Below are positions 1 to 64,000 of a stretch of 64,000 nt of DNA, piece by piece. Under the pieces are notes generated by a model. That model searched no databases, had not been told where the DNA came from, and was given only the letters and a program-made list of their open reading frames with translations. The position numbers were made by a program, and so were the translations under genes. The DNA comes from a bacterium. Lineage in GTDB: Bacteria > UBP6 > UBA1177 > G963667425. Location of the stretch: NCBI GenBank assembly GCA_963667425.1, contig OY763407.1, positions 2,201,464 to 2,265,463 on the forward strand. Direction: 5' to 3'. Within the stretch, counting starts at the first letter, position 1. Every line of letters starts with the position of its first letter.

Positions 1-721
1 TTTTGATTTTTTCCTGAACATCCTGAAGTTTGGAAAAAATATCTTTAAAGTTTTCACCCTCTTTTGCAAAAACAAGAGCCTCATCAACAAGAGGAGAAAT
101 TTCATCGCAATTTTTCTTCTCTTCTTCCGCTCTGAGAGAATTTAAATGCTCAAAAGCTGAATCTATATCTCTTTTAAGTTCTTCGGCATGTTTTTTTATT
201 ATAATCTCATTTTTTAAAGAATCTTTTGCAAGCTCTTTAAGTTCCTGGTGTGCTTCTGCAGAAAAAGAAGTAAGTTTTAAAAATGAAGCTATCTTTTCCT
301 TTAAAATCAAAGCTTCCTTTCTGCTTTCCCATGCTTTTTTCAGTTTACTGTTTTTATCCAGAACAAGCTCGCTATTTTCTAATACTGCATCATATGGAAA
401 TTTTTCATTTTCAACAAAGTTCCAGTCAAACTCCAATTTACTGCCAAACCAGCTCTCAAAATCCAACGGTTCACATTTAAGCCAGTTTTCATTAACAAGC
501 TGCTCAAATGTTTCAACGTTTCCGGTATCTTCCTTAATATCGCTTTTTTTAAAGATATTGACATGAACAATTACTGACTGAGTTACATCAAGACCTTCAA
601 TTGCACGATATGAAAAAGTAAAAAAAGCATCGCTTTGAATACCATTTTCAGTTAAAACACCGTTTAAAAAAACTCTTCCGTTATCATTTTTTTGTAAAGA
701 AACAGCAAATTCTTTCTGCAT
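1..721 (-). CDS. Hypothetical coiled-coil protein, possibly DUF349-like; 3' end runs off the window
   Basis: Hand-translated open frame from ATG at 721 (MQKEFAVSLQKNDNGRVFLNG...FSKLQDVQEKIK) with no stop before base 1; GAGGT RBS upstream. Missing from the ORF track because it is truncated. Confidence 0.75.
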   Translation of the reverse strand, partial: MQKEFAVSLQKNDNGRVFLNGVLTENGIQSDAFFTFSYRAIEGLDVTQSVIVHVNIFKKSDIKEDTGNVETFEQLVNENWLKCEPLDFESWFGSKLEFDWNFVENEKFPYDAVLENSELVLDKNSKLKKAWESRKEALILKEKIASFLKLTSFSAEAHQELKELAKDSLKNEIIIKKHAEELKRDIDSAFEHLNSLRAEEEKKNCDEISPLVDEALVFAKEGENFKDIFSKLQDVQEKIK

Positions 722-895
722 AAAAAAACCTCAATATAACAGTTACATCAGCTTTATACAGGAAAAAAAAGAAAAACTCCAGAAAAAACAAATACAAACA
801 TCAAATAATCCTCACAAAAACCTTAAAAATCTCTTTTTTTTACAAAAAAAATTTTTCTCTTATTATCTCTATTGCCTTAAATAGGGAGGAACGGA

Positions 896-1954
896 TTGAA
901 AAGACAAAAATCTTTTAAAATAATTGAAAAAATATTACTTATCATAATTCCTTTGATCTTTTTTCTTTTTACATATGAAAAACCTCAGAAGGAAGAAGAA
1001 AAACCTGAAAATCACACAGAAACCGTACAACAGGAAAATCCACCTGAAAAAAAACCTTCAATTTCCGAAAATCAAAATAATTATGGAACGCTTTTTAATG
1101 AAGAAATAACAGATTTCATAATTAATGAAATTAACAACGCACAATCAGAAATAAAAGGCGTAACTTATACTTTTTCAAACAAAAAAATAGCTGCAGCTCT
1201 TAAAGAAGCAACAGAAAGAGGCGTCAACGTTTCTATTTTTTATGGAAAAGGAAGTAACATTCAACATATGGACGGCGTTTATTTAAGAACAATGGACAGA
1301 GGAATTCTTCATGAGAAATTCCTGATAATTGATGACATCATACTTATTTCATCATCAAACTTATCCTCCGACAAAAGTTCAAACAGCGCCATATGGTTTA
1401 AAAATGCACCAAACCTCAAAACGATTCTGGAAAAGGAAATCTCCGATCTGTTTGCTCCTGTATATAACAAAAAATGTGAAAAAGGGTGCAGTTTCGAATA
1501 TGGCAAGATTTATTTTTCACCAGGGAAAAACTGCACAGAAATCAAAAAAGAGATAACAACAGGGCAAAAAGAAACTTTTCTTGCACTCTACACAGCTACA
1601 TTAAAAAATCCGATGATGAGCGGAATCAAACAGCAGCTTACGAAAAAAGTTAAAGTTTCATCAATAATGGATAACTGGAATGTTGAAGAGGAAATGCCTG
1701 TAAATAAAAAAGCATGCAGCTACATAAAAAATCGTGGAGGCAAATGCGAAATGTGGGATGAAAAAGAACAGGGGAAAAAATTCCACCATAAATTTGCACT
1801 TATAGACAATAAAAAGCTTATCTTCGGATCCATGAACTGGACATCTTCCGGCTGTTATAAAAACAGAGAAATAACTATTGTCACTGAAAATGAAGAAATA
1901 GTCTCTGGTTTTGTAAAATACAAGGATGAACTCAAATCATCTTTTGGATTATAA
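896..1954 (+). CDS. Phospholipase D family protein (two HKD motifs), N-terminally anchored
   Basis: HEKFLIID and HHKFALID...GSMN motifs; N-terminal hydrophobic segment; TTG start after GGAGG. Confidence 0.85.
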   Translation: MKRQKSFKIIEKILLIIIPLIFFLFTYEKPQKEEEKPENHTETVQQENPPEKKPSISENQNNYGTLFNEEITDFIINEINNAQSEIKGVTYTFSNKKIAAALKEATERGVNVSIFYGKGSNIQHMDGVYLRTMDRGILHEKFLIIDDIILISSSNLSSDKSSNSAIWFKNAPNLKTILEKEISDLFAPVYNKKCEKGCSFEYGKIYFSPGKNCTEIKKEITTGQKETFLALYTATLKNPMMSGIKQQLTKKVKVSSIMDNWNVEEEMPVNKKACSYIKNRGGKCEMWDEKEQGKKFHHKFALIDNKKLIFGSMNWTSSGCYKNREITIVTENEEIVSGFVKYKDELKSSFGL

Positions 1955-2528
1955 ACCAGGCTTTTTCCGCTATTACTTCTGCACTATCATTACCATCAAG
2001 AATTTCAACAGACATTTCTCTCTTATATTTTTTTATAAGAAAATCGTAGTTGGCATCGATTTTTTCAAGAAAATCCCTTTTCTCAAAAATCTCTCTGGTT
2101 TCCAGACGTGAATCTATTCTTTTAAGAGCATTATCAACAGAAACAGAAATAAAAAAAGTAAGGTCGGGATTAACGGCAAATTTATTCAGAGATTCTACCC
2201 ACGACATTTCGTTTCTTACAGACTGATAAGCCATTGAAGAAAGCTTATAACGATCACAAAGAACTATTTTGCCACGCTTAACAGCAGGAAAAACATCATT
2301 TTCAATATGATTAAGCCTGTCGGCAGCAAAAAGAAGAGCCATAATTCTATGAGAAGCGTCAGAATCACTGCCCGATTTTAAAAGAGTTCTTATCTCTTTT
2401 CCAACATTAAATGATGTCGGCTCGGAAGTTATATGAACCTTTTCATTAACAGATTCAAGCTTTTCAGCAATATTTTTTATCAGCGTTGACTTTCCGCTTC
2501 CGTCAATCCCTTCAAAAACAATAAACAT
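1932..2528 (-). CDS. tmk: Thymidylate kinase
   Basis: FIVFEGIDGSGKST P-loop; LLFAADR and CDRY..S..AYQ motifs. Confidence 0.96.
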   Translation of the reverse strand: MFIVFEGIDGSGKSTLIKNIAEKLESVNEKVHITSEPTSFNVGKEIRTLLKSGSDSDASHRIMALLFAADRLNHIENDVFPAVKRGKIVLCDRYKLSSMAYQSVRNEMSWVESLNKFAVNPDLTFFISVSVDNALKRIDSRLETREIFEKRDFLEKIDANYDFLIKKYKREMSVEILDGNDSAEVIAEKAWFIIQKMI

Positions 2529-3832
2529 TACAACTGTCCCAGAATCAGCTCTTCATTATTTGTAAGAGTTTCCGTTATTTCGTAACATCCTTCAAGATAA
2601 GCGTTGGCAGCTTTAAGCTTTTCATCTGAGTTATAGTAGATAGTATAAAGAGTATCCCCTTTCTTAACTGCATCTCTTACCTTACGGTTAAGAATAAAAC
2701 CTACAGCCGGGTCAACATCATCTTCCTTTTTAACTCTTCCGCCGCCAAGCTGAACAAGAGCTTTACCCATATTAAGAGCATTAATACCGTTAACAAAACC
2801 ATCCTTTTCAGCTTTAACTTCTATTGAATAATCAGCTTTAGGCATTAAAGAATAATCTTCTACAGCATTTACGTCTCCACCCTGATATTTAACAATTTCA
2901 ATTAGTTTTTTAAGAGCAGAACCATCATCGATGGTTTTCTGAGCCATAGCTTCACCCTCTTCAATAGTCTCAGTAAGACCGTGAAGCTTTAAAAGCATAG
3001 CAGCCATTCTTAAAGTCAGTTCTGAAACCTGTGGAATATATTTACCCTTAAGAACTTCAACACTCTCAATAATTTCAAGAGAATTGCCGACAGCATAACC
3101 AAGCGGCTCATTCATATTACTGAAAACAACAGTAACCTTCTTACCAAGCTCTTCACCAATACCTTTCATTGTTACAGCAAGCTTTTCAGCATCTTCTCTG
3201 GTCTTCATAAAAGCGCCATTACCAACCTTTACATCAAGGATAAGACCATCAATACCTTCTGCCATCTTTTTACTCATGATGGAGCTTGAAATAAGAGGAA
3301 TTGATTCAACAGTTCCTGTAACATCACGAAGAGCATAAAGCTTTTTATCCAGAGGAGCTATTTCTGGAGTCTGACCTATAAGGGAAACGCCGACTTTTTT
3401 AACTTCATCCTCAAAAGCTTCAAGATCAAGATTAACATTGAATCCAGGAATAGATTCAAGCTTATCAAGAGTTCCGCCAGTATGACCTAAACCTCTGCCG
3501 GAAATCATAGGAACTTTGAGACCAAGTGCACCCAAAACCGGAGCAAGCGGAATTGAAATTTTATCGCCAACTCCGCCGGTAGAATGCTTATCAACCTTTA
3601 TTCCTTCGATATTGGAAAAATCCATCACCTTACCGGAATGAAGCATAGTGTAAGCCCATGTTCCAAGTTCCTCACTATCCATACCGTTGATAAAAACAGC
3701 CATAATCATTGCAGCCATCTGATAATCCTTTAAAGAACCATCCATATAGCTCTCAAGAAAATATTTTATATCCTCTGAAGCAAGCTTTTTTTTATCTCTC
3801 TTATCTGAAATAATGTCATAAAAAAGTCTCAT
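2528..3832 (-). CDS. pdp: Pyrimidine-nucleoside/thymidine phosphorylase
   Basis: DKHSTGGVGDK, SGRGLGHTGGTLDKLESIPG and SIMSKK motifs. Confidence 0.95.
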   Translation of the reverse strand: MRLFYDIISDKRDKKKLASEDIKYFLESYMDGSLKDYQMAAMIMAVFINGMDSEELGTWAYTMLHSGKVMDFSNIEGIKVDKHSTGGVGDKISIPLAPVLGALGLKVPMISGRGLGHTGGTLDKLESIPGFNVNLDLEAFEDEVKKVGVSLIGQTPEIAPLDKKLYALRDVTGTVESIPLISSSIMSKKMAEGIDGLILDVKVGNGAFMKTREDAEKLAVTMKGIGEELGKKVTVVFSNMNEPLGYAVGNSLEIIESVEVLKGKYIPQVSELTLRMAAMLLKLHGLTETIEEGEAMAQKTIDDGSALKKLIEIVKYQGGDVNAVEDYSLMPKADYSIEVKAEKDGFVNGINALNMGKALVQLGGGRVKKEDDVDPAVGFILNRKVRDAVKKGDTLYTIYYNSDEKLKAANAYLEGCYEITETLTNNEELILGQL

Positions 3833-3934
3833 AAATCCCCCTTAAAGAACAAAAAATAAAAGCGATTATATTAATTTAAAAAGCAAATGTAAAATTTAGA
3901 ATGAATAAAATTCATTTTCAGGAACTTCTTTTAA

Positions 3935-3963
3935 TTGACATAAAAAACGTTTGCATTTAATCT
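3935..3963 (+). promoter_or_regulatory. Putative sigma70 promoter
   Basis: TTGACA-17 nt-TAATCT upstream of the lipoprotein gene. Confidence 0.45.
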
Positions 3964-3999
3964 TTATTCAGAATTTTTACACAATTAATGGAGTACCAC

Positions 4000-5133
4000 A
4001 TGAAACCCTTGGCAATTTTAGCTCTTATTTTTATGATTTTAATTTCATGCGACGACTCAACAAAAAATGCCGAAGATGGAAAATCCTCATACGGAGCATC
4101 ATCAACAACAACAAATCTGGAATTTAACATTACAATGCTGAATCAGACAAAAACAACATTTACAGGCAAAAAAATCGGAACAGAAACAATTTTTGAGCAG
4201 GAATTCGTCAAGTATGAAGCCAAATCAAATTCATCAACAGATGAAATATACTTTAAACCGTATCCTGTAGGAAACAGTTCAACAATAACATTTGGAGGAC
4301 TCAAAACCAACACAGACATAGAAATAACACCTCATGAACCTGTAACCGTTGAGCTCTACCCTACGATAAACAAAGAAACGGCATACACTGGTGATTTTGA
4401 TGTAAAACTTCCTGGAATGAGCACAAAAAGCACGGTAACCCTGTCAGGCACATACAAACTTGTTTCAGATAATGATTCCGTAGAAACATCTATGGGAACA
4501 GTTCACGGACTAAACCACTACACAGGAAGTGGAACCGTTACAGGAAACGACCTTCCGGTTTATCTTAAAAACATACCTCTGACAGCTGAAGTATGGTACA
4601 GCCCTGAACTTGGAGCAGCAATAAAATATCGAGTACCTGAACTTGGAATAGGCGGAGACATAACAGGAACACTTGATTTTGACACAGAAGTAGCAGAAGG
4701 TTACGCATCAGTAAGAAAAATCGGTATAATCAACGAAAATAACCATTCATTTGAACTTAACACATATGAAGCTTTCGGCAAATTTGATGCAGACAAAAAT
4801 ACACATGCAAAAATGCTCCTTGAAATCAGATACATCGATGAAGAAAAAGCAAAAACAGCAGCTGCACCGGGCTATCCGTCAACAAACATTGAATTTGGAG
4901 TACCGAACGGATATTTTCCATCAACACTTACAGAATCATCAGTGAGTATATTCCATCCTGAAGAAAATGGCAAAGGATACAAATTCTTTATCGGATACGT
5001 AGATCAGGCATCCAAAAATTCAACAATAAATCCAGTTTCATATCACATAAAAGTATCGGCGGACACTGATATCACACCAGATATGCGTGTTACAGCAAGA
5101 ATTTATTACAAGAGAATGTCTGAGACAGAGTAA
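4000..5133 (+). CDS. Lipoprotein of unknown function
   Basis: MKPLAILALIFMILISC lipoprotein signal; GGAG precedes ATG at 4000 (ORF track start 3988). Confidence 0.8.
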   Translation: MKPLAILALIFMILISCDDSTKNAEDGKSSYGASSTTTNLEFNITMLNQTKTTFTGKKIGTETIFEQEFVKYEAKSNSSTDEIYFKPYPVGNSSTITFGGLKTNTDIEITPHEPVTVELYPTINKETAYTGDFDVKLPGMSTKSTVTLSGTYKLVSDNDSVETSMGTVHGLNHYTGSGTVTGNDLPVYLKNIPLTAEVWYSPELGAAIKYRVPELGIGGDITGTLDFDTEVAEGYASVRKIGIINENNHSFELNTYEAFGKFDADKNTHAKMLLEIRYIDEEKAKTAAAPGYPSTNIEFGVPNGYFPSTLTESSVSIFHPEENGKGYKFFIGYVDQASKNSTINPVSYHIKVSADTDITPDMRVTARIYYKRMSETE

Positions 5134-5150
5134 AAATCATTATAGAATTT

Positions 5151-6863
5151 TTATTCACCACCAATAAGAAGAAGTGAAAGTTTTTGAGCACCTATAACCT
5201 GCTCCCCGCTTTTAAAAGTAATCAAAAAATTTAATTTATGAGCTCCCCCACCAAAGAAAGGAAATTTAAACGTCATTTCATAATTCAATTCTGTTTCTGG
5301 TTTTGCACCGTAAAATGTTTTGCCTTCTATCTTTTCAACATTTTCTGCTGGTTCAGCAGAAAGGGCTGCTATTTCATAACCATCATATTTTAAAGTTTTT
5401 TCTGAAAACTCATATGGATCCTTATCCATTATCTGTTCTACTGATATAGTTATATTTTTCTTAATATTGTTATCTGTAACAAAAGCGGCTATAGCACTTT
5501 TTAATTTTTCCTTTATTCCATTTCCAAACTCATCATCTGTATGAAAATTATAGTTTTTTAAATCCTGGTTTGTTGTCCCTGTTTCCAGAGCAAACCTTGC
5601 AAGTGACTCATCTGCAGTATCTTTTGTCTGACAATTTTCTCCATTATCATCACATTTAAACTCAGAATTTATACCTATGAATTTTGCGCCGAGACTGTTC
5701 ATCGCAGACAAGGTTTCTTTTATTGTATGTCCTGGGCTTTCATCATCAAGCCAGATAGTTGCAAACTCTTCTGAAGATTCTACATCTTTTGCAAGCTTAA
5801 CCTCCTCGATAACTTCATCCGTAATTACCAGAAACATTGGCACCGCCTCTTTTCTTAAACAAGCGCCCCCTATGTTTCCGAGTTTATTAACACAATTCTT
5901 TGCTGGAAAAGCTACGTCTTCTATACTCTCCGGCAAGACCTCCCCTCCAAAAAGACCGGAAGCAACAGCAACCCGATTAACAAGACCTTTTCCTGTTACA
6001 ACTTGATACATTGTTTCAGCTGTAAGTTCAAAATTGTCTCCTCTATTTTTTACATCTGATATTTTCTGATTAAAAAGTTCCACATCAGAAGTTACCGGAA
6101 GAACAACATTGTATGGTATTTCGACTATTCCAAAACTGTTATTTGAATTATTTGTAATCTCCGCAAAATCTTCATTTATAAAACTCTTTATCTCTTCCCG
6201 AACTTTTGGAAGAGTCTTTTCTGTTGATGCAGTAACATCAATTAAAACAACAACATCCATTGGTAAAACTTTAAATGAAAAAGAGATTTTTTCTGTTTGC
6301 GTTTCTTTACATAAATAAACATATTTAGCATCATCATAAAAACTGCTGCTATCCAATGGATCTGTACGCATAAAAAGTTCTTCGGCGTCATTCATACCAT
6401 CACCATCAGAGTCTGGGTCATATGGATTTAATCCATTTTCTTCTTCATAGCTGTCAGTATAACAATCGCCATCGCTATCTCTATCAAGATAATCTGGAGC
6501 ACCATCATTGTCAGTGTCTTTACAAGGAAGAGATGGGCACTCCTCTCTATCAGAAATTCCATCTCCATCCGAATCATCATCCATACAGTCAGGAAGATTA
6601 TCCCAATCTGTATTATCACATCCTTCAATACTGTTTGGAATACCATCACCATCTTCATCCCCTTCAACATCATCACAGGGACAAACAACTATATCTTCCT
6701 CAGGCTCATCATCAGTATCCAAATCACTATCCTGATTTAAATCTTCATCATTTTGCTCTATAATGAAATCATTATCATTAAGTTTGTTGTTAGTTGTATC
6801 ATCTAATGAGCAGCTCAATAAAAACACAAAAACCAATATAAATACTGTCTTTTGATAATTCAT
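5151..6863 (-). CDS. Lipoprotein with thrombospondin type-3 (Ca-binding) repeats and a VWA-like domain, CglD-like adhesin
   Basis: LLSC lipobox, acidic linker, repeated DxDxDG motifs (DSDGDGISD, DTDNDGAPDYLD), DVVVLIDVTAS MIDAS-like motif, LVITDE. Confidence 0.75.
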   Translation of the reverse strand: MNYQKTVFILVFVFLLSCSLDDTTNNKLNDNDFIIEQNDEDLNQDSDLDTDDEPEEDIVVCPCDDVEGDEDGDGIPNSIEGCDNTDWDNLPDCMDDDSDGDGISDREECPSLPCKDTDNDGAPDYLDRDSDGDCYTDSYEEENGLNPYDPDSDGDGMNDAEELFMRTDPLDSSSFYDDAKYVYLCKETQTEKISFSFKVLPMDVVVLIDVTASTEKTLPKVREEIKSFINEDFAEITNNSNNSFGIVEIPYNVVLPVTSDVELFNQKISDVKNRGDNFELTAETMYQVVTGKGLVNRVAVASGLFGGEVLPESIEDVAFPAKNCVNKLGNIGGACLRKEAVPMFLVITDEVIEEVKLAKDVESSEEFATIWLDDESPGHTIKETLSAMNSLGAKFIGINSEFKCDDNGENCQTKDTADESLARFALETGTTNQDLKNYNFHTDDEFGNGIKEKLKSAIAAFVTDNNIKKNITISVEQIMDKDPYEFSEKTLKYDGYEIAALSAEPAENVEKIEGKTFYGAKPETELNYEMTFKFPFFGGGAHKLNFLITFKSGEQVIGAQKLSLLLIGGE

Positions 6864-6953
6864 AGACTTCTCCTGAATTTTGTAAGCACAATTAATAATT
6901 TATATTGATCTAATTATTAATCAAGAAAATATACATTAAATTGCATAAATTAA

Positions 6954-7014
6954 GCTGTACATTTAAAGCCAAATAAATTTAATAAAAAAGTTAAGAGTGA
7001 CAGCCCCTACCCTT
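6954..7014. repeat. Direct repeat, copy 1 (61-bp core)
   Basis: 58/61 identical to 8452-8512 by manual alignment; weaker similarity extends on both sides. Confidence 0.93.
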
Positions 7015-7133
7015 TTATAGCCCTTTTATTATGAATTATGTTAATGAAAATTTGATTGCCTTAAATTAAAGGTTTATATGTATTTATATTCACCATTATT
7101 TCATTAATTACACTGCAAACATCATTAAAAGGT

Positions 7134-7157
7134 AGAATTTAAGCATACTTAAATTCT
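7134..7157 (-). terminator. Putative terminator hairpin downstream of the AAA gene
   Basis: AGAATTTAAG-CATA-CTTAAATTCT perfect 10-bp inverted repeat, 33 nt past the stop; AT-rich stem. Confidence 0.45.
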
Positions 7158-7190
7158 TTTTGATATCTTTTCCAAAATTGAAGAATCCAA

Positions 7191-8312
7191 TCATCTGAGA
7201 ATCACTAAATCTCTAAAATTGCTTCTATCAATAATTTTTGTATCAGCAGCATATGTTTCCGTAAAAGTTTTTGGCAACTTCAGTCCAGGTTTTGCTTTCC
7301 ATTTAAATTCAAAACCCGTCAACTTACCACCTGATTCTTCAACATAATCAACCTCTTGCTGCTGACGAGTACGCCAGAAATAACTATTAAAAAAACTATT
7401 CTTATATGCATATTGTTTTTTGCGTTCAGATACGAGAAAATTTTCCCACAAAGCCCCTTTATCCTGACGCATATCTAAGGAGTTAAAATTCCCGATAATC
7501 ATATTTCTTATTCCATTATCATAAAAATAAATTTTCCGGCTCTTTTTTATCTCATTCCTCAAGTTTTGCTTATAACTTCCCAATGAAAAAATTACATACC
7601 CCTGAGCAAGGACATTTACGTAATTTTCAACGGTTTTTCTATCAATACCCACTATTTGAGCAAGTTCATTATAATTAACCTCACTTCCCATCTGCAAAGC
7701 AAGCGCCTGAACCAACTTTTCAAGTATTTCCGGTTTTCTTATATTAGCATAAGCCAAAATATCTCTATAAAGGTAACTATTAACTAACTGTTTGAGAATA
7801 TCTTTTTCTTCTCCCGGATTATTTAACACATCAGGATAAAACCCGTATAATAGACGGTTTTCAACCTGTTGCTCAGCAACAAGATATCCGTGATGTTGCT
7901 CATACTCTTCCCAACTAACTGGAAAAAGCTCATATTCCCATTTTCTCCCTGTTAAAGGCTCATTCAACTTATTTGAAAGTTCAAAAGACGATGAACCACT
8001 TACAAAAAGTTGTACCGCTCTAAATTGATCAGTTATTATTTTAAGTGTGATACCAATTCCAGGCACTCGTTGAGCCTCATCAATAAAAACTGTAGTAGCA
8101 TTTCCTATTATTCTACGTAATTCTTCTGTATTAGGATTGGTCAAAAGCGCTCTAACCGTTGGATCATCCGCATCTAAAAATAAATGTTCTCTATCTTTCA
8201 GAAAATTTTGAATAAGAGTTGTTTTTCCAACCTGACGAGGACCAACAACAACAATTGCTTTATTTCCATCAATTTTCTTAGCAATTACAGCATGTAAAGA
8301 CCTTTCATACAT
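7191..8312 (-). CDS. ATP-binding protein, AAA_14 plus DUF4143-type
   Basis: GPRQVGKTT Walker A, FIDEAQ Walker B, SGSSS, LTGR, KIYFYDNG, YFWRT..QQEVD..E, FEFKW; ATG at 8312 follows GGAG. Confidence 0.9.
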   Translation of the reverse strand: MYERSLHAVIAKKIDGNKAIVVVGPRQVGKTTLIQNFLKDREHLFLDADDPTVRALLTNPNTEELRRIIGNATTVFIDEAQRVPGIGITLKIITDQFRAVQLFVSGSSSFELSNKLNEPLTGRKWEYELFPVSWEEYEQHHGYLVAEQQVENRLLYGFYPDVLNNPGEEKDILKQLVNSYLYRDILAYANIRKPEILEKLVQALALQMGSEVNYNELAQIVGIDRKTVENYVNVLAQGYVIFSLGSYKQNLRNEIKKSRKIYFYDNGIRNMIIGNFNSLDMRQDKGALWENFLVSERKKQYAYKNSFFNSYFWRTRQQQEVDYVEESGGKLTGFEFKWKAKPGLKLPKTFTETYAADTKIIDRSNFRDLVILR

Positions 8313-8451
8313 AACTTTCTCCACCAAAAAACACAGAAATTTAGGAACATAATCCCATATTGCTATAACTATTTGGGATTACAATCCCATATTGTTATAT
8401 TATTCTAACCATAATTATGCAAGAAAATATGCAAGGAATTACAGGATTTAG

Positions 8452-8512
8452 GCTGTACATTTAAAGCCAAATAAATTTAATAAAAAAGTTAAAAGTGACT
8501 TCCCCTACCCTT
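8452..8512. repeat. Direct repeat, copy 2 (61-bp core), abutting the receptor stop codon
   Basis: 58/61 identical to 6954-7014. Confidence 0.93.
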
Positions 8513-10727
8513 ACAATCCTTTTCTTATGAATTCTTCAACGTGGAATGTTAATGAAAATCCGATGTAAAATGGTTCTCCGGCTACAAAGTGTTTTTCTGG
8601 TATTTTTGATGCAATTGTTTCGGGTCCTTCAAAGTTGCTTGCATAGTTGTATTCCATTGCATGGTATTTCTGGTTTAGAAGGTTTCTCATTTCTGTTCCG
8701 AGTGTGAAATACCATAATCTTATGCTGCCTCCGCAGTTTAAAAGGTAATATGGGGTTCCTGTTTCTTTGTATTTTAATGGCATTCCCGGCATGTATGTGA
8801 AGCCGAGTCCGAATTTTCCGGTTACTGGAACGGTTTTTATTGCGAGATTTCCAAGTTTTCCTTTTAGAACTATGTCTTCTCTAAAGATGAATTTTGGTAC
8901 ATTTTCTATAAGATCACCTTTTTCATGTTCGTCTGTTATTGTTGTGTCCCATGTTCCGTATGTGTAGCCTGCGTTTGTAAGGAATGTAAGAAATTTTCCA
9001 AGTGATGTTTCGTTGTTAAAGAGTATTGCATGTCTTGTTGATGGTCCTACGACTACTGTTCTGCCTGAATCTGCACTGAATGTTATGTCTTTGTCTATGT
9101 TTGCAAAAAGGTACGAGAATTGTGTTTTTGATGATATAAAGCTCTTTTTTTCTTTGTAGTTGTAAAGTAATCCTGTTTCAAACTGATGCGATCTTGAAAA
9201 TGGTGCTGCTTCGTTGTCTGATAGAGACATTGCATCAACAGATCTGGTTGCATGTCCATAACTTGCGGTGAGTGTTAATCCTTTTACGATGTTTATTCCA
9301 GCACGTACTCTCGGATTTAACGTATATCCGTATGCTTTTACTGTCTGATCAGGTTCTGATGATGTGGTGTTGAGCAAATCTTCTGATTCACTTTTTTTGG
9401 TTACGTTAAAGCTGAAACTGTCTATTCTTAATCCACCTTCTAATTTGAATCTTTTTAAGAAGTTTACTTCACTTCCTGCCCAGCCTGAGATGTTTATGAC
9501 TGTGAATGTGTCATCAAATACTTCTGCATAGGGATTTCCAAGTGTTGCTGTAAGCTTGTACTGTGAGGTTTCACCGTGATCTAATCTTACATTGTAGCCT
9601 GTTTTTAACTTTATTTTATCTTCAGCTATTTGTGCGTATGTGTATTCGCCTTTTAATCCGCCTGTGAAGACTGTGTAGCGCATTTCTGTATCATCGCCTC
9701 GCTGATAGTCTCTGTAAACTCCATATTCGTCTACATCATTTTTGTAGCCTGTAAAGTTGGCTCTTAGATTCATTGTGCGGAAGCCTAAATAGACATTCTG
9801 GTCAAAGTATGCTCTGTCGCTTCCTGAAAGTGAGCTGAAGCTTAACAATATTCTGCTGCTTTCTCCTCCCTGATTTGAATCGTATGTGTCATAAAAACCT
9901 ATTTTTTCATATTTGTAGTCGTCTTCTCTTATAACTCCTGCCTGATCGTATCTTGAGGTGTATCCATAGGCGGAAAGTTTCCACGTGAAACCATCTTCTT
10001 TTATTCCTCCTGAATATCTGGCGTTTCCTGATGCTTTTATTGAGGCTCTGTTTTCGCCGAACCCGTCACTTTTATTAAATTCAAAGCCGGCAAAGGTATC
10101 GCTGTCCTGATTTTCAGGAGCAATTACGAGCAAAGCTCTTTCTGTGTTCCAGAGTCCTCTGCCGTATGTAACTGTTGTTCCTCGTTCTTTAACTCCAAGC
10201 TGATAATCTGCTGAACCTGCGAACCCGAAATCTCCTTGAGAAAGATCAAAAGGTCCTTCTTTTACATCTATTTTATTAACCAGTTCCGGTATTATGAAAT
10301 GAAGATCAGTATATCCGTGTCCATGTGGATTGCTTATTTCATTTAATGGAACGCCATCAATACTAAATGCTATATCCTGCCCTTCTTTTGCTGCAAAGCC
10401 TCTCATATATGTTGATGTTGCGTGTCCTGAACCGCCATGATTAACAACAAGAATTCCTGGTGCGAGCATTAACTGTTCGGCTGCGTTTTTTCTTGGAATT
10501 ATATGAAAATTATCCATATTAAGTTTGTAAGTTGATGCTGTTTCAGGCTTTTTTTCACGCACAGTTTCAACTACGGTTCCTTCCAGTTGATAGGTTTTTG
10601 TGTTTTCCTCTTTTTTTTCTTCTTTTTTCTTCATATAAAGATTCAGAGGATTTTCTTTTTTTTCTTCTCCATAAAGTGAAAAGAAAAAAATCAGTGATAT
10701 TAGGAATATAACTATTTTCAATTGCAT
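8511..10727 (-). CDS. TonB-dependent outer membrane receptor with His-rich plug
   Basis: Signal peptide MQLKIVIFL, plug motifs (PGILV, MRGF, IDGVPLN, NPHGHGYTDLHF, IDVKEGP), beta-barrel-like strands, NLLNQKY; last gene of the TonB operon. Confidence 0.9.
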   Translation of the reverse strand: MQLKIVIFLISLIFFFSLYGEEKKENPLNLYMKKKEEKKEENTKTYQLEGTVVETVREKKPETASTYKLNMDNFHIIPRKNAAEQLMLAPGILVVNHGGSGHATSTYMRGFAAKEGQDIAFSIDGVPLNEISNPHGHGYTDLHFIIPELVNKIDVKEGPFDLSQGDFGFAGSADYQLGVKERGTTVTYGRGLWNTERALLVIAPENQDSDTFAGFEFNKSDGFGENRASIKASGNARYSGGIKEDGFTWKLSAYGYTSRYDQAGVIREDDYKYEKIGFYDTYDSNQGGESSRILLSFSSLSGSDRAYFDQNVYLGFRTMNLRANFTGYKNDVDEYGVYRDYQRGDDTEMRYTVFTGGLKGEYTYAQIAEDKIKLKTGYNVRLDHGETSQYKLTATLGNPYAEVFDDTFTVINISGWAGSEVNFLKRFKLEGGLRIDSFSFNVTKKSESEDLLNTTSSEPDQTVKAYGYTLNPRVRAGINIVKGLTLTASYGHATRSVDAMSLSDNEAAPFSRSHQFETGLLYNYKEKKSFISSKTQFSYLFANIDKDITFSADSGRTVVVGPSTRHAILFNNETSLGKFLTFLTNAGYTYGTWDTTITDEHEKGDLIENVPKFIFREDIVLKGKLGNLAIKTVPVTGKFGLGFTYMPGMPLKYKETGTPYYLLNCGGSIRLWYFTLGTEMRNLLNQKYHAMEYNYASNFEGPETIASKIPEKHFVAGEPFYIGFSLTFHVEEFIRKGL

Positions 10728-11896
10728 TTCATCAACTCCGTTCTGCATTTTAGGGCAAGCTCTTTAAGCTTTTTTCCTTTTTCAATATAAAATGGTGTGG
10801 CAAACTTTGAAATTATGTTTTCCATTTCATTATAATTTTCTGTTTTAAAAGCTGAATAGGCTAGTTTATAAAATATGTTTTCATTTTTTATATTTTCTTT
10901 TTCAGCTGTTTTCAGAAGCAGGAATGCTCTTATATAAGATTTTTCAGCAATGTAGATAACAAGTTTCTGACTTAACTTTTTTTCAGGGTTGGTAATAAAC
11001 TTGTTAAGCCTCATTGCTTCATAGTTTTCACCTGCGGCTCTAAATGCTTCAGCTGCCTGACAGTAATATTTGTTATCTTTAAGTGCTATTTTTTTAAACA
11101 GGTTTCCTGCGACCGTGTAATTTTCTTCATTTATGTATGTATATGAAAGTCTTTCCACTATTTCTGCATTTAGCGGAAAAATAATATTTGCTTCTTCTAA
11201 AATGTTCTGAGAATCTTTTATAAATCCTTTTTCTCTAATTTTATCTGACATATATAGATATAAAAAAGGGTCGCTTTTTTCTATTTTGTTGTATTTAACT
11301 GCAAAATAGCGGGCAGCTTTATAAAATCCTTCATCTGTGTAAAGAATAGATATTTCCTTTAAAAGGGTAGGGGAAGATGGGAAAAAATTCAGCCCATTTA
11401 TTAGTGTTTTAAGAGATTTTGATATGTCAGTATTTTTTTTATAGGCTTTAGACAACAGAAGAAAGTAGAGCTCTTCTTTTTTGCCTGATTCATAACCTTG
11501 CTCCAAGGCTTTTATGCTTTTATCAAATTCATTGTTGAAATAGTATGCTTCGCCGATGTAGAGATTTAAAAAATTCCTATCCGGATATTTCTGAAGAACT
11601 TTTGTGAGCATTTCTGCGGCTTTGTCATAATATTTACGGTTAAGATAGATAACTGCAACAAGCTGAAGGTAATCTTCATAAACAAATCCGCATCCATTTT
11701 CACTTGTTTCATAACATTTTTTAGCTTCGGCAAGTATTGATTCAGCTTTTTCATAGTTGCCATTATTTACTGCATCTGATGCCACTTCAAGATATGGAAT
11801 GAAATTTGTCTCTTCCTTTTTTTTGTTTTCTCTTAAAACTCTTGCATTTAAAGCTGTTTCTATTATGAGAAAAATTATAAAAATTAGCTTTTTCAT
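10718..11896 (-). CDS. Exported tetratricopeptide-repeat protein (TtpD-like position)
   Basis: Signal peptide; TPR-like repeats (YDKAAEMLTKVLQKYP, IGEAYY); follows tonB. Confidence 0.8.
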   Translation of the reverse strand: MKKLIFIIFLIIETALNARVLRENKKKEETNFIPYLEVASDAVNNGNYEKAESILAEAKKCYETSENGCGFVYEDYLQLVAVIYLNRKYYDKAAEMLTKVLQKYPDRNFLNLYIGEAYYFNNEFDKSIKALEQGYESGKKEELYFLLLSKAYKKNTDISKSLKTLINGLNFFPSSPTLLKEISILYTDEGFYKAARYFAVKYNKIEKSDPFLYLYMSDKIREKGFIKDSQNILEEANIIFPLNAEIVERLSYTYINEENYTVAGNLFKKIALKDNKYYCQAAEAFRAAGENYEAMRLNKFITNPEKKLSQKLVIYIAEKSYIRAFLLLKTAEKENIKNENIFYKLAYSAFKTENYNEMENIISKFATPFYIEKGKKLKELALKCRTELMKCN

Positions 11897-12543
11897 TCTT
11901 TTATCCTGAAATCTATCTTTTCTTTAAGCCATATTTTAACGTTTGACTTTTTGTATTCAGCGGGTTTGAATTTCCATTTTAAAACGCCTTCTGTAACACT
12001 TTTATCAAAAATTCCCTGCGGGTCAGCACTTACAATGACAACTTTTAAAACCTTTCCTTTCTCATTTATCAGTATTTTTATATTTACACTTCCTTCAATT
12101 TCTCTTTCTTCTGCAAACTCTGGATATTCTATTGCTCCTTTGGAAACTATTTCAGGCATTTTATCAACCATTTCTTCGGTATATATAAGATTTTTATTGC
12201 TTATATGTTTCTGTTTCAGCCCTGATCGACCTATTTTTAAGCCTCCTAATGCAAAGTTATCAAGATTTAAGGAAAGTTCAGGGGGATTAAATTGTGTTTC
12301 CGAAACTGGCATGACTTCGCTTTCTTCCATTTGCGAAATTTCTTTTACAGGTTCTTCTTTTTCTATTTTTTCCTTTATTTCTTTCTTTTCAGGTTCTTTA
12401 AAAACTATTTCGCTTTTTTCTTTATCTTTTCTTATTATTTTTTCAGTTTTTCCATTAAGATTTGCTATAAATGCAATTATAAAGATGTTCACTATTATTG
12501 AAGATAGTGCTATTAAAGCTTTTTTAATTACTTTATTAATCAT
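11893..12543 (-). CDS. tonB: Energy transducer TonB
   Basis: N-terminal TM, E/K/P linker, YPEFAEEREIEGSV...INEKGKV...FD...KWKFKPA; ATG at 12543 overlaps the end of exbD. Confidence 0.9.
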   Translation of the reverse strand: MINKVIKKALIALSSIIVNIFIIAFIANLNGKTEKIIRKDKEKSEIVFKEPEKKEIKEKIEKEEPVKEISQMEESEVMPVSETQFNPPELSLNLDNFALGGLKIGRSGLKQKHISNKNLIYTEEMVDKMPEIVSKGAIEYPEFAEEREIEGSVNIKILINEKGKVLKVVIVSADPQGIFDKSVTEGVLKWKFKPAEYKKSNVKIWLKEKIDFRIKE

Positions 12544-12952
12544 TTTTCTTCTCAACGTCCACAGCAATGTTTTTGCCGCCACCAAGCCTGCATGAATCTG
12601 CAACTTCAACAAGAAAACCTGTTTCAACATATTTATCTGCAATCAGTAAAATTGCTCTTTCTCTATTTTTTGCAAGCAGATTTTGAACATAAGACTGTAC
12701 CATCCAGCTGTTTACTGGTTTGCCATCAATGGTTATATCTCTATTTTTTTCAATCGTTATTCTTATGCTTTTTGAATCGGTCATTTCTCCTGATGAAGCT
12801 CCCGGACGTTCGATGTCAAGTTTCATCTCTTTTACAAAGGTTGTTGTCACTATAAAAAAGATTAGGAGAATAAAAATAATATCTATCAGAGGTGTTATGT
12901 TTAATTCATCATTTTGCTGACGTTTGTTTCTTATGTTTCCTAAATCGCTCAT
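12536..12952 (-). CDS. exbD: Biopolymer transporter ExbD
   Basis: LNITPLIDIIFILLIFFIVTTTF and IADK motifs. Confidence 0.93.
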   Translation of the reverse strand: MSDLGNIRNKRQQNDELNITPLIDIIFILLIFFIVTTTFVKEMKLDIERPGASSGEMTDSKSIRITIEKNRDITIDGKPVNSWMVQSYVQNLLAKNRERAILLIADKYVETGFLVEVADSCRLGGGKNIAVDVEKKND

Positions 12953-13326
12953 TTTTCACCTCTTTTAGAGTTTCTTTTATAAACGATAAAGCGACTTACA
13001 ATAAATGCAGGAACTGCCTGAGCCAAACCAAACTGCGTTGTTATGAGAGCTTTTGAGATTCCGGCAGAGATAAGATCCGGTTTTGAACTTAAATCTGAGT
13101 AGGTTATGACCTGAAAGGTTTCTATCATTCCGCTTACTGTTCCTAAAAGTCCCAAAAGTGTTGAGGAAGCAATAAAAACATTTATTATTCTGCGATTTTC
13201 AGGTTTTTCATCAAAAACATCGGAGATTATAAGAAACCAGATTATAAGTCCGTTTAAAATGAGCGGATAGATAACTATGCCGCCATGATTTATTAAAGAA
13301 AGAATGCTTAAAACTATTTCTCTCAT
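12949..13326 (-). CDS. exbB: MotA/TolQ/ExbB family protein (short)
   Basis: LLGLLGTVSGMIETF and GISKALITTQFGL motifs. Confidence 0.88.
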   Translation of the reverse strand: MREIVLSILSLINHGGIVIYPLILNGLIIWFLIISDVFDEKPENRRIINVFIASSTLLGLLGTVSGMIETFQVITYSDLSSKPDLISAGISKALITTQFGLAQAVPAFIVSRFIVYKRNSKRGEK

Positions 13327-14604
13327 CTACTCTCCTTTAATAATGTTTATGAGAGAAAGTGCGTGTTGTTCCATGTCATCAGAAATTTTATCTGACCATC
13401 TTGAAAGCAATGCATGAACAATAAGAACAGGAATTGCTACTGCAAGCCCGAATTCGGTTGTTATGAGCGCTTCGGAAATTCCGAAAGAGACAATTTTAGG
13501 ATCACCTGAACCATAAGCAGTAATGGCATTAAATGTTGAAATTATTCCTGTAACTGTTCCAAGAAGTCCCATAAGAGGTGAAACTGCTGCAATTATGCTC
13601 ATAACTGGAAGAAAACGCTGAAGAGGCGAAAGCTCTTTTAAGATTGCTTCTTTTGCTTTTTCTTCAATAGTTTCCCGCTTGTAGGTTTTATTACTTAAAA
13701 TAACTTCAGCAACATTTTCAAAAGGTGTTTTTCCTTTAATTTCAAACTTTTCACCTTTTTTTAACTTTTCCATTATGCTGGTAAATATTTTTGCTGATTT
13801 TTTATCTGCTTTTGAAAGAGTAAAAATTCTTTCAAGAACAATAAGAAATGCAAAAAAAGCAAGTACCAGTATTAAAAGAGCTATAATTCCACCTTTTTTA
13901 ACTGTCTCGGTAAAGCTTTCATTGGTTTTTATCTCTTTATATCTTGCATTTTCATTCCAGAAAAATAGTGGCTGCAAAGTTAAACTGCTTTTACTTTCAT
14001 TTTTACTCTTTTTCTCTGTAAGATAAGTAAAAAGTGAGCCTGATTCGCTGTTTAAAACATTAAAATCATCTCCAGAGAGGCTGTATGCAGCAAGATTTCC
14101 TATAAAAGTTATTTCGTTTTCTTCTTTTTTTCCTTCTTTGGTGAAAAAGGAACCTTTTTCTTTTCTTATGTGGTCATTTAAAGCGACGCTTTCAAACTTT
14201 TTATTAAAGGAATCAATAAATATCTCTGAAAAATTCTCTTTTTTGCCGCTCTTTTTTATTTTATCTGCAAAAAGGAGCTTTATTGTCTCTGAAAGCATCT
14301 CTTTTTCTGATTTTGATGATGAAATTGCGTTTTTAAGAAGTTTTTTTCTTTTTTCAAGCGTTGAGTTTTCCTTTTTAATTCCAGCAACTTCTTTTTTTAA
14401 CTTTTCAAGCTCATTTTGCAGCTCTTTACTGTGATGGTTATGTTCTTCCATATTTTTTAATTTATACTCTGAAAGCATCTTTATTTCAGATTCCAGCTCA
14501 CTTTTTTCAGCTTCATAGGCTTCCTTAAATGTAGAGTAGGGAAGCTCTTCGGCATTAAGAATAATGGAAAATAAAATGAAAATTATAAATAAAAATTTAT
14601 TCAT
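13327..14604 (-). CDS. Long MotA/TolQ/ExbB family protein with N-terminal coiled coil (TtpC-like)
   Basis: Signal peptide MNKFLFII, coiled coil, PLMGLLGTVTGII, GDPK..SFGISEALITTEFGL. Confidence 0.88.
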   Translation of the reverse strand: MNKFLFIIFILFSIILNAEELPYSTFKEAYEAEKSELESEIKMLSEYKLKNMEEHNHHSKELQNELEKLKKEVAGIKKENSTLEKRKKLLKNAISSSKSEKEMLSETIKLLFADKIKKSGKKENFSEIFIDSFNKKFESVALNDHIRKEKGSFFTKEGKKEENEITFIGNLAAYSLSGDDFNVLNSESGSLFTYLTEKKSKNESKSSLTLQPLFFWNENARYKEIKTNESFTETVKKGGIIALLILVLAFFAFLIVLERIFTLSKADKKSAKIFTSIMEKLKKGEKFEIKGKTPFENVAEVILSNKTYKRETIEEKAKEAILKELSPLQRFLPVMSIIAAVSPLMGLLGTVTGIISTFNAITAYGSGDPKIVSFGISEALITTEFGLAVAIPVLIVHALLSRWSDKISDDMEQHALSLINIIKGE

Positions 14605-15361
14605 TTTCGCCTCTCGGATTCTGCGGAAGAGGAAGGTATAAAAGACCTCCTTCAACGCCTCTTTTTAAGGAAGCAAACAGATTTGAAATTTTTTCTTTTT
14701 CTTTTTTTCCAGTTACCCTGAATTTTTTAGTTTTATCTCCACTATTCAGATAAAGATCATAATTCCGACCATTTTGAGCATACATCAAAACCATTCCAAA
14801 TCTTATAGTATCAGCATAAATTGAGTTTCCATTATCTTCTTCAATTACTGTTTTTGAAAAAGCTATTTCGTCTGCAAGTTTTGTCTCATCCTGCATAAAA
14901 CGCCAAAGCTCTGTTGCTGCTTCATAAAAGGTTATTTCAGATAGCTCTATTTTCTTTTTAAGTTTATTAAGTTTGCCCATTCTTTCAGATTTTTTAAATG
15001 GAATTCCCTTTTGAACATTTTTTATTAGAGAATCTATTTTTTCATTTAAAAAAGGATAAAGAGAAACATCTTTTTCCTCTATTTTTAACTGTTCCTGCTT
15101 AAGCTCTTTTATCTCCTGTTTAAGCTCTTTGTTTTCCTCTTTTACTTTATCTTTCTCAGATTTAAGAGAAAATTTCTCTTTTAGAAATTCATCTTCCTCT
15201 TTTTCAGATATTTTACTATCCTGCTCAATCTGACTGTTTAAAAGTTTTATCTTTCCTCTTAGCTGGGATAACTCTTCTGCCCATTCTGAAACAGTATCTT
15301 TTGCGTTAAGTGTAAATAAAAAGATACTTATATAAAGTAAAATGGTGGTTTTTCTCCCCAT
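14597..15361 (-). CDS. DUF3450-like periplasmic coiled-coil protein (TtpB-like)
   Basis: Signal peptide, coiled coil, GIPFKKSER, IRFGMVLMYAQ, C-terminal LYLP; lies directly upstream of the long ExbB. Confidence 0.78.
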   Translation of the reverse strand: MGRKTTILLYISIFLFTLNAKDTVSEWAEELSQLRGKIKLLNSQIEQDSKISEKEEDEFLKEKFSLKSEKDKVKEENKELKQEIKELKQEQLKIEEKDVSLYPFLNEKIDSLIKNVQKGIPFKKSERMGKLNKLKKKIELSEITFYEAATELWRFMQDETKLADEIAFSKTVIEEDNGNSIYADTIRFGMVLMYAQNGRNYDLYLNSGDKTKKFRVTGKKEKEKISNLFASLKRGVEGGLLYLPLPQNPRGENE

Positions 15362-16267
15362 TTAATTCTCCAATACTTCAAATTCACATAAACCGACTCC
15401 ATTAAAATGAACTCCTGCTCTTGCTGCATAATTTACAAAGGCTTCAAGAGTCAGGTCATCATAAGGTAAAATTCCATTATCATTGTATGTGACTTTTGAA
15501 CCGTCTTTATTTCTTAACGTATCCCCATTTTCATCTTTTAAATCAGTAAGATCCTGCTCATAAAGCTCTTTTTCTGTTACTGTGTCATCATCTCCTGCTA
15601 CTGCTGCAAAAGCATCAAAACGTAAGTCTTCATCACCAGATGCTAGTGTATCCCAGAAAAGATGAAGCGCATGTGCATAAATATATGCCGAAACGCTTTT
15701 ATTTCTTTCTATAACTATTCCTTTTGTCTTATCTACACCGTTTATGCAGTTAAAATATCTACTTGCCACATTAAGACCAAATCTGAAATTAACTTCCTTG
15801 TCATCTTTTGTAGCAACGCCTTCTATAAGATAAGAGAGAGAATTTTCTTTCATATATTCAAAATCATCCTCATCTACATTTATGTTTTCAGTCTTGTCAC
15901 TAACTTGTCTAAATGTAAATTCTATATTTAATCTTTTTGCAGGAAGATCGTTAAGAGTTGTGATAATGTTCTGCTGATCGCTTCCTTTTTTAAGATCTAT
16001 TGCCATCACTTTGTCAAGAGAGCCTTCAACATCATTATTATCCTGATTTGTCAGTTTTATATTTCCAATGGTTACTATATATTTTGTAAAAGAGAGGCTC
16101 CATCCATCAACAAAAGTGTATTCTGTTCCGTTTTCTGTATATGGAAATCCTTCCTGAAGTGCTTTTCCTCCACTTGCTGATAAAATCAGTGCTCCTGTTC
16201 CTGCATCATCTTCTGTTGTGCAGCCAAAAAAGGCTGCTGTTAATATAATTATAAGCAGATATTTCAT
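15362..16267 (-). CDS. Lipoprotein associated with the TonB receptor operon
   Basis: MKYLLIIILTAAFFGC lipobox; GGAG upstream; HALHLFWD and HFNGVGLC motifs. Confidence 0.8.
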   Translation of the reverse strand: MKYLLIIILTAAFFGCTTEDDAGTGALILSASGGKALQEGFPYTENGTEYTFVDGWSLSFTKYIVTIGNIKLTNQDNNDVEGSLDKVMAIDLKKGSDQQNIITTLNDLPAKRLNIEFTFRQVSDKTENINVDEDDFEYMKENSLSYLIEGVATKDDKEVNFRFGLNVASRYFNCINGVDKTKGIVIERNKSVSAYIYAHALHLFWDTLASGDEDLRFDAFAAVAGDDDTVTEKELYEQDLTDLKDENGDTLRNKDGSKVTYNDNGILPYDDLTLEAFVNYAARAGVHFNGVGLCEFEVLEN

Positions 16268-16268
16268 T

Positions 16269-17036
16269 TTAATTTCTCCATTTGACGTTATATGAGGTAT
16301 AGGTTTTAACTCCTGTAAGAAAAGCTGTATAAGCCTGCGAATCTTCATTGTGTGAAAATATGAAAACGCCATCACTTTCTTCTGTAAGTGAATCAAAATC
16401 AACGTTTATAAACCAGTTTTCAACTAGAACTTCCAGTATCAAGCTTCCTGACCTATCTTTTGAAAGCTCTATATCAGAATCTGGTGAAATATTTTGAATA
16501 GTTCTCATTGTACCTTCATCAGGAATTGTAATATCAACTATAAAATCTTTTTCTGTTTCTCCTTTAACGGCTTTTCCTTCTACATAAATTGAATTGCCAT
16601 TGAGATTCTTAAAACTTTCGCTGTCTGACCCCAAAGAAAGCGAAGAATCTTTTGGTGGATAGAGATACATTTCTGCTCTTCTGCATGTTCCTGCTTCACC
16701 TTCTGTTTTACCTGTTCGAGTTATATTTTCATCTAAAAGATTTACAACATACTGGCTTGTAACTTCTCCTAAAATTATTCCTTTATCAGCCTGAGCCTCT
16801 GCAGGACATTTGCTTATTGATGGTGCTTTACTGTAAAAATAAACCGGTCCTACTGCCATATATGCTTTTGTTAAAGAAATTTTCCAGTCTTTACCATTTT
16901 CAAAATTTTCAGTTGTTCCTGAACTGAAAACGCCTGCTATTCCTGTATCATAAGATATCTTTTCTCCTGATGTTTCACTGCCGCAGCTTATTAAAAAAAG
17001 AAGAAAGATAAAAGATAGGCATATTCTTTTTAACAT
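16269..17036 (-). CDS. Lipoprotein associated with the TonB receptor operon
   Basis: MLKRICLSFIFLLFLISC lipobox; GGAGG upstream. Confidence 0.8.
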   Translation of the reverse strand: MLKRICLSFIFLLFLISCGSETSGEKISYDTGIAGVFSSGTTENFENGKDWKISLTKAYMAVGPVYFYSKAPSISKCPAEAQADKGIILGEVTSQYVVNLLDENITRTGKTEGEAGTCRRAEMYLYPPKDSSLSLGSDSESFKNLNGNSIYVEGKAVKGETEKDFIVDITIPDEGTMRTIQNISPDSDIELSKDRSGSLILEVLVENWFINVDFDSLTEESDGVFIFSHNEDSQAYTAFLTGVKTYTSYNVKWRN

Positions 17037-17049
17037 TTTTTCCTCCATA

Positions 17050-17082
17050 AAATGCGAAGCCCGTAAAACAGACTCCGCATTT
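17050..17082 (-). terminator. Intercistronic 15-bp stem-loop (terminator/attenuator or mRNA stabiliser)
   Basis: Minus strand AAATGCGGAGTCTGT-TTT-ACGGGCTTCGCATTT pairs fully with three G:U pairs. Confidence 0.6.
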
Positions 17083-17094
17083 ATTTTTTGTAAA

Positions 17095-18072
17095 TTATTC
17101 AGCTTCTTTATATTTAATTATAAGAGAAACTGTTGTCGCTTCTTCTAAAGCTTTAAATTTTATTATTGCAGGTTTTGGACTATCTGATGTCACATCATCA
17201 TAAGTTGTTGTTACATGCCAATGTTCAACTAGTGTATCAGGACATTTGCCATTTGCTGTTCCACCTGAAATTAGTAGTTCATTTTCATTCATATCTAAAA
17301 CTTTATCCAGTATCTCTGCTTTATTTAAGAAAATGACATAAGCTCCACCTTCATCTGCTGTGTGTCTTACTGGAAAATGCACATATCCTTCACTGTTTGC
17401 GCTAAGCGTTACTGTTACAGGGATATCTGTTTCAACATGAACATCTTTAAAATCAGCAAAAGATGTTACTGCTGTAACTTCTTCAGGGGTATTTTCGGTA
17501 AACTGATTACATGCAAGCTGAGGAAAAGCTATTTCTTCAATACAATTTTTAGAATTATCAGGATCTACAACATATCCTTCATCACAGTGACATTCATTAT
17601 CATGAAGATGACCGTGACCTCCACATTCATCTTCAGCAACAGCTTCACAATGAGCCTTTGCATCCTCTTCATGACAGGCTTTTGATGTTCCGCATGATTC
17701 TATAGATTTATGCCCGTCAATACAGTTGTAAGCTATGTTTTTTTCACTATCACAACTAAATTCACCTTCTGAGCAGCTTGCAGTTTCATCAACGCAAACA
17801 GCTTCGCCTTCTGCTGTTTCAACACATTTATAGCCTTTACTTTCACAGTCATCACTCCAATGAAAGTGAGGATCCATTCCTTCAACAATGTGGCAGTACT
17901 CTATCTTATTTTCCGTGCATCTTTCCCAGCCATTAGTTTCTGCGCTGCATTCCCATGAACTTATCACATCAGAATCATTAATATCTTTGTCATTACTATC
18001 ATTTGAAGAGCTATCGTCACAACCTGTTATCAGTATAAAAATTACGAGAACAGAAAACAGTATTTTTTTCAT
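17095..18072 (-). CDS. Cys/His-rich acidic lipoprotein, putative metal binding
   Basis: ITGC lipobox; many Cys; DPHFHW, CHEE..AHC, CGGHGHLHDNECHC and EHWH motifs. Confidence 0.82.
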   Translation of the reverse strand: MKKILFSVLVIFILITGCDDSSSNDSNDKDINDSDVISSWECSAETNGWERCTENKIEYCHIVEGMDPHFHWSDDCESKGYKCVETAEGEAVCVDETASCSEGEFSCDSEKNIAYNCIDGHKSIESCGTSKACHEEDAKAHCEAVAEDECGGHGHLHDNECHCDEGYVVDPDNSKNCIEEIAFPQLACNQFTENTPEEVTAVTSFADFKDVHVETDIPVTVTLSANSEGYVHFPVRHTADEGGAYVIFLNKAEILDKVLDMNENELLISGGTANGKCPDTLVEHWHVTTTYDDVTSDSPKPAIIKFKALEEATTVSLIIKYKEAE

Positions 18073-18120
18073 AAAAATCTCCATAACAAATGTTTAAAAT
18101 CAAAAAATGTAAGTTAATAA

Positions 18121-18516
18121 TTACAGATTAAACGGAGGAGAATTTTTGGGTGCAAAGAAAAGCACCTCTTTTATGATGTTTCTGTCTTTTAATAAAAAGG
18201 ATAAATACTTTAATAGAAAAATATGAAATAAAATTATTAAAACAGCTGTAAAAAGAGTTTTCTGGTGTGTAAGAAAATATATGACCGAACATTCATTATC
18301 TTCATGTTCGTGACAATTTTCCGATGAAATGGCGACACTGTTTTCCGTATCATAATTTATTAGATTTTCATATAACTCTTTATGAAAATGTTCAAATTTA
18401 TTTTCAAGAGGATTCCAGCGGTGAGGAATAACTGTAAAGTGGTATGAAAAGACAAAAATATTGGAAAATAGAAGGGCTATTAAAAAGTAAGAAATCTTTT
18501 TAGAAAAAGGTCTCAT
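18121..18516 (-). CDS. His-rich leader protein ending APKNSPP (DUF2946/CutF/CruR-like architecture)
   Basis: N-terminal hydrophobic segment, HFTVIPH, EHFH, CHEHEDNEC, Pro-Pro motif just before the stop; first gene of the TonB operon. Confidence 0.72.
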   Translation of the reverse strand: MRPFSKKISYFLIALLFSNIFVFSYHFTVIPHRWNPLENKFEHFHKELYENLINYDTENSVAISSENCHEHEDNECSVIYFLTHQKTLFTAVLIILFHIFLLKYLSFLLKDRNIIKEVLFFAPKNSPPFNL

Positions 18517-18678
18517 TTTCTCTTTCCAAATTGGGAAACATAATAAAATTTAAAGAAAACAACCTTATAAAAAGGTTTTTTCATTAAATGTCACTTAATT
18601 AATATAGAAATATTGATTAAAATTGCAATTATTTATCTCATAAGTAAAATCTATGTGCTATTTTTTGAGGAGGTTTTT

Positions 18679-18960
18679 ATGAAAACTGTTATTGTAAGTG
18701 CCATTGTTGCTGTTTTAGTTGCTTTTTCTTTTTATATTTATGCACAATCTGCCATGAACAATACTTCTTCTCAAAACACGCCTGCTTTTTTACCTCAAAA
18801 TACAGCTGCAAATGGTAACTCAGGTTACTTTATGATTCAGCTTAATGAAAATACTTTTGTTACAGGAAAAAATCTTGGCGATTCTCAGCAGATAATGGTT
18901 TTCAAAGTTTCTCATCAGGGTCAGCTTGTTTTAACTCAGAAAGCTAAGTTTATGTATTAA
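18679..18960 (+). CDS. Small exported hypothetical protein
   Basis: GAGGAGG RBS; signal peptide MKTVIVSAIVAVLVAFSFYIYA; stop overlaps the mnmE start (TAATG). Confidence 0.75.
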   Translation: MKTVIVSAIVAVLVAFSFYIYAQSAMNNTSSQNTPAFLPQNTAANGNSGYFMIQLNENTFVTGKNLGDSQQIMVFKVSHQGQLVLTQKAKFMY

Positions 18961-20315
18961 TGTACATTGAAAGATTATCAGAAACTATTGCCGCTATAGC
19001 AACAGCAAAAGGAAGTTCTATAGGAATTATAAGAATCAGCGGTAATGATTCGTTAAAAATTGCTCAGAAAATCATAAATACAGATAAACTTTTAGAGCCA
19101 AGAAAGGCGTACTTTGTAAAAATATCAGATAATTATGACAATATTTTTGACGAAGCTGTCGTTTTATTTTTTAAATCGCCTTCAAGTTTTACCGGAGAAG
19201 ACGTCGTAGAATTTCATCTTCATGGCTCAGGTGCCAACACAGAAGAAATACTGGACAAAATAATATCTATGGGCGCAAAGCCAGCTTTTAATGGAGAATT
19301 TTCATTCAGAGCAGTTATTAACGGTAAAATGCCGCTTAATAAATCTATGGATCTTTCAGCATTAATAGCCGCAGAAGATACAGTTTCTCTTGAATTTGCA
19401 AGAAAACAGGCTTTTAAAAACAGTTTTATGGAATATCTTAAATCTACAAAAGATGCCTGGGAAAAGTTTTATGTTCTTTTTACTGCCATTGTAGATTTTC
19501 CTGATTTTATGGATGACTATGTTAATAGAAAAGAACTGCTTGATTTAATTGACACTTCTATAAGTGTGGTCTCAAAAATAGAAGAAAACAATAATAGCCT
19601 TAGAAAGTTTGAAAATTTTTCTATAATTATTGCAGGAAAACCTAACGTAGGCAAATCTTCCCTTTTCAACAAACTTTTAAATAGACAAAGAGCTATTGTA
19701 AACAGTCAGGAAGGGACTACCAGAGATTACATAACTGAGATTTTTTATTTAGGAAAAAATAAAATTGAACTTACAGATACTGCGGGAATTCGAATAGCAT
19801 CTTCTGAAATAGAAGCCGAGGGAATCTCTTCGGCAAAAAAACTTCTTCAGAATTCCGATTTTATTATTTACGTTATTGACGGATCTAAAATTCCTGATGA
19901 AGAAGATAAAAATTCTCTTAAAAATCTTGATCCTCAAAAAACTATAATTGTTGTTAATAAATCTGATATCGCCACAGATTTTTCCAGAGATTTTCTTTCC
20001 GAATTTAAAATCTTTAATATTTCTGCAAAAACTGAAGACGGATTAGAAAATCTGAAAAAAGAGATAGAAATTTATGTCTCTTCACTTATGCCCGATATAA
20101 ACACTCCAGTTTTTAATTCAAAATGGCAAATGCAGATTGCTGAAAATTTTCATTCAAATCTTAATGAACTGAAAGAGCAGATTAATTTTGAGAATATAGA
20201 AATAATTTCAATTCTTCTCAAAGAAACATACGACCTTCTCCTTAAATTAATAGGAGAGAGCGATGATCACTCTATTTACGATAAAATTTTCTCTTCATTC
20301 TGCATTGGAAAGTGA
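18960..20315 (+). CDS. mnmE: tRNA modification GTPase MnmE
   Basis: TIAAIAT, SFTGEDVVEFHLHG, GKPNVGKSSL, GTTRD, DTAG, NKSD, C-terminal FCIGK. Confidence 0.97.
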   Translation: MYIERLSETIAAIATAKGSSIGIIRISGNDSLKIAQKIINTDKLLEPRKAYFVKISDNYDNIFDEAVVLFFKSPSSFTGEDVVEFHLHGSGANTEEILDKIISMGAKPAFNGEFSFRAVINGKMPLNKSMDLSALIAAEDTVSLEFARKQAFKNSFMEYLKSTKDAWEKFYVLFTAIVDFPDFMDDYVNRKELLDLIDTSISVVSKIEENNNSLRKFENFSIIIAGKPNVGKSSLFNKLLNRQRAIVNSQEGTTRDYITEIFYLGKNKIELTDTAGIRIASSEIEAEGISSAKKLLQNSDFIIYVIDGSKIPDEEDKNSLKNLDPQKTIIVVNKSDIATDFSRDFLSEFKIFNISAKTEDGLENLKKEIEIYVSSLMPDINTPVFNSKWQMQIAENFHSNLNELKEQINFENIEIISILLKETYDLLLKLIGESDDHSIYDKIFSSFCIGK

Positions 20316-20448
20316 TTTTTTTAGATTCCTTTTAAAGCTTCAATTTTTGCCGCTATTGATTTTTTTGCGATTTAAATATATAAACCCTAGTTAATTCGTT
20401 TTTGTTTAATACGAATTAAAATTTAAACCCGTTTTTTGGAGAGCTTTT

Positions 20449-22326
20449 ATGAACTTTTTTGATGTAATTGTTGTGGGAGGAGGCCATGCCGGAATAGAAG
20501 CCGCACATGCTGCCGCTCGTCTTAAGGCAAGAACACTTCTCATAACATCAAATATTGATACTATCGGAGTCATGTCCTGCAACCCTTCAATTGGAGGTCA
20601 GGCAAAAGGTCAGATTGTCAGAGAAATAAATATTCTTGGCGGTCTCATGCCTGAAGCATCAGACTATGCTGCGATTCAATATAGAATTTTAAACAGAAAA
20701 AAAGGACCGGCTGTTCATGCAACAAGAATTCAGGCAGATAAAATTCTTTACTCATCTTTTATGAAATCAAGACTGCTTGAAACAGAAAATCTTTCTATCT
20801 GGCAGAGTCAGGTAAATTCACTTATTATAACAAATGGAAAAATTACAGCTGTAAAAACAGAAGAAGACAATATTATTAATGCTGCTGCTGTAGTAATCAC
20901 AGCAGGTACATTTCTTAACGGAAAAATAGTTATAGGAGAAAGTAATTTTAAAGGCGGCAGACTAGGGGAGAAGGCTTCTCTTTATCTTTCAGATCAGATA
21001 AACGATTCCGGATTTAAAAAAATAAGGTTTAAAACCGGAACACCTGTAAGAATTCTGGGCAAATCAATAGATTTTTCAAAAATGGAAATCCAGCCTGGAG
21101 AACTTGACTACACTCCTTTTTCATCTTATACAAACGGTAAGCTTTCAAATCAGCTGCCATGCTATATAACTGCTACAAATGAACAGACACACGAAATTAT
21201 CAGAAATAATATTCACCGTTCTCCTTTATATGGCGTAAACAAATCAATTGAAGGAATTGGACCAAGATATTGTCCATCAATTGAAGATAAAATTGTTAAA
21301 TTTGCAGACAGAAAAGAACATCATATTTTTGTTGAACCAGAAGGATGGAACAGGCTTGAATACTATCCAAACGGAATTTCAACATCACTTCCTCTTGATG
21401 TACAGATGGATTTTCTAAAAACAATAAGCGGATTTGAAAACATAACTGTTACAAGACCGGCATACGCTATAGAATATGACGGATTTGATCCTCTTGAACT
21501 CAAACTTACACTTGAAAGCAAACACATAAAAAATCTTTTTATGGCTGGACAGATAAATGGAACTTCTGGATATGAAGAGGCTGCAATCCAAGGTCTTGTT
21601 GCTGGAATTAACGCAGCAATCAATTCAAAAGAAACTAATGAACCTTTTATTCTGGAAAGAACTGAATCTTTTGGAGGGGTACTTATAAGCGATATAACAT
21701 CAAAGGGCGTTGACGAACCTTACCGTATGTTTACTTCAAGATGTGAATACAGGTTATCAATAAGAGATGATAACAGTGCTGAAAGACTCTTGGAAAAATC
21801 TTTTAAATATAATCTTATTGATGAAACCTTTTATTTAATGGAAAAGAAAAAAATAGAAGAAAAAGAAAAAATAATAAACAGACTTTCGGAAACTAAAATA
21901 TTTCCTACAAAAGAGATAAATCAAATTTTAGAATCTGTTGATGAAAAACCAATATCAAAACAAATAACAGCAGAAGACATTATGAAAAGAATGACTTTTT
22001 CTAAGGAAAAACTTGAAAATATTATTGAAGTTAAAGTACTTGATGATATAAATCCTGAATTATGGGAAAAGGCTATAACAGAAATCAGATACTCAGGATA
22101 CATAGAAAAAGAAAAAATATTAATGAACCTTTATGAAAAAAATTTAAAAGTAAAAATACCAGCAGATATGATTTTCAAAGGAATATCTGGAATTTCAAAT
22201 GAAATAGCAGAAAAACTAACAAGAATAAGACCTGAAACTCTTGCAGCTGCATCGCTTATTCCGGGAGTTACACCATCTGCTATTTCTATTTTATATTTAA
22301 ATATTAAAAGGCATACTCATGAATAA
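20449..22326 (+). CDS. mnmG: tRNA uridine 5-carboxymethylaminomethyl modification enzyme MnmG (GidA)
   Basis: [53 protein letters not shown]. Confidence 0.98.
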
Positions 22327-22948
22327 AAATCTCCACGTTTCACGTGAAACATTTTTAGAAATGTTCCAGAAAAAATTACATGAAAGCAATCTTGTTTTAG
22401 ATGAAAAAATGCTCAATTCTTTTTATGCTTATTATGAAAACCTTATAAAATGGAATAAAAACATTAATCTGACAAGAATAACAGCTGTAGATGAAATAAT
22501 ATCAAGACACTTTATAGATTCACTTAATTTTATAAAAATCAATTTTGACGTTAAAGAAAAAACCATATGTGATCTCGGTAGTGGTGGAGGTTTCCCGGGG
22601 ATACCTCTTTCTATATTTTATAAAGATACAAATTTTTATCTTGTAGAAAAAGTAGAAAAGAAAGCATCTTTTTTAAGTTATATAAAGTCATTGTTAAACC
22701 TTGAAAAAACAAAAATTATAAACAACAGAATAGAAAATATTGATATAAAATTTGATGTAATAACCATGCGGGCTGTAAATGTTGAAGAGAGTTTTTTAAA
22801 TGAATTGAAAAATTATCTAAATGAAAATGGAAAAATCATCTTATATCTATCGCCATCACAAACATTACCCAAAATATTCGGTAACATTTCAGAGTATGCT
22901 TTTTCTGTGGATAATTTCTCTTCAAAAATAGTTATCTGCTCATTTTAA
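22319..22948 (+). CDS. rsmG: 16S rRNA m7G527 methyltransferase RsmG (GidB)
   Basis: [27 protein letters not shown]; follows mnmG. Confidence 0.95.
22336..22351. promoter_or_regulatory. parS centromere-like site
   Basis: CGTTTCACGTGAAACA, 15/16 match to TGTTTCACGTGAAACA; read as VSRET in RsmG. Confidence 0.88.
22906..22914 (-). promoter_or_regulatory. Perfect DnaA box
   Basis: TGTGGATAA on +, i.e. TTATCCACA on -; a single 9-mer could occur by chance. Confidence 0.5.
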
Positions 22949-22977
22949 TTGACAAAATAGTAATATTTTATTATAAA
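22949..22977 (+). promoter_or_regulatory. Putative sigma70 promoter of the purE...dnaA gene run
   Basis: TTGACA-17 nt-TATAAA. Confidence 0.62.
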
Positions 22978-23010
22978 GATTAAAAGTGTTCAGCTCATTG
23001 GAGGTTTATC

Positions 23011-23466
23011 ATAAAAAACAAGCTTATACTATTATTTATATTCATTTTTTATGTGTCACTTTTTGGTGCAGATGAACAAAAAAATACAAACAAGGAAGCA
23101 GCCTTTATTAAAAACATGGAGGCTCTGGTCATTGGCGAACTATCTCTTTCTGTCAGACTTCTTTCACTTTCAGCCAGCCTTTCCATTGCTTCCGCTGTAG
23201 AGCCTGATGCAATAACAACTTTAACAGATAATATTTCTTCAACTTTAGCAGATACAGATATAATAATTAAAACAAATAAACTTGATAATTCTTTAGCAGC
23301 ATTATCGGAATATATTTCTGACTGTTCAAAAACTATAGGGACTTATTCTAAAAATAAAAGTTATAAAAATCTTACAGAAATGAGATTATGTATAGATAAT
23401 TCCATAGATAAACTTGATATTGTAAGCAATAAATTTAATAAAGAATCTAAACAAGATAATAAGTGA
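23011..23466 (+). CDS. Exported hypothetical helical protein; probable non-canonical ATA start
   Basis: GGAGG at 23000-23004; in-frame ATA at 23011 gives signal peptide (M)KNKLILLFIFIFYVSLFGA; ORF track start is GTG at 23053. Confidence 0.68.
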   Translation: MKNKLILLFIFIFYVSLFGADEQKNTNKEAAFIKNMEALVIGELSLSVRLLSLSASLSIASAVEPDAITTLTDNISSTLADTDIIIKTNKLDNSLAALSEYISDCSKTIGTYSKNKSYKNLTEMRLCIDNSIDKLDIVSNKFNKESKQDNK

Positions 23467-23475
23467 GGTTAAAAA

Positions 23476-23964
23476 ATGTCCACTGTTCTTATACTTATGG
23501 GAAGTGATTCTGACTGGAAAGTTATGAAAAAAGCTGCTGAAGTATTAAAAGAATTTAATGTAGATTTTGAATGCAGAGTAAGTTCAGCACACAGAACACC
23601 TGAAAAAACTATAGAAATAGTTTCTTCATTTAACGGTTCATGTATTATCGTCGGAGCTGGTGCAGCAGCTCATCTTGCTGGTGTAGTTGCAGCACACACA
23701 GTTAAACCTGTTATTGCTGTTCCTATAAACGCAACTGCTTTAAGCGGTTTGGATGCATTATATTCAACAGTTATGATGCCTTCAGGGATTCCTGTTGCAA
23801 CAATGTCTATTGACGGTTCTAAAAACGCAGCACTTATGGCTCTCACGATTATTGCATTATTAGATAACAATGTTAAAGAAAAACTTGAAACTTTCAGAAA
23901 GAATATGGTTGAAGAGGTAAATAATAAGGATTTAAATCTTCAAAATATCATAAAGGAGATATAA
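23476..23964 (+). CDS. purE: N5-carboxyaminoimidazole ribonucleotide mutase
   Basis: MGSDSD, SAHRTP, GAGAAAHLAG, MPSGIPVAT. Confidence 0.97.
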   Translation: MSTVLILMGSDSDWKVMKKAAEVLKEFNVDFECRVSSAHRTPEKTIEIVSSFNGSCIIVGAGAAAHLAGVVAAHTVKPVIAVPINATALSGLDALYSTVMMPSGIPVATMSIDGSKNAALMALTIIALLDNNVKEKLETFRKNMVEEVNNKDLNLQNIIKEI

Positions 23965-23969
23965 AATAT

Positions 23970-24602
23970 ATGGAACTTCTTAATATTGATGAAGCCGCAT
24001 GGAAACTTAGAAACGGATCTGTAATAGCATATCCTACAGAAACTGTTTTTGGACTCGGAGCTATAATTTATGATACTGAAGCAGTTCTTAAAATAAAAAA
24101 AATAAAGAACATCTCTTCAAGAAAACCTTTATCTGTAATTATATCCAAAAATAATCAGTTTATGCTTAATGAACTTGTAGAACCTTTTATTCCTGTAGCT
24201 CAGAGACTTGCAAAATTTTTCTGGCCCGGGCCTCTTACAATACTTCATAAAGCTAAAGATTCTGTTCCTGAGAGTGTTACCGGAGATACAGGATTCATAG
24301 GAATAAGATGCTCCGATCTTGAGATAGTTTCCGAGCTTGTTGATAAAACAGGTCATCCTATAATAACAACAAGTGCAAACCCTACAGGAAAAGAACCCGC
24401 AAAAACATATGAAGATGTCTTTAATTATTTTAACGACCAAATTGATGGTGTATTAACAGAAGAAGACACATCAGGCTATGAACAGAGAAGTTTAAAACCA
24501 CAGCTCCCTTCAACTATTGTTAAAGTTGATTATCATAATATAGAAATAATTAGGGAAGGTGCTATTTCTAAAGAAGACATATTAAACAAAGTTTATAAAT
24601 AA
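23970..24602 (+). CDS. tsaC: L-threonylcarbamoyladenylate synthase (TsaC/YrdC, no C-terminal SUA5 domain)
   Basis: YPTETVFGLG, FWPGPLT, TTSAN, PSTIV, IREGAI. Confidence 0.92.
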   Translation: MELLNIDEAAWKLRNGSVIAYPTETVFGLGAIIYDTEAVLKIKKIKNISSRKPLSVIISKNNQFMLNELVEPFIPVAQRLAKFFWPGPLTILHKAKDSVPESVTGDTGFIGIRCSDLEIVSELVDKTGHPIITTSANPTGKEPAKTYEDVFNYFNDQIDGVLTEEDTSGYEQRSLKPQLPSTIVKVDYHNIEIIREGAISKEDILNKVYK

Positions 24603-25345
24603 TGGATTTAACTTCTTTATCTTCAGATTCTATTTTTAATAAGGATATTTTTCTGTTTCAGAAAAAAGATGGTTATCGTTTTACAACAGATGCGCTTCTT
24701 CTTTCATGGTATATATTTAAAAACATAAATATAAACAGCAACTTACAAACTTTAGAAATAGGTTCAGGAAGTGGAGTAATTCCAATAACTTTATTTAAAA
24801 GAGGTTTTAATGGATTTATAGACTCTTTTGAAGTTCAACCTGATCTTTATGAAATTCTAAGCCTTAATATAAAAAATAATAGCCTTGAAAACAAAATAAG
24901 ACCTTTGAATGAAAATTTTCTTGAATCATATATAAAAACAACATCTATAGATGTTGTTTTTACCAATCCTCCTTATTTTACTTTAAACAGCTGCAGGGTT
25001 AACTCAAATTCAGAAAAAGCTCTTGCAAGACATGAAATTAACGGTTCTCTTTCTGATTTTTTTAAAAAATCTTCTAAAATATTAAAATTTAAAGGAAGCT
25101 TTTTTCTTGTTTACCCACTTAAAAGAGTTCAGTATGCTTTAATGGAATCTTATAAGTATGGTCTTTTTTTAAAGAATATAACTTTTTCAAGAGAATATGA
25201 ACATTCAAAACCTTCAGTTTTTCTGGCACATTTTGTAAAGGGAGTCAGTTCTAACATAATTTCAACTTCAGATGTTGTAACTCTCAAAAAAAATTCAAAC
25301 GAATACAGCAATATAGGCAAAGAGATAATGTATGATATGCTTTAA
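24602..25345 (+). CDS. tRNA1(Val) A37 N6-methyltransferase-like SAM methyltransferase
   Basis: GYRFTTDALLL, EIGSGSG, NPPY and ARHE motifs. Confidence 0.82.
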   Translation: MDLTSLSSDSIFNKDIFLFQKKDGYRFTTDALLLSWYIFKNININSNLQTLEIGSGSGVIPITLFKRGFNGFIDSFEVQPDLYEILSLNIKNNSLENKIRPLNENFLESYIKTTSIDVVFTNPPYFTLNSCRVNSNSEKALARHEINGSLSDFFKKSSKILKFKGSFFLVYPLKRVQYALMESYKYGLFLKNITFSREYEHSKPSVFLAHFVKGVSSNIISTSDVVTLKKNSNEYSNIGKEIMYDML

Positions 25346-27275
25346 TAATATTTCAAAAAGATTTTCAGAAAAAACAATATTTGATAATTTTTCAGGCACA
25401 ATTTCTTCAAAAAGACTTGGACTTACAGGAGTTAACGGCTCCGGAAAATCTACATTAATGAAGATAATAAAAGGATTGGAACACCTTGATTCAGGTACTA
25501 TTTCTCACCCTAAAAATGCAAAAATCAAATATCTTTCTCAAACGATTACATATTCTTTCGAAGGCAAAGTTGCAGATGTGGTTAAAAATCATTATATGAA
25601 AGACAGTGGTCTTCAGAATCTTTATAATGAAGAAAAAAATATACTGGCAGAAATAGAACATGAAAAAGATATAAATAAAGCAGAATCTTTATATGAAAAT
25701 CTTATAAAGATACAGGGAGAAATAGAATCTATAAATTCTTCAAAAAATTATAGTTCAGATCCTTTATATCTTTTAAAAAAACTTGGATTTACAGATGAAA
25801 TGATAGAGCAGGAATCTTCCACTTTAAGTGGAGGATGGTTAATGAGGCTTGCTCTTGCTGTTTTAATGTCCGAAAGTTCAGATATGATAATGTTTGACGA
25901 ACCTACAAACTATCTTGACATAGAAACTGTCGATTTTCTTAAAGAATGGATAGATCAATATAAAGGATATATTATTCTTGTATCTCACGACAGAGCTTTT
26001 TTAAATTCTATAGTTACTGAAATATGGGAAATAATTTGCGGGAGAATAGAAATATACAAAGGTAACTATGATTACTATCTTTCAGAAAGTGTAATAAGAT
26101 ATGAAACTCTTGAAAAAACAAGAAATAAACAGCTTGAAGAAATAGAAAAACTACAGGAATTTGTTGATAAATTCAGGTATAATGCAAACACCGCATCCAG
26201 AGCACAATCAAAACTTAAGGAACTTAATAAAGTAAAGTCTGAATTAATAGAAATTCCAGAAAGGACAAAAAAGAATAATTTTAAATTTCCTGAAATGGAA
26301 AAAAGCGGAAAAATAGCTGTAGAAATAGACTCCATATTCAAAAATTTTGGTAAAAAAGAACTTTTTACAGGCTTTTCGAGAATAGTAAATTATGGTGAAA
26401 AAATAGGATTGGCTGGAAGAAACGGAATAGGAAAATCAACTCTTTTAAACATTATTTCAGGCAAAATAATACCGGATCAGGGTAATGTAAAATTAGGATC
26501 AAATATAAAAATATCTTATTTCAGGCAAAATGAAATAGATTACCTTCCTGAAGATGTGTCTGTTCTTGAATATATAGAATCAAACGCACCTTTCGAACTT
26601 GTTCCTAAAGCTAAAAGCATACTTTCATCATTTCTTTTTTTCAGTGACAGCTGGGATAAAAAGTTATCTGTTTTAAGTGGCGGTGAAAAAATGAAAATAG
26701 CATTTATAAAAATGCTGCTTAATCCAGGCAATTTATTTTTAATGGATGAGCCTACAACTCATCTTGATATAGATTCAAAGGAAATTCTTCTTAAAAATTT
26801 AAAAGAACTTTCATCAACAGTAATATTTGTCTCTCATGACCAGTATTTTATAGATTCTTTATCAACATCTATTGTTGCTTTTTCAAAAGGTTTTCCTGAA
26901 AATTTTCCAGGAAACTACTCTGAATATAAAGAAATATATAAAAATAAAAATGAAGAACTATCTTTTTATAAATCTGAATCTGAAAAAAATATAAATATAA
27001 GTACAGATAAAAATAAAGTTAATAACTATGAACTTGCAAAGAAAAACAGAAATTATTTAAATAAATTATCTAAAGAAATAGAAAAAATAGAAGAAAACAT
27101 AGCTGAAAATGAGGATAATTTAAAATCATTATCTGAATCTATAAATAACATGCCTTTAGAAAAAATAACTGAAACAGGAATAAAAATTAATAAATTAGAA
27201 TCTGAAATAAAAAAATTAATGGAATTATGGGAAGAAAAAAATATTGAAATAGAAAAATTAAAAGGTACTCTATAA
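25332..27275 (+). CDS. ABC-F family ATP-binding protein
   Basis: Two ABC domains (GVNGSGKST/LSGGW/DEPTN; GRNGIGKST/LSGGE/DEPT), GNYDYY linker, C-terminal coiled coil, no TM. Confidence 0.93.
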   Translation: MICFNNISKRFSEKTIFDNFSGTISSKRLGLTGVNGSGKSTLMKIIKGLEHLDSGTISHPKNAKIKYLSQTITYSFEGKVADVVKNHYMKDSGLQNLYNEEKNILAEIEHEKDINKAESLYENLIKIQGEIESINSSKNYSSDPLYLLKKLGFTDEMIEQESSTLSGGWLMRLALAVLMSESSDMIMFDEPTNYLDIETVDFLKEWIDQYKGYIILVSHDRAFLNSIVTEIWEIICGRIEIYKGNYDYYLSESVIRYETLEKTRNKQLEEIEKLQEFVDKFRYNANTASRAQSKLKELNKVKSELIEIPERTKKNNFKFPEMEKSGKIAVEIDSIFKNFGKKELFTGFSRIVNYGEKIGLAGRNGIGKSTLLNIISGKIIPDQGNVKLGSNIKISYFRQNEIDYLPEDVSVLEYIESNAPFELVPKAKSILSSFLFFSDSWDKKLSVLSGGEKMKIAFIKMLLNPGNLFLMDEPTTHLDIDSKEILLKNLKELSSTVIFVSHDQYFIDSLSTSIVAFSKGFPENFPGNYSEYKEIYKNKNEELSFYKSESEKNINISTDKNKVNNYELAKKNRNYLNKLSKEIEKIEENIAENEDNLKSLSESINNMPLEKITETGIKINKLESEIKKLMELWEEKNIEIEKLKGTL

Positions 27276-27299
27276 GGTAACCTTTTTAGGATTGTAATA

Positions 27300-28637
27300 A
27301 TGTGGAATAAAATTCTTGAAGAATTGAAAAATATTGAAGGTTCTAAATTTGTTGATGCCTTTTTAGGTGATCACATAAAACCTTTAAATGAATCTGAAAA
27401 CAGAATCGTTTTATCTACTCCAAGTCAACAGGTAATAGATTCTATTAAAAGTTTCGATATAATAGATAAAATTATTAAAATAGCAAATGATATTAATGGA
27501 TCAGATAATTTTACGCTAGATTTTGTTGTTACTGATTCACAGGAATCATTTGATTTTTCATCGGATGAGCCAGTTACAAAAAATAATAAATCTGATAAAA
27601 AAGATGATTCTAAATATTCAAGACTTATAAAAGATTATACTTTTGAAAATTTTGTTTCAGGTCCTTCAAATGAAATGGCTTTTAAAGCTATTAAAAGTGC
27701 TCATGTAGACAATAACAAAAAATATAATCCGATTCTTGTTTATGGTGATTCAGGACTTGGAAAAACACATATTATTCAGGCTGCAGGACATTATTTTAAA
27801 AGTAAAAAGAAAAAAGTATGCTATTTTTCATGCCAGCAATTTTTAAATGATTATGTAAAAGCTATTCAAAATTCTAAAATAGAAGAATTTAAAGAAAGCT
27901 TTTTAGAATATGATTTACTGCTTGTAGATGATATTCAGTTTTTATCTAAAAGAGCATCAACTCAGAATGAATTTTTTTACATATTTAATGAATATCTTAC
28001 AGCACAAAAACAAGTAATAATAACTTCAGATTGTTATCCTAGCGAAATAAGAGATATAGATAACAGGCTTATAACAAGATTTTTATGGGGTGCAAATTTT
28101 GAAATAACACCGCCTGAATTTGAAACCAGACTTGCTATTGTAAGAAAAAAATGTGACATATATAAATTTGATATTGATGAAGATGTAATGATATTTATAG
28201 CTTCAAATATAAAAAGCAACGTAAGGGAAATAGAAGGAGCATTAAAAACTCTTCATATAACAGCAGGTCTTGTTGATAAAAAAATAGATATAGATTTTGC
28301 AAAAAAATCATTAAAAAGAATGTTATCAAGCACCATACAGAACATCACTGTAAAAGATATAATAAATCTTACAGCATCATATCTTAATGTTAAGCCTCTG
28401 GATATAAAATCAACAAAAAGAACTAAACAAATATCTGCAGCAAGGCATATAGCTATATATCTTTCAAAGCAGTATACAGATGAAACATTAAAAGATATTG
28501 GAAATGAATTTTCAGGAAGAAACCACACTACAGTGCTTGCTTCAGTTAATAAAATAGAATCTGATATGACAAAAGATAAGAATCTGAAAAAAATGATAGA
28601 TAATTTAGAGATACTTATTAAAGAAAGAAAAATATGA
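27300..28637 (+). CDS. dnaA: Chromosomal replication initiator DnaA
   Basis: YTFENFV, YNP...YGDSGLGKTH, LLVDDIQF, NVREIEG, IG.EF.GRNHTTV. Confidence 0.98.
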   Translation: MWNKILEELKNIEGSKFVDAFLGDHIKPLNESENRIVLSTPSQQVIDSIKSFDIIDKIIKIANDINGSDNFTLDFVVTDSQESFDFSSDEPVTKNNKSDKKDDSKYSRLIKDYTFENFVSGPSNEMAFKAIKSAHVDNNKKYNPILVYGDSGLGKTHIIQAAGHYFKSKKKKVCYFSCQQFLNDYVKAIQNSKIEEFKESFLEYDLLLVDDIQFLSKRASTQNEFFYIFNEYLTAQKQVIITSDCYPSEIRDIDNRLITRFLWGANFEITPPEFETRLAIVRKKCDIYKFDIDEDVMIFIASNIKSNVREIEGALKTLHITAGLVDKKIDIDFAKKSLKRMLSSTIQNITVKDIINLTASYLNVKPLDIKSTKRTKQISAARHIAIYLSKQYTDETLKDIGNEFSGRNHTTVLASVNKIESDMTKDKNLKKMIDNLEILIKERKI

Positions 28638-28831
28638 ACAATTGTTTAAAAGAACCGTGTCAAAAAAATGTTGATAAAAATATGAACATAAAAATCAACA
28701 ATGAATTAACATTAAAAAATTACCTATATATAATAAAAAACTTAACTTTAAACACTTTTAAACATATAAACACGAGTAATAATTATAAATATATAAATAT
28801 AAACTAATATAATTATAAAACAGGAGTAACT
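28638..28831. other. Putative replication origin (oriC)
   Basis: dnaA-dnaN gap with TGTTGATAA (one mismatch), three tandem degenerate boxes ending TAAACA, then a TAA-rich AT tract; nearby parS; apparent C-to-G skew change judged by eye. Confidence 0.6.
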
Positions 28832-29968
28832 ATGATCAATTTAGTTTTTAACAGATCTGATTTTATCAAAAGCCTTGAACATTGTATGAGCTCTATAGAT
28901 AAAAAAAGTACTATGCCTATACTTTCAAATGTTCTGATAAATATAGAGGGAGATAATTGTAACATTATTTCAACCAATTTAGAAACATCTGTAATATCAT
29001 ATATAACTCCTGTATCTTCCAATGGAACAGGAAAAATAGCAGTTCCTGCAAAATATATTTATGATTCCTGTAAAATAGTAACTACCGGAGATACAATCAC
29101 TTTCTCATATGATCAGAATAATATGCTTTTAAATATGACTTCAGGTAGGACAAATTATAATATACCATGCTGTGATGCTTCTGATTTTCCTATAATAAAT
29201 GTTGAAGATGAAGATAGGAAAGATATAAATATATCCAAAATAATATCAGGATATAAAAAAATTCAGTTTTCAATGTCAGATGCAAATATAAATAAATCAT
29301 ATTCAGGTATTCTTATAAAAAGATTTGAAGATAATTCAATAGAAATGGTTTCTACGGATATTCATAGAATATCTGTTTTATCACTAAAAGATACTTTTAT
29401 AGATATAGAAGATCTTGATGAAGGAATAGTCATCAGTGGCCGAAATTTTGCCGAGATAGCAAAAATATTTTCTGCGAGTGAGAATGTTAAGGTTTCTATA
29501 AAAGATGGTAAAATGACGCTAAAGAACGATGATGTAATTTTTATATCAAGGCTTATGAAAAATGAATTTCCTAATTACAAAGCTGTAACAGGAAATGAAT
29601 CTGTATATGATGATAAGGAAAAAGCAGTTATAGATAGAAAAGAACTTATAGACGGAGTAAAAAGAGTTATAGTTTTAAGCTCAGAAGAAAAAATATGGGG
29701 AACAAAATTTGAATTTAAAGGTAACCTTCTTTCAATGAATTCAAATTCAAAATTTGGTGGAAGTTCCAAAGATGAAATAGTAATAGATGAGCCATTTACA
29801 GAAAATAAGATGATAGGTATAAATGCCCGTTATCTTCTTGATGTTTTATCTTCAATAAATGAAGAAAAAGTTAAAATGATAGTTGAAGAACAGCTTAAAC
29901 CAATGACTATTATTGAAAAAAATAATGATTTTTTCTACATACATATGGTTATGCCTCTTAAAATATGA
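28832..29968 (+). CDS. dnaN: DNA polymerase III beta clamp
   Basis: MPILSNVLI, STNLE, STDIHR, FPNY, NARYLLD, VMPL. Confidence 0.96.
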   Translation: MINLVFNRSDFIKSLEHCMSSIDKKSTMPILSNVLINIEGDNCNIISTNLETSVISYITPVSSNGTGKIAVPAKYIYDSCKIVTTGDTITFSYDQNNMLLNMTSGRTNYNIPCCDASDFPIINVEDEDRKDINISKIISGYKKIQFSMSDANINKSYSGILIKRFEDNSIEMVSTDIHRISVLSLKDTFIDIEDLDEGIVISGRNFAEIAKIFSASENVKVSIKDGKMTLKNDDVIFISRLMKNEFPNYKAVTGNESVYDDKEKAVIDRKELIDGVKRVIVLSSEEKIWGTKFEFKGNLLSMNSNSKFGGSSKDEIVIDEPFTENKMIGINARYLLDVLSSINEEKVKMIVEEQLKPMTIIEKNNDFFYIHMVMPLKI

Positions 29969-30990
29969 AAATTATTTCAACTGAAATAAGAAATATCAGA
30001 AATATTGAACATTTAAAAATAGATCTTAATAATAAAACTCTTATTTATGGAAAAAATGGATCAGGGAAAACTTCTATTCTTGAATCATTATATTTATCTA
30101 TTACAGGAAAGAGTTTTAGAACTTCAAATATAAGTGATTCTATTAAAACAGGTGAAAAATATTCATTTATAGAATCTGTAGTTGAAGATATTGATAATTA
30201 TGAAAGAACATTATCTTTTGGTTTTAATAGAAATGATAAGGTATATAAAATAGATGGAGAACATGTTAAAAGGAGAGAACTTATTTCAATAATTCCATCT
30301 GTAGTATTTACACCTGACACTCTTGATATTATAAAGGGTGGTCCGTCATTAAGAAGAAATTTTTTAGATAGAATAGCATTTATTATAGATAAAAATTACT
30401 ATTATACATATGTGTATTATAAAAAATATTTAAAAAACAAACAAAAACTGATTTATGATAAAAACAGACATATGATAAATATTCTAAATAAATCAGTGTA
30501 TGAACATATTGAAAAAATTAGAAATATAAGAAAATCTATAATAGAAAATTTAAATAAAATAATAAATGAAATTTCTGAAGAATTGAATTTTAATTATAAT
30601 GTAGAATTTAGTTTTAATTATAAAAATAATAATATTATTAATGATTTGGATTCTATTTTGGATAAAGAAATTTACTATGGAAAAGTAATTTATGGTCCTC
30701 ATATTGATAATATAAATGTTAAAATAAATAGTAGAAAATCATACAATGCTTCAATGGGTGAACTTTATTTTTTATCATTTTTATTAAAAGTATCTGAACT
30801 TAGTTTTTATACAAAGTATAATATTTTTCCTGTTTTTATATGTGATGATGTTTTTAATTTTTTAGACAAAGATAATAGTGGTAGAGTTATTGATATAATA
30901 AACAAGATAAAAAATCAGATAATAATAACATCTCCACATAATATTGATAATAATAATATAAATAATATTTCAATAAATAAAATTTTATAA
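29965..30990 (+). CDS. recF: DNA replication/repair protein RecF (divergent)
   Basis: GKNGSGKTSILE, GKSFRT, GGPSLRRNFLD, GPH, DDV..LD; follows dnaN. Confidence 0.9.
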   Translation: MKIISTEIRNIRNIEHLKIDLNNKTLIYGKNGSGKTSILESLYLSITGKSFRTSNISDSIKTGEKYSFIESVVEDIDNYERTLSFGFNRNDKVYKIDGEHVKRRELISIIPSVVFTPDTLDIIKGGPSLRRNFLDRIAFIIDKNYYYTYVYYKKYLKNKQKLIYDKNRHMINILNKSVYEHIEKIRNIRKSIIENLNKIINEISEELNFNYNVEFSFNYKNNNIINDLDSILDKEIYYGKVIYGPHIDNINVKINSRKSYNASMGELYFLSFLLKVSELSFYTKYNIFPVFICDDVFNFLDKDNSGRVIDIINKIKNQIIITSPHNIDNNNINNISINKIL

Positions 30991-31118
30991 TACATAATGG
31001 TATATGATGATTTGTAAAAAATATTTTAAGTTATAATTAATAATAATATTTTACAATTTTTATATGTATTTTAAGTTATTATTTTATATTTAATTAAAAA
31101 AATATAAAAAAAATTTTT

Positions 31119-31146
31119 TTGACAATTGAAAACCCGTTAATATACT
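31119..31146 (+). promoter_or_regulatory. Putative sigma70 promoter
   Basis: TTGACA-16 nt-TATACT. Confidence 0.55.
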
Positions 31147-31185
31147 CATATATGATATCTATTTTTTCTAAAAAAAGGGGGTTTT

Positions 31186-31785
31186 ATGGTTGTTTACGAT
31201 ATTACAGACATAAAAGATTCTTATTCATTTTTTATGGATAAGGTTAAACCTTATTATGCTAGTTATCCCAGCTACATACAGTGTAAAATAGACGAATTAA
31301 AGATAAGGTACGATAAACTTGCCAGTGTTGTAAAAAACATAGAGAGTAAAGTTGTTAATGTTAAATCTTCTGTTTCAGATAAGAAAATATGGGCAGTTGA
31401 TGTAAATACTGAAGTTGAAAAAATATATTCAATAATATCGGTAAGATATAGTGCTGAAGATAAGAAAAAAATATTTAAGTGCTATATTCCTGGTAGAACT
31501 TCAAATGTTTCAATACTTGTAAAACTTATGGAAAGGATAAAAGATTATTCTTTGGAAGATAAATATTCTGATATAACTAATTTTAAGCCTGTATTAGATT
31601 CTTTAATATCAAGAGGAAGAGAATTTTTGGATATTGAAGAATATGAAAATAATTCTTCTCCTAAGAAAAAAGTTGTTATAGCTAGACGATCTTGGGAAAG
31701 TCAGTTTAAAAAAGTCAAATATGTAATGAAAGCTGAATATTATGAAAATAAAGATTTAGACTGGAAATATTTTTTTAATGAGTAA
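31186..31785 (+). CDS. Hypothetical protein
   Basis: 199-aa ORF with AGGGGG RBS and its own putative promoter. Confidence 0.72.
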   Translation: MVVYDITDIKDSYSFFMDKVKPYYASYPSYIQCKIDELKIRYDKLASVVKNIESKVVNVKSSVSDKKIWAVDVNTEVEKIYSIISVRYSAEDKKKIFKCYIPGRTSNVSILVKLMERIKDYSLEDKYSDITNFKPVLDSLISRGREFLDIEEYENNSSPKKKVVIARRSWESQFKKVKYVMKAEYYENKDLDWKYFFNE

Positions 31786-32596
31786 TTTCTTTTTTATTAT
31801 CAGGATAAAATATTAAAATAATCCCAATAATCATAGAAAATACAGATATTATTTGAGATGTAGATAAGAAATTATCAAAAAACAATCCTCTACTGTCATT
31901 TCTGAAAAATTCTATTGTAAATCTAAATATGGCATAAAGAAAAAGCCATAAACCTAAAGGAGTTCCATTTTTTTTATATTTTTTTCTTACAAAGAAATAT
32001 AAAAATATAAAAATAATAAAATTAAAAATTACAGAATAAATCTGAGTTGGAATTACAGGAAATGGTGTATCTGAAATAGAGTTTATAATATTATTATTAA
32101 ATTGTTCTCTTGCTGCATCACTGTATGATGGAAATACAACAGATAATACTGAGTTTGATATTTTTCCAAAACAACATCCATTTAAAAAACAACCTATTCT
32201 TCCAATTGATATTCCAAGTGCTGCAGAATATGACATTGCATCAAGATACTTTATTACAGGTTCTTTTTTTATTGATAAATATATTATTGCTGAAAAAAAT
32301 GATAGTATAACACCTCCGTAAAAAGCAAGACCACCTTTCCATATATAAAGCATGGCTATTGGTTTTTGAAGATATATATCAAAAAATCCGTCAAATATTA
32401 TATGCTGTATTCTTGCTCCTATAAGACCGCCAATTACAGAAATTAAAAACAGATCAAAAATAACTTTTTTATTTTTAAGTCCTATTCTATTTGCTTCTCT
32501 AAGAAATATAAAAAAACCTACTATCATGGCTAAGGCTACCATAACATTAAAGCTTGAAATAGTTATATTTCCTAATCTTATCATTACAGGATACAT
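31775..32596 (-). CDS. lgt: Prolipoprotein diacylglyceryl transferase
   Basis: IGAR, GGLAFYGG, IGRIGCFLNGCCFG, PTQIY, RFTIEFFR, STSQIIS. Confidence 0.94.
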   Translation of the reverse strand: MYPVMIRLGNITISSFNVMVALAMIVGFFIFLREANRIGLKNKKVIFDLFLISVIGGLIGARIQHIIFDGFFDIYLQKPIAMLYIWKGGLAFYGGVILSFFSAIIYLSIKKEPVIKYLDAMSYSAALGISIGRIGCFLNGCCFGKISNSVLSVVFPSYSDAAREQFNNNIINSISDTPFPVIPTQIYSVIFNFIIFIFLYFFVRKKYKKNGTPLGLWLFLYAIFRFTIEFFRNDSRGLFFDNFLSTSQIISVFSMIIGIILIFYPDNKKEITH

Positions 32597-32733
32597 ATTT
32601 ACCTCTAAAAAATAAATAAAAGTGATTTTATCAGAAAATAATGTTTTTACAACTATAAGAATATTTAAGTTGATTTAAATATCCTTGTTTTATAAGATGT
32701 GAAGGTTTTGGTTTTTTGTTTATGGAGTTTTTT

Positions 32734-33168
32734 ATGATAATTTCTATAGCCTCAGACCATGGTGGTTATTTATTAAAAGAACATATAAAAGTTTATCTCG
32801 AGAAAAAAGGAATAAGTTTTATAGATAATGGAACAAATTCTCAGAAATCTGTTGATTATCCTGTTTATGCAAAAAAAGTTGCTCTTGATATTCTTGAAAA
32901 GAGAGCAGATAGAGGAATTCTTGTCTGTGGGACAGGAATAGGCATTTCTATAGTTGCCAATAGGTTTAAAGGAATAAGATGCGCTTTAGTTCACTCGGTG
33001 GAATACACTAAGCTATGTAGAGAACATAATGATGCTAATATTATAGCTTTAGGCGGTAGATTCACAACATTAACAGAATCTGAAAAAATAATTGATGCAT
33101 TTATTGAAACAACTTTTGCCGAGGGAAGACATAAAAACAGAGTTTTTCAAATGGATGAAGATTCTTAA
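32734..33168 (+). CDS. rpiB: Ribose 5-phosphate isomerase B
   Basis: SDHGG, SVDYP, CGTGIG, EHNDAN, GRHKNR. Confidence 0.96.
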   Translation: MIISIASDHGGYLLKEHIKVYLEKKGISFIDNGTNSQKSVDYPVYAKKVALDILEKRADRGILVCGTGIGISIVANRFKGIRCALVHSVEYTKLCREHNDANIIALGGRFTTLTESEKIIDAFIETTFAEGRHKNRVFQMDEDS

Positions 33169-33212
33169 TATATTTATATATAATAGTTTTTTACAAATAA
33201 GCTCACTAAAAA

Positions 33213-33241
33213 TTGACTATATTTTTTTGTTTGTTTAGAAT
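33213..33241 (+). promoter_or_regulatory. Putative promoter of the V-type ATPase operon
   Basis: TTGACT-17 nt-TAGAAT. Confidence 0.55.
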
Positions 33242-33284
33242 CTTTGACGTTAGTGTTTTTATAAATAAAAATAGGAGAAATTAG

Positions 33285-33908
33285 ATGACATCTTTAAATT
33301 CTGAAGAAAAAATTCGTGATATTTCTCAGTACTTAAGAAAAAATATTCTTGATGTTGCTGAAGATGAAAAAAAGAAAATAATTGATGAAGCTGAGACAGA
33401 AAAAAAGAGAATTATTGAAGATGCTGAAAAAAAGGCTTCTGAAATATTAAAATCTGCTCATGAACAGGCTGAACAGGAAAAAAGAAATTCTGAATCTGCA
33501 ATAAAAATTGCTGCAAAACAGGCAGTGGGAATTCTTAAACAGAATCTTGAAAAAGAAGTTCTTAAAAAGGTTATTGATAAACCTGTTAAGGAAATTAATG
33601 GAAATAATGATGTAATGAAAGAACTTTTAAAAGAAGTTCTTAATATATATCTTACTAAAGAAACTTCAGGTGCATCTGAACTTGTTGTTTCTGATAAAAT
33701 AAAAAAAGATCTTTCGGATTTTATAAAATCTGAAATAATTGCTATGTCTAATAATAAAATGACGCTTTCGGAAGAAACAATTCCTGAAGGATTTGCTGTT
33801 ACTATAAAAGAAAATGGATTAATGTTTGATTTTTCTTCATCAGCACTTATTGAACTTATTTCAAATTATGTAAGACCGGAAGTAAGAAACTATTTATTTG
33901 AAAAATAA
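33285..33908 (+). CDS. atpE: V-type ATP synthase subunit E
   Basis: Coiled coil IIDEAE..K.RII.DAE; C-terminal GF...DFS...L...VRP; first gene of the operon. Confidence 0.82.
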   Translation: MTSLNSEEKIRDISQYLRKNILDVAEDEKKKIIDEAETEKKRIIEDAEKKASEILKSAHEQAEQEKRNSESAIKIAAKQAVGILKQNLEKEVLKKVIDKPVKEINGNNDVMKELLKEVLNIYLTKETSGASELVVSDKIKKDLSDFIKSEIIAMSNNKMTLSEETIPEGFAVTIKENGLMFDFSSSALIELISNYVRPEVRNYLFEK

Positions 33909-33920
33909 AAGGAGTTTTTA

Positions 33921-34739
33921 ATGAAGCTTAATTATTACGCAATAGCTTCTTTTTCCGAAATGACATGGGATAGCGAACTTCCTACAACTACGGCTGAATT
34001 TATTGATGATTTGTCTGTTCTTTTTGAACCTTTTCAGGAAGGCATAAATAAAATACTTCTTCTTAATGATATAAAAAATATAGAACTATTATTAAGAACA
34101 AAAGTTGATATTCCTGAGGATGTGAGAGGTAACAGAGGTGATGACATAGATTATTTCAGGGCTAGAATTCTTGATGCAGATGAGTTGGAACTTTTTTTAC
34201 AGAATCATTATCTGTATGGAGATAAATACCCTTCATTTATTCATGACTTTTTTGAGAGTAATCAGACAAATGAAGATAGATTTAAAAATATAGAAGATCT
34301 ATATCTTATGTATTTCAAATACCTGAGAAGCGATGAAGAAGGTTTTTTCAGATATTATGGAACAACAGAACTTATTATAAGAACGGTGTATTCTGCACTA
34401 AGACTTATAAGAGCGGGAAAGGAACTTGAACCACATCTTAAAGGTGATGAAGAGATAGTTAAAACTATTCTTGAACATAGATCAAGTACAGATCTGGGGC
34501 TTAAAAACATATTTCCTGAAGTTCAGGATATAATTTCAATTTTTGATAAAAATCCTATGGATCTTGAACATCAGATGGACAAAATAAGGTTTACATTGAT
34601 GGATAATATAGGCAAGGAATCTCCTTTTGGAGATCATGTTATATATGCTTATATAGTTGGTTTTCAGCTTAAAAACAGGTGGAATACACTTGATTCTGAG
34701 CTTGGAAGTAAAATTCTTAAAAAAGTAATTGAAGGATAA
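33921..34739 (+). CDS. DUF2764-like V-type ATPase-associated protein (subunit C position)
   Basis: Lies between subunits E and A; N-terminal YY, C-terminal RW..LD...G motif. Confidence 0.72.
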   Translation: MKLNYYAIASFSEMTWDSELPTTTAEFIDDLSVLFEPFQEGINKILLLNDIKNIELLLRTKVDIPEDVRGNRGDDIDYFRARILDADELELFLQNHYLYGDKYPSFIHDFFESNQTNEDRFKNIEDLYLMYFKYLRSDEEGFFRYYGTTELIIRTVYSALRLIRAGKELEPHLKGDEEIVKTILEHRSSTDLGLKNIFPEVQDIISIFDKNPMDLEHQMDKIRFTLMDNIGKESPFGDHVIYAYIVGFQLKNRWNTLDSELGSKILKKVIEG

Positions 34740-34757
34740 TATCAGCAGGAGAAAGGA

Positions 34758-36518
34758 ATGAGCATTAATTCTGAAATTGCAACCGGGAAGGTTGTTGCTG
34801 CTCAGGGAAATCTAATGACCGTTCAGTTTGAAGGTATCATCAGACAGAACGAGCTGGTTTACATTAACACCAGAGGCAAAAAGTTAAAAGGCGAAGTTAT
34901 TGAAATTGATGGAAATGAAGCTAAAGTTCAGGTTTTTGAACCTACAAAAGGTATTACTCTTGGTGATACAGTTGAATTTGATAAGGAACTTCTTTCCGTT
35001 GAACTTGGACCTGGATTGTTAAAATCCGTTTATGATGGTTTGCAGAATCCTCTTGAAGAAGTTGCTAAAGAAAAAGGTTACTTTCTTCCTGTGGGTTTTT
35101 ACATGCTTCCTTTGGATAGAAAGATCAAATGGAAATTTACACCCTCGGTTAAAGTTGGTGATGTTGTTGAAAGAGCTGACTATCTTGGTCATGTTCCTGA
35201 AGCAAATATAGAACATAAAATAATGGTTCCTTTTCAGTTTATAGGAAAAGGAAAAATTGTAAAAATTGCATCCGAAGGTGAGTATACTGTTGCAGATGAA
35301 ATAGCTGTTATAGAAGATGAAAATGGAAAAAGTCATTCTGTAAATATGATTCAGAAGTGGCCTGCTAAATTTCCTCTTAGATTTGGAAAAAGAATTCTTC
35401 CTACAGAACAACTTGTTACAGCATGTCGTATTATTGATGGTTCTTTTCCTGTTGCAAGAGGTGGAACGTTCTGTACTCCAGGACCTTTTGGTGCAGGCAA
35501 GACCGTTTTGCAGCATCAGATATCTAAATATGCAAGAATTCAGATAGTTCTTGTTGTTGCATGTGGTGAAAGAGCTGGAGAGGTTGTTGAAATTCTTAGA
35601 GAATTTCCAGAATTAGATGATCCAACAACAGGAAAGAAGCTTATGGATAGAACTTGTATTATATGCAATACATCTTCAATGCCTGTTGCTGCTCGTGAAA
35701 GTTCTGTATATGTTGGAACAGTTATGGCAGAATATTACAGACAAATGGGTCTTGATGTTCTCCTTCTTGCAGATTCAACATCAAGATGGGCTCAAGCTCT
35801 GAGAGAAATGAGTGGAAGACTTGAAGAGATTCCTGGTGAAGAGGCTTTCCCTGCATATCTTTCTTCAAGAATTGCAGAATTTTATGAAAGAGCAGGAGTT
35901 GTTAAGCTTAAAAATGGAGAAACAGGTTCTCTTACAATCGGTGGCAGTGTTTCACCTGCTGGTGGAAACTTTGAAGAGCCTGTTACACAGTCGACACTTG
36001 CAGTTGTAGGATGTTTTCTTGGTCTCAGTAGAGCAAGATCCGATGCAAGAAGATTTCCATCTGTAGATCCTCTTATTTCATGGTCAAAATATGGTGACAG
36101 ATTTATTGAAACAGGCGATGAAGATACTAAAAAAATGATGAAGGTTATTAAAAAAGCTCAAAAAGTCATTTTTGAATCGGATGAAATAGGGAAAAAAATG
36201 TCTGTTGTCGGCGAGGAAGGTATCAGTATTTCTGACATCGTAGTTTTTCTTAAAGGTGAATTTTATGATGCTGTTTATCTTCAGCAGAATGCTTTTGATA
36301 AAGTTGATACAGCTACAGGCATAAAGAGACAGGTTGAACAGCTTGAAATAGTAGATTCTGTTCTTGATAAAAATTTTAAATTTGACACCCGTGACAATGC
36401 AAGAAGTTTCTTCCTTTCGCTTCAGGATAAATGTATACAGTGGAATTATACCGCACTGAATGATCCTATGTATAATGAGAAGAAAAGTGCCATAATACAA
36501 ACAATAGAGGGTGCATAA
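34758..36518 (+). CDS. atpA: V-type ATP synthase subunit A
   Basis: [54 protein letters not shown]. Confidence 0.97.
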
Positions 36519-36519
36519 G

Positions 36520-37824
36520 ATGGTCAGAACATATAATAAAATAGAAAAAATCAAAGGAAGTATTGCTCAGGTAAAAGCTGATGGAGTAATGCTTGGAGAA
36601 CTTGCTGCTGTAAAAATGAGAGACGGAAGAGCTACTTTGGCAGAAGTTATAGGTTTTGATAGAGAAAGTGTAAATCTTCAGATATATAGTGGAACAAAAG
36701 GTGTAAGTACTGGAGATCAGGTAAGATTCCTTTCAAAACCAATGCAGGTTTCTTATGGTGATACAATGCTTGGCAGAGTTTTCAATGGTTCAGGAGAACC
36801 TATTGATGATGGTCCTGAAATGATGGAAGACAAAGTGGAAATAGGAGGAACATCTTTTAACCCTGCAAAAAGAATTGTTCCTAAAAGATTTGTTAAAACA
36901 AACATACCAATGATTGATATGTTTAATTCTCTAGTTATAAGTCAAAAAATACCTATATTTTCCATTCCTGGAGAGCCATACAATGAGCTTCTTGCAAGAA
37001 TAGCAAGTCAGACAGATGCTGATGTTATTATTCTTGGAGGTATGGGACTTAAATTTGATGACTATCAGTTTTTTTATGACTACTTTTCAAAAACAGGAGC
37101 TATTGAAAAAACTTCAATGTTTATTCATTTGGCATCAGATCCAGTTGTTGAATGTGTTCTTGTTCCGGATATGGCTCTTGCTGCTGCTGAACAGTTTGCA
37201 GTACAGAATAAGAACGTTCTGGTTCTCCTTACAGATATGACATCTTTTTCAGATGCTCTGAAAGAAATAGCAATTTCTATGGAAATGGTTCCTTCTAACA
37301 GAGGTTATCCGGGTTCTCTTTATTCAGATCTTGCTGCAAGATATGAAAAAGCTGTTGATATTGCAGAAAGTGGCTCAATTACAATTATTGCTGTTACTAC
37401 AATGCCTGGCGATGACGTTACACATCCTGTTCCTGACAACACTGGATATATTACAGAAGGTCAGTTCTATCTTCATAATGGAGTTATAGATCCTTTTGGT
37501 AGTCTTTCCAGATTGAAACAGCAGGTTATGGGTAAGGTTACAAGAGAAGAACATGGTGATCTTGCAAATGCGATGATCAGGCTTTATGCTGATGCTAAAA
37601 AGGCTAGAGACAGAGAGTCAATGGGTTTCAGACTTAGTAAATGGGATAATAAACTTCTTAAATATGCGGAACAGTTTGAAACCAGAATGATGGATCTTAA
37701 TGTAAACCTTGATATAGAAGAACAGCTTAATCTTGGTTGGCAGATTCTTGCCGAATGTTTTGAAAAGAATGAAACAGGTCTTAAAAGCACATGGATAGAA
37801 AAATATGGAAAGTGGGACAAATAG
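36520..37824 (+). CDS. atpB: V-type ATP synthase subunit B
   Basis: [45 protein letters not shown]; ATG at 36520 follows GAGGG. Confidence 0.97.
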
Positions 37825-37836
37825 CCGGAGGTTACA

Positions 37837-38469
37837 ATGGCTGAGATAAAACTCAACAAGACAGAGCTAAAAGTACAAAAAACGCTTTTATCACAGCTCT
37901 CAAAGTATCTTCCCACTCTTCAGCTGAAAAAACAGCAGCTTCAGGGCGAAGTTGAAAATGCAAATGTCAAGCTTCAGGAAATAGAGACAAAAATGAAGAT
38001 AAAGGAAAAAGAAATTGCAGAATGGGCAATTCTTTTATCTCAGAAGCTGACAATTAACATTCTTCAATTTGTCAGAGCTAAGGAAGTTGTTAAAAGAAGA
38101 GAAAATATAGCAGGTGTTGAAGTTCCGGTTTATGAAAATGTTATTTTTGAAGATACGGAATATTCCTATTTTGCTACACCTGTATGGATAGATAATGCTA
38201 TAGCTGTCATAAAAGAGATAGTATATTTGAGAGAAGAGATAAAAATTCTTCGTGAGCGTTATGAACTTTTAAGAGAAGAGCTCAGACAGACAAGTATAAA
38301 AGTAAATCTTTTTGAAAAGAGAATGATTCCTCAATGTAAGGAAAATATAAAGAAAATAAAAATTTTTCTTGGTGATCAGGAGATAGCTGCTATTTGTAAT
38401 GCAAAAATAGCCAAAGATAAATTGAAAAGAAAAGTACTTTTACAGAAATTAAAGGCGGAGGCAATCTAG
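37837..38469 (+). CDS. atpD: V-type ATP synthase subunit D
   Basis: YLPTLQLKKQQL, NIAGVEVP, KVNLFEK..IP. Confidence 0.95.
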   Translation: MAEIKLNKTELKVQKTLLSQLSKYLPTLQLKKQQLQGEVENANVKLQEIETKMKIKEKEIAEWAILLSQKLTINILQFVRAKEVVKRRENIAGVEVPVYENVIFEDTEYSYFATPVWIDNAIAVIKEIVYLREEIKILRERYELLREELRQTSIKVNLFEKRMIPQCKENIKKIKIFLGDQEIAAICNAKIAKDKLKRKVLLQKLKAEAI

Positions 38470-40325
38470 TGATAGAAAAAATGCACAAGGTTTTATTTGC
38501 GGGGCCTTTAGAAATACGCAGTGATTTTATTGTAAAGCTTCAGGAAAAAGGTGTTGTAGAGCCGGAATCTTATAAAGGAGAGCTTTTCAGTAAAAATGGA
38601 AAAGAGGTTGATACCTCATCTGCGGACCGTATTTTAGCTATTTTTAAAACTCTGAAAAAGTATAGATCTGAAGCTTTGGAAACAGATTTAAGAAAAGATG
38701 GAAAAATCTTAATACATGAAATAATAGAGCAGCTTCCATTAATTGAAGATGAACTTAGAGCGGCAAAAGAAAATGAACTTCAGCTTAATAAGACTAAATC
38801 AATACTGGAACCTCTTGGCGATTTTGATATAACAGATCTTAATGATATAGAAAAAAGAGGCAGTGTTTGTTTACAGTTCTGGGAAACATCTTTAAAGAAT
38901 TTTGAAAAAGCATCATTTGATGGAGTTTTTCCTCTGATTATAAAAGATGATGGAAAAAAGATTTATTTAATTACTGTTTCTAAAGAAAAAATTTCTTTGG
39001 AAGGATTAAGTGAAATCATAGTTAATGATGATATTAAGAGTATAGATAAAAAACTTGAGGAAACTAAAAATGAAAAAGAGAATATTCTTAAAAAAATATA
39101 TTCTTTTGTTCCTTATGACAGAGATATCTATGACCTTTATCTAAAAGAGCTTAATATTGTTAACTATGACAATGTAATATCTGCTTCAATAGAACCGCTG
39201 GATGGTAAAATTTTTGTTGTTCAAGGATGGTGTCCTGATAAGGAGCTTAAATCTATTTATGAAATGGTTAAGGAAATGCCTGTCACTGTTATGGAAATTG
39301 AACCTGAAAAAAATGACAGAATTCCTACTTTTATGAAAAATAAAGGACCGGCAGCAATAGGACAGGAACTTGTAGAATTTTATGATACTCCAAGTTACAC
39401 AGACTGGGATCCAAGCAGTATCGTGTTCTTTTCATTCCTTCTCTTTTTCTCAATGATAATGGGAGATGGCGGTTATGGACTTTTACTTTTTATAATAATG
39501 ATAGTTGTTAAATTAAAAGTTAAAAATCCAAAACCTTCTGGAAAAAGAATTATAAACATGGGTATGGCTTTAACTTTTGGAACTTTTGTTTATGGAATAA
39601 TTTCCGGAGGTTTTTTCGGACTTTCTCCAGATAACAAAATTTTTGGATGGCTGGTTAAGCTACAGCTTTTCAATGGAGGATGTACAAATCCGGATGGATC
39701 TATGAACTCAACAGATCTTAACAATATGATGAGAGCCGCAATTATTATTGGTATTGTTCATATTACACTTTCACTTATTGTTAAATCTGCAAAAAGTATT
39801 TTAGATGAAAAGGATTTTCTTGAACCATTAAGAAAGCTTGCATGGATTTTCGCTATGTGGCTTTTCTTTTTCTATTATGGAAAACCTTTTATGGGAATTT
39901 CGTCACAACTTCCAATTCAGCTTAATGCTATCTATGCGGCACTTGGAATAGTTGCTGTTATAAGTGGTATTAAAGCAGGTTCATTTAATCCTGTAAAAAT
40001 ACTTCTTTCAGCATTTCTGGGTGTTTATGATGGTGTTCAGTTTTTCAGTGACGTACTTAGTTATATAAGAATTTTTGCGCTTGGACTTTCAGGAGCACTG
40101 ATCGCCCAGACATTTAACTCTTTAGCATATGGTTTAATTGAAAGTGGTGGATTATTTATAGTTTTAGGAGCTTTTGTATTTATTGCAGGACACCTTCTTA
40201 ATATAGGACTTTGTTTGATGAGTGCTGTAATTCATGGACTTAGACTTAATGTTCTTGAATATTACAGGTGGAGTTTTGAAGGAGCCGGAAGAGCTTTTAA
40301 ACCATTTAAAAATTTAGTTAATTAA
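38469..40325 (+). CDS. atpI: V-type ATP synthase subunit I (a)
   Basis: QGWCP, GDGGYG, SDVLSYIRIFALGL, HGLRLNVLEY, FKPF. Confidence 0.95.
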   Translation: MIEKMHKVLFAGPLEIRSDFIVKLQEKGVVEPESYKGELFSKNGKEVDTSSADRILAIFKTLKKYRSEALETDLRKDGKILIHEIIEQLPLIEDELRAAKENELQLNKTKSILEPLGDFDITDLNDIEKRGSVCLQFWETSLKNFEKASFDGVFPLIIKDDGKKIYLITVSKEKISLEGLSEIIVNDDIKSIDKKLEETKNEKENILKKIYSFVPYDRDIYDLYLKELNIVNYDNVISASIEPLDGKIFVVQGWCPDKELKSIYEMVKEMPVTVMEIEPEKNDRIPTFMKNKGPAAIGQELVEFYDTPSYTDWDPSSIVFFSFLLFFSMIMGDGGYGLLLFIIMIVVKLKVKNPKPSGKRIINMGMALTFGTFVYGIISGGFFGLSPDNKIFGWLVKLQLFNGGCTNPDGSMNSTDLNNMMRAAIIIGIVHITLSLIVKSAKSILDEKDFLEPLRKLAWIFAMWLFFFYYGKPFMGISSQLPIQLNAIYAALGIVAVISGIKAGSFNPVKILLSAFLGVYDGVQFFSDVLSYIRIFALGLSGALIAQTFNSLAYGLIESGGLFIVLGAFVFIAGHLLNIGLCLMSAVIHGLRLNVLEYYRWSFEGAGRAFKPFKNLVN

Positions 40326-40354
40326 TTTTTAGTAACAAACTTAAGGAGATTATT

Positions 40355-40771
40355 ATGGATTTTGGAGTTTTTGGAGCTATTTTAGCACTCGGACTTGGAG
40401 CAATCGGAAGTTCTGTTGGTTGTGGTATTGCAGGAATGGCGGCACACGGTGCTATGTCAAAACAGGAAGAATCTCATGGTATTTTTATTGCTCTTTCAGC
40501 TATGCCTGCTTCTCAGACAATTTATGGCTTTGTTTTAATGATGATGCTTAAGGGAGCAGAAAACTTAAGCACAGTTTCAACCTTTGGAATAGGTCTTTCA
40601 GCTGGTCTTGGTCTTATGTTTAGCGCTATTTATCAGGGAAAAACATGTAGCTCAGCTATTTTAGGTGTTTCCAGAAAAGCTTCTATAACAGGAAAAAGTT
40701 TTATTGCACCTGGTATTGTTGAGTCTTTTGCTCTTTTTGCAATGGTTGGTGGTATAGTTCTCGCCAGCTAA
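40355..40771 (+). CDS. atpK: V-type ATP synthase subunit K (c), four TM
   Basis: PASQTIYG, SAIYQG and VESFALFA motifs. Confidence 0.94.
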   Translation: MDFGVFGAILALGLGAIGSSVGCGIAGMAAHGAMSKQEESHGIFIALSAMPASQTIYGFVLMMMLKGAENLSTVSTFGIGLSAGLGLMFSAIYQGKTCSSAILGVSRKASITGKSFIAPGIVESFALFAMVGGIVLAS

Positions 40772-40780
40772 TCTTTCTTT

Positions 40781-43411
40781 TTAATCCAGCAAAAACATAT
40801 CCTCATCTTTCTTTGAATAATTTTTCTTTGAATGGTTTTCTAAGCGACCAAAATTTGATTTAAGTCTAAATCTTTTCATCATAGACTTAAGATTATCAGC
40901 CTGCCCGCTAAGCTCTTCAGATGCAGCCGCACTCTCTTCCGCACTCGCTGTGTTTTCCTGTGTTACCTGATCTACCTGACTGAGTCCGATGTTTATCTGT
41001 GATACTCCCTGTGCCTGTTCATTTGATGCTGCCGCTATCTCTCCCACTATATCTGTAACTTTCGCAACGTCTCCTACTATCTTCTCCAGTATTTCCGCTG
41101 TCTGTTTTGACATTGATGAGCCGGCTGATGACTTCTGAACCGCATTTTCTATCATCTGACCGGTCTCTTTCGCCGCTTTCGCACTTCTTGCTGCAAGGTT
41201 TCTTACTTCTTCCGCAACAACTGCAAAGCCTTTACCGTGGATTCCGGCTCTGGCTGCTTCCACGGCTGCATTCAGCGCAAGAAGATTCGTCTGGAAGGCT
41301 ATTTCATCTATTACTTTGATGATTTTCGATATTTCATTACTTGAATCCTGGATTTCTTTCATCGCTGAGAGAAGATTTGCCATTTCAATGTTACCTTTGT
41401 CTGCTGCATTCATAGCCTGTTTGGCTATTGAGTTCGCTGCCTGGGAATTTTCAGCATTGGCTTTTATCTGACTTGCTATCTGCTGCATTGAGCTTGATAT
41501 TTCTTCAAGACTTGATGCCTGAACTGAGGCTCCTTCTGAAAGGTTCTGTGAGGCTACTGCTACCTGCTGTGAGCCGTTTGATACTTCCTGGGTCGCTATG
41601 TTTACCTGTGACAGAACGTCTTCAAGGCTTGCTATCGATGCGTTCGCCGCCTGTTTGATTTTATCAAAGTCTCCTTTGTAGCTGTTCTGCATTTCTGTTG
41701 TCAGATCTCCTTTTGAGAGATTTTCCATAACTTCAAGGATTTCATCCAGCGGTGTTTTGTATGCGTCACAGATTCCGTTTATTCCTGTAAGAACACTTTC
41801 CCAGCTTCCTTTTATTAGTGTGTTTCTGCTTGCTCTGAATTTGAGGTCTCCATTTTTTGTCGCATCTATTATTTTCTCTATATTATCCAGCAGAAGGTTC
41901 ATTACGTCTATGTAGTTGTTTACTGCATTTTTGATGGCGTTGTAGTCTCCTTTGAATTCTGCTGTAACTTTATCCGGGAGTTTGCCTCCGGCTATATCGT
42001 TTAGCGCGTTTACTGATACATTCAGCGGGATGGTTATTGTATCTACTATGTTGTTGACTCCGTTGATAACCTGTTTGAAGGCTCCTTTGTGTCTTTCAGC
42101 ATCCGCTCTCGTTTTTAGGTCTCCGGCTATAGCTGAGTCTACCAGTATTTTTGTATCATGAATTAGTCCCTGAATCGCTCTCATCATTTCTATGTATGCA
42201 GGAATCATTTCGTCTTCTCTTGAGAGTTTTCCTGTACGCTCAAGTTTTACAAGGTCTCCAAGGTGACCGTCTGCTATGTTCTTTGATATTGATATGAGTT
42301 CACTCATGTTCATTGAGAGTGCATCCAGGCTGTCTGCAAGAACCTGAAAACTTCCTTCATAGCTTCCTTTCATTCTCGCTGAGAAGTTGTTAACTGCAAA
42401 CTGTTCTATTACGCTCACAGTCTCATTTATTGGTGTTTCCACATTTTCAACAAGGGTGTTGACTCCTTTTATGAGGTCTGAATATCCTCCCTGAAATCTT
42501 GATGCGTTTCCTTTTACTGTAAAGTCTCCTTTGGCTGCTGCTTTGGCAACGTTATCAAGTTCCAGTATAAGTCCTTTTACTGTTTTCTTAACATTTGCCA
42601 TAGAGTCTATAATGAGTCCTATTTCATTGCTGCTTTCAAATGTCTTTTCACTGTCAAGCTCGCCTTTGATCATTGTGTCCGCAAACTCAAGCGTTAATGT
42701 ATAATTCTTTTGTATGATTTTAGAGATATAATAAACAATAATCATCACGGTAACAATTAATATAACGAATAAAAATATAATAAAAGTTAAACTTTTAGAT
42801 GAATCTTTATGAATACTTGATGCAATCATATTAACATCTTTCTGTATATTATCAATATAAGCACCAGTTCCAATGAACATATCTGTTCCGTCAATCGGCA
42901 TTGCATAACTTAATTTAGGTTGCAATCCAGATCCTGGTTTTTCAAAATGATATTTTACAAAGCCTCCGCCGTTTTTTGCGGCTTTAGCTAAGTCGGCAAT
43001 AATAGTTACACCGTTGGTATCTTTTAAATCAATATAATTTTTACCATTTGTTTCTGGATTGACTGGGTAACTAACCCTATTACCCGAATAGTCATATATG
43101 AAAAAATAACCTGATTTGTCGTCGAAAAATCTTACTGGATTGGTGACATTTCTCATAACACTAACTTTTTTCTCAGGAGAAAGATTTTTGATTTTATCAT
43201 TTATAAGAGAAAGTTCAGCCTCAACTAGAGATTTTAGTTTTCCTTCATTTTCATGATAAATATGCTCTTCGACACTTGGAAGTATTGTCTTATTTATCAA
43301 GTTTTGATTTGATATGTAAAAAGTAATTAGTAAAAGAAGCATACCTGTTAAAGGCATTGCCGCTACAATAATAAGTTGGTTTATCAATTTCATTCCGGAA
43401 ATTTTTCTCAT
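40781..43411 (-). CDS. Methyl-accepting chemotaxis protein with Cache sensor and multiple HAMP-like domains
   Basis: TM-Cache ([22 protein letters not shown])-TM; [20 protein letters not shown]; ATG at 43411 follows GAGGAG. Confidence 0.95.
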
Positions 43412-43577
43412 GCTGGCACTCCTCATAGAATAAAATATCTTACATTACTATACAATAATATTTAATATTTTAATAAAGTGAATTTTTCGTACATTTTATT
43501 TTATTAAAAACATTTGATACACAGCTCTTGTCTTGTTTAAATCTAAAAGTATAATTCATTTGTTTTGAGGAGGCTTT

Positions 43578-45332
43578 ATGAACAAACTTCTTTTAGAAAA
43601 ATTAAATGTTAAGCAAATACCTGAAGAAAATGGTGTTTATTTTTTTATTAATAAAAAAGAAGAGATCATTTATGTTGGAAAAGCTATTAATTTAAGAAAG
43701 AGAATAACCCAATATATAAAAAGACATGATACAAGAAGACAAATCTTTTTTTTAATGGAAGAGGCTGTTTCTGTAGCTTTTATAGTTGTTTCTAACGAAA
43801 AAGAATCTTTAATTTTTGAAAATAGAAAAATAAAGGAACTTCAGCCTAAATATAATATTGATTTACGAGATGATAAAAGTTACCCGTATATTGCCTTTAC
43901 AGATGAAGAATTTCCTGCTCTGGTGATAACACGGACTCCATGGAAAAAATATTTATTTAAAAGAGGACCTTTTATTGATGCAATGCTTCTTCGGAGGCTT
44001 TTAAGGGTAATAAATGTTGTCATTCCTATTCGTAAATGTTCTAAAATGAAAAAAGAGCCATGTCTTAATTTTCAGTTAGGTCTTTGTCCCGGAGTTTGTG
44101 TTGGAAATATTTCTGTTTACGAATATATGGAAAGTGTTAATAAAATAATAGCTCTTTTAAAAGGTAGTGGTTGGAAAAATCTTTCTATGGAAATAAAAAA
44201 TAAGATGATGGATGCAGCAGAAAACCTTAATTTTGAAAGAGCGGCACTTCTTAGAGACTCTTTAAAGCTTATACCTGTTTTAAAAGAGAAACTGGGAATA
44301 GAAGTAAAATCTGTAAAAGATGAAAAGCATTATCTTTTTGAAAAAAATGAAAAAGGATTTTATGTTGTATCAGCATTGTATTCTGAAAGTGTTCTTAAAA
44401 AAATAGATATTTATTTTAAAGAAAGTATTTCTGAATCAATAGAAAGTGATATTCTTACATATTTTACTTTCCAGAGCGAATCTTCATCTTTGCCTGATAG
44501 AATAGGTTTTTTTCCAGAAAACATTGTAGATAAAGAACTTGTTTGTGCGTCTGTCGGCAGAGACTTGAAAATATTGAAGACGGATGCTGCAGTGTTGGAA
44601 ATTTTAAATAAAAATATGGCAAGCAAAATTGCCGGAGAAAGAATTGCTGATAATGAAATTAACAAACTTCTTAAAGCTTTTTCTATTTTGGCAGAAAAAG
44701 AAGTTCATTCTATTGCTTGCGTTGATATTTCCAATTTTTATGATGATTTTAATGTTGCAAGTCTTGTTTTTTGGGAGAATGGAAAATTTCTAAAAAAACA
44801 CTACAGACTTTTTAAAGTAAAAACGGTTATTGGTCCAGATGATTTTTCAAGTATGCATGAAGTTGTAGAAAGAGCTGTTAATAAATGGTTTTCTGATGAA
44901 TGGAAAAAGCCTGATATTCTTTTTATCGATGGTGGAAAAGGGCAACTCTCTGCTATAAGTGATATAAATGAGCTTCCTTTCGTGATTGGAATCGTTAAAG
45001 ACAGAAAGAAGGAGCGTGGGTTTGAGAAAATGATTTTTATGGATGGAAAAGAAGTTTTTCTGGATAATAGTACGGCATCCTTACTCATAAAAAAAATTAG
45101 AGATGAAGCTCATAGATTTGGAATAAGCTATAATAGAAATCTTCAAAGAGATAAAATACAATCACAGATTTCCGAAATAAAAGGAGTGGGACCGGAGAAA
45201 GAAAAAAGTCTTATAAATACTTTTGGTACAATAGAAGATTTAAAAAAAGCATCTATAGAGGAAATACGGAAGGCGCCGCTTATTTCTGAAAATCTTGCAA
45301 ATCAGATATATAATTTTTTTCACAAACAATAA
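43578..45332 (+). CDS. uvrC: Excinuclease ABC subunit C
   Basis: GVY...YVGKA GIY-YIG, DDKSYPY, FERAA..RD, DIS, DGGKGQL, IRDEAHRF, HhH GVG. Confidence 0.96.
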   Translation: MNKLLLEKLNVKQIPEENGVYFFINKKEEIIYVGKAINLRKRITQYIKRHDTRRQIFFLMEEAVSVAFIVVSNEKESLIFENRKIKELQPKYNIDLRDDKSYPYIAFTDEEFPALVITRTPWKKYLFKRGPFIDAMLLRRLLRVINVVIPIRKCSKMKKEPCLNFQLGLCPGVCVGNISVYEYMESVNKIIALLKGSGWKNLSMEIKNKMMDAAENLNFERAALLRDSLKLIPVLKEKLGIEVKSVKDEKHYLFEKNEKGFYVVSALYSESVLKKIDIYFKESISESIESDILTYFTFQSESSSLPDRIGFFPENIVDKELVCASVGRDLKILKTDAAVLEILNKNMASKIAGERIADNEINKLLKAFSILAEKEVHSIACVDISNFYDDFNVASLVFWENGKFLKKHYRLFKVKTVIGPDDFSSMHEVVERAVNKWFSDEWKKPDILFIDGGKGQLSAISDINELPFVIGIVKDRKKERGFEKMIFMDGKEVFLDNSTASLLIKKIRDEAHRFGISYNRNLQRDKIQSQISEIKGVGPEKEKSLINTFGTIEDLKKASIEEIRKAPLISENLANQIYNFFHKQ

Positions 45333-45462
45333 AAAACTTCTTATACATATTTTTTTATATTTATTTCAATAAAATTTATTGATTTATTAAAAATTTGATG
45401 TTAAAACAATATTGCTGACTTTTTTATTTAATAATGTTTTATAAATTGCAAATAAGCGGCAA

Positions 45463-46011
45463 ATGAAAAAAGCGTTTTTTTTCATACTTATTTTTGTTAT
45501 ATTTTTTATAATATCTTGTGAAAAAGATGATTTTGCTGATTATGCCCTGATAGATCGTTCGTGCAATTTCCATGATATTATAAGTAGTGACAAAAAGATT
45601 TCATCTCTTGTGGACGAACATTATGTTTATGATTTTATGAATTATCTAAATAGCTCAGCAGCAATTGCAAGCGGAGAATCTGAGAAAATATATATATTCC
45701 CTATTGTACAAAATGAACACAGTATGAAGCTTATTGTCAGACAAAAGCTTACATCAGATCCCACTGTGGATTTTTATATTAAAGCGACTGTTGATTCGGA
45801 AAATAGACTGATAATATATGAAAAATTGAATTATTCTGATTCGGAAGGAGATGACGGGTCTCTCTGCTGGGCAACATTTTTAATAGAAATAAAAGAAATA
45901 AATATAGATTTAACTACAATTAATAAAATACAACTTTGTCTTGATGGGCTTTGTTTTTGTGAAACTGATTCTGAAAATGTTGATTATATCTGTAATTCTT
46001 TGATGGAATAG
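45463..46011 (+). CDS. Lipoprotein of unknown function
   Basis: MKKAFFFILIFVIFFIISC lipobox. Confidence 0.72.
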   Translation: MKKAFFFILIFVIFFIISCEKDDFADYALIDRSCNFHDIISSDKKISSLVDEHYVYDFMNYLNSSAAIASGESEKIYIFPIVQNEHSMKLIVRQKLTSDPTVDFYIKATVDSENRLIIYEKLNYSDSEGDDGSLCWATFLIEIKEINIDLTTINKIQLCLDGLCFCETDSENVDYICNSLME

Positions 46012-46103
46012 CAGATTTCATTTTTAAATTTATTCATAAAATTGTAAAAGATAAAATCACCTATATAATTTACAGCAGTTTTTTGATTATTAGGAGGAAA
46101 TGT

Positions 46104-47081
46104 ATGCGTTCACTTTCTGGTATAAAACCTACAGGAACACTTCATATAGGCAATTATTTTGGTGCAGCTAAACAATTTGTCGATATGCAATCAAAATATG
46201 AGGGTTTTTATTTTATAGCTGACTATCACACATTAAATACGCTCCCTGTTCCTGAAATTTTAAGAAAAAACAGCGAAGAAATAGTTCTTGATTATCTTGC
46301 TTTTGGTCTTGATCCTGAAAAATCTACAATATTTCTTCAGTCAGAAGTTCCTGAGGTTACAGAACTTGCGTTTATTTTAGGTAATGTAACTCCAATGGGC
46401 CTTCTTCAAAGAGCACATAGTTACAAAGATAAAACAGCAAAAGGTGAGCTTATCAACATGGGACTTTTTTATTATCCTCTTTTGATGGCTGCTGATATCC
46501 TGCTTTATGATTCAGATGTTGTTCCAGTCGGAAAGGATCAGAAACAGCATGTTGAAATAGCAAGAGATATAGCTATAAAGTTTAATCAACAGTATAATCA
46601 GGATGTTTTTAAGTTGCCGGAACCACTTATTCAGGATTCTGTAGCTGTTGTTACAGGTACAGATGGAAGAAAAATGTCAAAAAGTTATCAGAATACAATA
46701 GAAATGTTTGCTCCATTAAAAGAGTTTAAAAAACAAATAATGGGAATTGTTACAGATTCTACTCCATTGGAAGAGCCTAAAGATCCTGATGCATGCAATA
46801 TTTACAATATATATAAGCTTTTTGCTAATCTTTCGGAAGTAGAGGAGATGGCAAAGAATTTCCGTTCAGGAGGTTATGGTTATGGTCATGCAAAAAAAGC
46901 TCTTTTTGAAGCTATGCTTGCATATTTTGAACCTATGAGGAAAAAAAGAGAAGAGCTTTCTCAAAATCATGACTATATAGAAAGAACCATAAAAGAGGGT
47001 TCTGAGAAAGCCAGAGATTTTGCTATAGATAAAATTAAAAAAGTTAAAAAAGTTTGCGGACTTAAAGGAAATATATATTAA
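46104..47081 (+). CDS. trpS: Tryptophan--tRNA ligase
   Basis: SGIKPTG.LHIGNY, YPLLMAADIL, VPVGKDQKQH, KMSKS; ATG after AGGAGG. Confidence 0.97.
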   Translation: MRSLSGIKPTGTLHIGNYFGAAKQFVDMQSKYEGFYFIADYHTLNTLPVPEILRKNSEEIVLDYLAFGLDPEKSTIFLQSEVPEVTELAFILGNVTPMGLLQRAHSYKDKTAKGELINMGLFYYPLLMAADILLYDSDVVPVGKDQKQHVEIARDIAIKFNQQYNQDVFKLPEPLIQDSVAVVTGTDGRKMSKSYQNTIEMFAPLKEFKKQIMGIVTDSTPLEEPKDPDACNIYNIYKLFANLSEVEEMAKNFRSGGYGYGHAKKALFEAMLAYFEPMRKKREELSQNHDYIERTIKEGSEKARDFAIDKIKKVKKVCGLKGNIY

Positions 47082-47509
47082 ATTTTTTCTTTATTTATTA
47101 TAAATTCAACTCCATCAATAAACATTCTAAGTTCTGCTATAGCTTTTTCTGAACCGTTTTTAGCTTCAATAAGTTTTTTTAAAGCATTTTTTATCATTTC
47201 ATTTTTAAATACTTCTTTTAAAAGTAGTTTATCTTCTTCATCAAGCTTTTTTTCTGTTTCTATTTCTGAAAAATCATATGACGAAGCTTTTTTATTTTTT
47301 ATAAACATAGGTTCTTCTTCAAGTAGCGTCCATCTTAAATTAATATTTAATTTTTTCTCGAGTAAAATTGCTATTTCTGCTGTAACTTTAAGATGTCCAA
47401 CTTCAAGATCTCTTATTTTTGCATGAGTAAAATCAAGTTTTTCAGCAAATTCTTTCTGAGTTAAATTGAAAAATTGTCTTATTTTTTTTATTCTCTCATA
47501 TGATTCCAT
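47078..47509 (-). CDS. XRE-family helix-turn-helix regulator
   Basis: RIKKIRQFFNLTQKEFAEKL...E.G...INLRW.L. Confidence 0.88.
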   Translation of the reverse strand: MESYERIKKIRQFFNLTQKEFAEKLDFTHAKIRDLEVGHLKVTAEIAILLEKKLNINLRWTLLEEEPMFIKNKKASSYDFSEIETEKKLDEEDKLLLKEVFKNEMIKNALKKLIEAKNGSEKAIAELRMFIDGVEFIINKEKI

Positions 47510-47537
47510 GTTACACCTAAAAAAGTTATAAATTTTG

Positions 47538-47566
47538 TTGACAATATATAAAAAATTATATATTGT
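47538..47566 (+). promoter_or_regulatory. Sigma70 promoter with overlapping palindromic operator
   Basis: TTGACA-17 nt-TATTGT overlapped by CAATATATAA-AAAA-TTATATATTG (47542-47565). Confidence 0.65.
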
Positions 47567-47677
47567 GGCTATGAGGTAGAATTATGCCTCATAAATGAAT
47601 GCGTCTTTTGAAAGAACAACATATTGCAATAGTGATTTTGCAATTAATATGCCGTCTTTGATTATAGGAGAAGTGCC

Positions 47678-48007
47678 TTGAAAGATTCAACGTTAAAATC
47701 CATGATAGAAAATAGGCGTGATATTGATAATAAAATAGCTTTAATTACAGGGGTTTTGCCTGAAGAGGTTTCCAGTAAAACTGATTATGAAATAATTTTT
47801 GAAATAGGTTACAGAGAAGGCTTTATGGCAAGTTTTCAGAGAGATATTGATAATAATGATCCCAATAATGTAAAGTTTATTACACTTAAAGCAATTGTTG
47901 GACTTTTGAGAATACATAATTTTGATGAAGCTGTAGAACTTATCAGAAGCTATGTTCGAGGAGATAATGAGGCTTTGAAAGAAATATTTAAGAAGAAAGA
48001 GTATTGA
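47678..48007 (+). CDS. Hypothetical protein divergent from the XRE regulator
   Basis: 109-aa ORF, TTG start after AGGAG. Confidence 0.68.
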   Translation: MKDSTLKSMIENRRDIDNKIALITGVLPEEVSSKTDYEIIFEIGYREGFMASFQRDIDNNDPNNVKFITLKAIVGLLRIHNFDEAVELIRSYVRGDNEALKEIFKKKEY

Positions 48008-48186
48008 TTTTTTGTTATTAATGTTATAGCAATTTATACATCTTTGTTTTTTTGTAAAAAAGAATTTACATAAAACTTTTTTAGTTTGAGTTTTTATGAA
48101 ATGTTTTCTTTTTATGTTTTTGAATAAACAGAGAAATTTGTTTCTTAAGGTTGTTTTTACTGGTATAGAAATCTTTATATTAATAG

Positions 48187-48215
48187 TTGACAACAGTTCT
48201 TTTTTTATATATCTT
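48187..48215 (+). promoter_or_regulatory. Putative sigma70 promoter
   Basis: TTGACA-17 nt-TATCTT upstream of the chemoreceptor gene. Confidence 0.45.
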
Positions 48216-48282
48216 CAGTTGCACACTTTAGATTTTGTTTAGTTTTTTTGTTTTAATATTGTTGGCGTTTTAGGAGGAGTAA

Positions 48283-50979
48283 ATGCTGAGTCGTCTAAAA
48301 ATTGGTCACAAAATAGTGATGTCTTTCTCAATATTGCTACTTTTAAGTGGTTTTATTGGGTTCACAGGTTATCGTGGTCTTAATAATATTTTTGAAAAGA
48401 CAGAAGAAGTTGGTCAGACAAGACTCCCGAGTATTTATGGGCTTCTAACTATCAGCAGTGCACAAAGGTCTGTTATTACTGGCGAAAGAGGACTTGTAAA
48501 CAGACGTTTTACTGGCAATGTTAGGACTGCACAGTATGATTATATTCAAAATTCTCTTCAGATGGCTAAAAAAGGATGGGATGTTTATGAGCCTCTTCCT
48601 CAAACAAAAGAAGAGGACAAAATATGGCTGGAGTTTAAATCTGCCTGGGATAGTTGGAGATCAGAATCGGATAAGGTTGTTTCTTTAAGTAAAAATAAAG
48701 ATGCAATGCTTACTCAGGGCTTAAGTTCTGAATCAGAGGATCTTTCTAAAATAGATACTGAAATTTTTAATCAATCTATGGTTTCAAGAACGGCTTATCT
48801 TAAAACCGAAGAGCTTTTGAATAAACTTGTTGAAATAAATAGAGAGCTGGCATTGAAAGATGTAAAGCTTGCAGGAGAAGCAGCTGATTCATCAACAAAG
48901 ACTTTGTTTGCTGTAATAATTTTTTCAATAATTGTAGGCATAATACTTTCTCTGATTTTCAATAAGAATATATCAAGTATAATTTCTTCACTTCTTTCAG
49001 AAGTAGAAAATATTAATGATTCAATTAGCAATGGTCTTCTGGATAGAAGAATAGATGAAGAGAAAATAAATTTTGAGTTCAGACCAATAGTAAAAACAAC
49101 AAATTCTCTCATAAATACTTTTGTTTCACCAATAAATGTGATGGCGGAATATGTAGACAGGATTTCAAAGGGAAATATTCCTCCTAAAATAACAGATAAT
49201 TATAAAGGAGATTTTGTAGAGGTAAAAAATAATCTTAATAACTGTATAGATATAATGAACTCTCTTATAAATGAAACCGAAACTCTTACTAAAGGGATAG
49301 AAAATGGAAAACTTGACATAAGAAGTGATGCTTCAAGATTTATGGGCAGCTGGGGTTCTTTAGTAAAAGGAATAAATGATCTTGTAGATACATTTATAGC
49401 GCCGATAAACACAATGGCGGAATATGTTGAAAAAATATCAAGAGGAGAAATTCCAGCTAAAATAAGAGATGAATATAAAGGTGATTTCAAAGAAGTAAAA
49501 GAAAATTTAAATAGCGCTATTGATGCACTTAATGGTCTTGTTGAAGTAAAAAAAGTGCTTGCTAAAATGGCAGGAAACGATTTTACGGATGAAGTAAAAG
49601 GAACATATCTTGGCGTTTATGAAGATGTAAAACAGTCTGTCAACCTTGTATCAGACAGACTCAGACATGTTCAGGATATAATTGTAAATATTTCTAATGG
49701 TGATACCGGTGATCTTGAAAAACTTAGGAAAGGTGGAAAACGCTCTGAAAAAGATAATTTAGTTCCATCCTTTATAATGATGCTTGAATCTCTTACAGCT
49801 CTCATAAAAGGAGTTGAAGGTTATGCTGAACTTTCTTCAAAGGGAGAACTTGAAAAAATAAATCTTGATGAAAGTAGAATGAAAGGTGCCTACAGAGAGA
49901 TTTTTGCCGGACTTAATAAGGCCGTTAAGTCTACAGTAGAACCTTTGATGGAAACGCTTTCTGTTCTTAAGAAAATGGAACGTGGAGATTTTACAGGAGA
50001 GATAACAGGGAAATATGATGGTTCTTTCCTTATGCTTAAAAATGCAGTAAATAATTCAATTTCATCAATAAGTACTTTGCTTGGAGAAGTTACAAATACG
50101 ACAGCACAAGTATCAAGCGGGTCACAGCAGGTCTCAAGTGCATCGCAGACACTTTCTCAGGGAGCAACAGAACAGGCCTCAAGCCTTGAAGAAATTTCGA
50201 GTTCAATGCAGGAAATAGCCGGTCAGACAGGTAGAAATGCGGAAAATGCAGTAGAAGCAAATGGTCTTGCCGTGGAAACTACGAGTGTTGCGGAAAAAGG
50301 TACAGGACAGATGAATCAGCTTTTAAATGCAATGTCTGAAATACAGAAATCAAGTAACGAAATATCAAAAATTATTAAAGTAATAGATGAAATAGCCTTT
50401 CAGACAAATCTTCTTGCACTGAATGCAGCTGTTGAAGCAGCCAGAGCTGGTATTCATGGTAAAGGCTTTGCTGTTGTTGCGGAAGAAGTAAGAAACCTTG
50501 CAGCTAGAAGTGCAAAAGCGGCGAAAGAGACAGGGGAAATGATAGAAAATGCTGTCCAGAAATCCAATGCCGGAGCAGAAATGTCAAAAGATACTGCCGC
50601 TATACTGAGTCAAATAGTTTCCAATATATCTAAAGTTTCTAACATTGTTGCAGAAATAGCCGCTGCATCAAATGAGCAGGCTCAGGGTGCATCACAGATA
50701 AATATTGGTCTCAGTCAGGTTGAGCAGGTTACACAGTCAAATACTGCAAGTGCAGAGCAGTGTGCCGCGGCTTCGGAAGAACTTAGTAGCCAGGCAGCAT
50801 ATCTTGAAAGTATGCTTAAGAAGTTTGTTCTTAAAGATGATATGAGATCATTTAAATCTCAAGGTAGTATTGGAATGAGAGCAAGACAATCTTCTGCTAT
50901 AGAAAACAAACCTTCAAGAAGAGTTCAGACACCTGAAGAAATAATTTCTCTTGATGATGATTCTTTCGGTAAATACTAA
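48283..50979 (+). CDS. Methyl-accepting chemotaxis protein with four-helix-bundle-type sensor and multiple HAMP-like domains
   Basis: TM, RLPSI...YEPLPQT.EE sensor, TM, repeated GxIP.KI...YKGDF units, [21 protein letters not shown]-terminal SFGKY. Confidence 0.95.
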
Positions 50980-51197
50980 AATCAATCTCAAGAAAAGAAC
51001 GTCATAAAAACTATGTAAAATTCAAAACATCTTAAAAAAGATTCAAAATGTCCGATGTTTAAAAAAGTGTGAAATTTGGCATCACAGATTTTCTCTAAAC
51101 GTTGATACACAAGGGAAATAAATTTTCCAGTGTTTTAAAAAGTCAGAAAAAAGAAATATTAACCTCTAAAATCCATCAAAAAAAAGACTTCAATTAC

Positions 51198-51226
51198 TTG
51201 ACATTCGTAAATTACAGCGGTAATAA
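51198..51226 (+). promoter_or_regulatory. Putative sigma70 promoter
   Basis: TTGACA-17 nt-TAATAA upstream of the large protease gene. Confidence 0.45.
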
Positions 51227-51286
51227 ATTCAAAGTGACTTATTTAAAGCCCGTTTATTTTATTAATAAATTTCTGGAGAAAATGTT

Positions 51287-54200
51287 ATGAAAAGGTTCCT
51301 GTTTTTTTCCTGTTTTATTTTTGCATGCAGTTTTTTGTATGCAGTTTTTTGTATGCAGGAAGTTTCACTTCAGCTATTTCAACAGATGAAATAACTGTTG
51401 AAAAGTTAAATGGCTCAGCATATTTTACAGGAGCAGTATTAACAGCAATACCAGGTTATCCTGCTCTCCCAGTAACTGAAATAAACTTTCTTCTGCCTGA
51501 TGAAGCAAATCTTTCAACAGTCACAGCATACCTTGAAAACGGTTACCAGGAAACCATTTTTCCTGAAGAATGGGATGTTGAACCAGCACCGCCTGATATT
51601 TGCGGGGAAGAGATGACACCATGCTGGCATTCATCCCTGCATATATCAGATAATAGAGATACAGATGTCTATTCAATGAATTCATATATAAACGGCAAAT
51701 ATGTAGATACAGTAACAACAGGAAAAACCAGCGGATATAAGTTTGTAAGAGTTAAAGTTCTTCTCTTTGACTATAATCCGGCTGCAAAAAAATTAAAAAA
51801 GCTTGAGAACGCCAGACTCACAGTAACATTTTCAGGAGGAGACAATGAAATAACAATACCCTCAAGACTTTCTCCAAACAAACTTCAGGCACTAGCAAAA
51901 CTGCCGGAAGATTTTATAAACTATGATGAAATTGACTTTATAAATAACAATGTTGCCTTTTCAGCAATAGCAGGCAATGATCAGAATAAATACTATATAA
52001 TAACAACAGATGCAATATACAGTTCATCAGTACAGATGAAAAGATTTATAGCATCCAAAATGGCAAGAGGCTTTGAAGTTCATCTGGTGACAGAAGAATA
52101 TTCCATAATTAATAATGGAAAGAAAATGGGACTTACAGGCTGGGCAGGAGAAGTAGGACTAACAGGATATGAAGCAGCAGAAAAGATAAGAAGTTATCTT
52201 GTATCAAGACAGAACAAGATAGATTACCTTCTTTTAATAGGAGATCCACATCCAGGAGAATGTACCGGTCAGGATGCAGATGGTGATTATCTTCCCGGAT
52301 ACCAGTGCAATGATGGCGGAGATGTTCCAATGAAATGGATAAGCACAACAGCATTATCATCATGGATCGATTATTGTCAAGACAAGCCTAAACCTCATGA
52401 TTATTATGATTGTGTAAACATTGATGATCATGCAAGCCCAAAAAGAGCCACACCTTCAGATTATTATTATGCAGATCTGGACTCGAACTGGGATCATGAT
52501 GGAGACAAACTGATTGGAAACGATGTTACAGTCTATTGTCATGATTCATCTGCAACATCAGCAGAAAACTGTACTGACTGGAAAACAACAAAACTTGATG
52601 GTGCAATTAAAAGGATGTCCGATTCATCATATATAAACAGAACAGCAGAAGTCATAGTTGGCAGAATACCGGTTTACAATAACAACATAGATGATCTGGA
52701 CAGCATACTCTTAAAAACAATAAAATATGAAAACACAACAAAAGAAGGTGCGCAGTGGAGAAAAAACATATTTCTTCCAATGTATCCTTCAAATGTTAGC
52801 ACACCTAACTGGGAACTTGGAGAAGCGATAGTAAATAATTTTCTTCCGTCAGACTTTGAATATTACCGGTTTTATATCAGCGAAATATACAATGATTTTA
52901 ACTATAATAAAATTGGAGCATATACAAATATAAAAGGAAACCAAGGAACATCGTACAGAGAAATAGATGGAGTCAATGATGAATGTTATTACACAGTGGA
53001 TGATTATGGGATCCCCAATAATATCAGATATAAAAGTCTTGGTAATTCAAAATATCAGAAATATATATGTAAGGAATATAAAACAAATATAGATAAAAAC
53101 AGAACATTAAGATTAGCCTACTGGGACAAAGAAGGAGGAGAAGTAACACTGACCAGTCAAAATATTCCGCTGATAGAAAGCTGTAGCGAAGGAGAAGAGC
53201 GGTATACTGTCTGTTACGATACAGCATATCATTATGAAGAACAGATGAAACTTCAGCTTCAGCAGTGTGATTCATCAGGCAATTGGAATGATATTGAAAA
53301 TTCATGCAAAAATTTTAATGAAGTAAAAAGAACCTATTTTTTCTGTGAATATAACAGTAACAAAGAAGCCACATTTAAACTGTATAAATTTAATTCGGGT
53401 GAATGGACAGGAGAAGGAAGCTGCGTAACAGATTTAGATTCTGATATACCGTATATGGCACCTTTTCATGTAAGCAAATACTACAGATTTGACCTTCTTG
53501 AACCGGAAGAAGAAGCAGATATTGATCCTCTTTTTGGTTCAGTACCGACAACGCCTTCATATAAAAACATGCTGGATGTATTCAACAATTCTAAACAATT
53601 CGGAATTGTAACATGGAAAACACATGGGAGAGAAAATTACTCCAGTGAGCTAATAATAAATAATGATATTTTAGCAAAGAACCATGGTCATTATATTAAT
53701 TTTGATAATGAACATCCATTTTTTACAGTACAAGTAAGCTGCCTGAATGCAAAACCGGAATATAACAGAAACGTAGCATATGCATTACTTTTAAATGGAG
53801 CTGTGGGAACAATTGCATCAACAAGAGAATCCGGCTATAACTCAAGTGAATTTGATGAAAAAACTGAGAAGTTTACAAACACAGATTTAGAAGGCAATAA
53901 TACAGGAAACAATGCTTCTTTGGGCTACTTTTTTACCCGAGAACTCACTGGAACAAGATTTAAAGAACCTCAGGATACAGGGCATGCTCTGTTTAACACA
54001 AAAGCTGATAATTATTCAAATATTAACAACAACAATCGTTACAATCTTTATGGAGACCCATCACTCAGCATCAACACCTACTATGATGAAAGAGATAGAG
54101 ATGATGATGGAATACGAGACAGTTTTGATACATGCCCTGAAATTCCAAATCCGGATCAGGCAGATATGGATGGAGACGGAGTCGGAGATGTCTGCGACAA

Positions 54201-56913
54201 CTGCATAAAGATACCCAACCCATACGAAGCAGCTTCATTTGCAGATGAGCTCATAAATGGAGAATGCGTAATAGATCATGATACAGATGGAAATTGTACA
54301 GAAGAAGGAGATGGCGGAGCATACCGCAACAAAGATACCCATAAACACGGTTATCCTGTCAACCCTGATCTTATCTATTTCGGTCCGTACATGTGGCAGC
54401 CAGATCACGATCTTGACGGCGAAGGCGATGCCTGTGACAAGGATTACAAATATGTACAAACAGCAAAAGAGGAAAAAAACAGCGTAACCGGAGGGGGCTG
54501 TAAATGGGAAGGTAAAATAGAATTCTGTAACGTAACAACCACATTAAATGATAAAATCGGCATAATAAACAATAAAACAGGTTCACAGAAAACAGTAACA
54601 GGAACAGTTGACAGCCGTTTCTGCTGGGTTGATGATTCAAATCTTAACAAATGGGGAACAGAAGGCTACTGTACAACAAATTTCGGTTCAGCAGGGCTCC
54701 CTCCCATATTTGGAGGCTTTGGTTACAGCCACGGTAGCGACCCACACCCTATGAGAGGTATTAAAATTGAATCGTGGAAAAAAATATCAACATCCAAAAT
54801 ATGTGACAGCACAGGAGAAACATACAGCAATGCTGAACCGCCGCAGAATAACAACAATCAGGAAACTATTACATGGGACTGGAAAGAAGATATAAAATGT
54901 GAATCTCTTGATAGTTATACTGCCAATATAACAAACTATCAGACAGTTACAGATAAAAAATATCTTAATACATTCTTTCACTACACAACATCAGCAGGAT
55001 TCAGAGGAACAGAGCTAAATGTATCCTACACAATAGGAACAGAAGCAACAAGTCCTGTTAATCCTAAATACTTTTACAACAAGGCAACATTTGCAAGAGC
55101 AAACAGATCACAGGCAACCCCTACATCAATAGGATACGGGGTAGTCGGCAGAAGATTCCCGAGAGGCTTTTTCTGGGAATATCTCTATCCATATCCTGAT
55201 TACGGTTTTGATAAAGATATGTGCCCGAACTGCGGACCTAGAGACAGGATAAGCAGAGATATTATGAATAGATGGAAAGAAGAACCTTTACATGAAGCAG
55301 TTTCAGTAGAAACCATAAGAATGGAGCCGGAAGGCGCCGTAATGGAAATAGGAGACAACCTTTATAAATTCAGCAGAGGAACAGAAAACTACTGGTACAT
55401 GTGGGGAAATGAAGAAAGCAGAAGAAGTGACTGGCAGCTTATGGCAGTAGTTTCAGCAGGAGCAGCAGAACCATATTCAGCAGCTAAAGTAGGAAACACT
55501 ACATATATAACCGAAGGAACAGGAGTCTACTATGTTGGAATATACAACATTCTTCAACAGGCATCAGCATTAAACAGCACAAGTGCGGAAAATCAGGCAA
55601 CAATAAACACAGCCAGACTCTACTATGCAGCTGAACTTCCATCAGTAAGAAAACCAAACCTTATAAACATAAACGACACACTCTATCTTCTTGGAAACGG
55701 CTCAAGCGTAATGGAACTCTACAAACTCTCATCAGAAAAAACATTTGAAAAAGTAAGCACCTTAAATGCGCCGGCAATAAGAGACAGAATAAACTACAAA
55801 GTAATAAATGGAGCGCTTTACATAGCAGGAGGCGGAAACTATACAAATGAAGAATATGGAATAAGCCCAAAAACAGATCTATGGCAGTACACAGAAGAAA
55901 GCGGATTTAATAAAATCACAGATTCACTACCAAAAGAAGGAATATTCAACCTCTTCATAACAGCCACAGCAGACAAAGCCATACTCTACACCAAACAGAT
56001 AAACGATGAAGGTAAAACCCTTAAAAGAGAAGTAGACCTTGAAACAGGAGAAATAACAACAACAGAAACAGCAGTAAAAGGCTGGACAAACAATATACTC
56101 TATAACGAAGGTTACTGCATATACGACACAGGAAGCAGAATATACCCCGGAATCCTTAAGGAAGGAAGCTGCACAAAACAGTCAGATTACAACTATGACA
56201 GCCACACATACTTTGACTATAAAAAGACAGTAGCAGGCTGGAACAACCATCTCTACCTTGGAGGACTCAGCGGAATAAGAGAAATAACAATAGAAGAAGA
56301 CGGAGACCTCAACAAAGAAAAACTCCACTGGTTAGGGAACATCAACAACATAGCAGTAAAAGACAACTACCTCTATGGAGCAGGAGGCAATAAAATAGAA
56401 ATCCTCAAAATAGAAAGTGATGGAAGCCTCAGCGGAAAGAACGCCCTTTCAACCAAAGACTGTGACAACATAAGAATACACGGAAGCTATTTAATAGCCG
56501 GAGAAAACAAAAAAGTTACAATATGGGACATAAGCACACTCGAAAACCCCAAAAAAGTAAAAACCATAAGTGTAGACTATCCTGTAAAAGATATAGAAAT
56601 CGGCGGAAACTATCTTTACATCTATCATGACAAGCTATTCAAAACAGGAAAGCTGGCACTTTACGACATAAGTGATATACTTAATCCGGTAAAGAAAGAT
56701 GAAGAAAAGAAAGAATGTAATGACGCAGAGCTTACAGTAAGCGGAGGCGAAGTATACATGGGCTGCAAGAACGGACAGTACAAAGCAGTAAACAGTAACG
56801 GCTCATTAAGCCTTAAGAAAATGAGCGGAGAAAAGAACTACATGAGAGAAGCCTACTACTACAATGGAATAATATATCAGGTATTTTCCGGCAAACTCCA
56901 TGAATCAAAATAA
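51287..56913 (+). CDS. Large C25 (gingipain-like) cysteine peptidase with propeptide, TSP3 repeats and C-terminal beta-propeller-like repeats; signal peptide frameshifted (intact ORF 51325-56913)
   Basis: PGYPALP propeptide, YYIITT, YLLLIGDP, PSDYYYADL, VGRIP, WKTHG and VSCLN candidate dyad, YNLYGDP; DRDDDGI..D.CP..NPDQ.D.DGDGVGDVCD repeats; LVIVD-like WDIS/YDISD. Confidence 0.85.
51325..51358 (+). repeat. 14-bp tandem duplication (ATGCAGTTTTTTGT x2 plus ATGCAG)
   Basis: Read directly: 51325-51338, 51339-51352, partial 51353-51358. Confidence 0.95.
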
Positions 56914-56930
56914 TTAATGTGTTTTATTGT

Positions 56931-56957
56931 GTAGCGACGCCCCTATGGGCGTCGTTT
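56931..56957 (+). repeat. GTAG-type REP-like palindrome, copy 1
   Basis: GTAGCGACGCCCCTATGGGCGTCGTTT; stem CGACGCCC/GGGCGTCG; identical to 60178-60204. Confidence 0.85.
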
Positions 56958-56968
56958 ATGAGGAAACG

Positions 56969-58591
56969 ATGAAAAGAACAATTCTTTTAACCTTTTTAAT
57001 ATTATTTGTTTTTTCAATAACAGGATGTGATAAAGATAAAGCAGAAACTGACGGAGATGTCATCACTGATGCTGACGTTATAACAGATGTTGACACCATT
57101 AAAGATGCAGATGCTTCAGTTCCCGATGAAGACACAGACATTCAACCGGATCTTGACACAGAAAAGCCTGACATAGATGACATATGTGCTCAACCAATAG
57201 ACTATTCTTTACTTCCATTTAAAGATGACAAAGGCAACATTCACTTCTGTAGAGAAGGATGTGACATTCCAACTGCAAACGACCCGCAATGCCTAAGCAA
57301 TCTCTGGAAAGAGGATAATGAATATTTCTGCAAAAACTATCCTGAATATGACTGCTGCAACTATCCATGTGATCTGAATAATTTAATTCCAACCTACAAA
57401 GGAGAAGGAACAAACTATCCAACACTTATGGAATGTGATATAGCACTTAATGCAAACAATCCTAATTTGTGGCAGACAGGCTACTACACATTTAAAAATT
57501 TTAACTTTCAGGATGGAAAGATTGGTTTTCCCATGTATAATGTTCAAAGCACATTTACAAGACATATAAACAGCGTAAAAGCATTTGAATATGATATTAA
57601 AACAAAAAAATACAGCGTAAAAAGCCTGACTGATGCCAGTTTACTTGCCTACAATAAAGGAAACTTCTTTACATACGTAACCACTAAAGATTCCTTATAC
57701 AGTACAATAGTCTATTACTCCAATGGAGTGCATAGAACAGTATATCCTAAAGCAGTAAGAAATATAGCATATACACCGGTAATAACAGATAAGTGGGCAT
57801 TTGCAAATATAAGAGAAAAAGAAGGTGAATCAGTCTACATGAAATATGCTCTTATCAAAGAATACAATGGAAACGCAAGTTATGAAAACATTGTATGGAA
57901 CTGGATAACCCTTTCTGAAGGAATAGCAAATGACCCCAACATAGTTGATGACAGACTTGTATTTTACGGAGACGGATTTAAAGGTTATATATGTGAGCTT
58001 GACAAAGAGCCTAAATCGCTTGATGAATGCAAAGTGATTAACAGAACCATTGATGGAAAAATGGAAGAACTTAGATATGCATGGATGGACAGTGAAAACA
58101 AAAACCTTATCTATTTTTCACCGGTAGAGATGAGAGATGGATTTATGAGGTTAGATACATCAAAAGAACCGTGGGAGTATAAAAAGTTTACAGTACAAAA
58201 TTTAATGGAAGACACTTATGATGTTGCTGTAACTTTTGTAAAAGGAAATTTATTATCATATATAAATATTTCATGGCCTGACGGAGACAGAGATAAACAA
58301 AAAAACAATCTTTGTATGTATAGACTTGATCAGGAAAAAAGCTACTGTTCACCAATAGAAGAAAGAACTACTGCCGCTTATACAGAATTTGACGAGCACT
58401 ATATAGCATGGCAGCTGCCCGGTAACCCAGAACTCCATTTAAGAGATATGGAATGTTACTGCGACCTTCACCCTGAAGTCTGCCCTTATGATGACTACAC
58501 CCCAAACACTGAATGTCCTAAAAACATAAAGACAGGCAAACATGAATGCACGGATGCTGATAATGAATCACCTGATGAAGATGCTGAATGA
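56969..58591 (+). CDS. Cys-rich lipoprotein, tandem paralogue 1
   Basis: MKRTILLTFLILFVFSITGC lipobox, acidic linker; GAGG RBS before ATG at 56969. Confidence 0.86.
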   Translation: MKRTILLTFLILFVFSITGCDKDKAETDGDVITDADVITDVDTIKDADASVPDEDTDIQPDLDTEKPDIDDICAQPIDYSLLPFKDDKGNIHFCREGCDIPTANDPQCLSNLWKEDNEYFCKNYPEYDCCNYPCDLNNLIPTYKGEGTNYPTLMECDIALNANNPNLWQTGYYTFKNFNFQDGKIGFPMYNVQSTFTRHINSVKAFEYDIKTKKYSVKSLTDASLLAYNKGNFFTYVTTKDSLYSTIVYYSNGVHRTVYPKAVRNIAYTPVITDKWAFANIREKEGESVYMKYALIKEYNGNASYENIVWNWITLSEGIANDPNIVDDRLVFYGDGFKGYICELDKEPKSLDECKVINRTIDGKMEELRYAWMDSENKNLIYFSPVEMRDGFMRLDTSKEPWEYKKFTVQNLMEDTYDVAVTFVKGNLLSYINISWPDGDRDKQKNNLCMYRLDQEKSYCSPIEERTTAAYTEFDEHYIAWQLPGNPELHLRDMECYCDLHPEVCPYDDYTPNTECPKNIKTGKHECTDADNESPDEDAE

Positions 58592-60159
58592 AAAGAACAA
58601 TTTTTTCAAGCTTTTTAATATTATTTGTTTTTTCAATAACAGGATGTGATGAAGATAAAGCAGAAACTGACGGAGATGTCATCACTGATGCTGACGTTAT
58701 AACAGATATTGACACAGCCCAGGATGCAGATGCTTCAGTTCCCGATGAAGACACAGACATTCAACCGGATCTTGACACAGAAAAGCCTGATGAAGACAAA
58801 TGTCCATCAATAGACACATATACACTTCCATTTAAAGATGACAAAGGCAACATTCACTTCTGTAGAGAAGGATGTGACATTCCAACTGCAAACGATCCGC
58901 AGTGCCTAAGCAATCTCTGGAAAGAAGATAATGAATATTTCTGCAAAAACTATCCTGAATATGACTGTTGCAACTATCCATGTGATATGGATAATTTACA
59001 GCCTGCATATAAAGAAAATGAGCCGGAAATTAATATCTGTGATACAGAAATAAATGCAATTAATCCTTATGGCTGGAATACAGGCTACTACACATTTAAA
59101 AACTTTAACTTTCAGGATGGAAAGATCGGTTTTCCAATGTATAATGTTCAAAGCACATTTACAAGACATATAAACAGCGTAAAAGCATTTGAATATGATA
59201 TTAAAACAAAAAAATACAGCGTAAAAAGCCTGACTGGCGGAGATATGCTTGCATACAATAACGGCAACTTTTTTACATATATAAAAATAAAAGATACAGT
59301 AAAACATCTTATAACCTACTATTCCAATGGAACATACAGAACAGTCTACCCAACAACTATTAGAAATATAGCATATACACCGGTAATAACAGATAAGTGG
59401 GCATTTGCCAATATAAGAGAAAAAGAAGGTGAATCAGTCTACATGAAATATGCTCTTATCAAAGAATACAATGGAAACGCAAGTTATGAAAACATTGTAT
59501 GGAACTGGATAACCCTTGCAGCAGGAATAGCCAACGACCCCAACATAGTTGATGACAGGCTTGTATTTTACGCTGATGGATTTAAAGGCTATATATGCGA
59601 GCTTGACAAAGAACCAAAGTCAATTGATGAATGCAAACTGATTAACAGAACCATTGATGGAAAAATGGAAGAGATAAGACAGTCATGGATGGACAGTGAA
59701 AACAAAAACCTGATATACTTTTCACCTGTAGATATGACAGATGGATTTATGAGATTAGATACATCAAAAGATCCTTGGGAGTATAAAAAGTTTACAGTAA
59801 CTAAAACTTATACAGACACCTATGATGTAGCTATCGCTCAAGTCAAAGGGAAATATATAGTTTACGAAAATATAATCTGGCCGAATGGAGATAGAGATGA
59901 ACAGGATAACATTGTCTGTCTTTACAGGATAGATCAGGAAAAAAGTTACTGCCCGGCAGATGGAGACAGAGCTTTTGGAGCATATGCAGAATTTGACGGA
60001 CACTACATAGCATGGCAGCTGCCAAGCAACCCTGAACTACATTTAAGAGATATGGAATGCTACTGTGACCATCACCCTGAAGTATGCCCTTATGATGATT
60101 ACACCCCAAACACTGAGTGCCCTAAAAACATAAAGACAGGTGAACATGAATGCAAATAA
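58588..60159 (+). CDS. Cys-rich lipoprotein, tandem paralogue 2
   Basis: Same lipobox; long identical blocks with paralogue 1; ATGA overlap. Confidence 0.88.
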   Translation: MKRTIFSSFLILFVFSITGCDEDKAETDGDVITDADVITDIDTAQDADASVPDEDTDIQPDLDTEKPDEDKCPSIDTYTLPFKDDKGNIHFCREGCDIPTANDPQCLSNLWKEDNEYFCKNYPEYDCCNYPCDMDNLQPAYKENEPEINICDTEINAINPYGWNTGYYTFKNFNFQDGKIGFPMYNVQSTFTRHINSVKAFEYDIKTKKYSVKSLTGGDMLAYNNGNFFTYIKIKDTVKHLITYYSNGTYRTVYPTTIRNIAYTPVITDKWAFANIREKEGESVYMKYALIKEYNGNASYENIVWNWITLAAGIANDPNIVDDRLVFYADGFKGYICELDKEPKSIDECKLINRTIDGKMEEIRQSWMDSENKNLIYFSPVDMTDGFMRLDTSKDPWEYKKFTVTKTYTDTYDVAIAQVKGKYIVYENIIWPNGDRDEQDNIVCLYRIDQEKSYCPADGDRAFGAYAEFDGHYIAWQLPSNPELHLRDMECYCDHHPEVCPYDDYTPNTECPKNIKTGEHECK

Positions 60160-60177
60160 ATTATTGGTTTTTTATTG

Positions 60178-60204
60178 GTAGCGACGCCCCTATGGGCGTC
60201 GTTT
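60178..60204 (+). repeat. GTAG-type REP-like palindrome, copy 2
   Basis: Identical 27-mer to 56931-56957, here followed by GCTAC. Confidence 0.85.
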
Positions 60205-60267
60205 GCTACGCCGTTTGAGGGATTACAAATGAAAAAGATATTTAACTTTTTTGAAGTTTTTCATAAA

Positions 60268-60894
60268 TCATTTTATAAAAAGATTTAGTTCCAATGCTAT
60301 AATATTTGAAACTGCATGAAATAAGACAGCATAAAAAATATTGCTCCTACTTTTTTCTGTAAACCATCCAAATAAAAGTGAAGGAAAGAAAGTACTCATT
60401 CTTAAAGGATTTAAAAACGAAATAGCATGAGCTGTTCCAAAAATAAAAGAGGTCATCAAATTCTTTTTTGTAAGAATAAAGAAAACTTTTTTATTGTGTT
60501 TTTTAAAAATAGTTTCCTGTAACCATCCTCTAAAAAAAAGCTCTTCAGGAAGAGCAACAACAATACCAAGAAGAAGACCATAAAAAAAGTTTGAAACAAC
60601 GGCTGAAATTTCAGGTAAGTGAAAATGTGCTTTTTCAAATAATAAAAACCATCCAAAAAAAAGCGGAGGATATAAGATAGCAGTTGCAGCTGAGATTAAT
60701 AAAAATGGTTTTATCCCTTCCAAGTTTAATTTGAGAAACTCTGCCCATCTAAATTTTTTGTCAAGAATATGTGGCAGAGCAAGGAGTATCAATGGGAAAA
60801 ACACACTTCTCCATTTAAAAAAAGTAAGATTCATAATCAATGCTGTTGTTGTAAGTACGGCGAAAGCGATAAAAGCTTTTGTATAATTTTTCAT
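60268..60894 (-). CDS. CPBP (Abi/CAAX) family intramembrane glutamic endopeptidase, myxosortase-like
   Basis: PEELFFRGWLQ (EExxxR), FGTAH, TFFPSLLFGW, HAVSN; multiple TM segments. Confidence 0.88.
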   Translation of the reverse strand: MKNYTKAFIAFAVLTTTALIMNLTFFKWRSVFFPLILLALPHILDKKFRWAEFLKLNLEGIKPFLLISAATAILYPPLFFGWFLLFEKAHFHLPEISAVVSNFFYGLLLGIVVALPEELFFRGWLQETIFKKHNKKVFFILTKKNLMTSFIFGTAHAISFLNPLRMSTFFPSLLFGWFTEKSRSNIFYAVLFHAVSNIIALELNLFIK

Positions 60895-61092
60895 TTCTTC
60901 TCCAAAAACAGAGGTGAGATTTTATATTAAAACTTTTTTAATCGCAATTTATTGAAAATAAACAATGTTTTGGGCATGTAATTTTTAAACAATAAAAATA
61001 TTCTATGATTTTAACATGTTGACTTTATTAAATAAAAAAATAAGGTATGTTAGTTGCTTGCTTTTTGTCCGACTTTTTGTGGGAGGGGGACA

Positions 61093-63396
61093 ATGTTTTA
61101 TTTAAAAAGAGTTTTTGTTTTTTTGTTTCTTTTTCTTGTTTTCTTTTCAGGATGTGATGACAGTAGTTCAAGAAAACATGATAGCGATGTTCTTTTAGAT
61201 GAAGATTCAGCCGATACTGATGTTTATGTAGATGAAGAAAATAATGATTCAGAGGGTGTCGATTCAGATTTGGACACTTCTCTTTTTCCTGATGAATCTT
61301 TTTTATCTCCATCAAAAGGGCTTACTTTAAAAATGAAAGGAGTTATTTCTTCACAAAGTGTTCAAAACGGAAGCATAGATGTTCTTGATGTAATATACAC
61401 TGATGAAAATGGCAATAATCTTTATTTAAATGATAAAGCTTCAGCAAATATTGCAGCTCAGTCTGGTTCTGTTGTGGTAACATTTTCAGAAGCTGTAATG
61501 ACAGATAATCGTTCTCACTTTATCTATTTTTCTTTTCCTAAATCTTATCTCGATTCTGATGATATAGGCAAAATAGCAGAAAGAACAGATGTTGATCCGG
61601 TTGTTTATCAATATGAATATAAAGAGGGTGGCAAAATAGTTATTCAATGCCCTGTAGCTGTCAAAGATAATTCGAAATCGCTTTTAAGTTTTGTTGATTC
61701 TGAAGATCAGACATTTATTGCCGGAGACACAATGTATGCAATGATGAATGTGCCTCTTATTAAAGGCAAAACAGCACTGAGAGAATTCTATGGTGAAAAT
61801 AGTTATGATAACATGTGTTACTGTTATGACTACATTGAAGAAGATGGCAGTTATAAACCCAGAAGCTGTGAAACAGGAGATCTTTATCTGAAACCTGAAA
61901 AACCTTATGCTCTTTTTCCCAAAGACAGATCTTTAAATTCTGCTTTACAGGGAACTGTAGAGCTTGCTTTTTCAGGAGGTGAAGATCCTCAGGGGTTTGA
62001 TGTAACTTATTCTATTTATGCTGGAAAAGATCCTTTAAATCTTAATGCTGTTGCTGAAAATGTTACATCAAACAAGCTTTCTTTTCCGGTAGAAGCCGGC
62101 ATGAATTATTTTTGGAAAATAAAAGCGGAAAATATTAAAGGTCTTTATTCTGAAAGTGAAATTTATTCTTTTACCACAAAAGATTCTTCAGAATATGCAG
62201 ATCTTTTAATACTTGTAAACAAAGATAAGGAAACGGCTCTTTCAGATGTTTTAAATGAGTATGTTCAGCAGCTTCAGAATGAAGGATATAAAGCAGAGTT
62301 AAAATATCTTATTTTTGATGAAGAAATGCCTCTTACAGTTGAAGATCTTAAAAATATTATAAAAACTTACTATCAGGAAAAGTTTATAAGAGGAACACTA
62401 CTGCTTGGAAATTTTCCTGCTGCATGGTATGAAATGGATATGACGGTAACTTCTTCAACTAGTGAACCTTATCAGATGTATGAGACATTTCCGACAGATA
62501 TCTACTTGTCTGATTTTACTGCTGAGTGGTTTGATGAAAGAGATAAAGATAACAATTCAGTTGCTAATGGAATATATGATAGACATACAGCACTGAACAC
62601 CAAGGTTTTTGTTGCAAGAATTCTTGGGGAGAGTGATAAAATAGCTAATTATTTTAATAAAGTAAAAAAATATAAAACAGAAGGTCACCTGATATCACCA
62701 TCTCTTTTTCTCTTTATTGATGAAGACTGGCAGTCAGGAGCCGGTTCTACCTGGTGGCTGGAAAATGTTTATGAAAAAACAACTGAATATGCAACACCTG
62801 AAACAACAACGCAGGATAAATATCTTGATTTTATGACTGGTAGCGGGGCGGAATTTATCTATCAATGGATACATTCAGATCCTGGAATGCTCTACTTTAA
62901 TACAAATTACGGTGGAGATTACCTGACACGTGAAACCATAGAAAATTCAGGTGTAAAAGGTAGTTTCTATAATCTTTTTGATTGTTCTGCCGTTAGATTT
63001 ACAGAAGAAAATCTTGGTGATATGTATCTAAAAACAGAGTATGGACTTGCTGTTATCGGTTCTTCAAAAACCGGTGGCATGTATAATCCAAAAATATTTC
63101 ATACTGATCTGTCAAATAGCCTGCCTTGGGGCATAGCTTTTAGAGATTGGTATAATGAAGAGGGAGTAAAAGATGATTCATGGTTTCTTGGTTTTAATAT
63201 AATGGGAGATCCATTAATAAAATTAAATAGTGAAAACAGTACTGTTTACAAAAGATCTGTTTCTACAAAAGAATTTAATGTATGGGAAATCAGTGAATTA
63301 AAAAAGAAAATGATAACTCAGCAAAAGCTTAGAAATAACGGTGGCTTTGATATTTATAAAAAGCAAAATCCTTCTTTTTTCAAAATTCTGCCATAA
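61093..63396 (+). CDS. Lipoprotein with FN3-like domain and C25-like cysteine peptidase domain
   Basis: FFSGC lipobox after GGGAGGGG RBS; TYSIY...YFWKIKAEN FN3-like; LLLGNFP, PTDIYLSD, VARI, WIHS and FDCS candidate dyad, IMGDP. Confidence 0.78.
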   Translation: MFYLKRVFVFLFLFLVFFSGCDDSSSRKHDSDVLLDEDSADTDVYVDEENNDSEGVDSDLDTSLFPDESFLSPSKGLTLKMKGVISSQSVQNGSIDVLDVIYTDENGNNLYLNDKASANIAAQSGSVVVTFSEAVMTDNRSHFIYFSFPKSYLDSDDIGKIAERTDVDPVVYQYEYKEGGKIVIQCPVAVKDNSKSLLSFVDSEDQTFIAGDTMYAMMNVPLIKGKTALREFYGENSYDNMCYCYDYIEEDGSYKPRSCETGDLYLKPEKPYALFPKDRSLNSALQGTVELAFSGGEDPQGFDVTYSIYAGKDPLNLNAVAENVTSNKLSFPVEAGMNYFWKIKAENIKGLYSESEIYSFTTKDSSEYADLLILVNKDKETALSDVLNEYVQQLQNEGYKAELKYLIFDEEMPLTVEDLKNIIKTYYQEKFIRGTLLLGNFPAAWYEMDMTVTSSTSEPYQMYETFPTDIYLSDFTAEWFDERDKDNNSVANGIYDRHTALNTKVFVARILGESDKIANYFNKVKKYKTEGHLISPSLFLFIDEDWQSGAGSTWWLENVYEKTTEYATPETTTQDKYLDFMTGSGAEFIYQWIHSDPGMLYFNTNYGGDYLTRETIENSGVKGSFYNLFDCSAVRFTEENLGDMYLKTEYGLAVIGSSKTGGMYNPKIFHTDLSNSLPWGIAFRDWYNEEGVKDDSWFLGFNIMGDPLIKLNSENSTVYKRSVSTKEFNVWEISELKKKMITQQKLRNNGGFDIYKKQNPSFFKILP

Positions 63397-63456
63397 TATT
63401 TTCTTTAAAAACTTAATGCTCTGTGTAGACTTTTAATGTTTTAAAAGGAGGTCTAT

Positions 63457-63984
63457 ATGAAAAAAAATCTTTTATTTCTGTTGTTATCAGCAGCGATACT
63501 GTTTTCGTGTTCAACACCAGAGCTTAAGGAAAACGATGCATCTTCTCTACTTAAGGAAAGAACACAGAAAGAAGGTGGAAGATCTGTCTCTTTTTATCTC
63601 GGTTCAGTTACAGATCCGAATTACAGAGACGTGTATAAGAAAATTTCTACCGGAAAATATCTTGAGTATAAAGAAAATGTTTACATAAAAGAAGCGGGAA
63701 AATCATTTCCTTTGTTTAGTGCCACAGATCTTGGAAAGAAGCTCTTTACCTGTAAAAACAATAGATGTAGTATTGAGATTTGCAGAAGAGAGTTTGGAAA
63801 AATCGAATCAATTAATGTTTTTGGTGGAAAGAATGCAGAAGTGAAATACACTGTTGATTCAGTTTGTGAAGGAGAGCTCTATTCTCTTTTTAAACCTCTT
63901 GCAGATAAACAGTATATTTCTTCGAAAGAAGAAAATCTTTCAGCTTCATTTGTTCTAGAAAAAGATAAATGGATTTTAAAATAA
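63457..63984 (+). CDS. Lipoprotein of unknown function
   Basis: MKKNLLFLLLSAAILFSC lipobox; AGGAGG RBS. Confidence 0.8.
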   Translation: MKKNLLFLLLSAAILFSCSTPELKENDASSLLKERTQKEGGRSVSFYLGSVTDPNYRDVYKKISTGKYLEYKENVYIKEAGKSFPLFSATDLGKKLFTCKNNRCSIEICRREFGKIESINVFGGKNAEVKYTVDSVCEGELYSLFKPLADKQYISSKEENLSASFVLEKDKWILK

Positions 63985-64000
63985 TATATTATTCCGGCAA

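Follow-up and report, generated by a model that had tools for sequence, protein, structure and literature searches.

A candidate CruR/CutF-like arrest leader with an APKxSPP motif and conserved His and Cys residues heads a TonB operon

ApdA and ApdP are arrest peptides with RAPP/RAGP motifs, and in SecM-type arrest the export of the N-terminus is thought to exert the force that relieves the arrest. The arrest motif of SecM itself is RAGP (PMC9426467). SecM, ApdA and ApdP monitor the secretion machinery, not a metal, whereas the metal-sensing leader peptides characterised in the literature that we searched, CruR and CutF, all respond to copper. Within the same literature, the control of zinc uptake in bacteria is placed at the level of transcription, under Zur, and a search of open-access text found no paper that joins an arrest peptide or stalling with zinc or znuA. 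CruR, the Bp2923 product of Bordetella pertussis, is a small exported protein of 145 amino acids at the head of a TonB-dependent metal-uptake operon, with a CXXC at residues 90-93 and a RAPP at 139-142; changing the spacing between the two by five residues impairs regulation, and CruR acts through Rho termination and needs no signal peptide (PMC9426467). CutF of Rhodobacter capsulatus carries a CxxxC as well as a PPP motif, controls a detoxifying oxidase and stalls in the presence of copper. In their survey, Ozturk et al. describe CutF-like clusters whose ligands are His, Cys or both, and propose that His-only clusters next to HupE/UreJ are Ni/Co sensors (10.1101/2022.11.11.516240); the idea of His-ligand leaders for other metals, which the original prediction for the present locus had put forward as possibly uncharacterised, was already published there.

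Within our window (the whole stretch of 64,000 nucleotides of bacterial DNA that was analysed), the ORF named in that prediction was found at its coordinates, and its 131-residue product contains the clusters HFTVIPH, EHFH and CHEHEDNEC (Table 1). The leader is followed by three lipoprotein genes and by genes for DUF3450, two MotA/ExbB proteins, ExbD, TonB, a TPR protein and a TonB-dependent receptor, so that it is the first gene of a TonB operon, as the prediction had it. The gene of the first lipoprotein (MKKILFSVLVIFILITGC) has its ATG at 18072. Matches to the promoter consensus in the region numbered 23, compared with a shuffle mean of 28.2, and thus showed no excess.

Table 1. Positions of the leader, its candidate regulatory elements and the downstream genes in the window.
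Feature	Position	Strand	Details
Candidate sigma-70-like promoter (TTGCAA, 16 nt, TATATT)	18601..18628	-	Upstream of leader ORF; consensus scan only
Leader ORF	18121..18516	-	131 aa; member of unnamed APKxSPP family
N-terminal hydrophobic helix, residues 4-29	18430..18507	-	AF2 helix; predicted export signal or signal anchor
Conserved His codons after anchor	18388..18441	-	H26 18439-18441, H32 18421-18423, H43 18388-18390
C76 codon, invariant Cys	18289..18291	-	52 residues ahead of P128
Candidate arrest motif APKxSPP (A122-P123-K124-N125-S126-P127-P128)	18133..18153	-	Conservation in relatives
Putative 5' pairing arm AAAAAUUCUCC	18137..18147	-	K124-N125-S126 codons and first two bases of P127
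Tail FNL (three residues) and stop TAA	18121..18132	-	Tail mode 3 in relatives
Leader-to-first-lipoprotein intergenic region, 48 nt	18073..18120	-	Sequence
Putative 3' pairing arm: Shine-Dalgarno GGAG (18079-18082) and spacer	18073..18082	-	Directly before ATG at 18072
Cys/His-rich lipoprotein gene, first regulated gene (proposed)	17095..18072	-	Lipobox ITGC; EGF-like matches weak only
Second lipoprotein gene	16269..17048	-	No family
Third lipoprotein gene	15362..16402	-	Weak MbnP similarity: PF20243 E=0.01, under cut-off
DUF3450, MotA/ExbB (442 aa), ExbB, ExbD and TonB genes	11893..15361	-	Pfam
Genes for a TPR protein and a TonB-dependent receptor (Plug domain)	8511..11896	-	Pfam; directly after tonB

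The leader product has no family match in Pfam or NCBIfam, and a word-indexed protein search returned the leader itself, one relative of 59% identity and nothing more. When 1.84 billion representatives were searched with a profile, 390 relatives came out at E<=1e-3; almost all are 117-162 aa long and match over their full length. Every name in the cluster look-up was 'hypothetical protein', and the ESM Atlas gave 'hypothetical' clusters only, one of which carries DUF2946 on 11% of its members (a lead only). Conservation was counted in 147 aligned relatives with 14-56% identity to the window protein: H32, C76, P123 and P127 are invariant, P128 (146 relatives), S126 (143), H26 (135) and A122 (133) are conserved in at least 90%, and K124 and H43 are present in 132 and 120. 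The original prediction had taken PKxSPP to be a stalling motif that homologues should share, and the motif is indeed conserved above chance over the 147 relatives and, judged from this alignment, shows the highest conservation anywhere in the family. The export-like N-terminus was likewise borne out, in that the protein begins with basic and then hydrophobic residues (MRPFSKKISYFLIALLFSNIFVFSY), residues 4-29 are modelled as a helix, and a hydrophobic N-terminal segment (19-aa Kyte-Doolittle mean >1.6) is found in 128 of the 147. The proposed His ligands fared less evenly, because EHFH and CHEHEDNEC are mostly not conserved although H32, H26 and H43 are, and the suggestion that His replaces the CxxC holds for the presence of conserved His but not for its exclusiveness, since C76 is invariant. 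In related strains, 13 of the 21 listed ORF differences lie on third codon positions and none of the 21 falls in the K-N-S-P-P codons; on sequence grounds, the leader ORF is under coding selection in these strains.

How does this family compare with the described systems? With CruR (PMC9426467) there are several likenesses. First, both proteins are small, carry an export-like N-terminus and head a TonB-dependent metal-uptake operon. Second, both have a conserved Cys ligand and a Pro-Pro three residues from the stop codon, the leader ending in FFAPKNSPPFNL and then the stop. Third, the distance from C90 to P142 in CruR and that from C76 to P128 in the leader are both 52 residues. Because the leader's operon is an uptake operon, arrest without metal would be expected to be the ON state and metal would be expected to relieve the arrest, as in CruR. 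The differences lie in the motif, where APKxSPP, compared with RAPP, has Lys for Arg and a further residue between this Lys and the small residue that precedes Pro-Pro; in the ligands, which are a CxxC in CruR but one invariant Cys with conserved His in the leader, which has no PF11162 match; in the intergenic region, which is 162 nt in CruR and 48 nt in the low-GC organism of the leader; and in the metal, which is copper for CruR, whereas the leader's context suggests zinc. With CutF the leader shares a short intergenic region (cutF-cutO in that case) and a possible masking of the RBS, but not the motif. The leader has the features by which the survey filters 'CutF-like proteins' (10.1101/2022.11.11.516240), with 131 aa, PP at 127-128, a hydrophobic N-terminus and a 48-nt gap to the next gene. 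APKxSPP may be a new motif beside those of the survey's 29 CutF-like clusters. The likeness to SecM, ApdA and ApdP is one of description: the candidate motif is C-terminal, ends in Pro and has a basic residue a few positions upstream, but differs in its residues.

The spacing between the Cys and the motif is conserved in the family although the linker sequence is not: from C76 to the last Pro, 128 of 146 relatives have 51-54 residues, and the distance from H32 to the same Pro ranges from 85 to 118. In 22 true ORFs of DUF2946 (PF11162), the first Cys of the CxxC lies 49-53 residues from the last Pro of R[AG]PP, with a mode of 52 (13 ORFs), and the tail after PP has a mode of 3, equal to that of the leader family. 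Read from these alignments, the fixed Cys-to-PP spacing is a ruler of the kind typical of nascent-chain sensors and equals that of DUF2946. An hhalign comparison of the two family alignments scored 26.0 (E=3.2e-4), and in it C76 falls on the first CxxC Cys of DUF2946 and APKxSPP on PRAPP; the reversed control scored 12.9, and none of 20 column-shuffled controls exceeded 12.0. Because the hhalign probability is only 39%, common descent is not proven, and the likeness could be convergent. PF11162 itself, whose gathering score is 23.7 bits, has no match in the window protein at E<=10 and none in the whole genome at E<=1; among 150 family representatives one match lies over the cut-off (24.1 bits) and two more are weak, all collinear, and sub-threshold collinear matches occur in 6 of 40 genome-derived leaders. 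The window protein lacks a CxxC, C68 and C76 forming a Cx7C, and it lacks RAPP, having APKNSPP and three residues instead, so that PP and tail length agree and K-x-S replaces R-A.

Wherever same-strand downstream ORFs were found, the leader is first in the gene string. In the window's phylum, eight of 11 loci consist of the leader, an unnamed protein of ~370-450 aa, ZnuA and ABC genes, and in two of the 11 an M23 peptidase follows the leader; the paralogue in the same genome lies upstream of an ABC ATPase and a His-rich FtsX-type permease. Loci in named genomes were found by a degenerate DNA pattern fixing L-x-[LF]-A-P-K-[NKQH]-S(TCN)-P-P, and since this fixes residues of the motif, the taxon and context counts that follow come from a biased sample, with start and gene calls that are crude on high-GC contigs. 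Among the matches listed, 32 of 80 such loci lacked a family ORF. The 46 leaders in named genomes have ZnuA and/or ABC-3 nearby in 14 cases, a TonB-dependent receptor or ExbB in four, MbnP/MbnH/PCuAC in four and RND efflux in two; no recognisable metal gene occurs among the first four downstream ORFs in 20. Besides the small phylum of the window itself, leaders were found in Myxococcota, Planctomycetota, Gemmatimonadota and some Pseudomonadota. Judged by its neighbours, the family heads metal-transport operons, with ZnuA-type ABC importers as the commonest named context. The two RND efflux contexts would need the opposite response. Of the metals named in the original prediction, zinc has a matching context in ZnuA, and nickel and cobalt found no support; in a Vibrio branch the context points to copper genes. 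PF01297 proteins can carry Mn or Fe besides Zn, and no long His-rich loop was seen in 18 PF01297 (ZnuA-type) proteins; therefore, that the leader responds to zinc is our guess from its neighbours.

Our best reading is that of a candidate arrest leader of the CruR/CutF type, which combines His/Cys ligands with a new motif and probably responds to zinc. The ORF is probably a cis-acting leader of this kind, which would couple expression of the downstream TonB-dependent uptake operon to the availability of metal outside the cytoplasm. In such a scheme, the N-terminal hydrophobic segment would bring the nascent chain to the translocon, and the ribosome would slow or arrest with S126-P127 in the P site and P128 in the A site, aided by the A-P-K residues in the exit tunnel. 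C76 would then lie ~52 residues from the peptidyl-transferase centre and, because this length roughly equals tunnel plus translocon, would be just emerging next to H26, H32 and H43. If metal were present (most likely Zn(II)), the His/Cys site would close and pull on or fold the chain, the arrest would be relieved, and the ribosome would terminate four codons further on, with less translation or transcription of the downstream genes. Without metal, the arrest would last and the message would stay open for initiation of the lipoprotein gene 48 nt downstream, either through the K-N-S-P codons being kept off the GGAG or through Rho being blocked; Rho and EF-P are both encoded in the genome. We infer that stalling occurs, as well as the metal, the sign of the response and the mechanism at the RNA level; the conservation of motif, ligands, spacing and operon position is what the alignments and gene strings contain. 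More tentatively, the family could be a widespread, undescribed class of zinc-responsive arrest peptides, in which a His3-Cys site ~52 residues from the peptidyl-transferase centre switches off ZnuABC-type importers and TonB systems; if so, zinc would be controlled post-transcriptionally beside or instead of Zur, by an arrest motif distinct from RAPP, RAGP and PPP. A comparison of k-mers and palindromes found no shared, Zur-box-like operator upstream of the two leader copies of the genome.

The family would extend nascent-chain metal sensing to zinc-type importers and TonB2-like systems, in phyla unstudied for it, and at least 390 clusters of 'hypothetical proteins' would gain a name and a purpose. 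A-P-K-x-S-P-P would be a new natural arrest motif for ribosome studies. The 52-residue Cys-to-PP ruler, common to two families with different ligands and motifs, makes a testable quantitative prediction of where the sensing residue stands at the stall.

One version of this scheme, the built-in anti-RBS of the original prediction, holds that the K-N-S-P codons pair with the RBS and that the GGAG is freed when a ribosome stalled on S-P-P occupies this arm. We consider it doubtful. The complementarity of AAAAATTCTCC (18147-18137) to GGAGATTTTT (18082-18073), with one bulged T, was confirmed in the sequence and is part of the MFE fold (ensemble frequency of the fold 0.0044), the footprint of a ribosome arrested at P127 (P site) would, by its size, extend over 18137-18147, leader and next gene lie only a short distance apart (30-50 nt in 10 of the 12 loci from this phylum), and CutF uses a stem-loop of such a kind. 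The window alone, however, folds with z = -0.91, 28 of 200 shuffles folding at least as well, and 22% of synonymous recodings under the locus's own codon usage reach the energy of its duplex, -9.3 kcal/mol (p=0.22); some pairing is expected because Ser-Pro-Pro codons (UCN CCN CCN) are inherently complementary to GGAG. Across relatives the result is borderline: matched leader/RBS duplexes average -9.62 against -8.56 kcal/mol for mismatched ones (permutation p=0.031), and a combined test with a codon-usage-aware null gave p=0.057 with all 12 loci and p=0.029 with the 10 left once L017 and L022 were dropped as near-duplicates, values that overstate the case because the 12 loci are kin, and in three of the 12 the native pairing is weaker than the mean of the null. 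RNAalifold found 0 pairs in 10 leader-to-RBS stretches, whose intergenic parts align poorly, and both arms are unchanged in the listed differences of related strains, beyond which there are 21 more, so that they leave no covariation to read. The anti-RBS is therefore not established, and of the original interpretation it is the DUF2946/CutF-like architecture that is supported; the ligands are not His only, and Ni/Co found no support.

Could the product instead be a stable small membrane or periplasmic metal-binding protein, such as a chaperone, a sensor or a transporter subunit, in which APKxSPP is a structural or interaction motif? The AF2 model, which is confident (mean pLDDT 83.6) and has two long helices (4-29 and 86-119) with a hairpin between them, would suit a folded protein; the second helix of the window protein could, by its hydrophobicity (Kyte-Doolittle 2.38), span a membrane, and the conserved His and Cys would fit a metal site. 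No solved relative was found by sequence, and none by Foldseek at E<=0.001. Across the family, however, only 11 of 147 relatives have a TM-like second segment, and the sequence varies freely (mean column identity 13%) beyond the few (nearly) invariant positions, which are limited to H26, H32, C76 and A122-P123-K124-x-S126-P127-P128. The motif is also fixed relative to the Cys and not to the C-terminus, the consensus ending in [AS]PKxSPP and a tail of 1-14 residues that is 0 in no protein (mode 3 in 146 relatives). Moreover, the closest characterised proteins are cis-acting and rapidly degraded (10.1101/2022.11.11.516240), and because the operons headed encode unrelated machines (ABC importers, TonB, RND, MbnPH, M23 peptidase), a regulator fits better than a subunit. 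We therefore regard a stable protein as unlikely and retain the cis-acting leader. It is far less probable still that the ORF is the precursor of a ribosomally made metal-binding peptide, or a chance ORF: MbnP/MbnH genes do follow the Vibrio members and the protein is small and bears Cys and His, but peptide-modifying genes were not recognised among the downstream ORFs scanned, the product has 131 aa with an N-terminal membrane anchor and is conserved in a Pro-rich tail rather than a core peptide, and chance is ruled out by the 390 relatives and the third-position bias.

A peptide-natural-product precursor was also considered and rejected, and so was an anti-sigma factor, a sigma-70 gene being downstream of only one of the 46 leaders (L072). 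The unnamed family that travels with ZnuA is probably an outer-membrane protein; an NCBIfam search of these ~400-aa neighbours gave one weak LbtU-porin hint and otherwise nothing. A BLASTP relative of the third lipoprotein of the window lies directly 3' of a family leader in another locus (L093).

Judging by sequence conservation, the leader ORF that heads the TonB operon of the window is a real gene of a large unnamed family. The original coordinates all proved correct on the window sequence, and the positions of the features are collected in the table. The protein begins with MRPFSKK and a hydrophobic stretch, includes HFTVIPH, EHFH and CHEHEDNEC, and ends in FFAPKNSPPFNL. It has no Pfam or NCBIfam family, and a word-indexed protein search returned the protein itself and one relative at 59% identity, nothing else. 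When 41 related genomes were searched in six frames (E ≤ 1e-3), full-length relatives turned up in seven other genomes, along with a second copy in the window's own genome. A profile of 15 of these relatives, run against 1.84 billion cluster representatives, matched 390 proteins at E ≤ 1e-3, 27 of them at E ≤ 1e-10. The best 150 of the 390 are nearly all 117-162 aa long and match end to end, and family members carry the source name 'hypothetical protein' wherever they are named. Contigs of related strains show 21 listed differences within the leader ORF, with 21 further ones beyond these; 13 of the 21 listed fall at third codon positions and none in the K-N-S-P-P codons.

An alignment was made of 147 of 151 proteins, omitting the fragments or fusions P0025, P0026, P0027 and P0059. 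Its members are 14-56% identical to the window protein, and its columns average 13% identity; H32, C76, P123 and P127 are invariant, followed by P128 (146/147), S126 (143), H26 (135), A122 (133), K124 (132) and H43 (120). The PKxSPP motif is thus conserved in homologues, as the original prediction required; its proposal of His ligands fits the conservation of H26, H32 and H43, but the candidate set is not His alone, C76 being invariant. The consensus C-terminus is a hydrophobic residue, [AS]-P-K-x-S-P-P and a tail of 1-14 residues (mode 3, never 0), with one protein, P0015, as the single exception in which SPT replaces SPP. A hydrophobic N-terminal segment is found in 128 of the 147, and the second membrane-like segment of the window protein in just 11. 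An AlphaFold2 model built on this alignment (mean pLDDT 83.6) has, in order, one helix (4-29), a beta hairpin (32-35/40-43) that includes H32 and H43, then a short helix and a loop of low confidence, C76, two further helices (77-83 and 86-119), and coil over the motif. From their positions at helix ends, we infer that the His and Cys residues may cluster. Neither sequence nor Foldseek searches found solved relatives.

Coordinates of the leader, its surroundings and related loci (plain numbers refer to the window; L numbers are loci elsewhere)
Feature	Position	Strand	Basis or remark
Leader ORF, 131 residues	18121-18516	-	sequence
Promoter-like match	18628-18601	-	consensus match only
Near-palindrome TTTCCCAATTTGGAAA	18523-18538		7-22 nt upstream of leader ATG, overlapping likely RBS (GGAAAGAG)
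Small hairpin upstream of motif codons	18148-18170	-	GGUGC, 8-nt loop, GCACC
AAAAATTCTCC	18147-18137		codons K124, N125, S126 and first two bases of P127
GGAGATTTTT	18082-18073		complementary to AAAAATTCTCC, one bulge
GGAGATTTTT-ATG	18082-18070		start of lipoprotein gene (MKKILFSVLVIFILITGC), 48 nt after leader stop
Third lipoprotein gene	15362-16402	-
Energising genes	8511-15361	-
Second leader copy	G000:C1:1333785-1334174 (L009:7771-8178)	-	window's own genome
Relative of third lipoprotein	L093:1-1203	-	BLASTP; Myxococcaceae contig
Leader-ZnuA intermediate family (~370-520 aa)	L016:2224-3327	-	19 others besides these four
	L018:1785-2891	+
	L050:3125-4381	-
	L098:871-2178	+
Vibrio members	L049:4210-4665	-
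	L060:6076-6540	-
	L074:3242-3697	+
	L058:4219-4674	-
Paired leaders, Polyangia contig	L054:1219-1701	-	3.5 kb apart
	L054:5213-5614	-

How does this family relate to DUF2946 (PF11162), which includes CruR of Bordetella? The invariant Cys and the last Pro are 49-57 residues apart, and 128 of 146 proteins fall within 51-54 (52 in 43, 53 in 44); the stretch linking Cys and motif shows no sequence conservation, and H32 lies at a variable distance (85-118) from the last Pro. Our comparison set came from betaproteobacterial genomes and comprised 22 true DUF2946 ORFs, all above the Pfam cut-off and bearing HCPxC and [PS]R[AG]PP; here the first Cys of CxxC lies 49-53 residues from the last Pro (52 in 13/22), with a modal tail of 3 after PP. 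In CruR (145 residues) the motifs are reported at 90-93 and 139-142, and a five-residue change in spacing impaired copper control (PMC9426467). When the two alignments were compared profile against profile, the score was 26.0 (E = 3.2e-4, probability 39%), against 12.9 for a reversed control and 12.0 for the best of 20 column-shuffled ones; C76 was placed opposite the first Cys of CxxC, and the APKxSPP motif opposite PRAPP. The Pfam DUF2946 model gave collinear weak matches in 3 of 150 representatives, one barely above the cut-off, and in 6 of 40 leaders from named genomes, and had no match in the window protein or its genome. We read these sequence comparisons as pointing to a family, either a sister of DUF2946 or convergent, that keeps to the same spacing. 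PF11162 as defined does not include it: the leader ORF shares the export signal, spacing and operon position, but differs in model score and in having neither CxxC nor RAPP.

In the window, three lipoprotein genes follow the leader on the same strand, the third with weak MbnP likeness (E = 0.01), and then the energising genes: DUF3450, a long MotA/ExbB (442 aa), a short ExbB, ExbD, TonB, a TPR protein and a TonB-dependent receptor bearing a Plug domain. We take this gene order to be that of the Vibrio TonB2 cluster (TtpB-TtpC-ExbB2-ExbD2-TonB2-TtpD). The relative of the third lipoprotein lies directly after a family leader, and this lipoprotein family may be a recurrent partner. Promoter-like consensus matches are no commoner in this region than in its shuffles, and the near-palindrome is absent from the promoter region of the second leader copy. 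A gap of 30 nt separates that copy (36% identity, ending YFAPKNSPPFSFHYGF) from a downstream ABC ATPase gene; next come an FtsX-type permease, in which a long stretch is rich in His and Glu, and a protein of 255 aa that has no family.

The family occurs in 12 of 39 genomes of the phylum. At 8 of the 11 phylum loci besides the window, the leader precedes an unnamed 367-447 aa protein, a ZnuA-family binding protein (PF01297), an ABC ATPase and an ABC-3 permease; at two, an M23 peptidase comes next, and the eleventh is the second copy in the window's own genome. A degenerate DNA pattern, L-x-[LF]-APK[NKQH]SPP, searched in one genome per species, gave 119 stretches; among the 80 listed, a sample biased by the pattern and with crude gene calling in high-GC contigs, 48 loci have a family ORF, and 46 ORFs terminate in the motif. 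Going by record titles, these are mainly from Myxococcota/Polyangia and Planctomycetota, with minor contributions from Gemmatimonadota, Alphaproteobacteria, one Candidatus Eisenbacteria genome and four Vibrio species. In the four ORFs that come first after each of the 46 leaders on the same strand, ZnuA and/or ABC-3 appeared in 14, a TonB-dependent receptor or ExbB in 4, MbnP/MbnH/PCuAC (the Vibrio branch) in 4, RND efflux genes in 2 and an ABC ATPase only in 2; for the other 20 there was either no ORF or none recognisable as a metal gene. Of the named contexts, ZnuA-type importers are the most frequent, with TonB systems among the rest. The two leaders on one Polyangia contig each head their own gene string.

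Of 27 proteins tested from the position directly after the leader, 23 belong to one BLASTP cluster; this group, encoded between leader and ZnuA, has no Pfam or NCBIfam family, save one weak LbtU siderophore-porin hint. Both members with intact ends that we examined have a C-terminal aromatic residue, from which the family may be an outer-membrane barrel travelling with ZnuABC. The Vibrio members (hmmsearch E 4e-4 to 9e-6) end in LAPK[QH]SPP and are without the HF..H motif, with Cys pairs and a hydrophobic segment ahead of the motif; lying upstream of MbnP, MbnH (di-haem peroxidase) and PCuAC genes, they look like a copper branch within the same motif family. According to the main text of the CruR paper, DUF2946 neighbours include TonB-dependent transporters, PCuAC, MbnPH and AhpC, with zinc unmentioned (PMC9426467). 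The contexts of the two families thus overlap, and the ZnuA link appears particular to the APKxSPP family.

Zinc is the candidate metal that we favour, given ZnuA-type importers and M23 peptidases as neighbours and a ligand set that combines His and Cys. Against it count the copper genes adjoining the Vibrio branch, the absence of a long His-rich loop from 18 PF01297 proteins examined, and the fact that PF01297 proteins carry Mn or Fe too. The main text of the CutF-like protein survey describes 29 clusters (5,334 proteins) whose ligands are Cys, His or a mixture, and suggests that His-only clusters next to HupE/UreJ are Ni/Co sensors (10.1101/2022.11.11.516240). The general idea is therefore already in print, and the leader ORF passes all four operational filters given there. 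Absent from the main texts of that survey and the CruR paper are the APKxSPP motif, the association with importers of the ZnuA type and operons like TonB2, and the spread in Myxococcota and Planctomycetota; 'zinc' or 'ZnuA' occurs in neither. The survey's own clusters may nonetheless overlap with this family. A search of open-access literature combining arrest or stalling with zinc or znuA returned nothing relevant.

By analogy with CruR and CutF, from whose behaviour we take both geometry and order of events, tunnel and translocon would together span about 52 residues. In CruR, copper is reported to relieve arrest, after which Rho terminates (PMC9426467); in CutF of Rhodobacter capsulatus, copper is described as prolonging the arrest while the chain is exported through Sec, and the stem-loop that covers the RBS melts (10.1101/2022.11.11.516240). 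An uptake operon would be switched off by metal, for which the CruR polarity would be the natural one. Both rho and efp are present in the window's genome. The short and fairly constant distance from leader to next gene (30-50 nt in 10 of 12 loci) suits a CutF-type translational mechanism.

A built-in anti-RBS had also been proposed. The complementarity is present and the pairing lies in the minimum-energy fold, but the ensemble frequency of that fold is 0.0044 and its energy is 0.91 sd better than shuffles, 28 of 200 being equal or better. The motif/RBS duplex (-9.3 kcal/mol) compares with -7.5 +/- 1.7 for synonymous recodings under local codon usage (p = 0.22). Since Ser-Pro-Pro codons are pyrimidine-rich, pairing with GGAG is expected in any case. 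Across 12 phylum loci, matched duplexes averaged -9.62 and mismatched ones -8.56 (permutation p = 0.031); the combined synonymous test gave p = 0.057, or p = 0.029 without the near-duplicates L017 and L022, and in 3 of the 12 the native pairing is weaker than the mean of the null. RNAalifold predicted no structure for 10 loci, whose intergenic parts are poorly aligned. We consider specific anti-RBS pairing at this locus doubtful. The minimum-energy fold also contains the small hairpin that precedes the motif codons; a terminator scan detected this hairpin too, on the opposite strand.

Follow-up and report, generated by a model that had tools for sequence, protein, structure and literature searches.

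This locus raises the question of whether the gene for a large protease, whose signal peptide lies out of frame, has been caught in the OFF state of a reversible switch, has been inactivated by an ordinary mutation, is still productive as it stands, or has been misassembled. The window, i.e., the whole stretch of DNA analysed, comprises 64,000 nucleotides of a bacterial contig (OY763407.1, assembly GCA_963667425.1), and all features described here are on its + strand. A Shine-Dalgarno-like GGAG (51275..51278) lies 8 nt 5' of ATG 51287, which opens a truncated reading frame of 35 codons (51287..51394). Its translation, MKRFLFFSCFIFACSFLYAVFCMQEVSLQLFQQMK, comprises the original start, the n-region and the h-region of a signal peptide, followed by 16 out-of-frame codons and the stop codon TAA at 51392-51394. 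Residues 1-19 can be aligned with the signal peptides of the paralogues encoded in the same genome.

The leader codons contain a 14-nt tandem array of 2.9 units (51318..51358; TTTTTGCATGCAGT, TTTTTGTATGCAGT, and TTTTTGTATGCAG), which was delimited by Tandem Repeats Finder (TRF; period 14, 2.9 copies, 96% matches, score 75) and by alignment with the paralogues. Two tandem copies of ATGCAGTTTTTTGT (51325-51338 and 51339-51352) precede an incomplete copy, ATGCAG, and the first unit of the array shows a one-base difference (GCATGCAG versus GTATGCAG). When folded as RNA, adjacent units pair into hairpins of -10.8 to -12.1 kcal/mol. The long open reading frame (ORF) of the protease is offset by +2 (equivalent to -1) relative to ATG 51287, so that the loss of 14 nt or the gain of 1 nt within 51287-51392 brings the two frames into register. 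T6 tracts are located at 51331-51336 and 51345-51350, and a T7 tract is located further upstream in the leader codons (51302..51308); by frame arithmetic, a +1 change in the latter also restores the register. Hence, in the three-unit allele, the Sec signal peptide of the zymogen is out of frame. The preliminary description of this locus, made from the sequence alone, had reported the GGAG, ATG 51287, the early stop, and the tandem duplication, all of which we found at these positions. It had also claimed that removing one copy or adding one T would restore the frame, which the -1 offset of the long ORF bears out.

Three paralogues, with intact frames of 1935, 1636, and 1544 codons, are encoded in the genome. 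Two of the paralogues are full-length and the third shares the C-terminal half. The alignment of both full-length paralogues showed a clean 14-nt gap exactly at the position of the array. Their leaders are read in a single frame (MKKLWLFFCFFFAFSLLYAGSFTT... and MKRLWLFSCFLFAFSLLYAGSFTT...) and follow the signal-peptide pattern MK[KR]-hydrophobic-LYA/GSFT. The paralogues' version of the region has two units only, which are more degenerate, with no comparable perfect repeat. Two base differences from the paralogues, TTC to TGC and TTA to TTT, make both ancestral units in the leader more alike. GGAG, GAGG, or GAG was found at the equivalent place 5' of the paralogue starts. All eight homologues that were fetched also begin with MK[KR] and a hydrophobic stretch, and the family therefore needs such a leader. 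Among 43 homologues, 27 carry PF01364 and/or PF08126. Apart from its own paralogue, the protein has no relative above 35% identity in a collection of 5.8 billion proteins.

The long ORF has 1862 codons from its first in-frame ATG (51325..56913) and encodes a propeptide, a Peptidase_C25 domain, thrombospondin type 3 repeats, and an LVIVD/beta-propeller-like C-terminal region. Its frame is open upstream to 51247 and contains zero stops across the 1862 codons, in agreement with the earlier remark that the remaining ORF is stop-free. In its present form, however, the ORF is missing half of the signal peptide's h-region along with the entire n-region. The label "protease" in the preliminary description was supported by a match to PF01364 (Peptidase_C25; E 7.1e-24, 85.2 bits, with the cut-off at 23) obtained when residues 201-900 were scanned alone. 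This domain was missed when the full-length protein was scanned against Pfam. Profile matches of the prodomain were found to Kgp (5MUN, 5.6e-12) and RgpB (4IEF, 3.9e-09), and H767, G768, and C806 were the same in all 26 aligned sequences; we take H767 and C806 to be the catalytic dyad from what is known of clan CD. A phmmer search of the protein against the PDB returned thrombospondin repeats only or no match, and its NCBIfam matches were far below the cut-offs. From its domain composition, the protein is predicted to be of the exported zymogen type, a C25 gingipain-like pro-peptidase. An identical 1862-aa protein is present in the 5.8-billion-protein collection, implying that public gene calls begin at ATG 51325.

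The region upstream of the leader contains a conserved element of ~180 nt (51033..51215) that ends at a -35-like TTGACA. A blastn search against the organism's own genome found nine copies of this element, with the other eight at 76-91% identity, and all copies precede genes for proteins with an N-terminal hydrophobic leader. Read depth over the element was 300-575 versus ~31, as expected for a multi-copy sequence. The element had zero hits in Rfam, and its consensus fold was weak (-12.6 and -13.3 kcal/mol across ~190 nt). A putative promoter, recognized by eye, consists of TTGACA at 51198-51203, a 17-nt spacer, and TAATAA at 51221-51226 (51198..51226), and most copies of the element likewise have a TTGACA with TAA 17 nt further on. 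A consensus promoter scan made no call at 51198-51226 because it demands a T as the last base of the second hexamer. The protease gene is followed, 13 nt past its stop, by a gene of 554 codons (56927..58591) and then by a gene of 523 codons (58588..60159) that overlaps the preceding stop by 4 nt; neither has a family match. The protease paralogue is likewise followed by a paralogous copy of the 554-codon gene, with 57-88% identity between the downstream regions. The 554-codon gene is likely to belong to the protease operon, in which case it would be exposed to polarity.

The preliminary description had offered three readings of the locus: a reversible slipped-strand OFF state, a very recent knock-out, and an assembly artefact. 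We judged the last of these, in which the extra unit arose during assembly or polishing and the true form has two units in frame, to be highly improbable. In each of two sequencing runs (X1 and X2), a 607-nt unitig over 51243-51849 matched the assembly without a single difference or gap, at depths of 31.3 and 15.7 compared with 30.2 and 16 in the single-copy flanks. These unitigs, built by a method other than that of the assembly, thus carry the three units at single-copy depth with no alternative path, and their exact reproduction of the array in both runs disfavours an artefact. It should be noted that short tandem repeats are prone to mis-resolution and that the two locus-bearing runs share a single sample, from which the assembly itself was probably built, and are in that sense not independent of it. 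However, typical errors of long reads are homopolymer indels, not clean 14-nt duplications. No shorter or longer allele, indel, or 14-nt joint was listed at the array in the unitigs of these two runs from one sample, where contigs drop rare variants and an ON allele present at or below a few per cent would therefore escape notice. The one joint listed in the reads, from 51155 to 51334, was considered as a 178-nt deletion allele and rejected, since the paralogues match both of its 30-mers with 1-3 mismatches and the joint is explained by a paralogue unitig. Two other runs (X3 and X5) contained nothing matching the stretch, and no RNA dataset was among the sequencing runs listed.

A second alternative is that the gene is productive as it is, either through export of a protein started at ATG 51325 with a shortened hydrophobic N-terminus (MQFFVCSFLYA/GSFTS) or through a one-base slip of some ribosomes or RNA polymerases in the T tracts (51302-51308 or 51331-51337). 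We consider this unlikely. In its favour, the heptamer T_TTT_TTG at 51331..51337 is a candidate, if speculative, -1 slippage site, being X_XXY_YYZ in the correct register of the ATG 51287 frame with the long ORF lying in the -1 frame. The long-ORF frame is open from 51247, so shifts would read through; gene callers accept ATG 51325; and the ORF shows no further decay. In the slippage version, the MKR start would fuse to the long ORF via a longer hydrophobic core. However, ATG 51325 has no purine-rich Shine-Dalgarno sequence, whereas ATG 51287 and the paralogue starts have GGAG or GAGG, and it sits 38 nt within an actively initiated frame. Its product would also lack the MK[KR] n-region found in the eight fetched homologues and both paralogues. 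At the usual distance of 5-9 nt past the heptamer, no stimulatory RNA structure was found (fold of 51338-51440, z -1.63), and the unit hairpins at 51321-51344 and 51332-51360 overlap the heptamer itself. Nor is the arrangement conserved, since both paralogues are simply read in one frame and the homologues have an ordinary leader, so frameshifting is no trait of the family. Transcriptional slippage, for its part, is efficient in runs of ~9 or more, and the T6-T7 tracts here are shorter. Even so, some product may come from a start at ATG 51325 or from -1 slippage at the heptamer, a point that speaks against the knock-out.

A third alternative is that the array is an evolved phase-variation switch, in which slipped-strand mispairing toggles the protease operon between two units (ON) and three units (OFF). 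We regard this as rather doubtful. Phase variation is described in section 6 of PMC11868660 in terms of a genetic change at a single locus, reversibility, and a rate of at least ~1e-5 without selection. At this locus, a single 14-nt unit, not a multiple of 3 in length and placed inside the signal-peptide codons, sets the frame and would thereby affect expression. The two base differences from the paralogues that raise the likeness of the ancestral units also favour a switch, as do the RNA hairpins of adjacent units (-11 to -12 kcal/mol, z -3 to -5.8), the intactness of the remainder of the gene and of its control region, and the precedents of tandem-duplication ON/OFF switching in cap3A and Ralstonia phcA. 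The perfect intactness of the ORF and the conservation of its promoter-like region and Shine-Dalgarno sequence speak against the knock-out, in that a switch caught OFF would look identical. A three-unit 14-mer array also slips more than ordinary sequence, and reversion may be frequent enough to matter. However, the array has only 2.9 copies, and the unitigs of the two runs, within the detection limit given above, held only the three-unit allele. DNA hairpins were rejected as a driver of slippage, since folds of -4.6 (z -1.8) and -2.9 kcal/mol (z -0.4) are weak, which likewise counts against a switch.

The genome-wide distribution of repeats also bears on this alternative. TRF found 737 arrays in the genome, 242 of them with a non-triplet period, among which the leader array ranks sixth by score; it is the sole one of the eight scoring at least 70 that lies inside an open frame of more than 65 codons. 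Judged by this rank and by the 14-nt gap in both paralogues, the leader array appears to exceed chance. The genome is, however, almost free of simple-sequence repeats, with no perfect repeats of 4-8-nt units in at least five copies, no dinucleotide runs of at least seven copies, one trinucleotide run, two G/C homopolymers of at least 7, and 24 A/T homopolymers of at least 10. No other high-scoring array with a non-triplet period lies in a long ORF, so the genome has no "phasome", and we saw no sign of a dedicated hypermutable system. The tract is also not conserved within the family, the paralogues having only the degenerate two-unit form, and the absence of a comparable perfect repeat from both of them argues against an evolved switch. 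No orthologue was found in 40 relatives, where the other matches were only 37-95 nt long (E 1.9e-5 to 8.8e-4), and a collection of genome contigs contained no relatives. Metagenome contigs gave zero matches to the exact pattern of both array flanks with a gap of 19-47 nt and zero matches to the exact 24-mer just past the array. No related genome covered by these searches has the gene, so the switch gains no support from recurrence. The nearest MnmG relatives of the host, at 55-57% identity, are metagenome-assembled genomes (MAGs), some of which are labelled Spirochaetales.

A bolder version of the switch can be formulated, although we hold it to be improbable: the host, an uncultured and deep-branching bacterium resembling Spirochaetales, would use the partly self-complementary 14-nt unit as a genuine contingency switch of its gingipain-like protease operon, with the two-unit form ON. 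The three-unit form may then be OFF twice, by the frameshift and by a terminator-like hairpin of units 1 and 2 before the U6 run. Such a system may amount to an opa-like leader switch with an unusually long unit in two to three copies, in a genome otherwise without simple-sequence repeats. A terminator-like hairpin with a T run created by the third unit was examined as a candidate and rejected, as such sites occur at background level (13 sites per 20 kb versus 9.8 ± 3.5 in shuffled sequences).

The explanation we favour, with a probability of roughly 60%, is a recent slipped-strand tandem duplication that knocked out one member of a redundant gene family and is in principle revertible. The ancestral leader would already have contained two near-identical 14-nt units (13/14 alike), to which replication slippage added a third. 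The additional 14 nt shift the frame by +2 past codon 19 of the signal peptide, and for ribosomes starting at the GGAG-led ATG 51287 translation therefore ends at 51394, after 35 residues. The 1862-codon protease body would be left with no usable export signal and would probably remain mostly untranslated, with likely polar effects on both genes behind it. The three-unit allele is the dominant, possibly the sole, one in the sampled population. Since two full-length paralogues are intact, as is a third sharing the C-terminal half, the knock-out would be tolerated, and reversion could occur by the loss of one unit. The event looks recent because the 1862 codons contain no other lesion and the upstream features (GGAG, TTGACA box, and shared element) have been kept. 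The duplication, its absence from the paralogues, the resulting frames, the domain composition, and the presence of the array in the reads are observations, whereas replication slippage, the loss of export, polarity, and recency are inferences. Thus, of the three readings in the preliminary description, the recent knock-out fits best and the artefact is disfavoured; phase variation, though possible, is not favoured, as no second allele, no other strain, and no comparable repeat in the paralogues was found and simple-sequence repeats are nearly absent from the genome. The duplication is real and recent, and it is probably an ordinary mutation that inactivates the gene; an on/off switch is not proven.

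In annotations, a leader frameshift should be marked for this gene, as public calls from ATG 51325 present a signal-less 1862-aa protein as "intact". The locus would provide a clean example of a chance near-repeat in the TTT/TTG-rich codons of a hydrophobic core seeding a duplication that silences one redundant secreted protease. If both alleles do occur, the range of leader-repeat phase variation would widen to include a long repeat unit and a lineage about which little is known.

Several known systems resemble this locus in part. Tandem-duplication ON/OFF switching is attributed to cap3A, the pneumococcal type 3 capsule gene (Waite et al. 2001, as cited in PMC11163986), and to phcA of Ralstonia solanacearum (Poussier et al. 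2003, as cited in 10.1101/2023.04.27.538605). As in these two genes, a short direct duplication here frameshifts the ORF, the loss of a copy would restore the wild type, and no long microsatellite is needed. However, both directions were observed in culture for cap3A and phcA, whereas here the duplicated state alone was observed, in one sample, and the duplication extends a pre-existing two-unit near-repeat.

The opa genes of Neisseria have coding repeats of the pentamer CTCTT in the signal-peptide region. Like opa, the present gene belongs to a multi-copy family encoding secreted or surface proteins and carries, among its leader codons, a repeat whose unit length is not divisible by 3, and copy number sets the frame. 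In opa, however, a 5-nt unit is repeated many times in every member of the family and switching rates are high, unlike the 2.9 copies of a 14-nt unit here, which only one of three paralogues has and for which we observed no variation. Phase variation of opa appears in the history table of PMC11868660 and in PMC5953494.

Mutation-prone short repeats that are not evolved switches also resemble the locus. The 7C tract of siaD and the 8C tract of mga are discussed as mutation-prone in section 6 of PMC11868660. In these genes, as proposed here, a chance short repeat gains a unit and the gene is inactivated, with reversion possible but rare, which would place such a locus in the class "mutation-prone" and not in phase variation; the 14-nt unit, however, is longer and partly self-complementary. 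The same comparison holds for the CTGG x3 hotspot of lacI, which is a mutation-prone short repeat and not an evolved switch. With regard to the protein, the order of signal peptide, prodomain, and C25 catalytic domain is that of RgpB and Kgp of Porphyromonas gingivalis (PF01364 with propeptide PF08126). Unlike these gingipains, in addition to coming from an uncultured environmental host, the protein shows no type IX secretion C-terminal domain in the Pfam scan and is much larger (~1.9k aa), with thrombospondin-3 and LVIVD repeats.

The long ORF encoding the C25 gingipain-like protease (51325-56913, forward strand, 1862 codons in the ORF listing) is out of register with its apparent start. The ATG at 51287, preceded by GGAG (51275-51278), opens a forward-strand frame of 35 aa, also in the ORF listing, with the sequence MKRFLFFSCFIFACSFLYAVFCMQEVSLQLFQQMK and TAA 51392-51394 as its stop. 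Relative to this ATG the long ORF is offset by +2, i.e. -1, and its frame stays open back to 51247 (1888-1889 codons). The sequence agrees with the preliminary description. Tandem Repeats Finder (TRF) places a 14-nt array at 51318-51358 on the forward strand (period 14, 2.9 copies, 96% matches, score 75), with the units TTTTTGCATGCAGT, TTTTTGTATGCAGT and TTTTTGTATGCAG in that order. The first two units differ from each other by a single base, and the duplication described earlier corresponds to the third unit in this array. The earlier arithmetic was right: deleting 14 nt, or inserting 1 nt at any point within 51287-51392, would restore the register. The main start is overlapped by a mini-frame of two codons, ATG TTA TGA (51282-51290; ATGttATGa); the paralogue, with ATTG at that place, does not share it.

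Among the five sequencing runs listed, X1 and X2, which come from the same sample, contain the sampled words at shares of 0.98 and 0.93. The runs with a small share of the words are wastewater metagenomes and give no evidence of habitat. Across region 50900-51900, each of X1 and X2 yielded one 607-nt unitig (a contig built independently from the reads of the run) over 51243-51849, with no other letters and no gaps. Its depth was 31.3 (X1) and 15.7 (X2), equal to that of the single-copy flank (30.2 and 16), and no indel was listed at the array in these unitigs. X3 and X5 gave no unitig on this region. An unbroken unitig implies that alternative paths, one unit shorter or longer, were too scarce to be retained; contigs drop rare variants, and a minority allele at or below a few per cent could have escaped them. 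The sole joint listed ran from 51155 to 51334 (depth 27 and 24), and the 30 letters added by its record account exactly for the surplus depth in bins 51308-51375. We rejected it as a deletion allele; the 30-mers on both sides recur at paralogous loci with 1-3 mismatches, marking a paralogue unitig. The three-unit form is dominant in the single available sample.

The genome (2.95 Mb, one contig, 34.5% G+C) carries three paralogues of the protease gene. One is full-length (C1:1405487-1411294, reverse strand, 70% identity, 1922-aa product), one encodes 1630 aa from its start (C1:2628907-2633817, reverse strand), and the third has only the C-terminal half in common. The leaders of the first two lie in a single frame, reading MKKLWLFFCFFFAFSLLYAGSFTT... 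and MKRLWLFSCFLFAFSLLYAGSFTT..., and when the 5' regions of the three genes were aligned as DNA, both paralogues had a clean gap of 14 nt coinciding with the array. The site there reads TTTGCATTCAGTTTATTGTATGCAGG, a more degenerate two-unit version. By this alignment the extra 14 nt was inserted into this gene and does not characterise the family. Two base differences from the paralogues made this gene's two units nearly identical, the substrate expected for replication slippage, which would have produced the third unit. The 3' 600 nt (56220-56819) are 97-98% identical to the full-length paralogue, whereas mid-gene identity is 46-70%. Such a mosaic is typical of recent gene conversion, and suggests that it occurred here between family members. 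Conversion between paralogues would also be a possible repair route for the frameshifted gene.

Scanned at full length against Pfam, the long ORF matched thrombospondin type 3 repeats and, weakly, an LVIVD repeat and nothing else, whereas residues 201-900 alone matched Peptidase_C25 (E 7.1e-24, 85.2 bits, cut-off 23). PF01364 and/or the gingipain propeptide PF08126 occurred in 27 of the 43 homologues found with residues 1-500, and a profile of 26 aligned homologues matched the prodomains of Kgp (5MUN, 5.6e-12) and RgpB (4IEF, 3.9e-09). H767-G768 and C806 were invariant in 26/26 aligned sequences; we take H767 and C806 to be the catalytic dyad of clan CD peptidases. All eight homologues whose sequences were fetched open with MK[KR] and a hydrophobic stretch. 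Because of this C25 domain, gingipain prodomain, invariant His/Cys and MK[KR] leader, the product is predicted to be a secreted pro-peptidase needing the leader that the extra unit cuts off. In the large protein collection, its precomputed Pfam annotation is PF02412 alone. Peptidases are probably under-annotated among the long multi-domain members of the family. Distant homologues end in a conserved Cys-rich tail (...CDGYNTNNCSDDGW), which is absent from this protein.

Two genes without family matches follow, at 56927-58591 (13 nt after the protease gene) and 58588-60159 (spacing -4 nt), and paralogues of both stand behind a paralogous protease. Polarity on the two is likely, because 5.5 kb of untranslated message would precede them. 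Adjoining the operon downstream is a CPBP/myxosortase-family intramembrane protease (60268-60894, reverse strand, 208 aa; Mrt_core 86.2 bits, below the cut-off of 100), a candidate sorting link. Upstream, a conserved element of ~180 nt (51033-51215) is one of nine copies in the genome, the other eight (C1:2633871-2634055, 1411323-1411504, 1587189-1587369, 1386246-1386426, 999867-1000043, 2901331-2901503, 2051940-2052108 and 2180596-2180789) being 76-91% identical to it. Every copy has a TTGACA box at its end and then a gene for a protein with a hydrophobic leader, among them three C25-family genes, a second paralogue trio (MMKTKVMLFF...) and one lipoprotein-like gene. The element contains TGTTTAAAAAAGT twice, ~77 nt apart. 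With no Rfam match and only a weak consensus fold, it resembles a regulatory region common to the genes of a secreted-protein regulon rather than an RNA.

The family and genus are without another representative. No orthologue was found in 40 relatives (matches of 37-95 nt only, E 1.9e-5 to 8.8e-4), no relatives were found in the genome contig collection, and two exact-pattern scans of metagenome contigs gave no matches. The large protein collection held nothing between the gene's own paralogue (79%, residues 1-500) and 35% identity. The closest MnmG sequences (55-57% identity) belong to MAGs, from rumen among other sources, and some of these carry the label uncultured Spirochaetales.

Taken together, the extra unit is a real 14-nt duplication, presumably by slipped-strand replication, that puts the signal peptide of a gingipain-like pro-peptidase out of frame. 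Of the three readings offered earlier, recent knock-out, here of a redundant paralogue, is favoured (probability about 0.6). An assembly artefact is very improbable, with the array carried unchanged in the unitigs of both X1 and X2; these rule out an assembler's error, although their sample is probably the assembly's own source and not an independent population. It is also quite unlikely that the gene is productive in its present form. The product from ATG 51325 (MQFFVCSFLYA|GSFTS) would have no basic n-region and about half of the hydrophobic core. This ATG sits 38 nt within a frame under translation and is not preceded by a Shine-Dalgarno sequence, whereas GGAG, GAGG or GAG stands 7-9 nt ahead of 51287 and of the paralogue starts. 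T_TTT_TTG (51331-51337) is in X_XXY_YYZ register, and a -1 slip would fuse the MKR start to the long ORF via a longer hydrophobic core. However, the downstream fold is unremarkable (z -1.63), the hairpins of adjacent units as RNA (-10.8 to -12.1 kcal/mol, z -3.0 to -5.8) overlap the heptamer, and the paralogues do not share the arrangement. Low-level leakage into the long ORF is possible, and a programmed frameshift is unlikely. The third unit also puts a 10-pair RNA hairpin (-11 kcal/mol) directly 5' of U6 (TTTTTTGTAT), a terminator-like arrangement (51321-51354) which the two-unit form would be without; we give it no weight, because the scan background is high (13 sites in 20 kb vs 9.8 ± 3.5 in shuffles).

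That the array is an evolved phase switch is unlikely, as the genomic context argues against it. The genome has no perfect repeats of 4-8-nt units at five or more copies, no dinucleotide runs of at least 7 copies, one trinucleotide run, two G/C homopolymers of at least 7 and 24 A/T homopolymers of at least 10. Genome-wide, the array ranks 6th by score among 242 non-triplet TRF arrays (737 in all) and is the only one of the eight scoring at least 70 in an open frame of more than 65 codons; both paralogues are without a comparable tract. Among perfect non-triplet arrays just one other has a similar score, AAGGAATATTAGGA x2.7 (C1:293790-293898), which adjoins TAGAATA x4.1 and falls outside any long open frame. 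Section 6 of PMC11868660 names single-locus change, reversibility seen both ways and a rate detectable without selection (~1 in 1e5) as marks of phase variation, and of these the array shows the first only. Some reversibility is nonetheless plausible from cited cases in which precise loss of a tandem duplication restored the gene, and we therefore class the three-unit allele as a mutation-prone knock-out, revertible in principle. Duplications in cap3A (Waite et al. 2001, as cited in PMC11163986) and phcA (Poussier et al. 2003, as cited in 10.1101/2023.04.27.538605) revert by precise loss, and for agr of S. aureus, a mutant with a duplication plus an inversion reverted whereas a further duplication mutant did not (PMC6686034).

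Follow-up and report, generated by a model that had tools for sequence, protein, structure and literature searches.

A modular C25 peptidase operon in an uncultured bacterial order belongs to a cassette family with a constant chassis, downstream lipoproteins and exchanged catalytic heads

The window analyzed here is a stretch of 64,000 nucleotides of a bacterial contig (OY763407.1, assembly GCA_963667425.1), in which a preliminary description had recognized a surface protease island of six genes. All six genes are present where that description had placed them (Table 1), and the 12.7 kb locus consists of four independent units lying side by side, not of a single system. Specifically, the first unit would be an operon in which a modular peptidase, exported by Sec, is followed by two lipoproteins with coupled translation; the second, a CPBP protease, would be the lineage's housekeeping myxosortase-type protease; the third would be a divergent C25-like peptidase made as a lipoprotein (780 aa, hereafter p780); and the fourth is an orphan lipoprotein. 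The CPBP gene is convergent with the peptidase operon and is, therefore, a separate transcription unit; a promoter/terminator scan stayed at chance level (43 found vs. 48.8 expected; 10 vs. 6.4). The lipoprotein calls (lipA, lipB, p780 and the 175-aa protein) were read by pattern, from a lipobox Cys after a hydrophobic N-terminus. Overall, what had been observed previously at this locus was partly confirmed, and its interpretation partly supported, as detailed below.

Table 1. Features of the 12.7 kb locus, in coordinates of the window.
Feature	Position	Strand	Evidence or remark
14-bp tandem duplication region with the true start	51287..51352	+	ATG 51287, GGAGA 8 nt upstream
Large modular C25 peptidase, current ORF of 1862 aa	51325..56913	+	
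C25 propeptide-like region, aa 35-200	51427..51924	+	Pfam Propeptide_C25 below cut-off
C25 catalytic domain, aa 223-915	51991..54069	+	Pfam PF01364, two stretches
Thrombospondin type 3 (calcium-binding) repeats, aa 917-1041	54073..54447	+	PF02412
Family-defining middle domain, aa 1099-1274	54619..55146	+	Own HMM
Predicted C-terminal beta-propeller region, aa 1429-1862	55609..56910	+	AF2, Foldseek, weak Pfam
lipA, LIP-family lipoprotein	56969..58591	+	Likely start = Met15 of listed ORF
lipB, LIP-family lipoprotein	58588..60159	+	4-nt overlap of start with lipA stop
CPBP/Rce1-type glutamic intramembrane protease, myxosortase-like	60268..60894	-	Profile matches
p780, putative N-terminally lipidated divergent C25-like peptidase	61093..63396	+	Lipobox FSGC; C25-like domain ~62185-63396
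175-aa orphan lipoprotein	63457..63984	+	Lipobox LFSC

The large protein of the operon appears to be laid out as a signal peptide, a C25 propeptide, a C25 domain, a calcium-binding thrombospondin type 3 (TSP3) hinge, a middle domain and one or more beta-propellers; of the architecture proposed before, the C25, TSP3 and propeller parts were recovered, and the propeptide match is weak (17.5 bits, under the Pfam cut-off of 22; paralog B matches with E 7e-4). Peptidase_C25 (PF01364) was found with 100.2 bits (cut-off 23, E 1.9e-28) once the scan was limited to the first 1000 aa, the Pfam scan of the whole protein having missed it, and a genome-wide profile search returned two stretches (aa 223-537 and 715-915, with 65.9 and 41 bits). 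The second stretch includes a candidate dyad, His767 (THG; nt 53623-53625) and Cys806 (SC; nt 53740-53742), which is kept in the alignment with paralogs A and B and which we take, from general knowledge of C25 enzymes, to be the catalytic pair. The C25 region measures 693 aa with 15 Cys, vs. a 374-position profile and vs. 452 aa with 6 Cys in paralog B; that is, it carries ~320 aa of Cys-containing inserts, in agreement with the Cys-rich inserts reported earlier. The TSP3 repeats match PF02412 with 38.3 bits (cut-off 25) and COMP/thrombospondin chains with E 1e-16. The middle domain has no match to any Pfam family; its sequence pattern is GYSHGSDP...WDW(R/K)xD...YARSxR, and it holds five (W145, W147, S184, F211 and R222) of the 13 invariant columns of the alignment (A3) of what we call the chassis, i.e., the TSP3/middle-domain/beta-propeller part of the protein. 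The C-terminus is predicted to be a beta-propeller based on an AF2 model (pLDDT mostly 80-93) that resembles DDB1/SF3b130-type multi-propeller proteins (Foldseek), together with weak LVIVD and Beta_propel matches (Pfam).

The ORF of this peptidase is real, and the length of roughly 1870 aa given for it previously reads through a frame break. The upstream ATG that follows a Shine-Dalgarno sequence (Table 1) does not share the frame of the peptidase ORF, the cause being a tandem duplication of 14 bp within the signal peptide (51325-51338 and 51339-51352), and the frame opened by this ATG ends after 35 codons. Paralogs A and B have an unbroken signal peptide (MK(K/R)LWLF...LLYAGSFTT), and the duplicated sequence was also found, with 0 differences, on independent read-derived contigs from two runs. 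Two further runs matched only 0.05 of the sampled words, and the stretch was present in 0 RNA runs. Since its signal peptide is frame-broken, the window's copy of the peptidase is probably not exported, or switched off, judging from the sequence.

The two genes that follow, lipA and lipB, encode proteins of ~530 aa that are 81% identical; they are the paralogous Cys-rich lipoproteins noticed earlier and belong to a family referred to here as LIP. The layout of LIP is a lipobox (ITGC in lipA and lipB) with a Cys that is near-invariant throughout the family alignment, an acidic tether of ~55 aa, a Cys-rich cap, a 7-bladed propeller, and an end of the type RDMECYC...CPY. The propeller is a confident prediction, with the AF2 model of lipB (pLDDT 80, pTM 0.80) aligning to 7-bladed propellers at a VIA Z of about 20. 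Structural searches with the LIP and chassis models (Foldseek, VIA) returned only generic propellers and no functional neighbor, and the protein atlas gave only leads below 0.9, to DUF5050 and PD40-type propellers. The propellers of S9 prolyl oligopeptidases and of tricorn/trilobed proteases, which gate substrate access in those enzymes, are among the top structural neighbors of LIP (7c72 with Z 20.3, 1ve6 with Z 19.6, 2gop with Z 18.9 and 1n6d with Z 18.7), but their scores are statistically indistinguishable from those of unrelated WD40 proteins, and they show no sequence relationship that we could find. LIP is, moreover, a separate, predicted lipid-anchored polypeptide with a Cys-rich cap. 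These lipoproteins had been called variable; the dN/dS values among LIP paralogs (0.16-0.33) give no sign of diversifying selection and correspond to purifying selection and, thus, to functional genes.

The CPBP gene product is indeed Rce1-like (Pfam, 55 bits), and the catalytic motifs that define this group (EExxxR, FxxxH and HxxxN) appear in its translation as PEELFFR, FGTAH and HAVSN. It scores 86.2 and 87.7 bits with Mrt_core, below the cut-off of 100, and is likewise under the cut-off of every named subfamily (MrtP 91.8/250, MrtC 86/195, MrtS 67/130, MrtJ 64/75). Elsewhere in the genome, the C-terminus of 21 exported proteins is a GC(GC)S-hydrophobic tail that lacks a helix and has only 3-7 residues after the Cys motif (shifted controls gave a mean of 0.25), and five proteins have a full tripartite tail of Cys motif (GCSCST...), membrane helix and R/K basic end; NCBIfam CTERM models matched 0/14 of these tails at cut-off. 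By co-occurrence only, both sets are likely clients of the CPBP protease. In the described systems of this kind (Haft, bioRxiv 10.1101/2023.06.07.544157; mBio 2025, PMC11980579), MYXO-CTERM, JDVT-CTERM and Synerg-CTERM signals pair with the myxosortases MrtX, MrtC, MrtP, MrtJ and MrtS. The match to the myxosortase core and the five full tails resemble these systems, but the CPBP protein here is below every curated cut-off and most candidate clients (the 21 proteins) lack the helix.

By profile comparison, p780 is a divergent C25-like peptidase. It has no direct match to Pfam even at E <= 10 and its best PDB sequence matches are to gingipain R at only E 0.28, but 9/22 homologs of its C-terminal domain match PF01364 (best E 1.6e-10), and hhalign against this genome's Pfam-positive C25 proteins gave a probability of 97.6% (E 3.9e-12, 321 columns). 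Residues His607 (nt 62872) and Cys644 (nt 62983), i.e., His230/Cys267 of alignment A2, show no variation across 22 sequences and line up with the His and Cys regions found in the genome's C25 set. Hence, of the lipid-anchored FN3-C25 protein described before, the lipobox and, by profile methods only, the C25-like character stand, and FN3 was not confirmed by Pfam. The further lipoprotein listed earlier is also present: it has no family match, no paralog in the genome, and does not occur beside p780 orthologs.

The peptidase operon represents a cassette family, specific to this lineage, in which chassis and LIP genes remain together and the catalytic head is exchanged, and we directly observed its domain content, its recurrence and the swapping of heads. 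An HMM of the middle domain matched exactly nine ORFs genome-wide, all nine followed by 1-3 LIP genes, and the full chassis is present in six of these nine cassettes, the other three having only the middle domain in common with them; consistently, a blastp search of the chassis against all ORFs of the genome returned five paralogs, each followed by 1-2 LIP genes. The heads on the chassis in this genome are C25 (three), C10 (one) and trypsin-type S1 (two). The big gene is separated from LIP by 4-59 nt, and LIP genes that follow one another either abut or share 4 nt. In the big proteins the signal peptide is cleavable and lacks a lipobox, while LIP proteins have the lipobox and the long acidic tether. 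Of the 18 LIP ORFs in the genome, 14 are within the nine cassettes and four are solo. The co-variation of chassis and LIP identity in this genome can be explained by duplication of whole cassettes; dS differs between the chassis and LIP parts.

Among relatives, TSP3 was found in 22/22 heads, and the heads were C25 (two), C1 (two) and M12B (one), the other 17 of 22 being unrecognized. LIP came directly after 13/23 evaluable chassis genes and unrelated genes after the remaining 10/23; conversely, 21/59 LIP runs had a chassis gene upstream and 38/59 did not. The pairing of the protease C-terminal region with this lipoprotein family, which a neighborhood search had been proposed to reveal, thus recurs in this genome and in relatives, i.e., the genes do co-occur elsewhere, and it is not obligatory outside this genome. 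It is important to note that a word-based homolog search was nearly blind for these families, returning 20 matches for LIP (11 from this genome), two for p780 and four for the middle domain (all from this genome). The chassis-LIP cassette is an unnamed family that, in the genomes searched, is restricted to one uncultured order (rumen, gut and digester samples), and we found no paper combining gingipain, thrombospondin type 3 and beta-propeller. As a side observation, the chassis proteins found in relatives have an (E/D)DGW tail at their C-terminus, in many cases preceded by a Cys-rich CGNG repeat; this tail is present on 0 ORFs of the genome studied here and has no clear relation to LIP presence.

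Gingipain-type C25 peptidases are textbook cargo of the type IX secretion system (T9SS). Consistent with the earlier remark that the C25 peptidases here have no evident T9SS tail, the tail models (Por_Secre_tail/TIGR04183) matched no island protein; the Por_Secre_tail model did find a tail on 1/22 foreign p780 homologs, so hmmscan can see such tails. At the genome level, for which a check for T9SS and T2SS had been proposed, neither Por_Secre_tail nor SprA (TIGR04189) had a match in this 99%-complete single-contig genome, a result to be read together with the control genomes, which gave no match to either model and so provide no positive control; two secretin genes are present. Like the gingipains RgpB/Kgp of Porphyromonas gingivalis (MEROPS C25), the protein studied here has an N-terminal propeptide-like region and a C25 domain with a candidate His/Cys dyad, and would be a large surface-directed protease with non-catalytic C-terminal domains. 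In contrast to it, gingipains carry the T9SS C-terminal domain, have no counterpart of the ~320 aa of extra inserts, and have Ig-like and haemagglutinin domains in place of TSP3, middle domain and propellers.

The preliminary description had proposed that the lipoproteins anchor, inhibit or give target specificity to the protease. A role of LIP as C25 inhibitor or specificity factor is unsupported because the same family follows heads of other catalytic classes, namely C10 and S1 here and C1 and M12B in relatives; that is, LIP tracks the chassis, not the protease. We tentatively favor, with a little less than even confidence, the reading that LIP may be a lipid-anchored holder by which the secreted peptidase is kept or positioned at the cell surface. 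LIP would then hold an otherwise soluble enzyme there, in the role played for gingipains by the T9SS C-terminal domain together with the A-LPS anchor, and the cell would thereby gain a battery of surface proteases with which to feed on protein; in this reading we infer that LIP binds the chassis, that the pair is located at the surface, and that the peptidase has a route across the outer membrane. The closest analogy is dentilisin (PrtP-PrcA-PrcB) of Treponema denticola, in which holding and assembling a surface protease reportedly depends on accessory lipoproteins encoded in its own operon (PMC8167434, PMC11006804), which might be how the proposed peptidase-LIP pair works. The dentilisin protease is, however, an S8 subtilase with accessory proteins unrelated to LIP, and it is not known to have a TSP3/propeller chassis or a family of swapped heads.

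Alternatively, it is possible, although somewhat unlikely, that LIP proteins act on their own as binding proteins of the surface or periplasm, for instance capturing peptides or polymers, that are co-transcribed for protein foraging and form no stable complex with the peptidase. LIP is a large family, with 2-27 matches per genome in 34/35 same-order genomes; in nine same-order genomes LIP is present although the chassis gave no match at E <= 1e-10, and the frequent LIP runs without adjacent chassis, the four solo genes of this genome and the generic ligand-binding propeller fold would all fit such a role. Yet the association with middle-domain proteins is invariable in this genome although the heads vary, the spacing of the genes is tight or overlapping, and LIP is present in 25/25 chassis-bearing relatives. 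Protease genes beside partner genes are a known theme, and staphostatin/Spi-type inhibitors are encoded next to cysteine proteases; by analogy, LIP could be a chaperone, maturation factor or inhibitor that shields the envelope during export, and its directly downstream, translationally coupled position would agree with this. We nonetheless assign this explanation a low probability, given that the heads represent three mechanisms (cysteine in C25, C10 and C1, serine in S1, metallo in M12B), that LIP proteins, with ~530 aa and 1-4 copies per cassette, are unlike small head-specific inhibitors, and that LIP and chassis are non-homologous (hhalign probability 0.7%).

It is quite improbable that the cassettes are polymorphic antagonism modules, with the variable head as weapon and the downstream lipoprotein as immunity: they are multi-copy, swap heads on a constant scaffold and in several cases adjoin IS elements, but an immunity protein should track the toxic head whereas LIP tracks the scaffold, all recognized heads are ordinary peptidase families, and the variable part is N-terminal with a classical propeptide, unlike in known polymorphic toxins. 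Highly improbable, finally, is the single integrated display island suggested previously, in which CPBP would sort or process the lipoproteins as well as both C25 proteins: the genes lie side by side here and CPBP is myxosortase-like (MrtP 92 bits, Mrt_core 86-88 bits), but no island protein has a Cys-containing C-terminal tail, CPBP is on the opposite strand and is a single-copy core gene of 35/35 same-order genomes with unconserved neighbors (LIP at 1/19 loci), it occurs at 0/7 p780 ortholog loci, and its plausible clients, with 21 short and five long Cys tails, are elsewhere.

Returning to LIP as a holder, a broader version that we regard as unlikely is that chassis and LIP constitute an undescribed way of displaying enzymes on a diderm surface, which in a phylum that shows no sign of T9SS would replace the T9SS C-terminal domain functionally, while helix-less GC(GC)S tails would provide another route that is likewise undescribed. 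LIP would then capture whatever head the chassis carries, and possibly escort it through the outer membrane, and the tail route would be served by the island's myxosortase-like CPBP protease. If LIP really holds the enzyme, this would be a new anchoring principle in bacterial surface display. Further, the chassis carries heads from at least five peptidase families and may therefore represent a natural plug-in scaffold for surface proteolysis, and the cassette family provides a handle on the feeding of these likely amino-acid-fermenting organisms. The genome as a whole encodes eight C25-like proteins with three candidate non-T9SS ways of attachment: an N-terminal lipid anchor in two (a 603-aa protein and p780), a Cys tail of short length in three, and the TSP3/propeller chassis with partner lipoproteins in the other three.

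The six genes between 51.3 and 64.0 kb of the window, which lie in a 2.95-Mb, single-contig and 99% complete genome, were largely listed correctly in the preliminary description, where all of them were read as parts of one surface protease system. Our results show a family of multi-domain peptidases that bear a Sec signal and are non-lipidated, in which the N-terminal catalytic domain (head) is exchanged on a constant chassis of TSP3 repeats, middle domain and beta-propeller part, and whose genes are tightly linked to lipoprotein genes of one family (LIP; ~530 aa), here lipA and lipB (81% identical). Among the genomes searched, the peptidase-lipoprotein family and both its conserved parts, all of them unnamed, are confined to one uncultured order.

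Features of the island, its surroundings and the rest of the genome (window, coordinates within the 64,000 nt; contig, coordinates on the whole contig)
Feature	Coordinates	Strand	Remark
Large C25 peptidase ORF	window 51325-56913	+	1862 aa; ORF reading
14-bp tandem unit	window 51325-51338 and 51339-51352		inside signal-peptide coding region of C25 gene
lipA, lipoprotein	window, likely start 56969, end 58591	+	paralog of lipB
lipB, lipoprotein	window 58588-60159	+	paralog of lipA
CPBP protease	window 60268-60894	-	208 aa; strand opposite to other island genes
p780	window, likely start 61093, end 63396	+	780-aa ORF
Lipoprotein	window 63457-63984	+	175 aa
Chemotaxis genes	window 48283-50979; contig 2265741-2268485		second copy just beyond window end
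TSP3-repeat protein	window 5151-6863	-	570 aa; bacterial TSP3 repeats
TonB-dependent receptor/TonB/ExbB-ExbD/DUF3450 cluster	window 8511-18084	-	
Transposase gene copies	contig 998095-998991, 1313568-1314464, 1503929-1504825, 2182749-2183645		298 aa; identical
Helix-less-tail proteins, examples	contig 1142869-1149144, 220530-226259, 38833-40377, 770734-772245, 1601006-1603393		
Helix-less tail in relatives	loci L044, L051, L055, L061, L065, L070, L084, L092, L094, L102, L142		

Comparison of the island proteins to all ORFs of the genome (blastp) revealed five paralogs (A-E) of the C-terminal ~900 residues of the large protein at 31-72% identity, each followed by one or two LIP genes on the same strand. 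C25 heads are carried by the window gene, paralog B and paralog A (assigned by its 66% identity, since hmmscan against Pfam was silent on C25 even in its first 1000 aa), a Peptidase_C10 head by paralog C, and Trypsin_2 heads by paralogs D and E, which are without N-termini and adjoin copies of a transposase gene. These transposase copies adjoin or interrupt four cassettes (a cassette being a large middle-domain gene with its LIP gene or genes), cutting the N-termini of D and E and splitting one of the three cassettes that have the middle domain only.

The strongest conservation among 26 family members fell in this unnamed middle domain (aa ~1099-1274 of the window protein; invariant columns W145, W147, S184, F211 and R222 of the chassis-family alignment), and an HMM built for it matched exactly nine ORFs genome-wide, that is, the six chassis proteins plus a second type of protein, with three members, that shares only this domain with the chassis (hhalign probability 80%). 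One to three LIP genes follow all nine, which bears out the early suggestion that the lipoproteins go with the C-terminal region of the protease. Fourteen of the 18 LIP ORFs lie within these cassettes and four are solo, one of the latter a fragment; within cassettes, 4-59 nt separate the large gene from LIP, and successive LIP genes lie end to end or share 4 nt.

When scanned whole, the large protein gave only TSP3 and a weak LVIVD match in Pfam, while its first 1000 residues matched Peptidase_C25 at 100.2 bits (cut-off 23) in two stretches, placed at aa 223-537 and 715-915 by the genome search; long, compositionally biased proteins are best scanned piecewise. The catalytic pair, His767/Cys806, is kept in the paralogs, and the Cys-containing inserts described earlier are real, the C25 region having 693 aa and 15 Cys vs. 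452 aa and 6 Cys in paralog B. The propeptide match was below cut-off (17.5 vs. 22 bits), and the TSP3 repeats (aa 917-1041) are solid; a further TSP3-repeat protein is encoded elsewhere in the window. The C-terminal 823 residues were modelled with AF2 (pLDDT 74 overall); the last ~430 (pLDDT 80-93) are all-beta and similar to multi-propeller proteins. No T9SS tail model matched the large protein, and genome searches, run without a positive control, found neither a T9SS tail nor SprA, in agreement with the T9SS-independent arrangement first described; two secretin genes are present, and the TonB/ExbB-ExbD cluster confirms a diderm envelope.

In LIP proteins the lipobox is followed by an acidic tether of ~55 aa and an N-terminal Cys-rich cap, and the C-terminus bears an RDMECYC...CPY motif; 11 of the 23 invariant columns are Cys. 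They had no family match in Pfam or NCBIfam and are not homologous to the chassis. In the AF2 model (pLDDT 80, pTM 0.80), a 7-bladed propeller spans residues ~148-505; its top matches (Z about 20, ~280 aligned residues, 3.5 Å) include S9-peptidase and tricorn-type propellers, tied with WD40 proteins. The paralogs are under purifying selection (dN/dS 0.16-0.33; chassis 0.34-0.46). We propose that LIP anchors the peptidase: its lipid and long tether would fix it to the membrane, and by binding the chassis it would keep the enzyme at the surface. The middle domain is the favoured binding part, being the only one that all nine large proteins share.

Of 35 same-order genomes, 34 carry LIP, with 2-27 matches per genome; five more distant ones gave no match. 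The chassis was detected in 25 of 40 relatives (E <= 1e-10), all 25 also with LIP; nine genomes had LIP only at this chassis threshold. In public genomes, 71 LIP-centred loci gave 59 evaluable LIP runs, 21 of them with a chassis gene directly upstream, and some rumen genomes have the order LIP-LIP-chassis. In a biased sample of chassis-centred loci (the best 30 matches, from genomes partly the same as the LIP-centred set), 13 of 23 evaluable genes had LIP next downstream, and the other 10 had unrelated genes there. That LIP is often solo in relatives keeps an independent binding protein a serious rival to the anchoring role. The reading of LIP as an inhibitor or immunity protein is weakened, since LIP follows heads of three catalytic mechanisms.

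All 22 relatives' proteins examined for heads had TSP3 repeats; two heads were C25, two papain C1 and one M12B, and 17 were unrecognised at E <= 0.001. Every recognised head, in this genome and in relatives, is a peptidase. The relatives come from rumen, gut, digesters and sediment. The genome itself probably belongs to UBP6; members of this group are described in one report as amino-acid degraders in digesters (PMC7382037). In relatives, the chassis proteins have (E/D)(E/D)DGW(F/L/I) as their tail, in many cases preceded by a Cys-rich CGNG...CNSTC repeat (e.g., L040, L096, L100, L109, L111, L117); the tail was limited to the chassis family among the relatives' loci examined and ends no ORF of this genome.

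Two island genes do not belong to the single system initially envisaged. Lipoprotein p780 is matched strongly (E <= 1e-76) in 13 genomes of the same order and one of the same phylum, and has no link to the cassette or to CPBP in relatives (CPBP in 0 of 7 ortholog loci). The last ~400 residues place it in a large family, of which 1627 representatives were found at E <= 0.001. Among 22 aligned members, His and Cys are invariant and 9 match Pfam C25, and the domain aligns with this genome's C25 proteins (hhalign 97.6%); judged by sequence, p780 appears to be a second, divergent C25-like peptidase, anchored N-terminally. The FN3 label once given to it is without Pfam support; aa ~280-380 match modules of ~95 aa that occur as tandem repeats in other proteins. 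CPBP, the other gene, carries an Rce1-like domain, with myxosortases as best NCBIfam matches (all under their cut-offs). It is the sole such gene in the genome and single-copy in 35 of 35 same-order genomes (38-47% identity), its neighbours vary (LIP adjoining in 1 of 19 loci), and no island protein has a C-terminal Cys tail.

Proteins with such tails, candidate clients of CPBP, are encoded outside the island. In five of them, GC(S)CST is followed by a spacer, a membrane helix and R/K at the end. A further 21 of 2223 ORFs (at least 150 aa) have a helix-less form with the same Cys motif: an acidic/Ser linker leads to G-C-(G/S-C)-S/T and 3-7 mostly hydrophobic residues before the stop (0-2 such ends in twenty shifted controls, mean 0.25), and all 21 start with a signal-peptide-like sequence. 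The proteins so tailed make up a typical secretome, with peptidases of families C25 (three more), S8 (two), S1 (two) and S15 (one), as well as GH18, amidase_3, phosphoesterase and cadherin/MBG/laminin-G adhesin-like giants. No NCBIfam CTERM model reached its cut-off on 14 such tails. Over 1.1 Mb of relatives' loci, 12 ORFs terminate in the helix-less tail. The island CPBP is the obvious candidate for the processing enzyme, linked to the tails by co-occurrence only.

The large ORF exists as described, although the earlier reading passed through a frame break at 51325-51352. An ATG at 51287, with GGAGA 8 nt upstream, begins a signal peptide that resembles the ones in paralogs A and B, but because of a 14-bp tandem duplication this frame stops after 35 codons, and the peptidase ORF starts only from an internal ATG with no ribosome-binding site ahead. 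Two sequencing runs of one sample, possibly that of the genome's own assembly, gave read-derived contigs with exactly the same sequence (0 differences; depth 31 and 16). Hence, the duplication is real in the sampled population; contigs mask rare variants, and the unit may be phase-variable. In the terminator scan, the duplicated stretch was also picked out as a terminator-like hairpin with a T run behind it.

Finally, the island lies between two similar methyl-accepting chemotaxis genes whose C-terminal ends are almost alike. Window positions 16000-32000 comprise the chromosomal origin region, with the cumulative GC skew minimum and a gene-strand switch near 18-19 kb, followed by mnmE-mnmG-rsmG and dnaA-dnaN-recF, and a drop in G+C to 21% at 30-32 kb.
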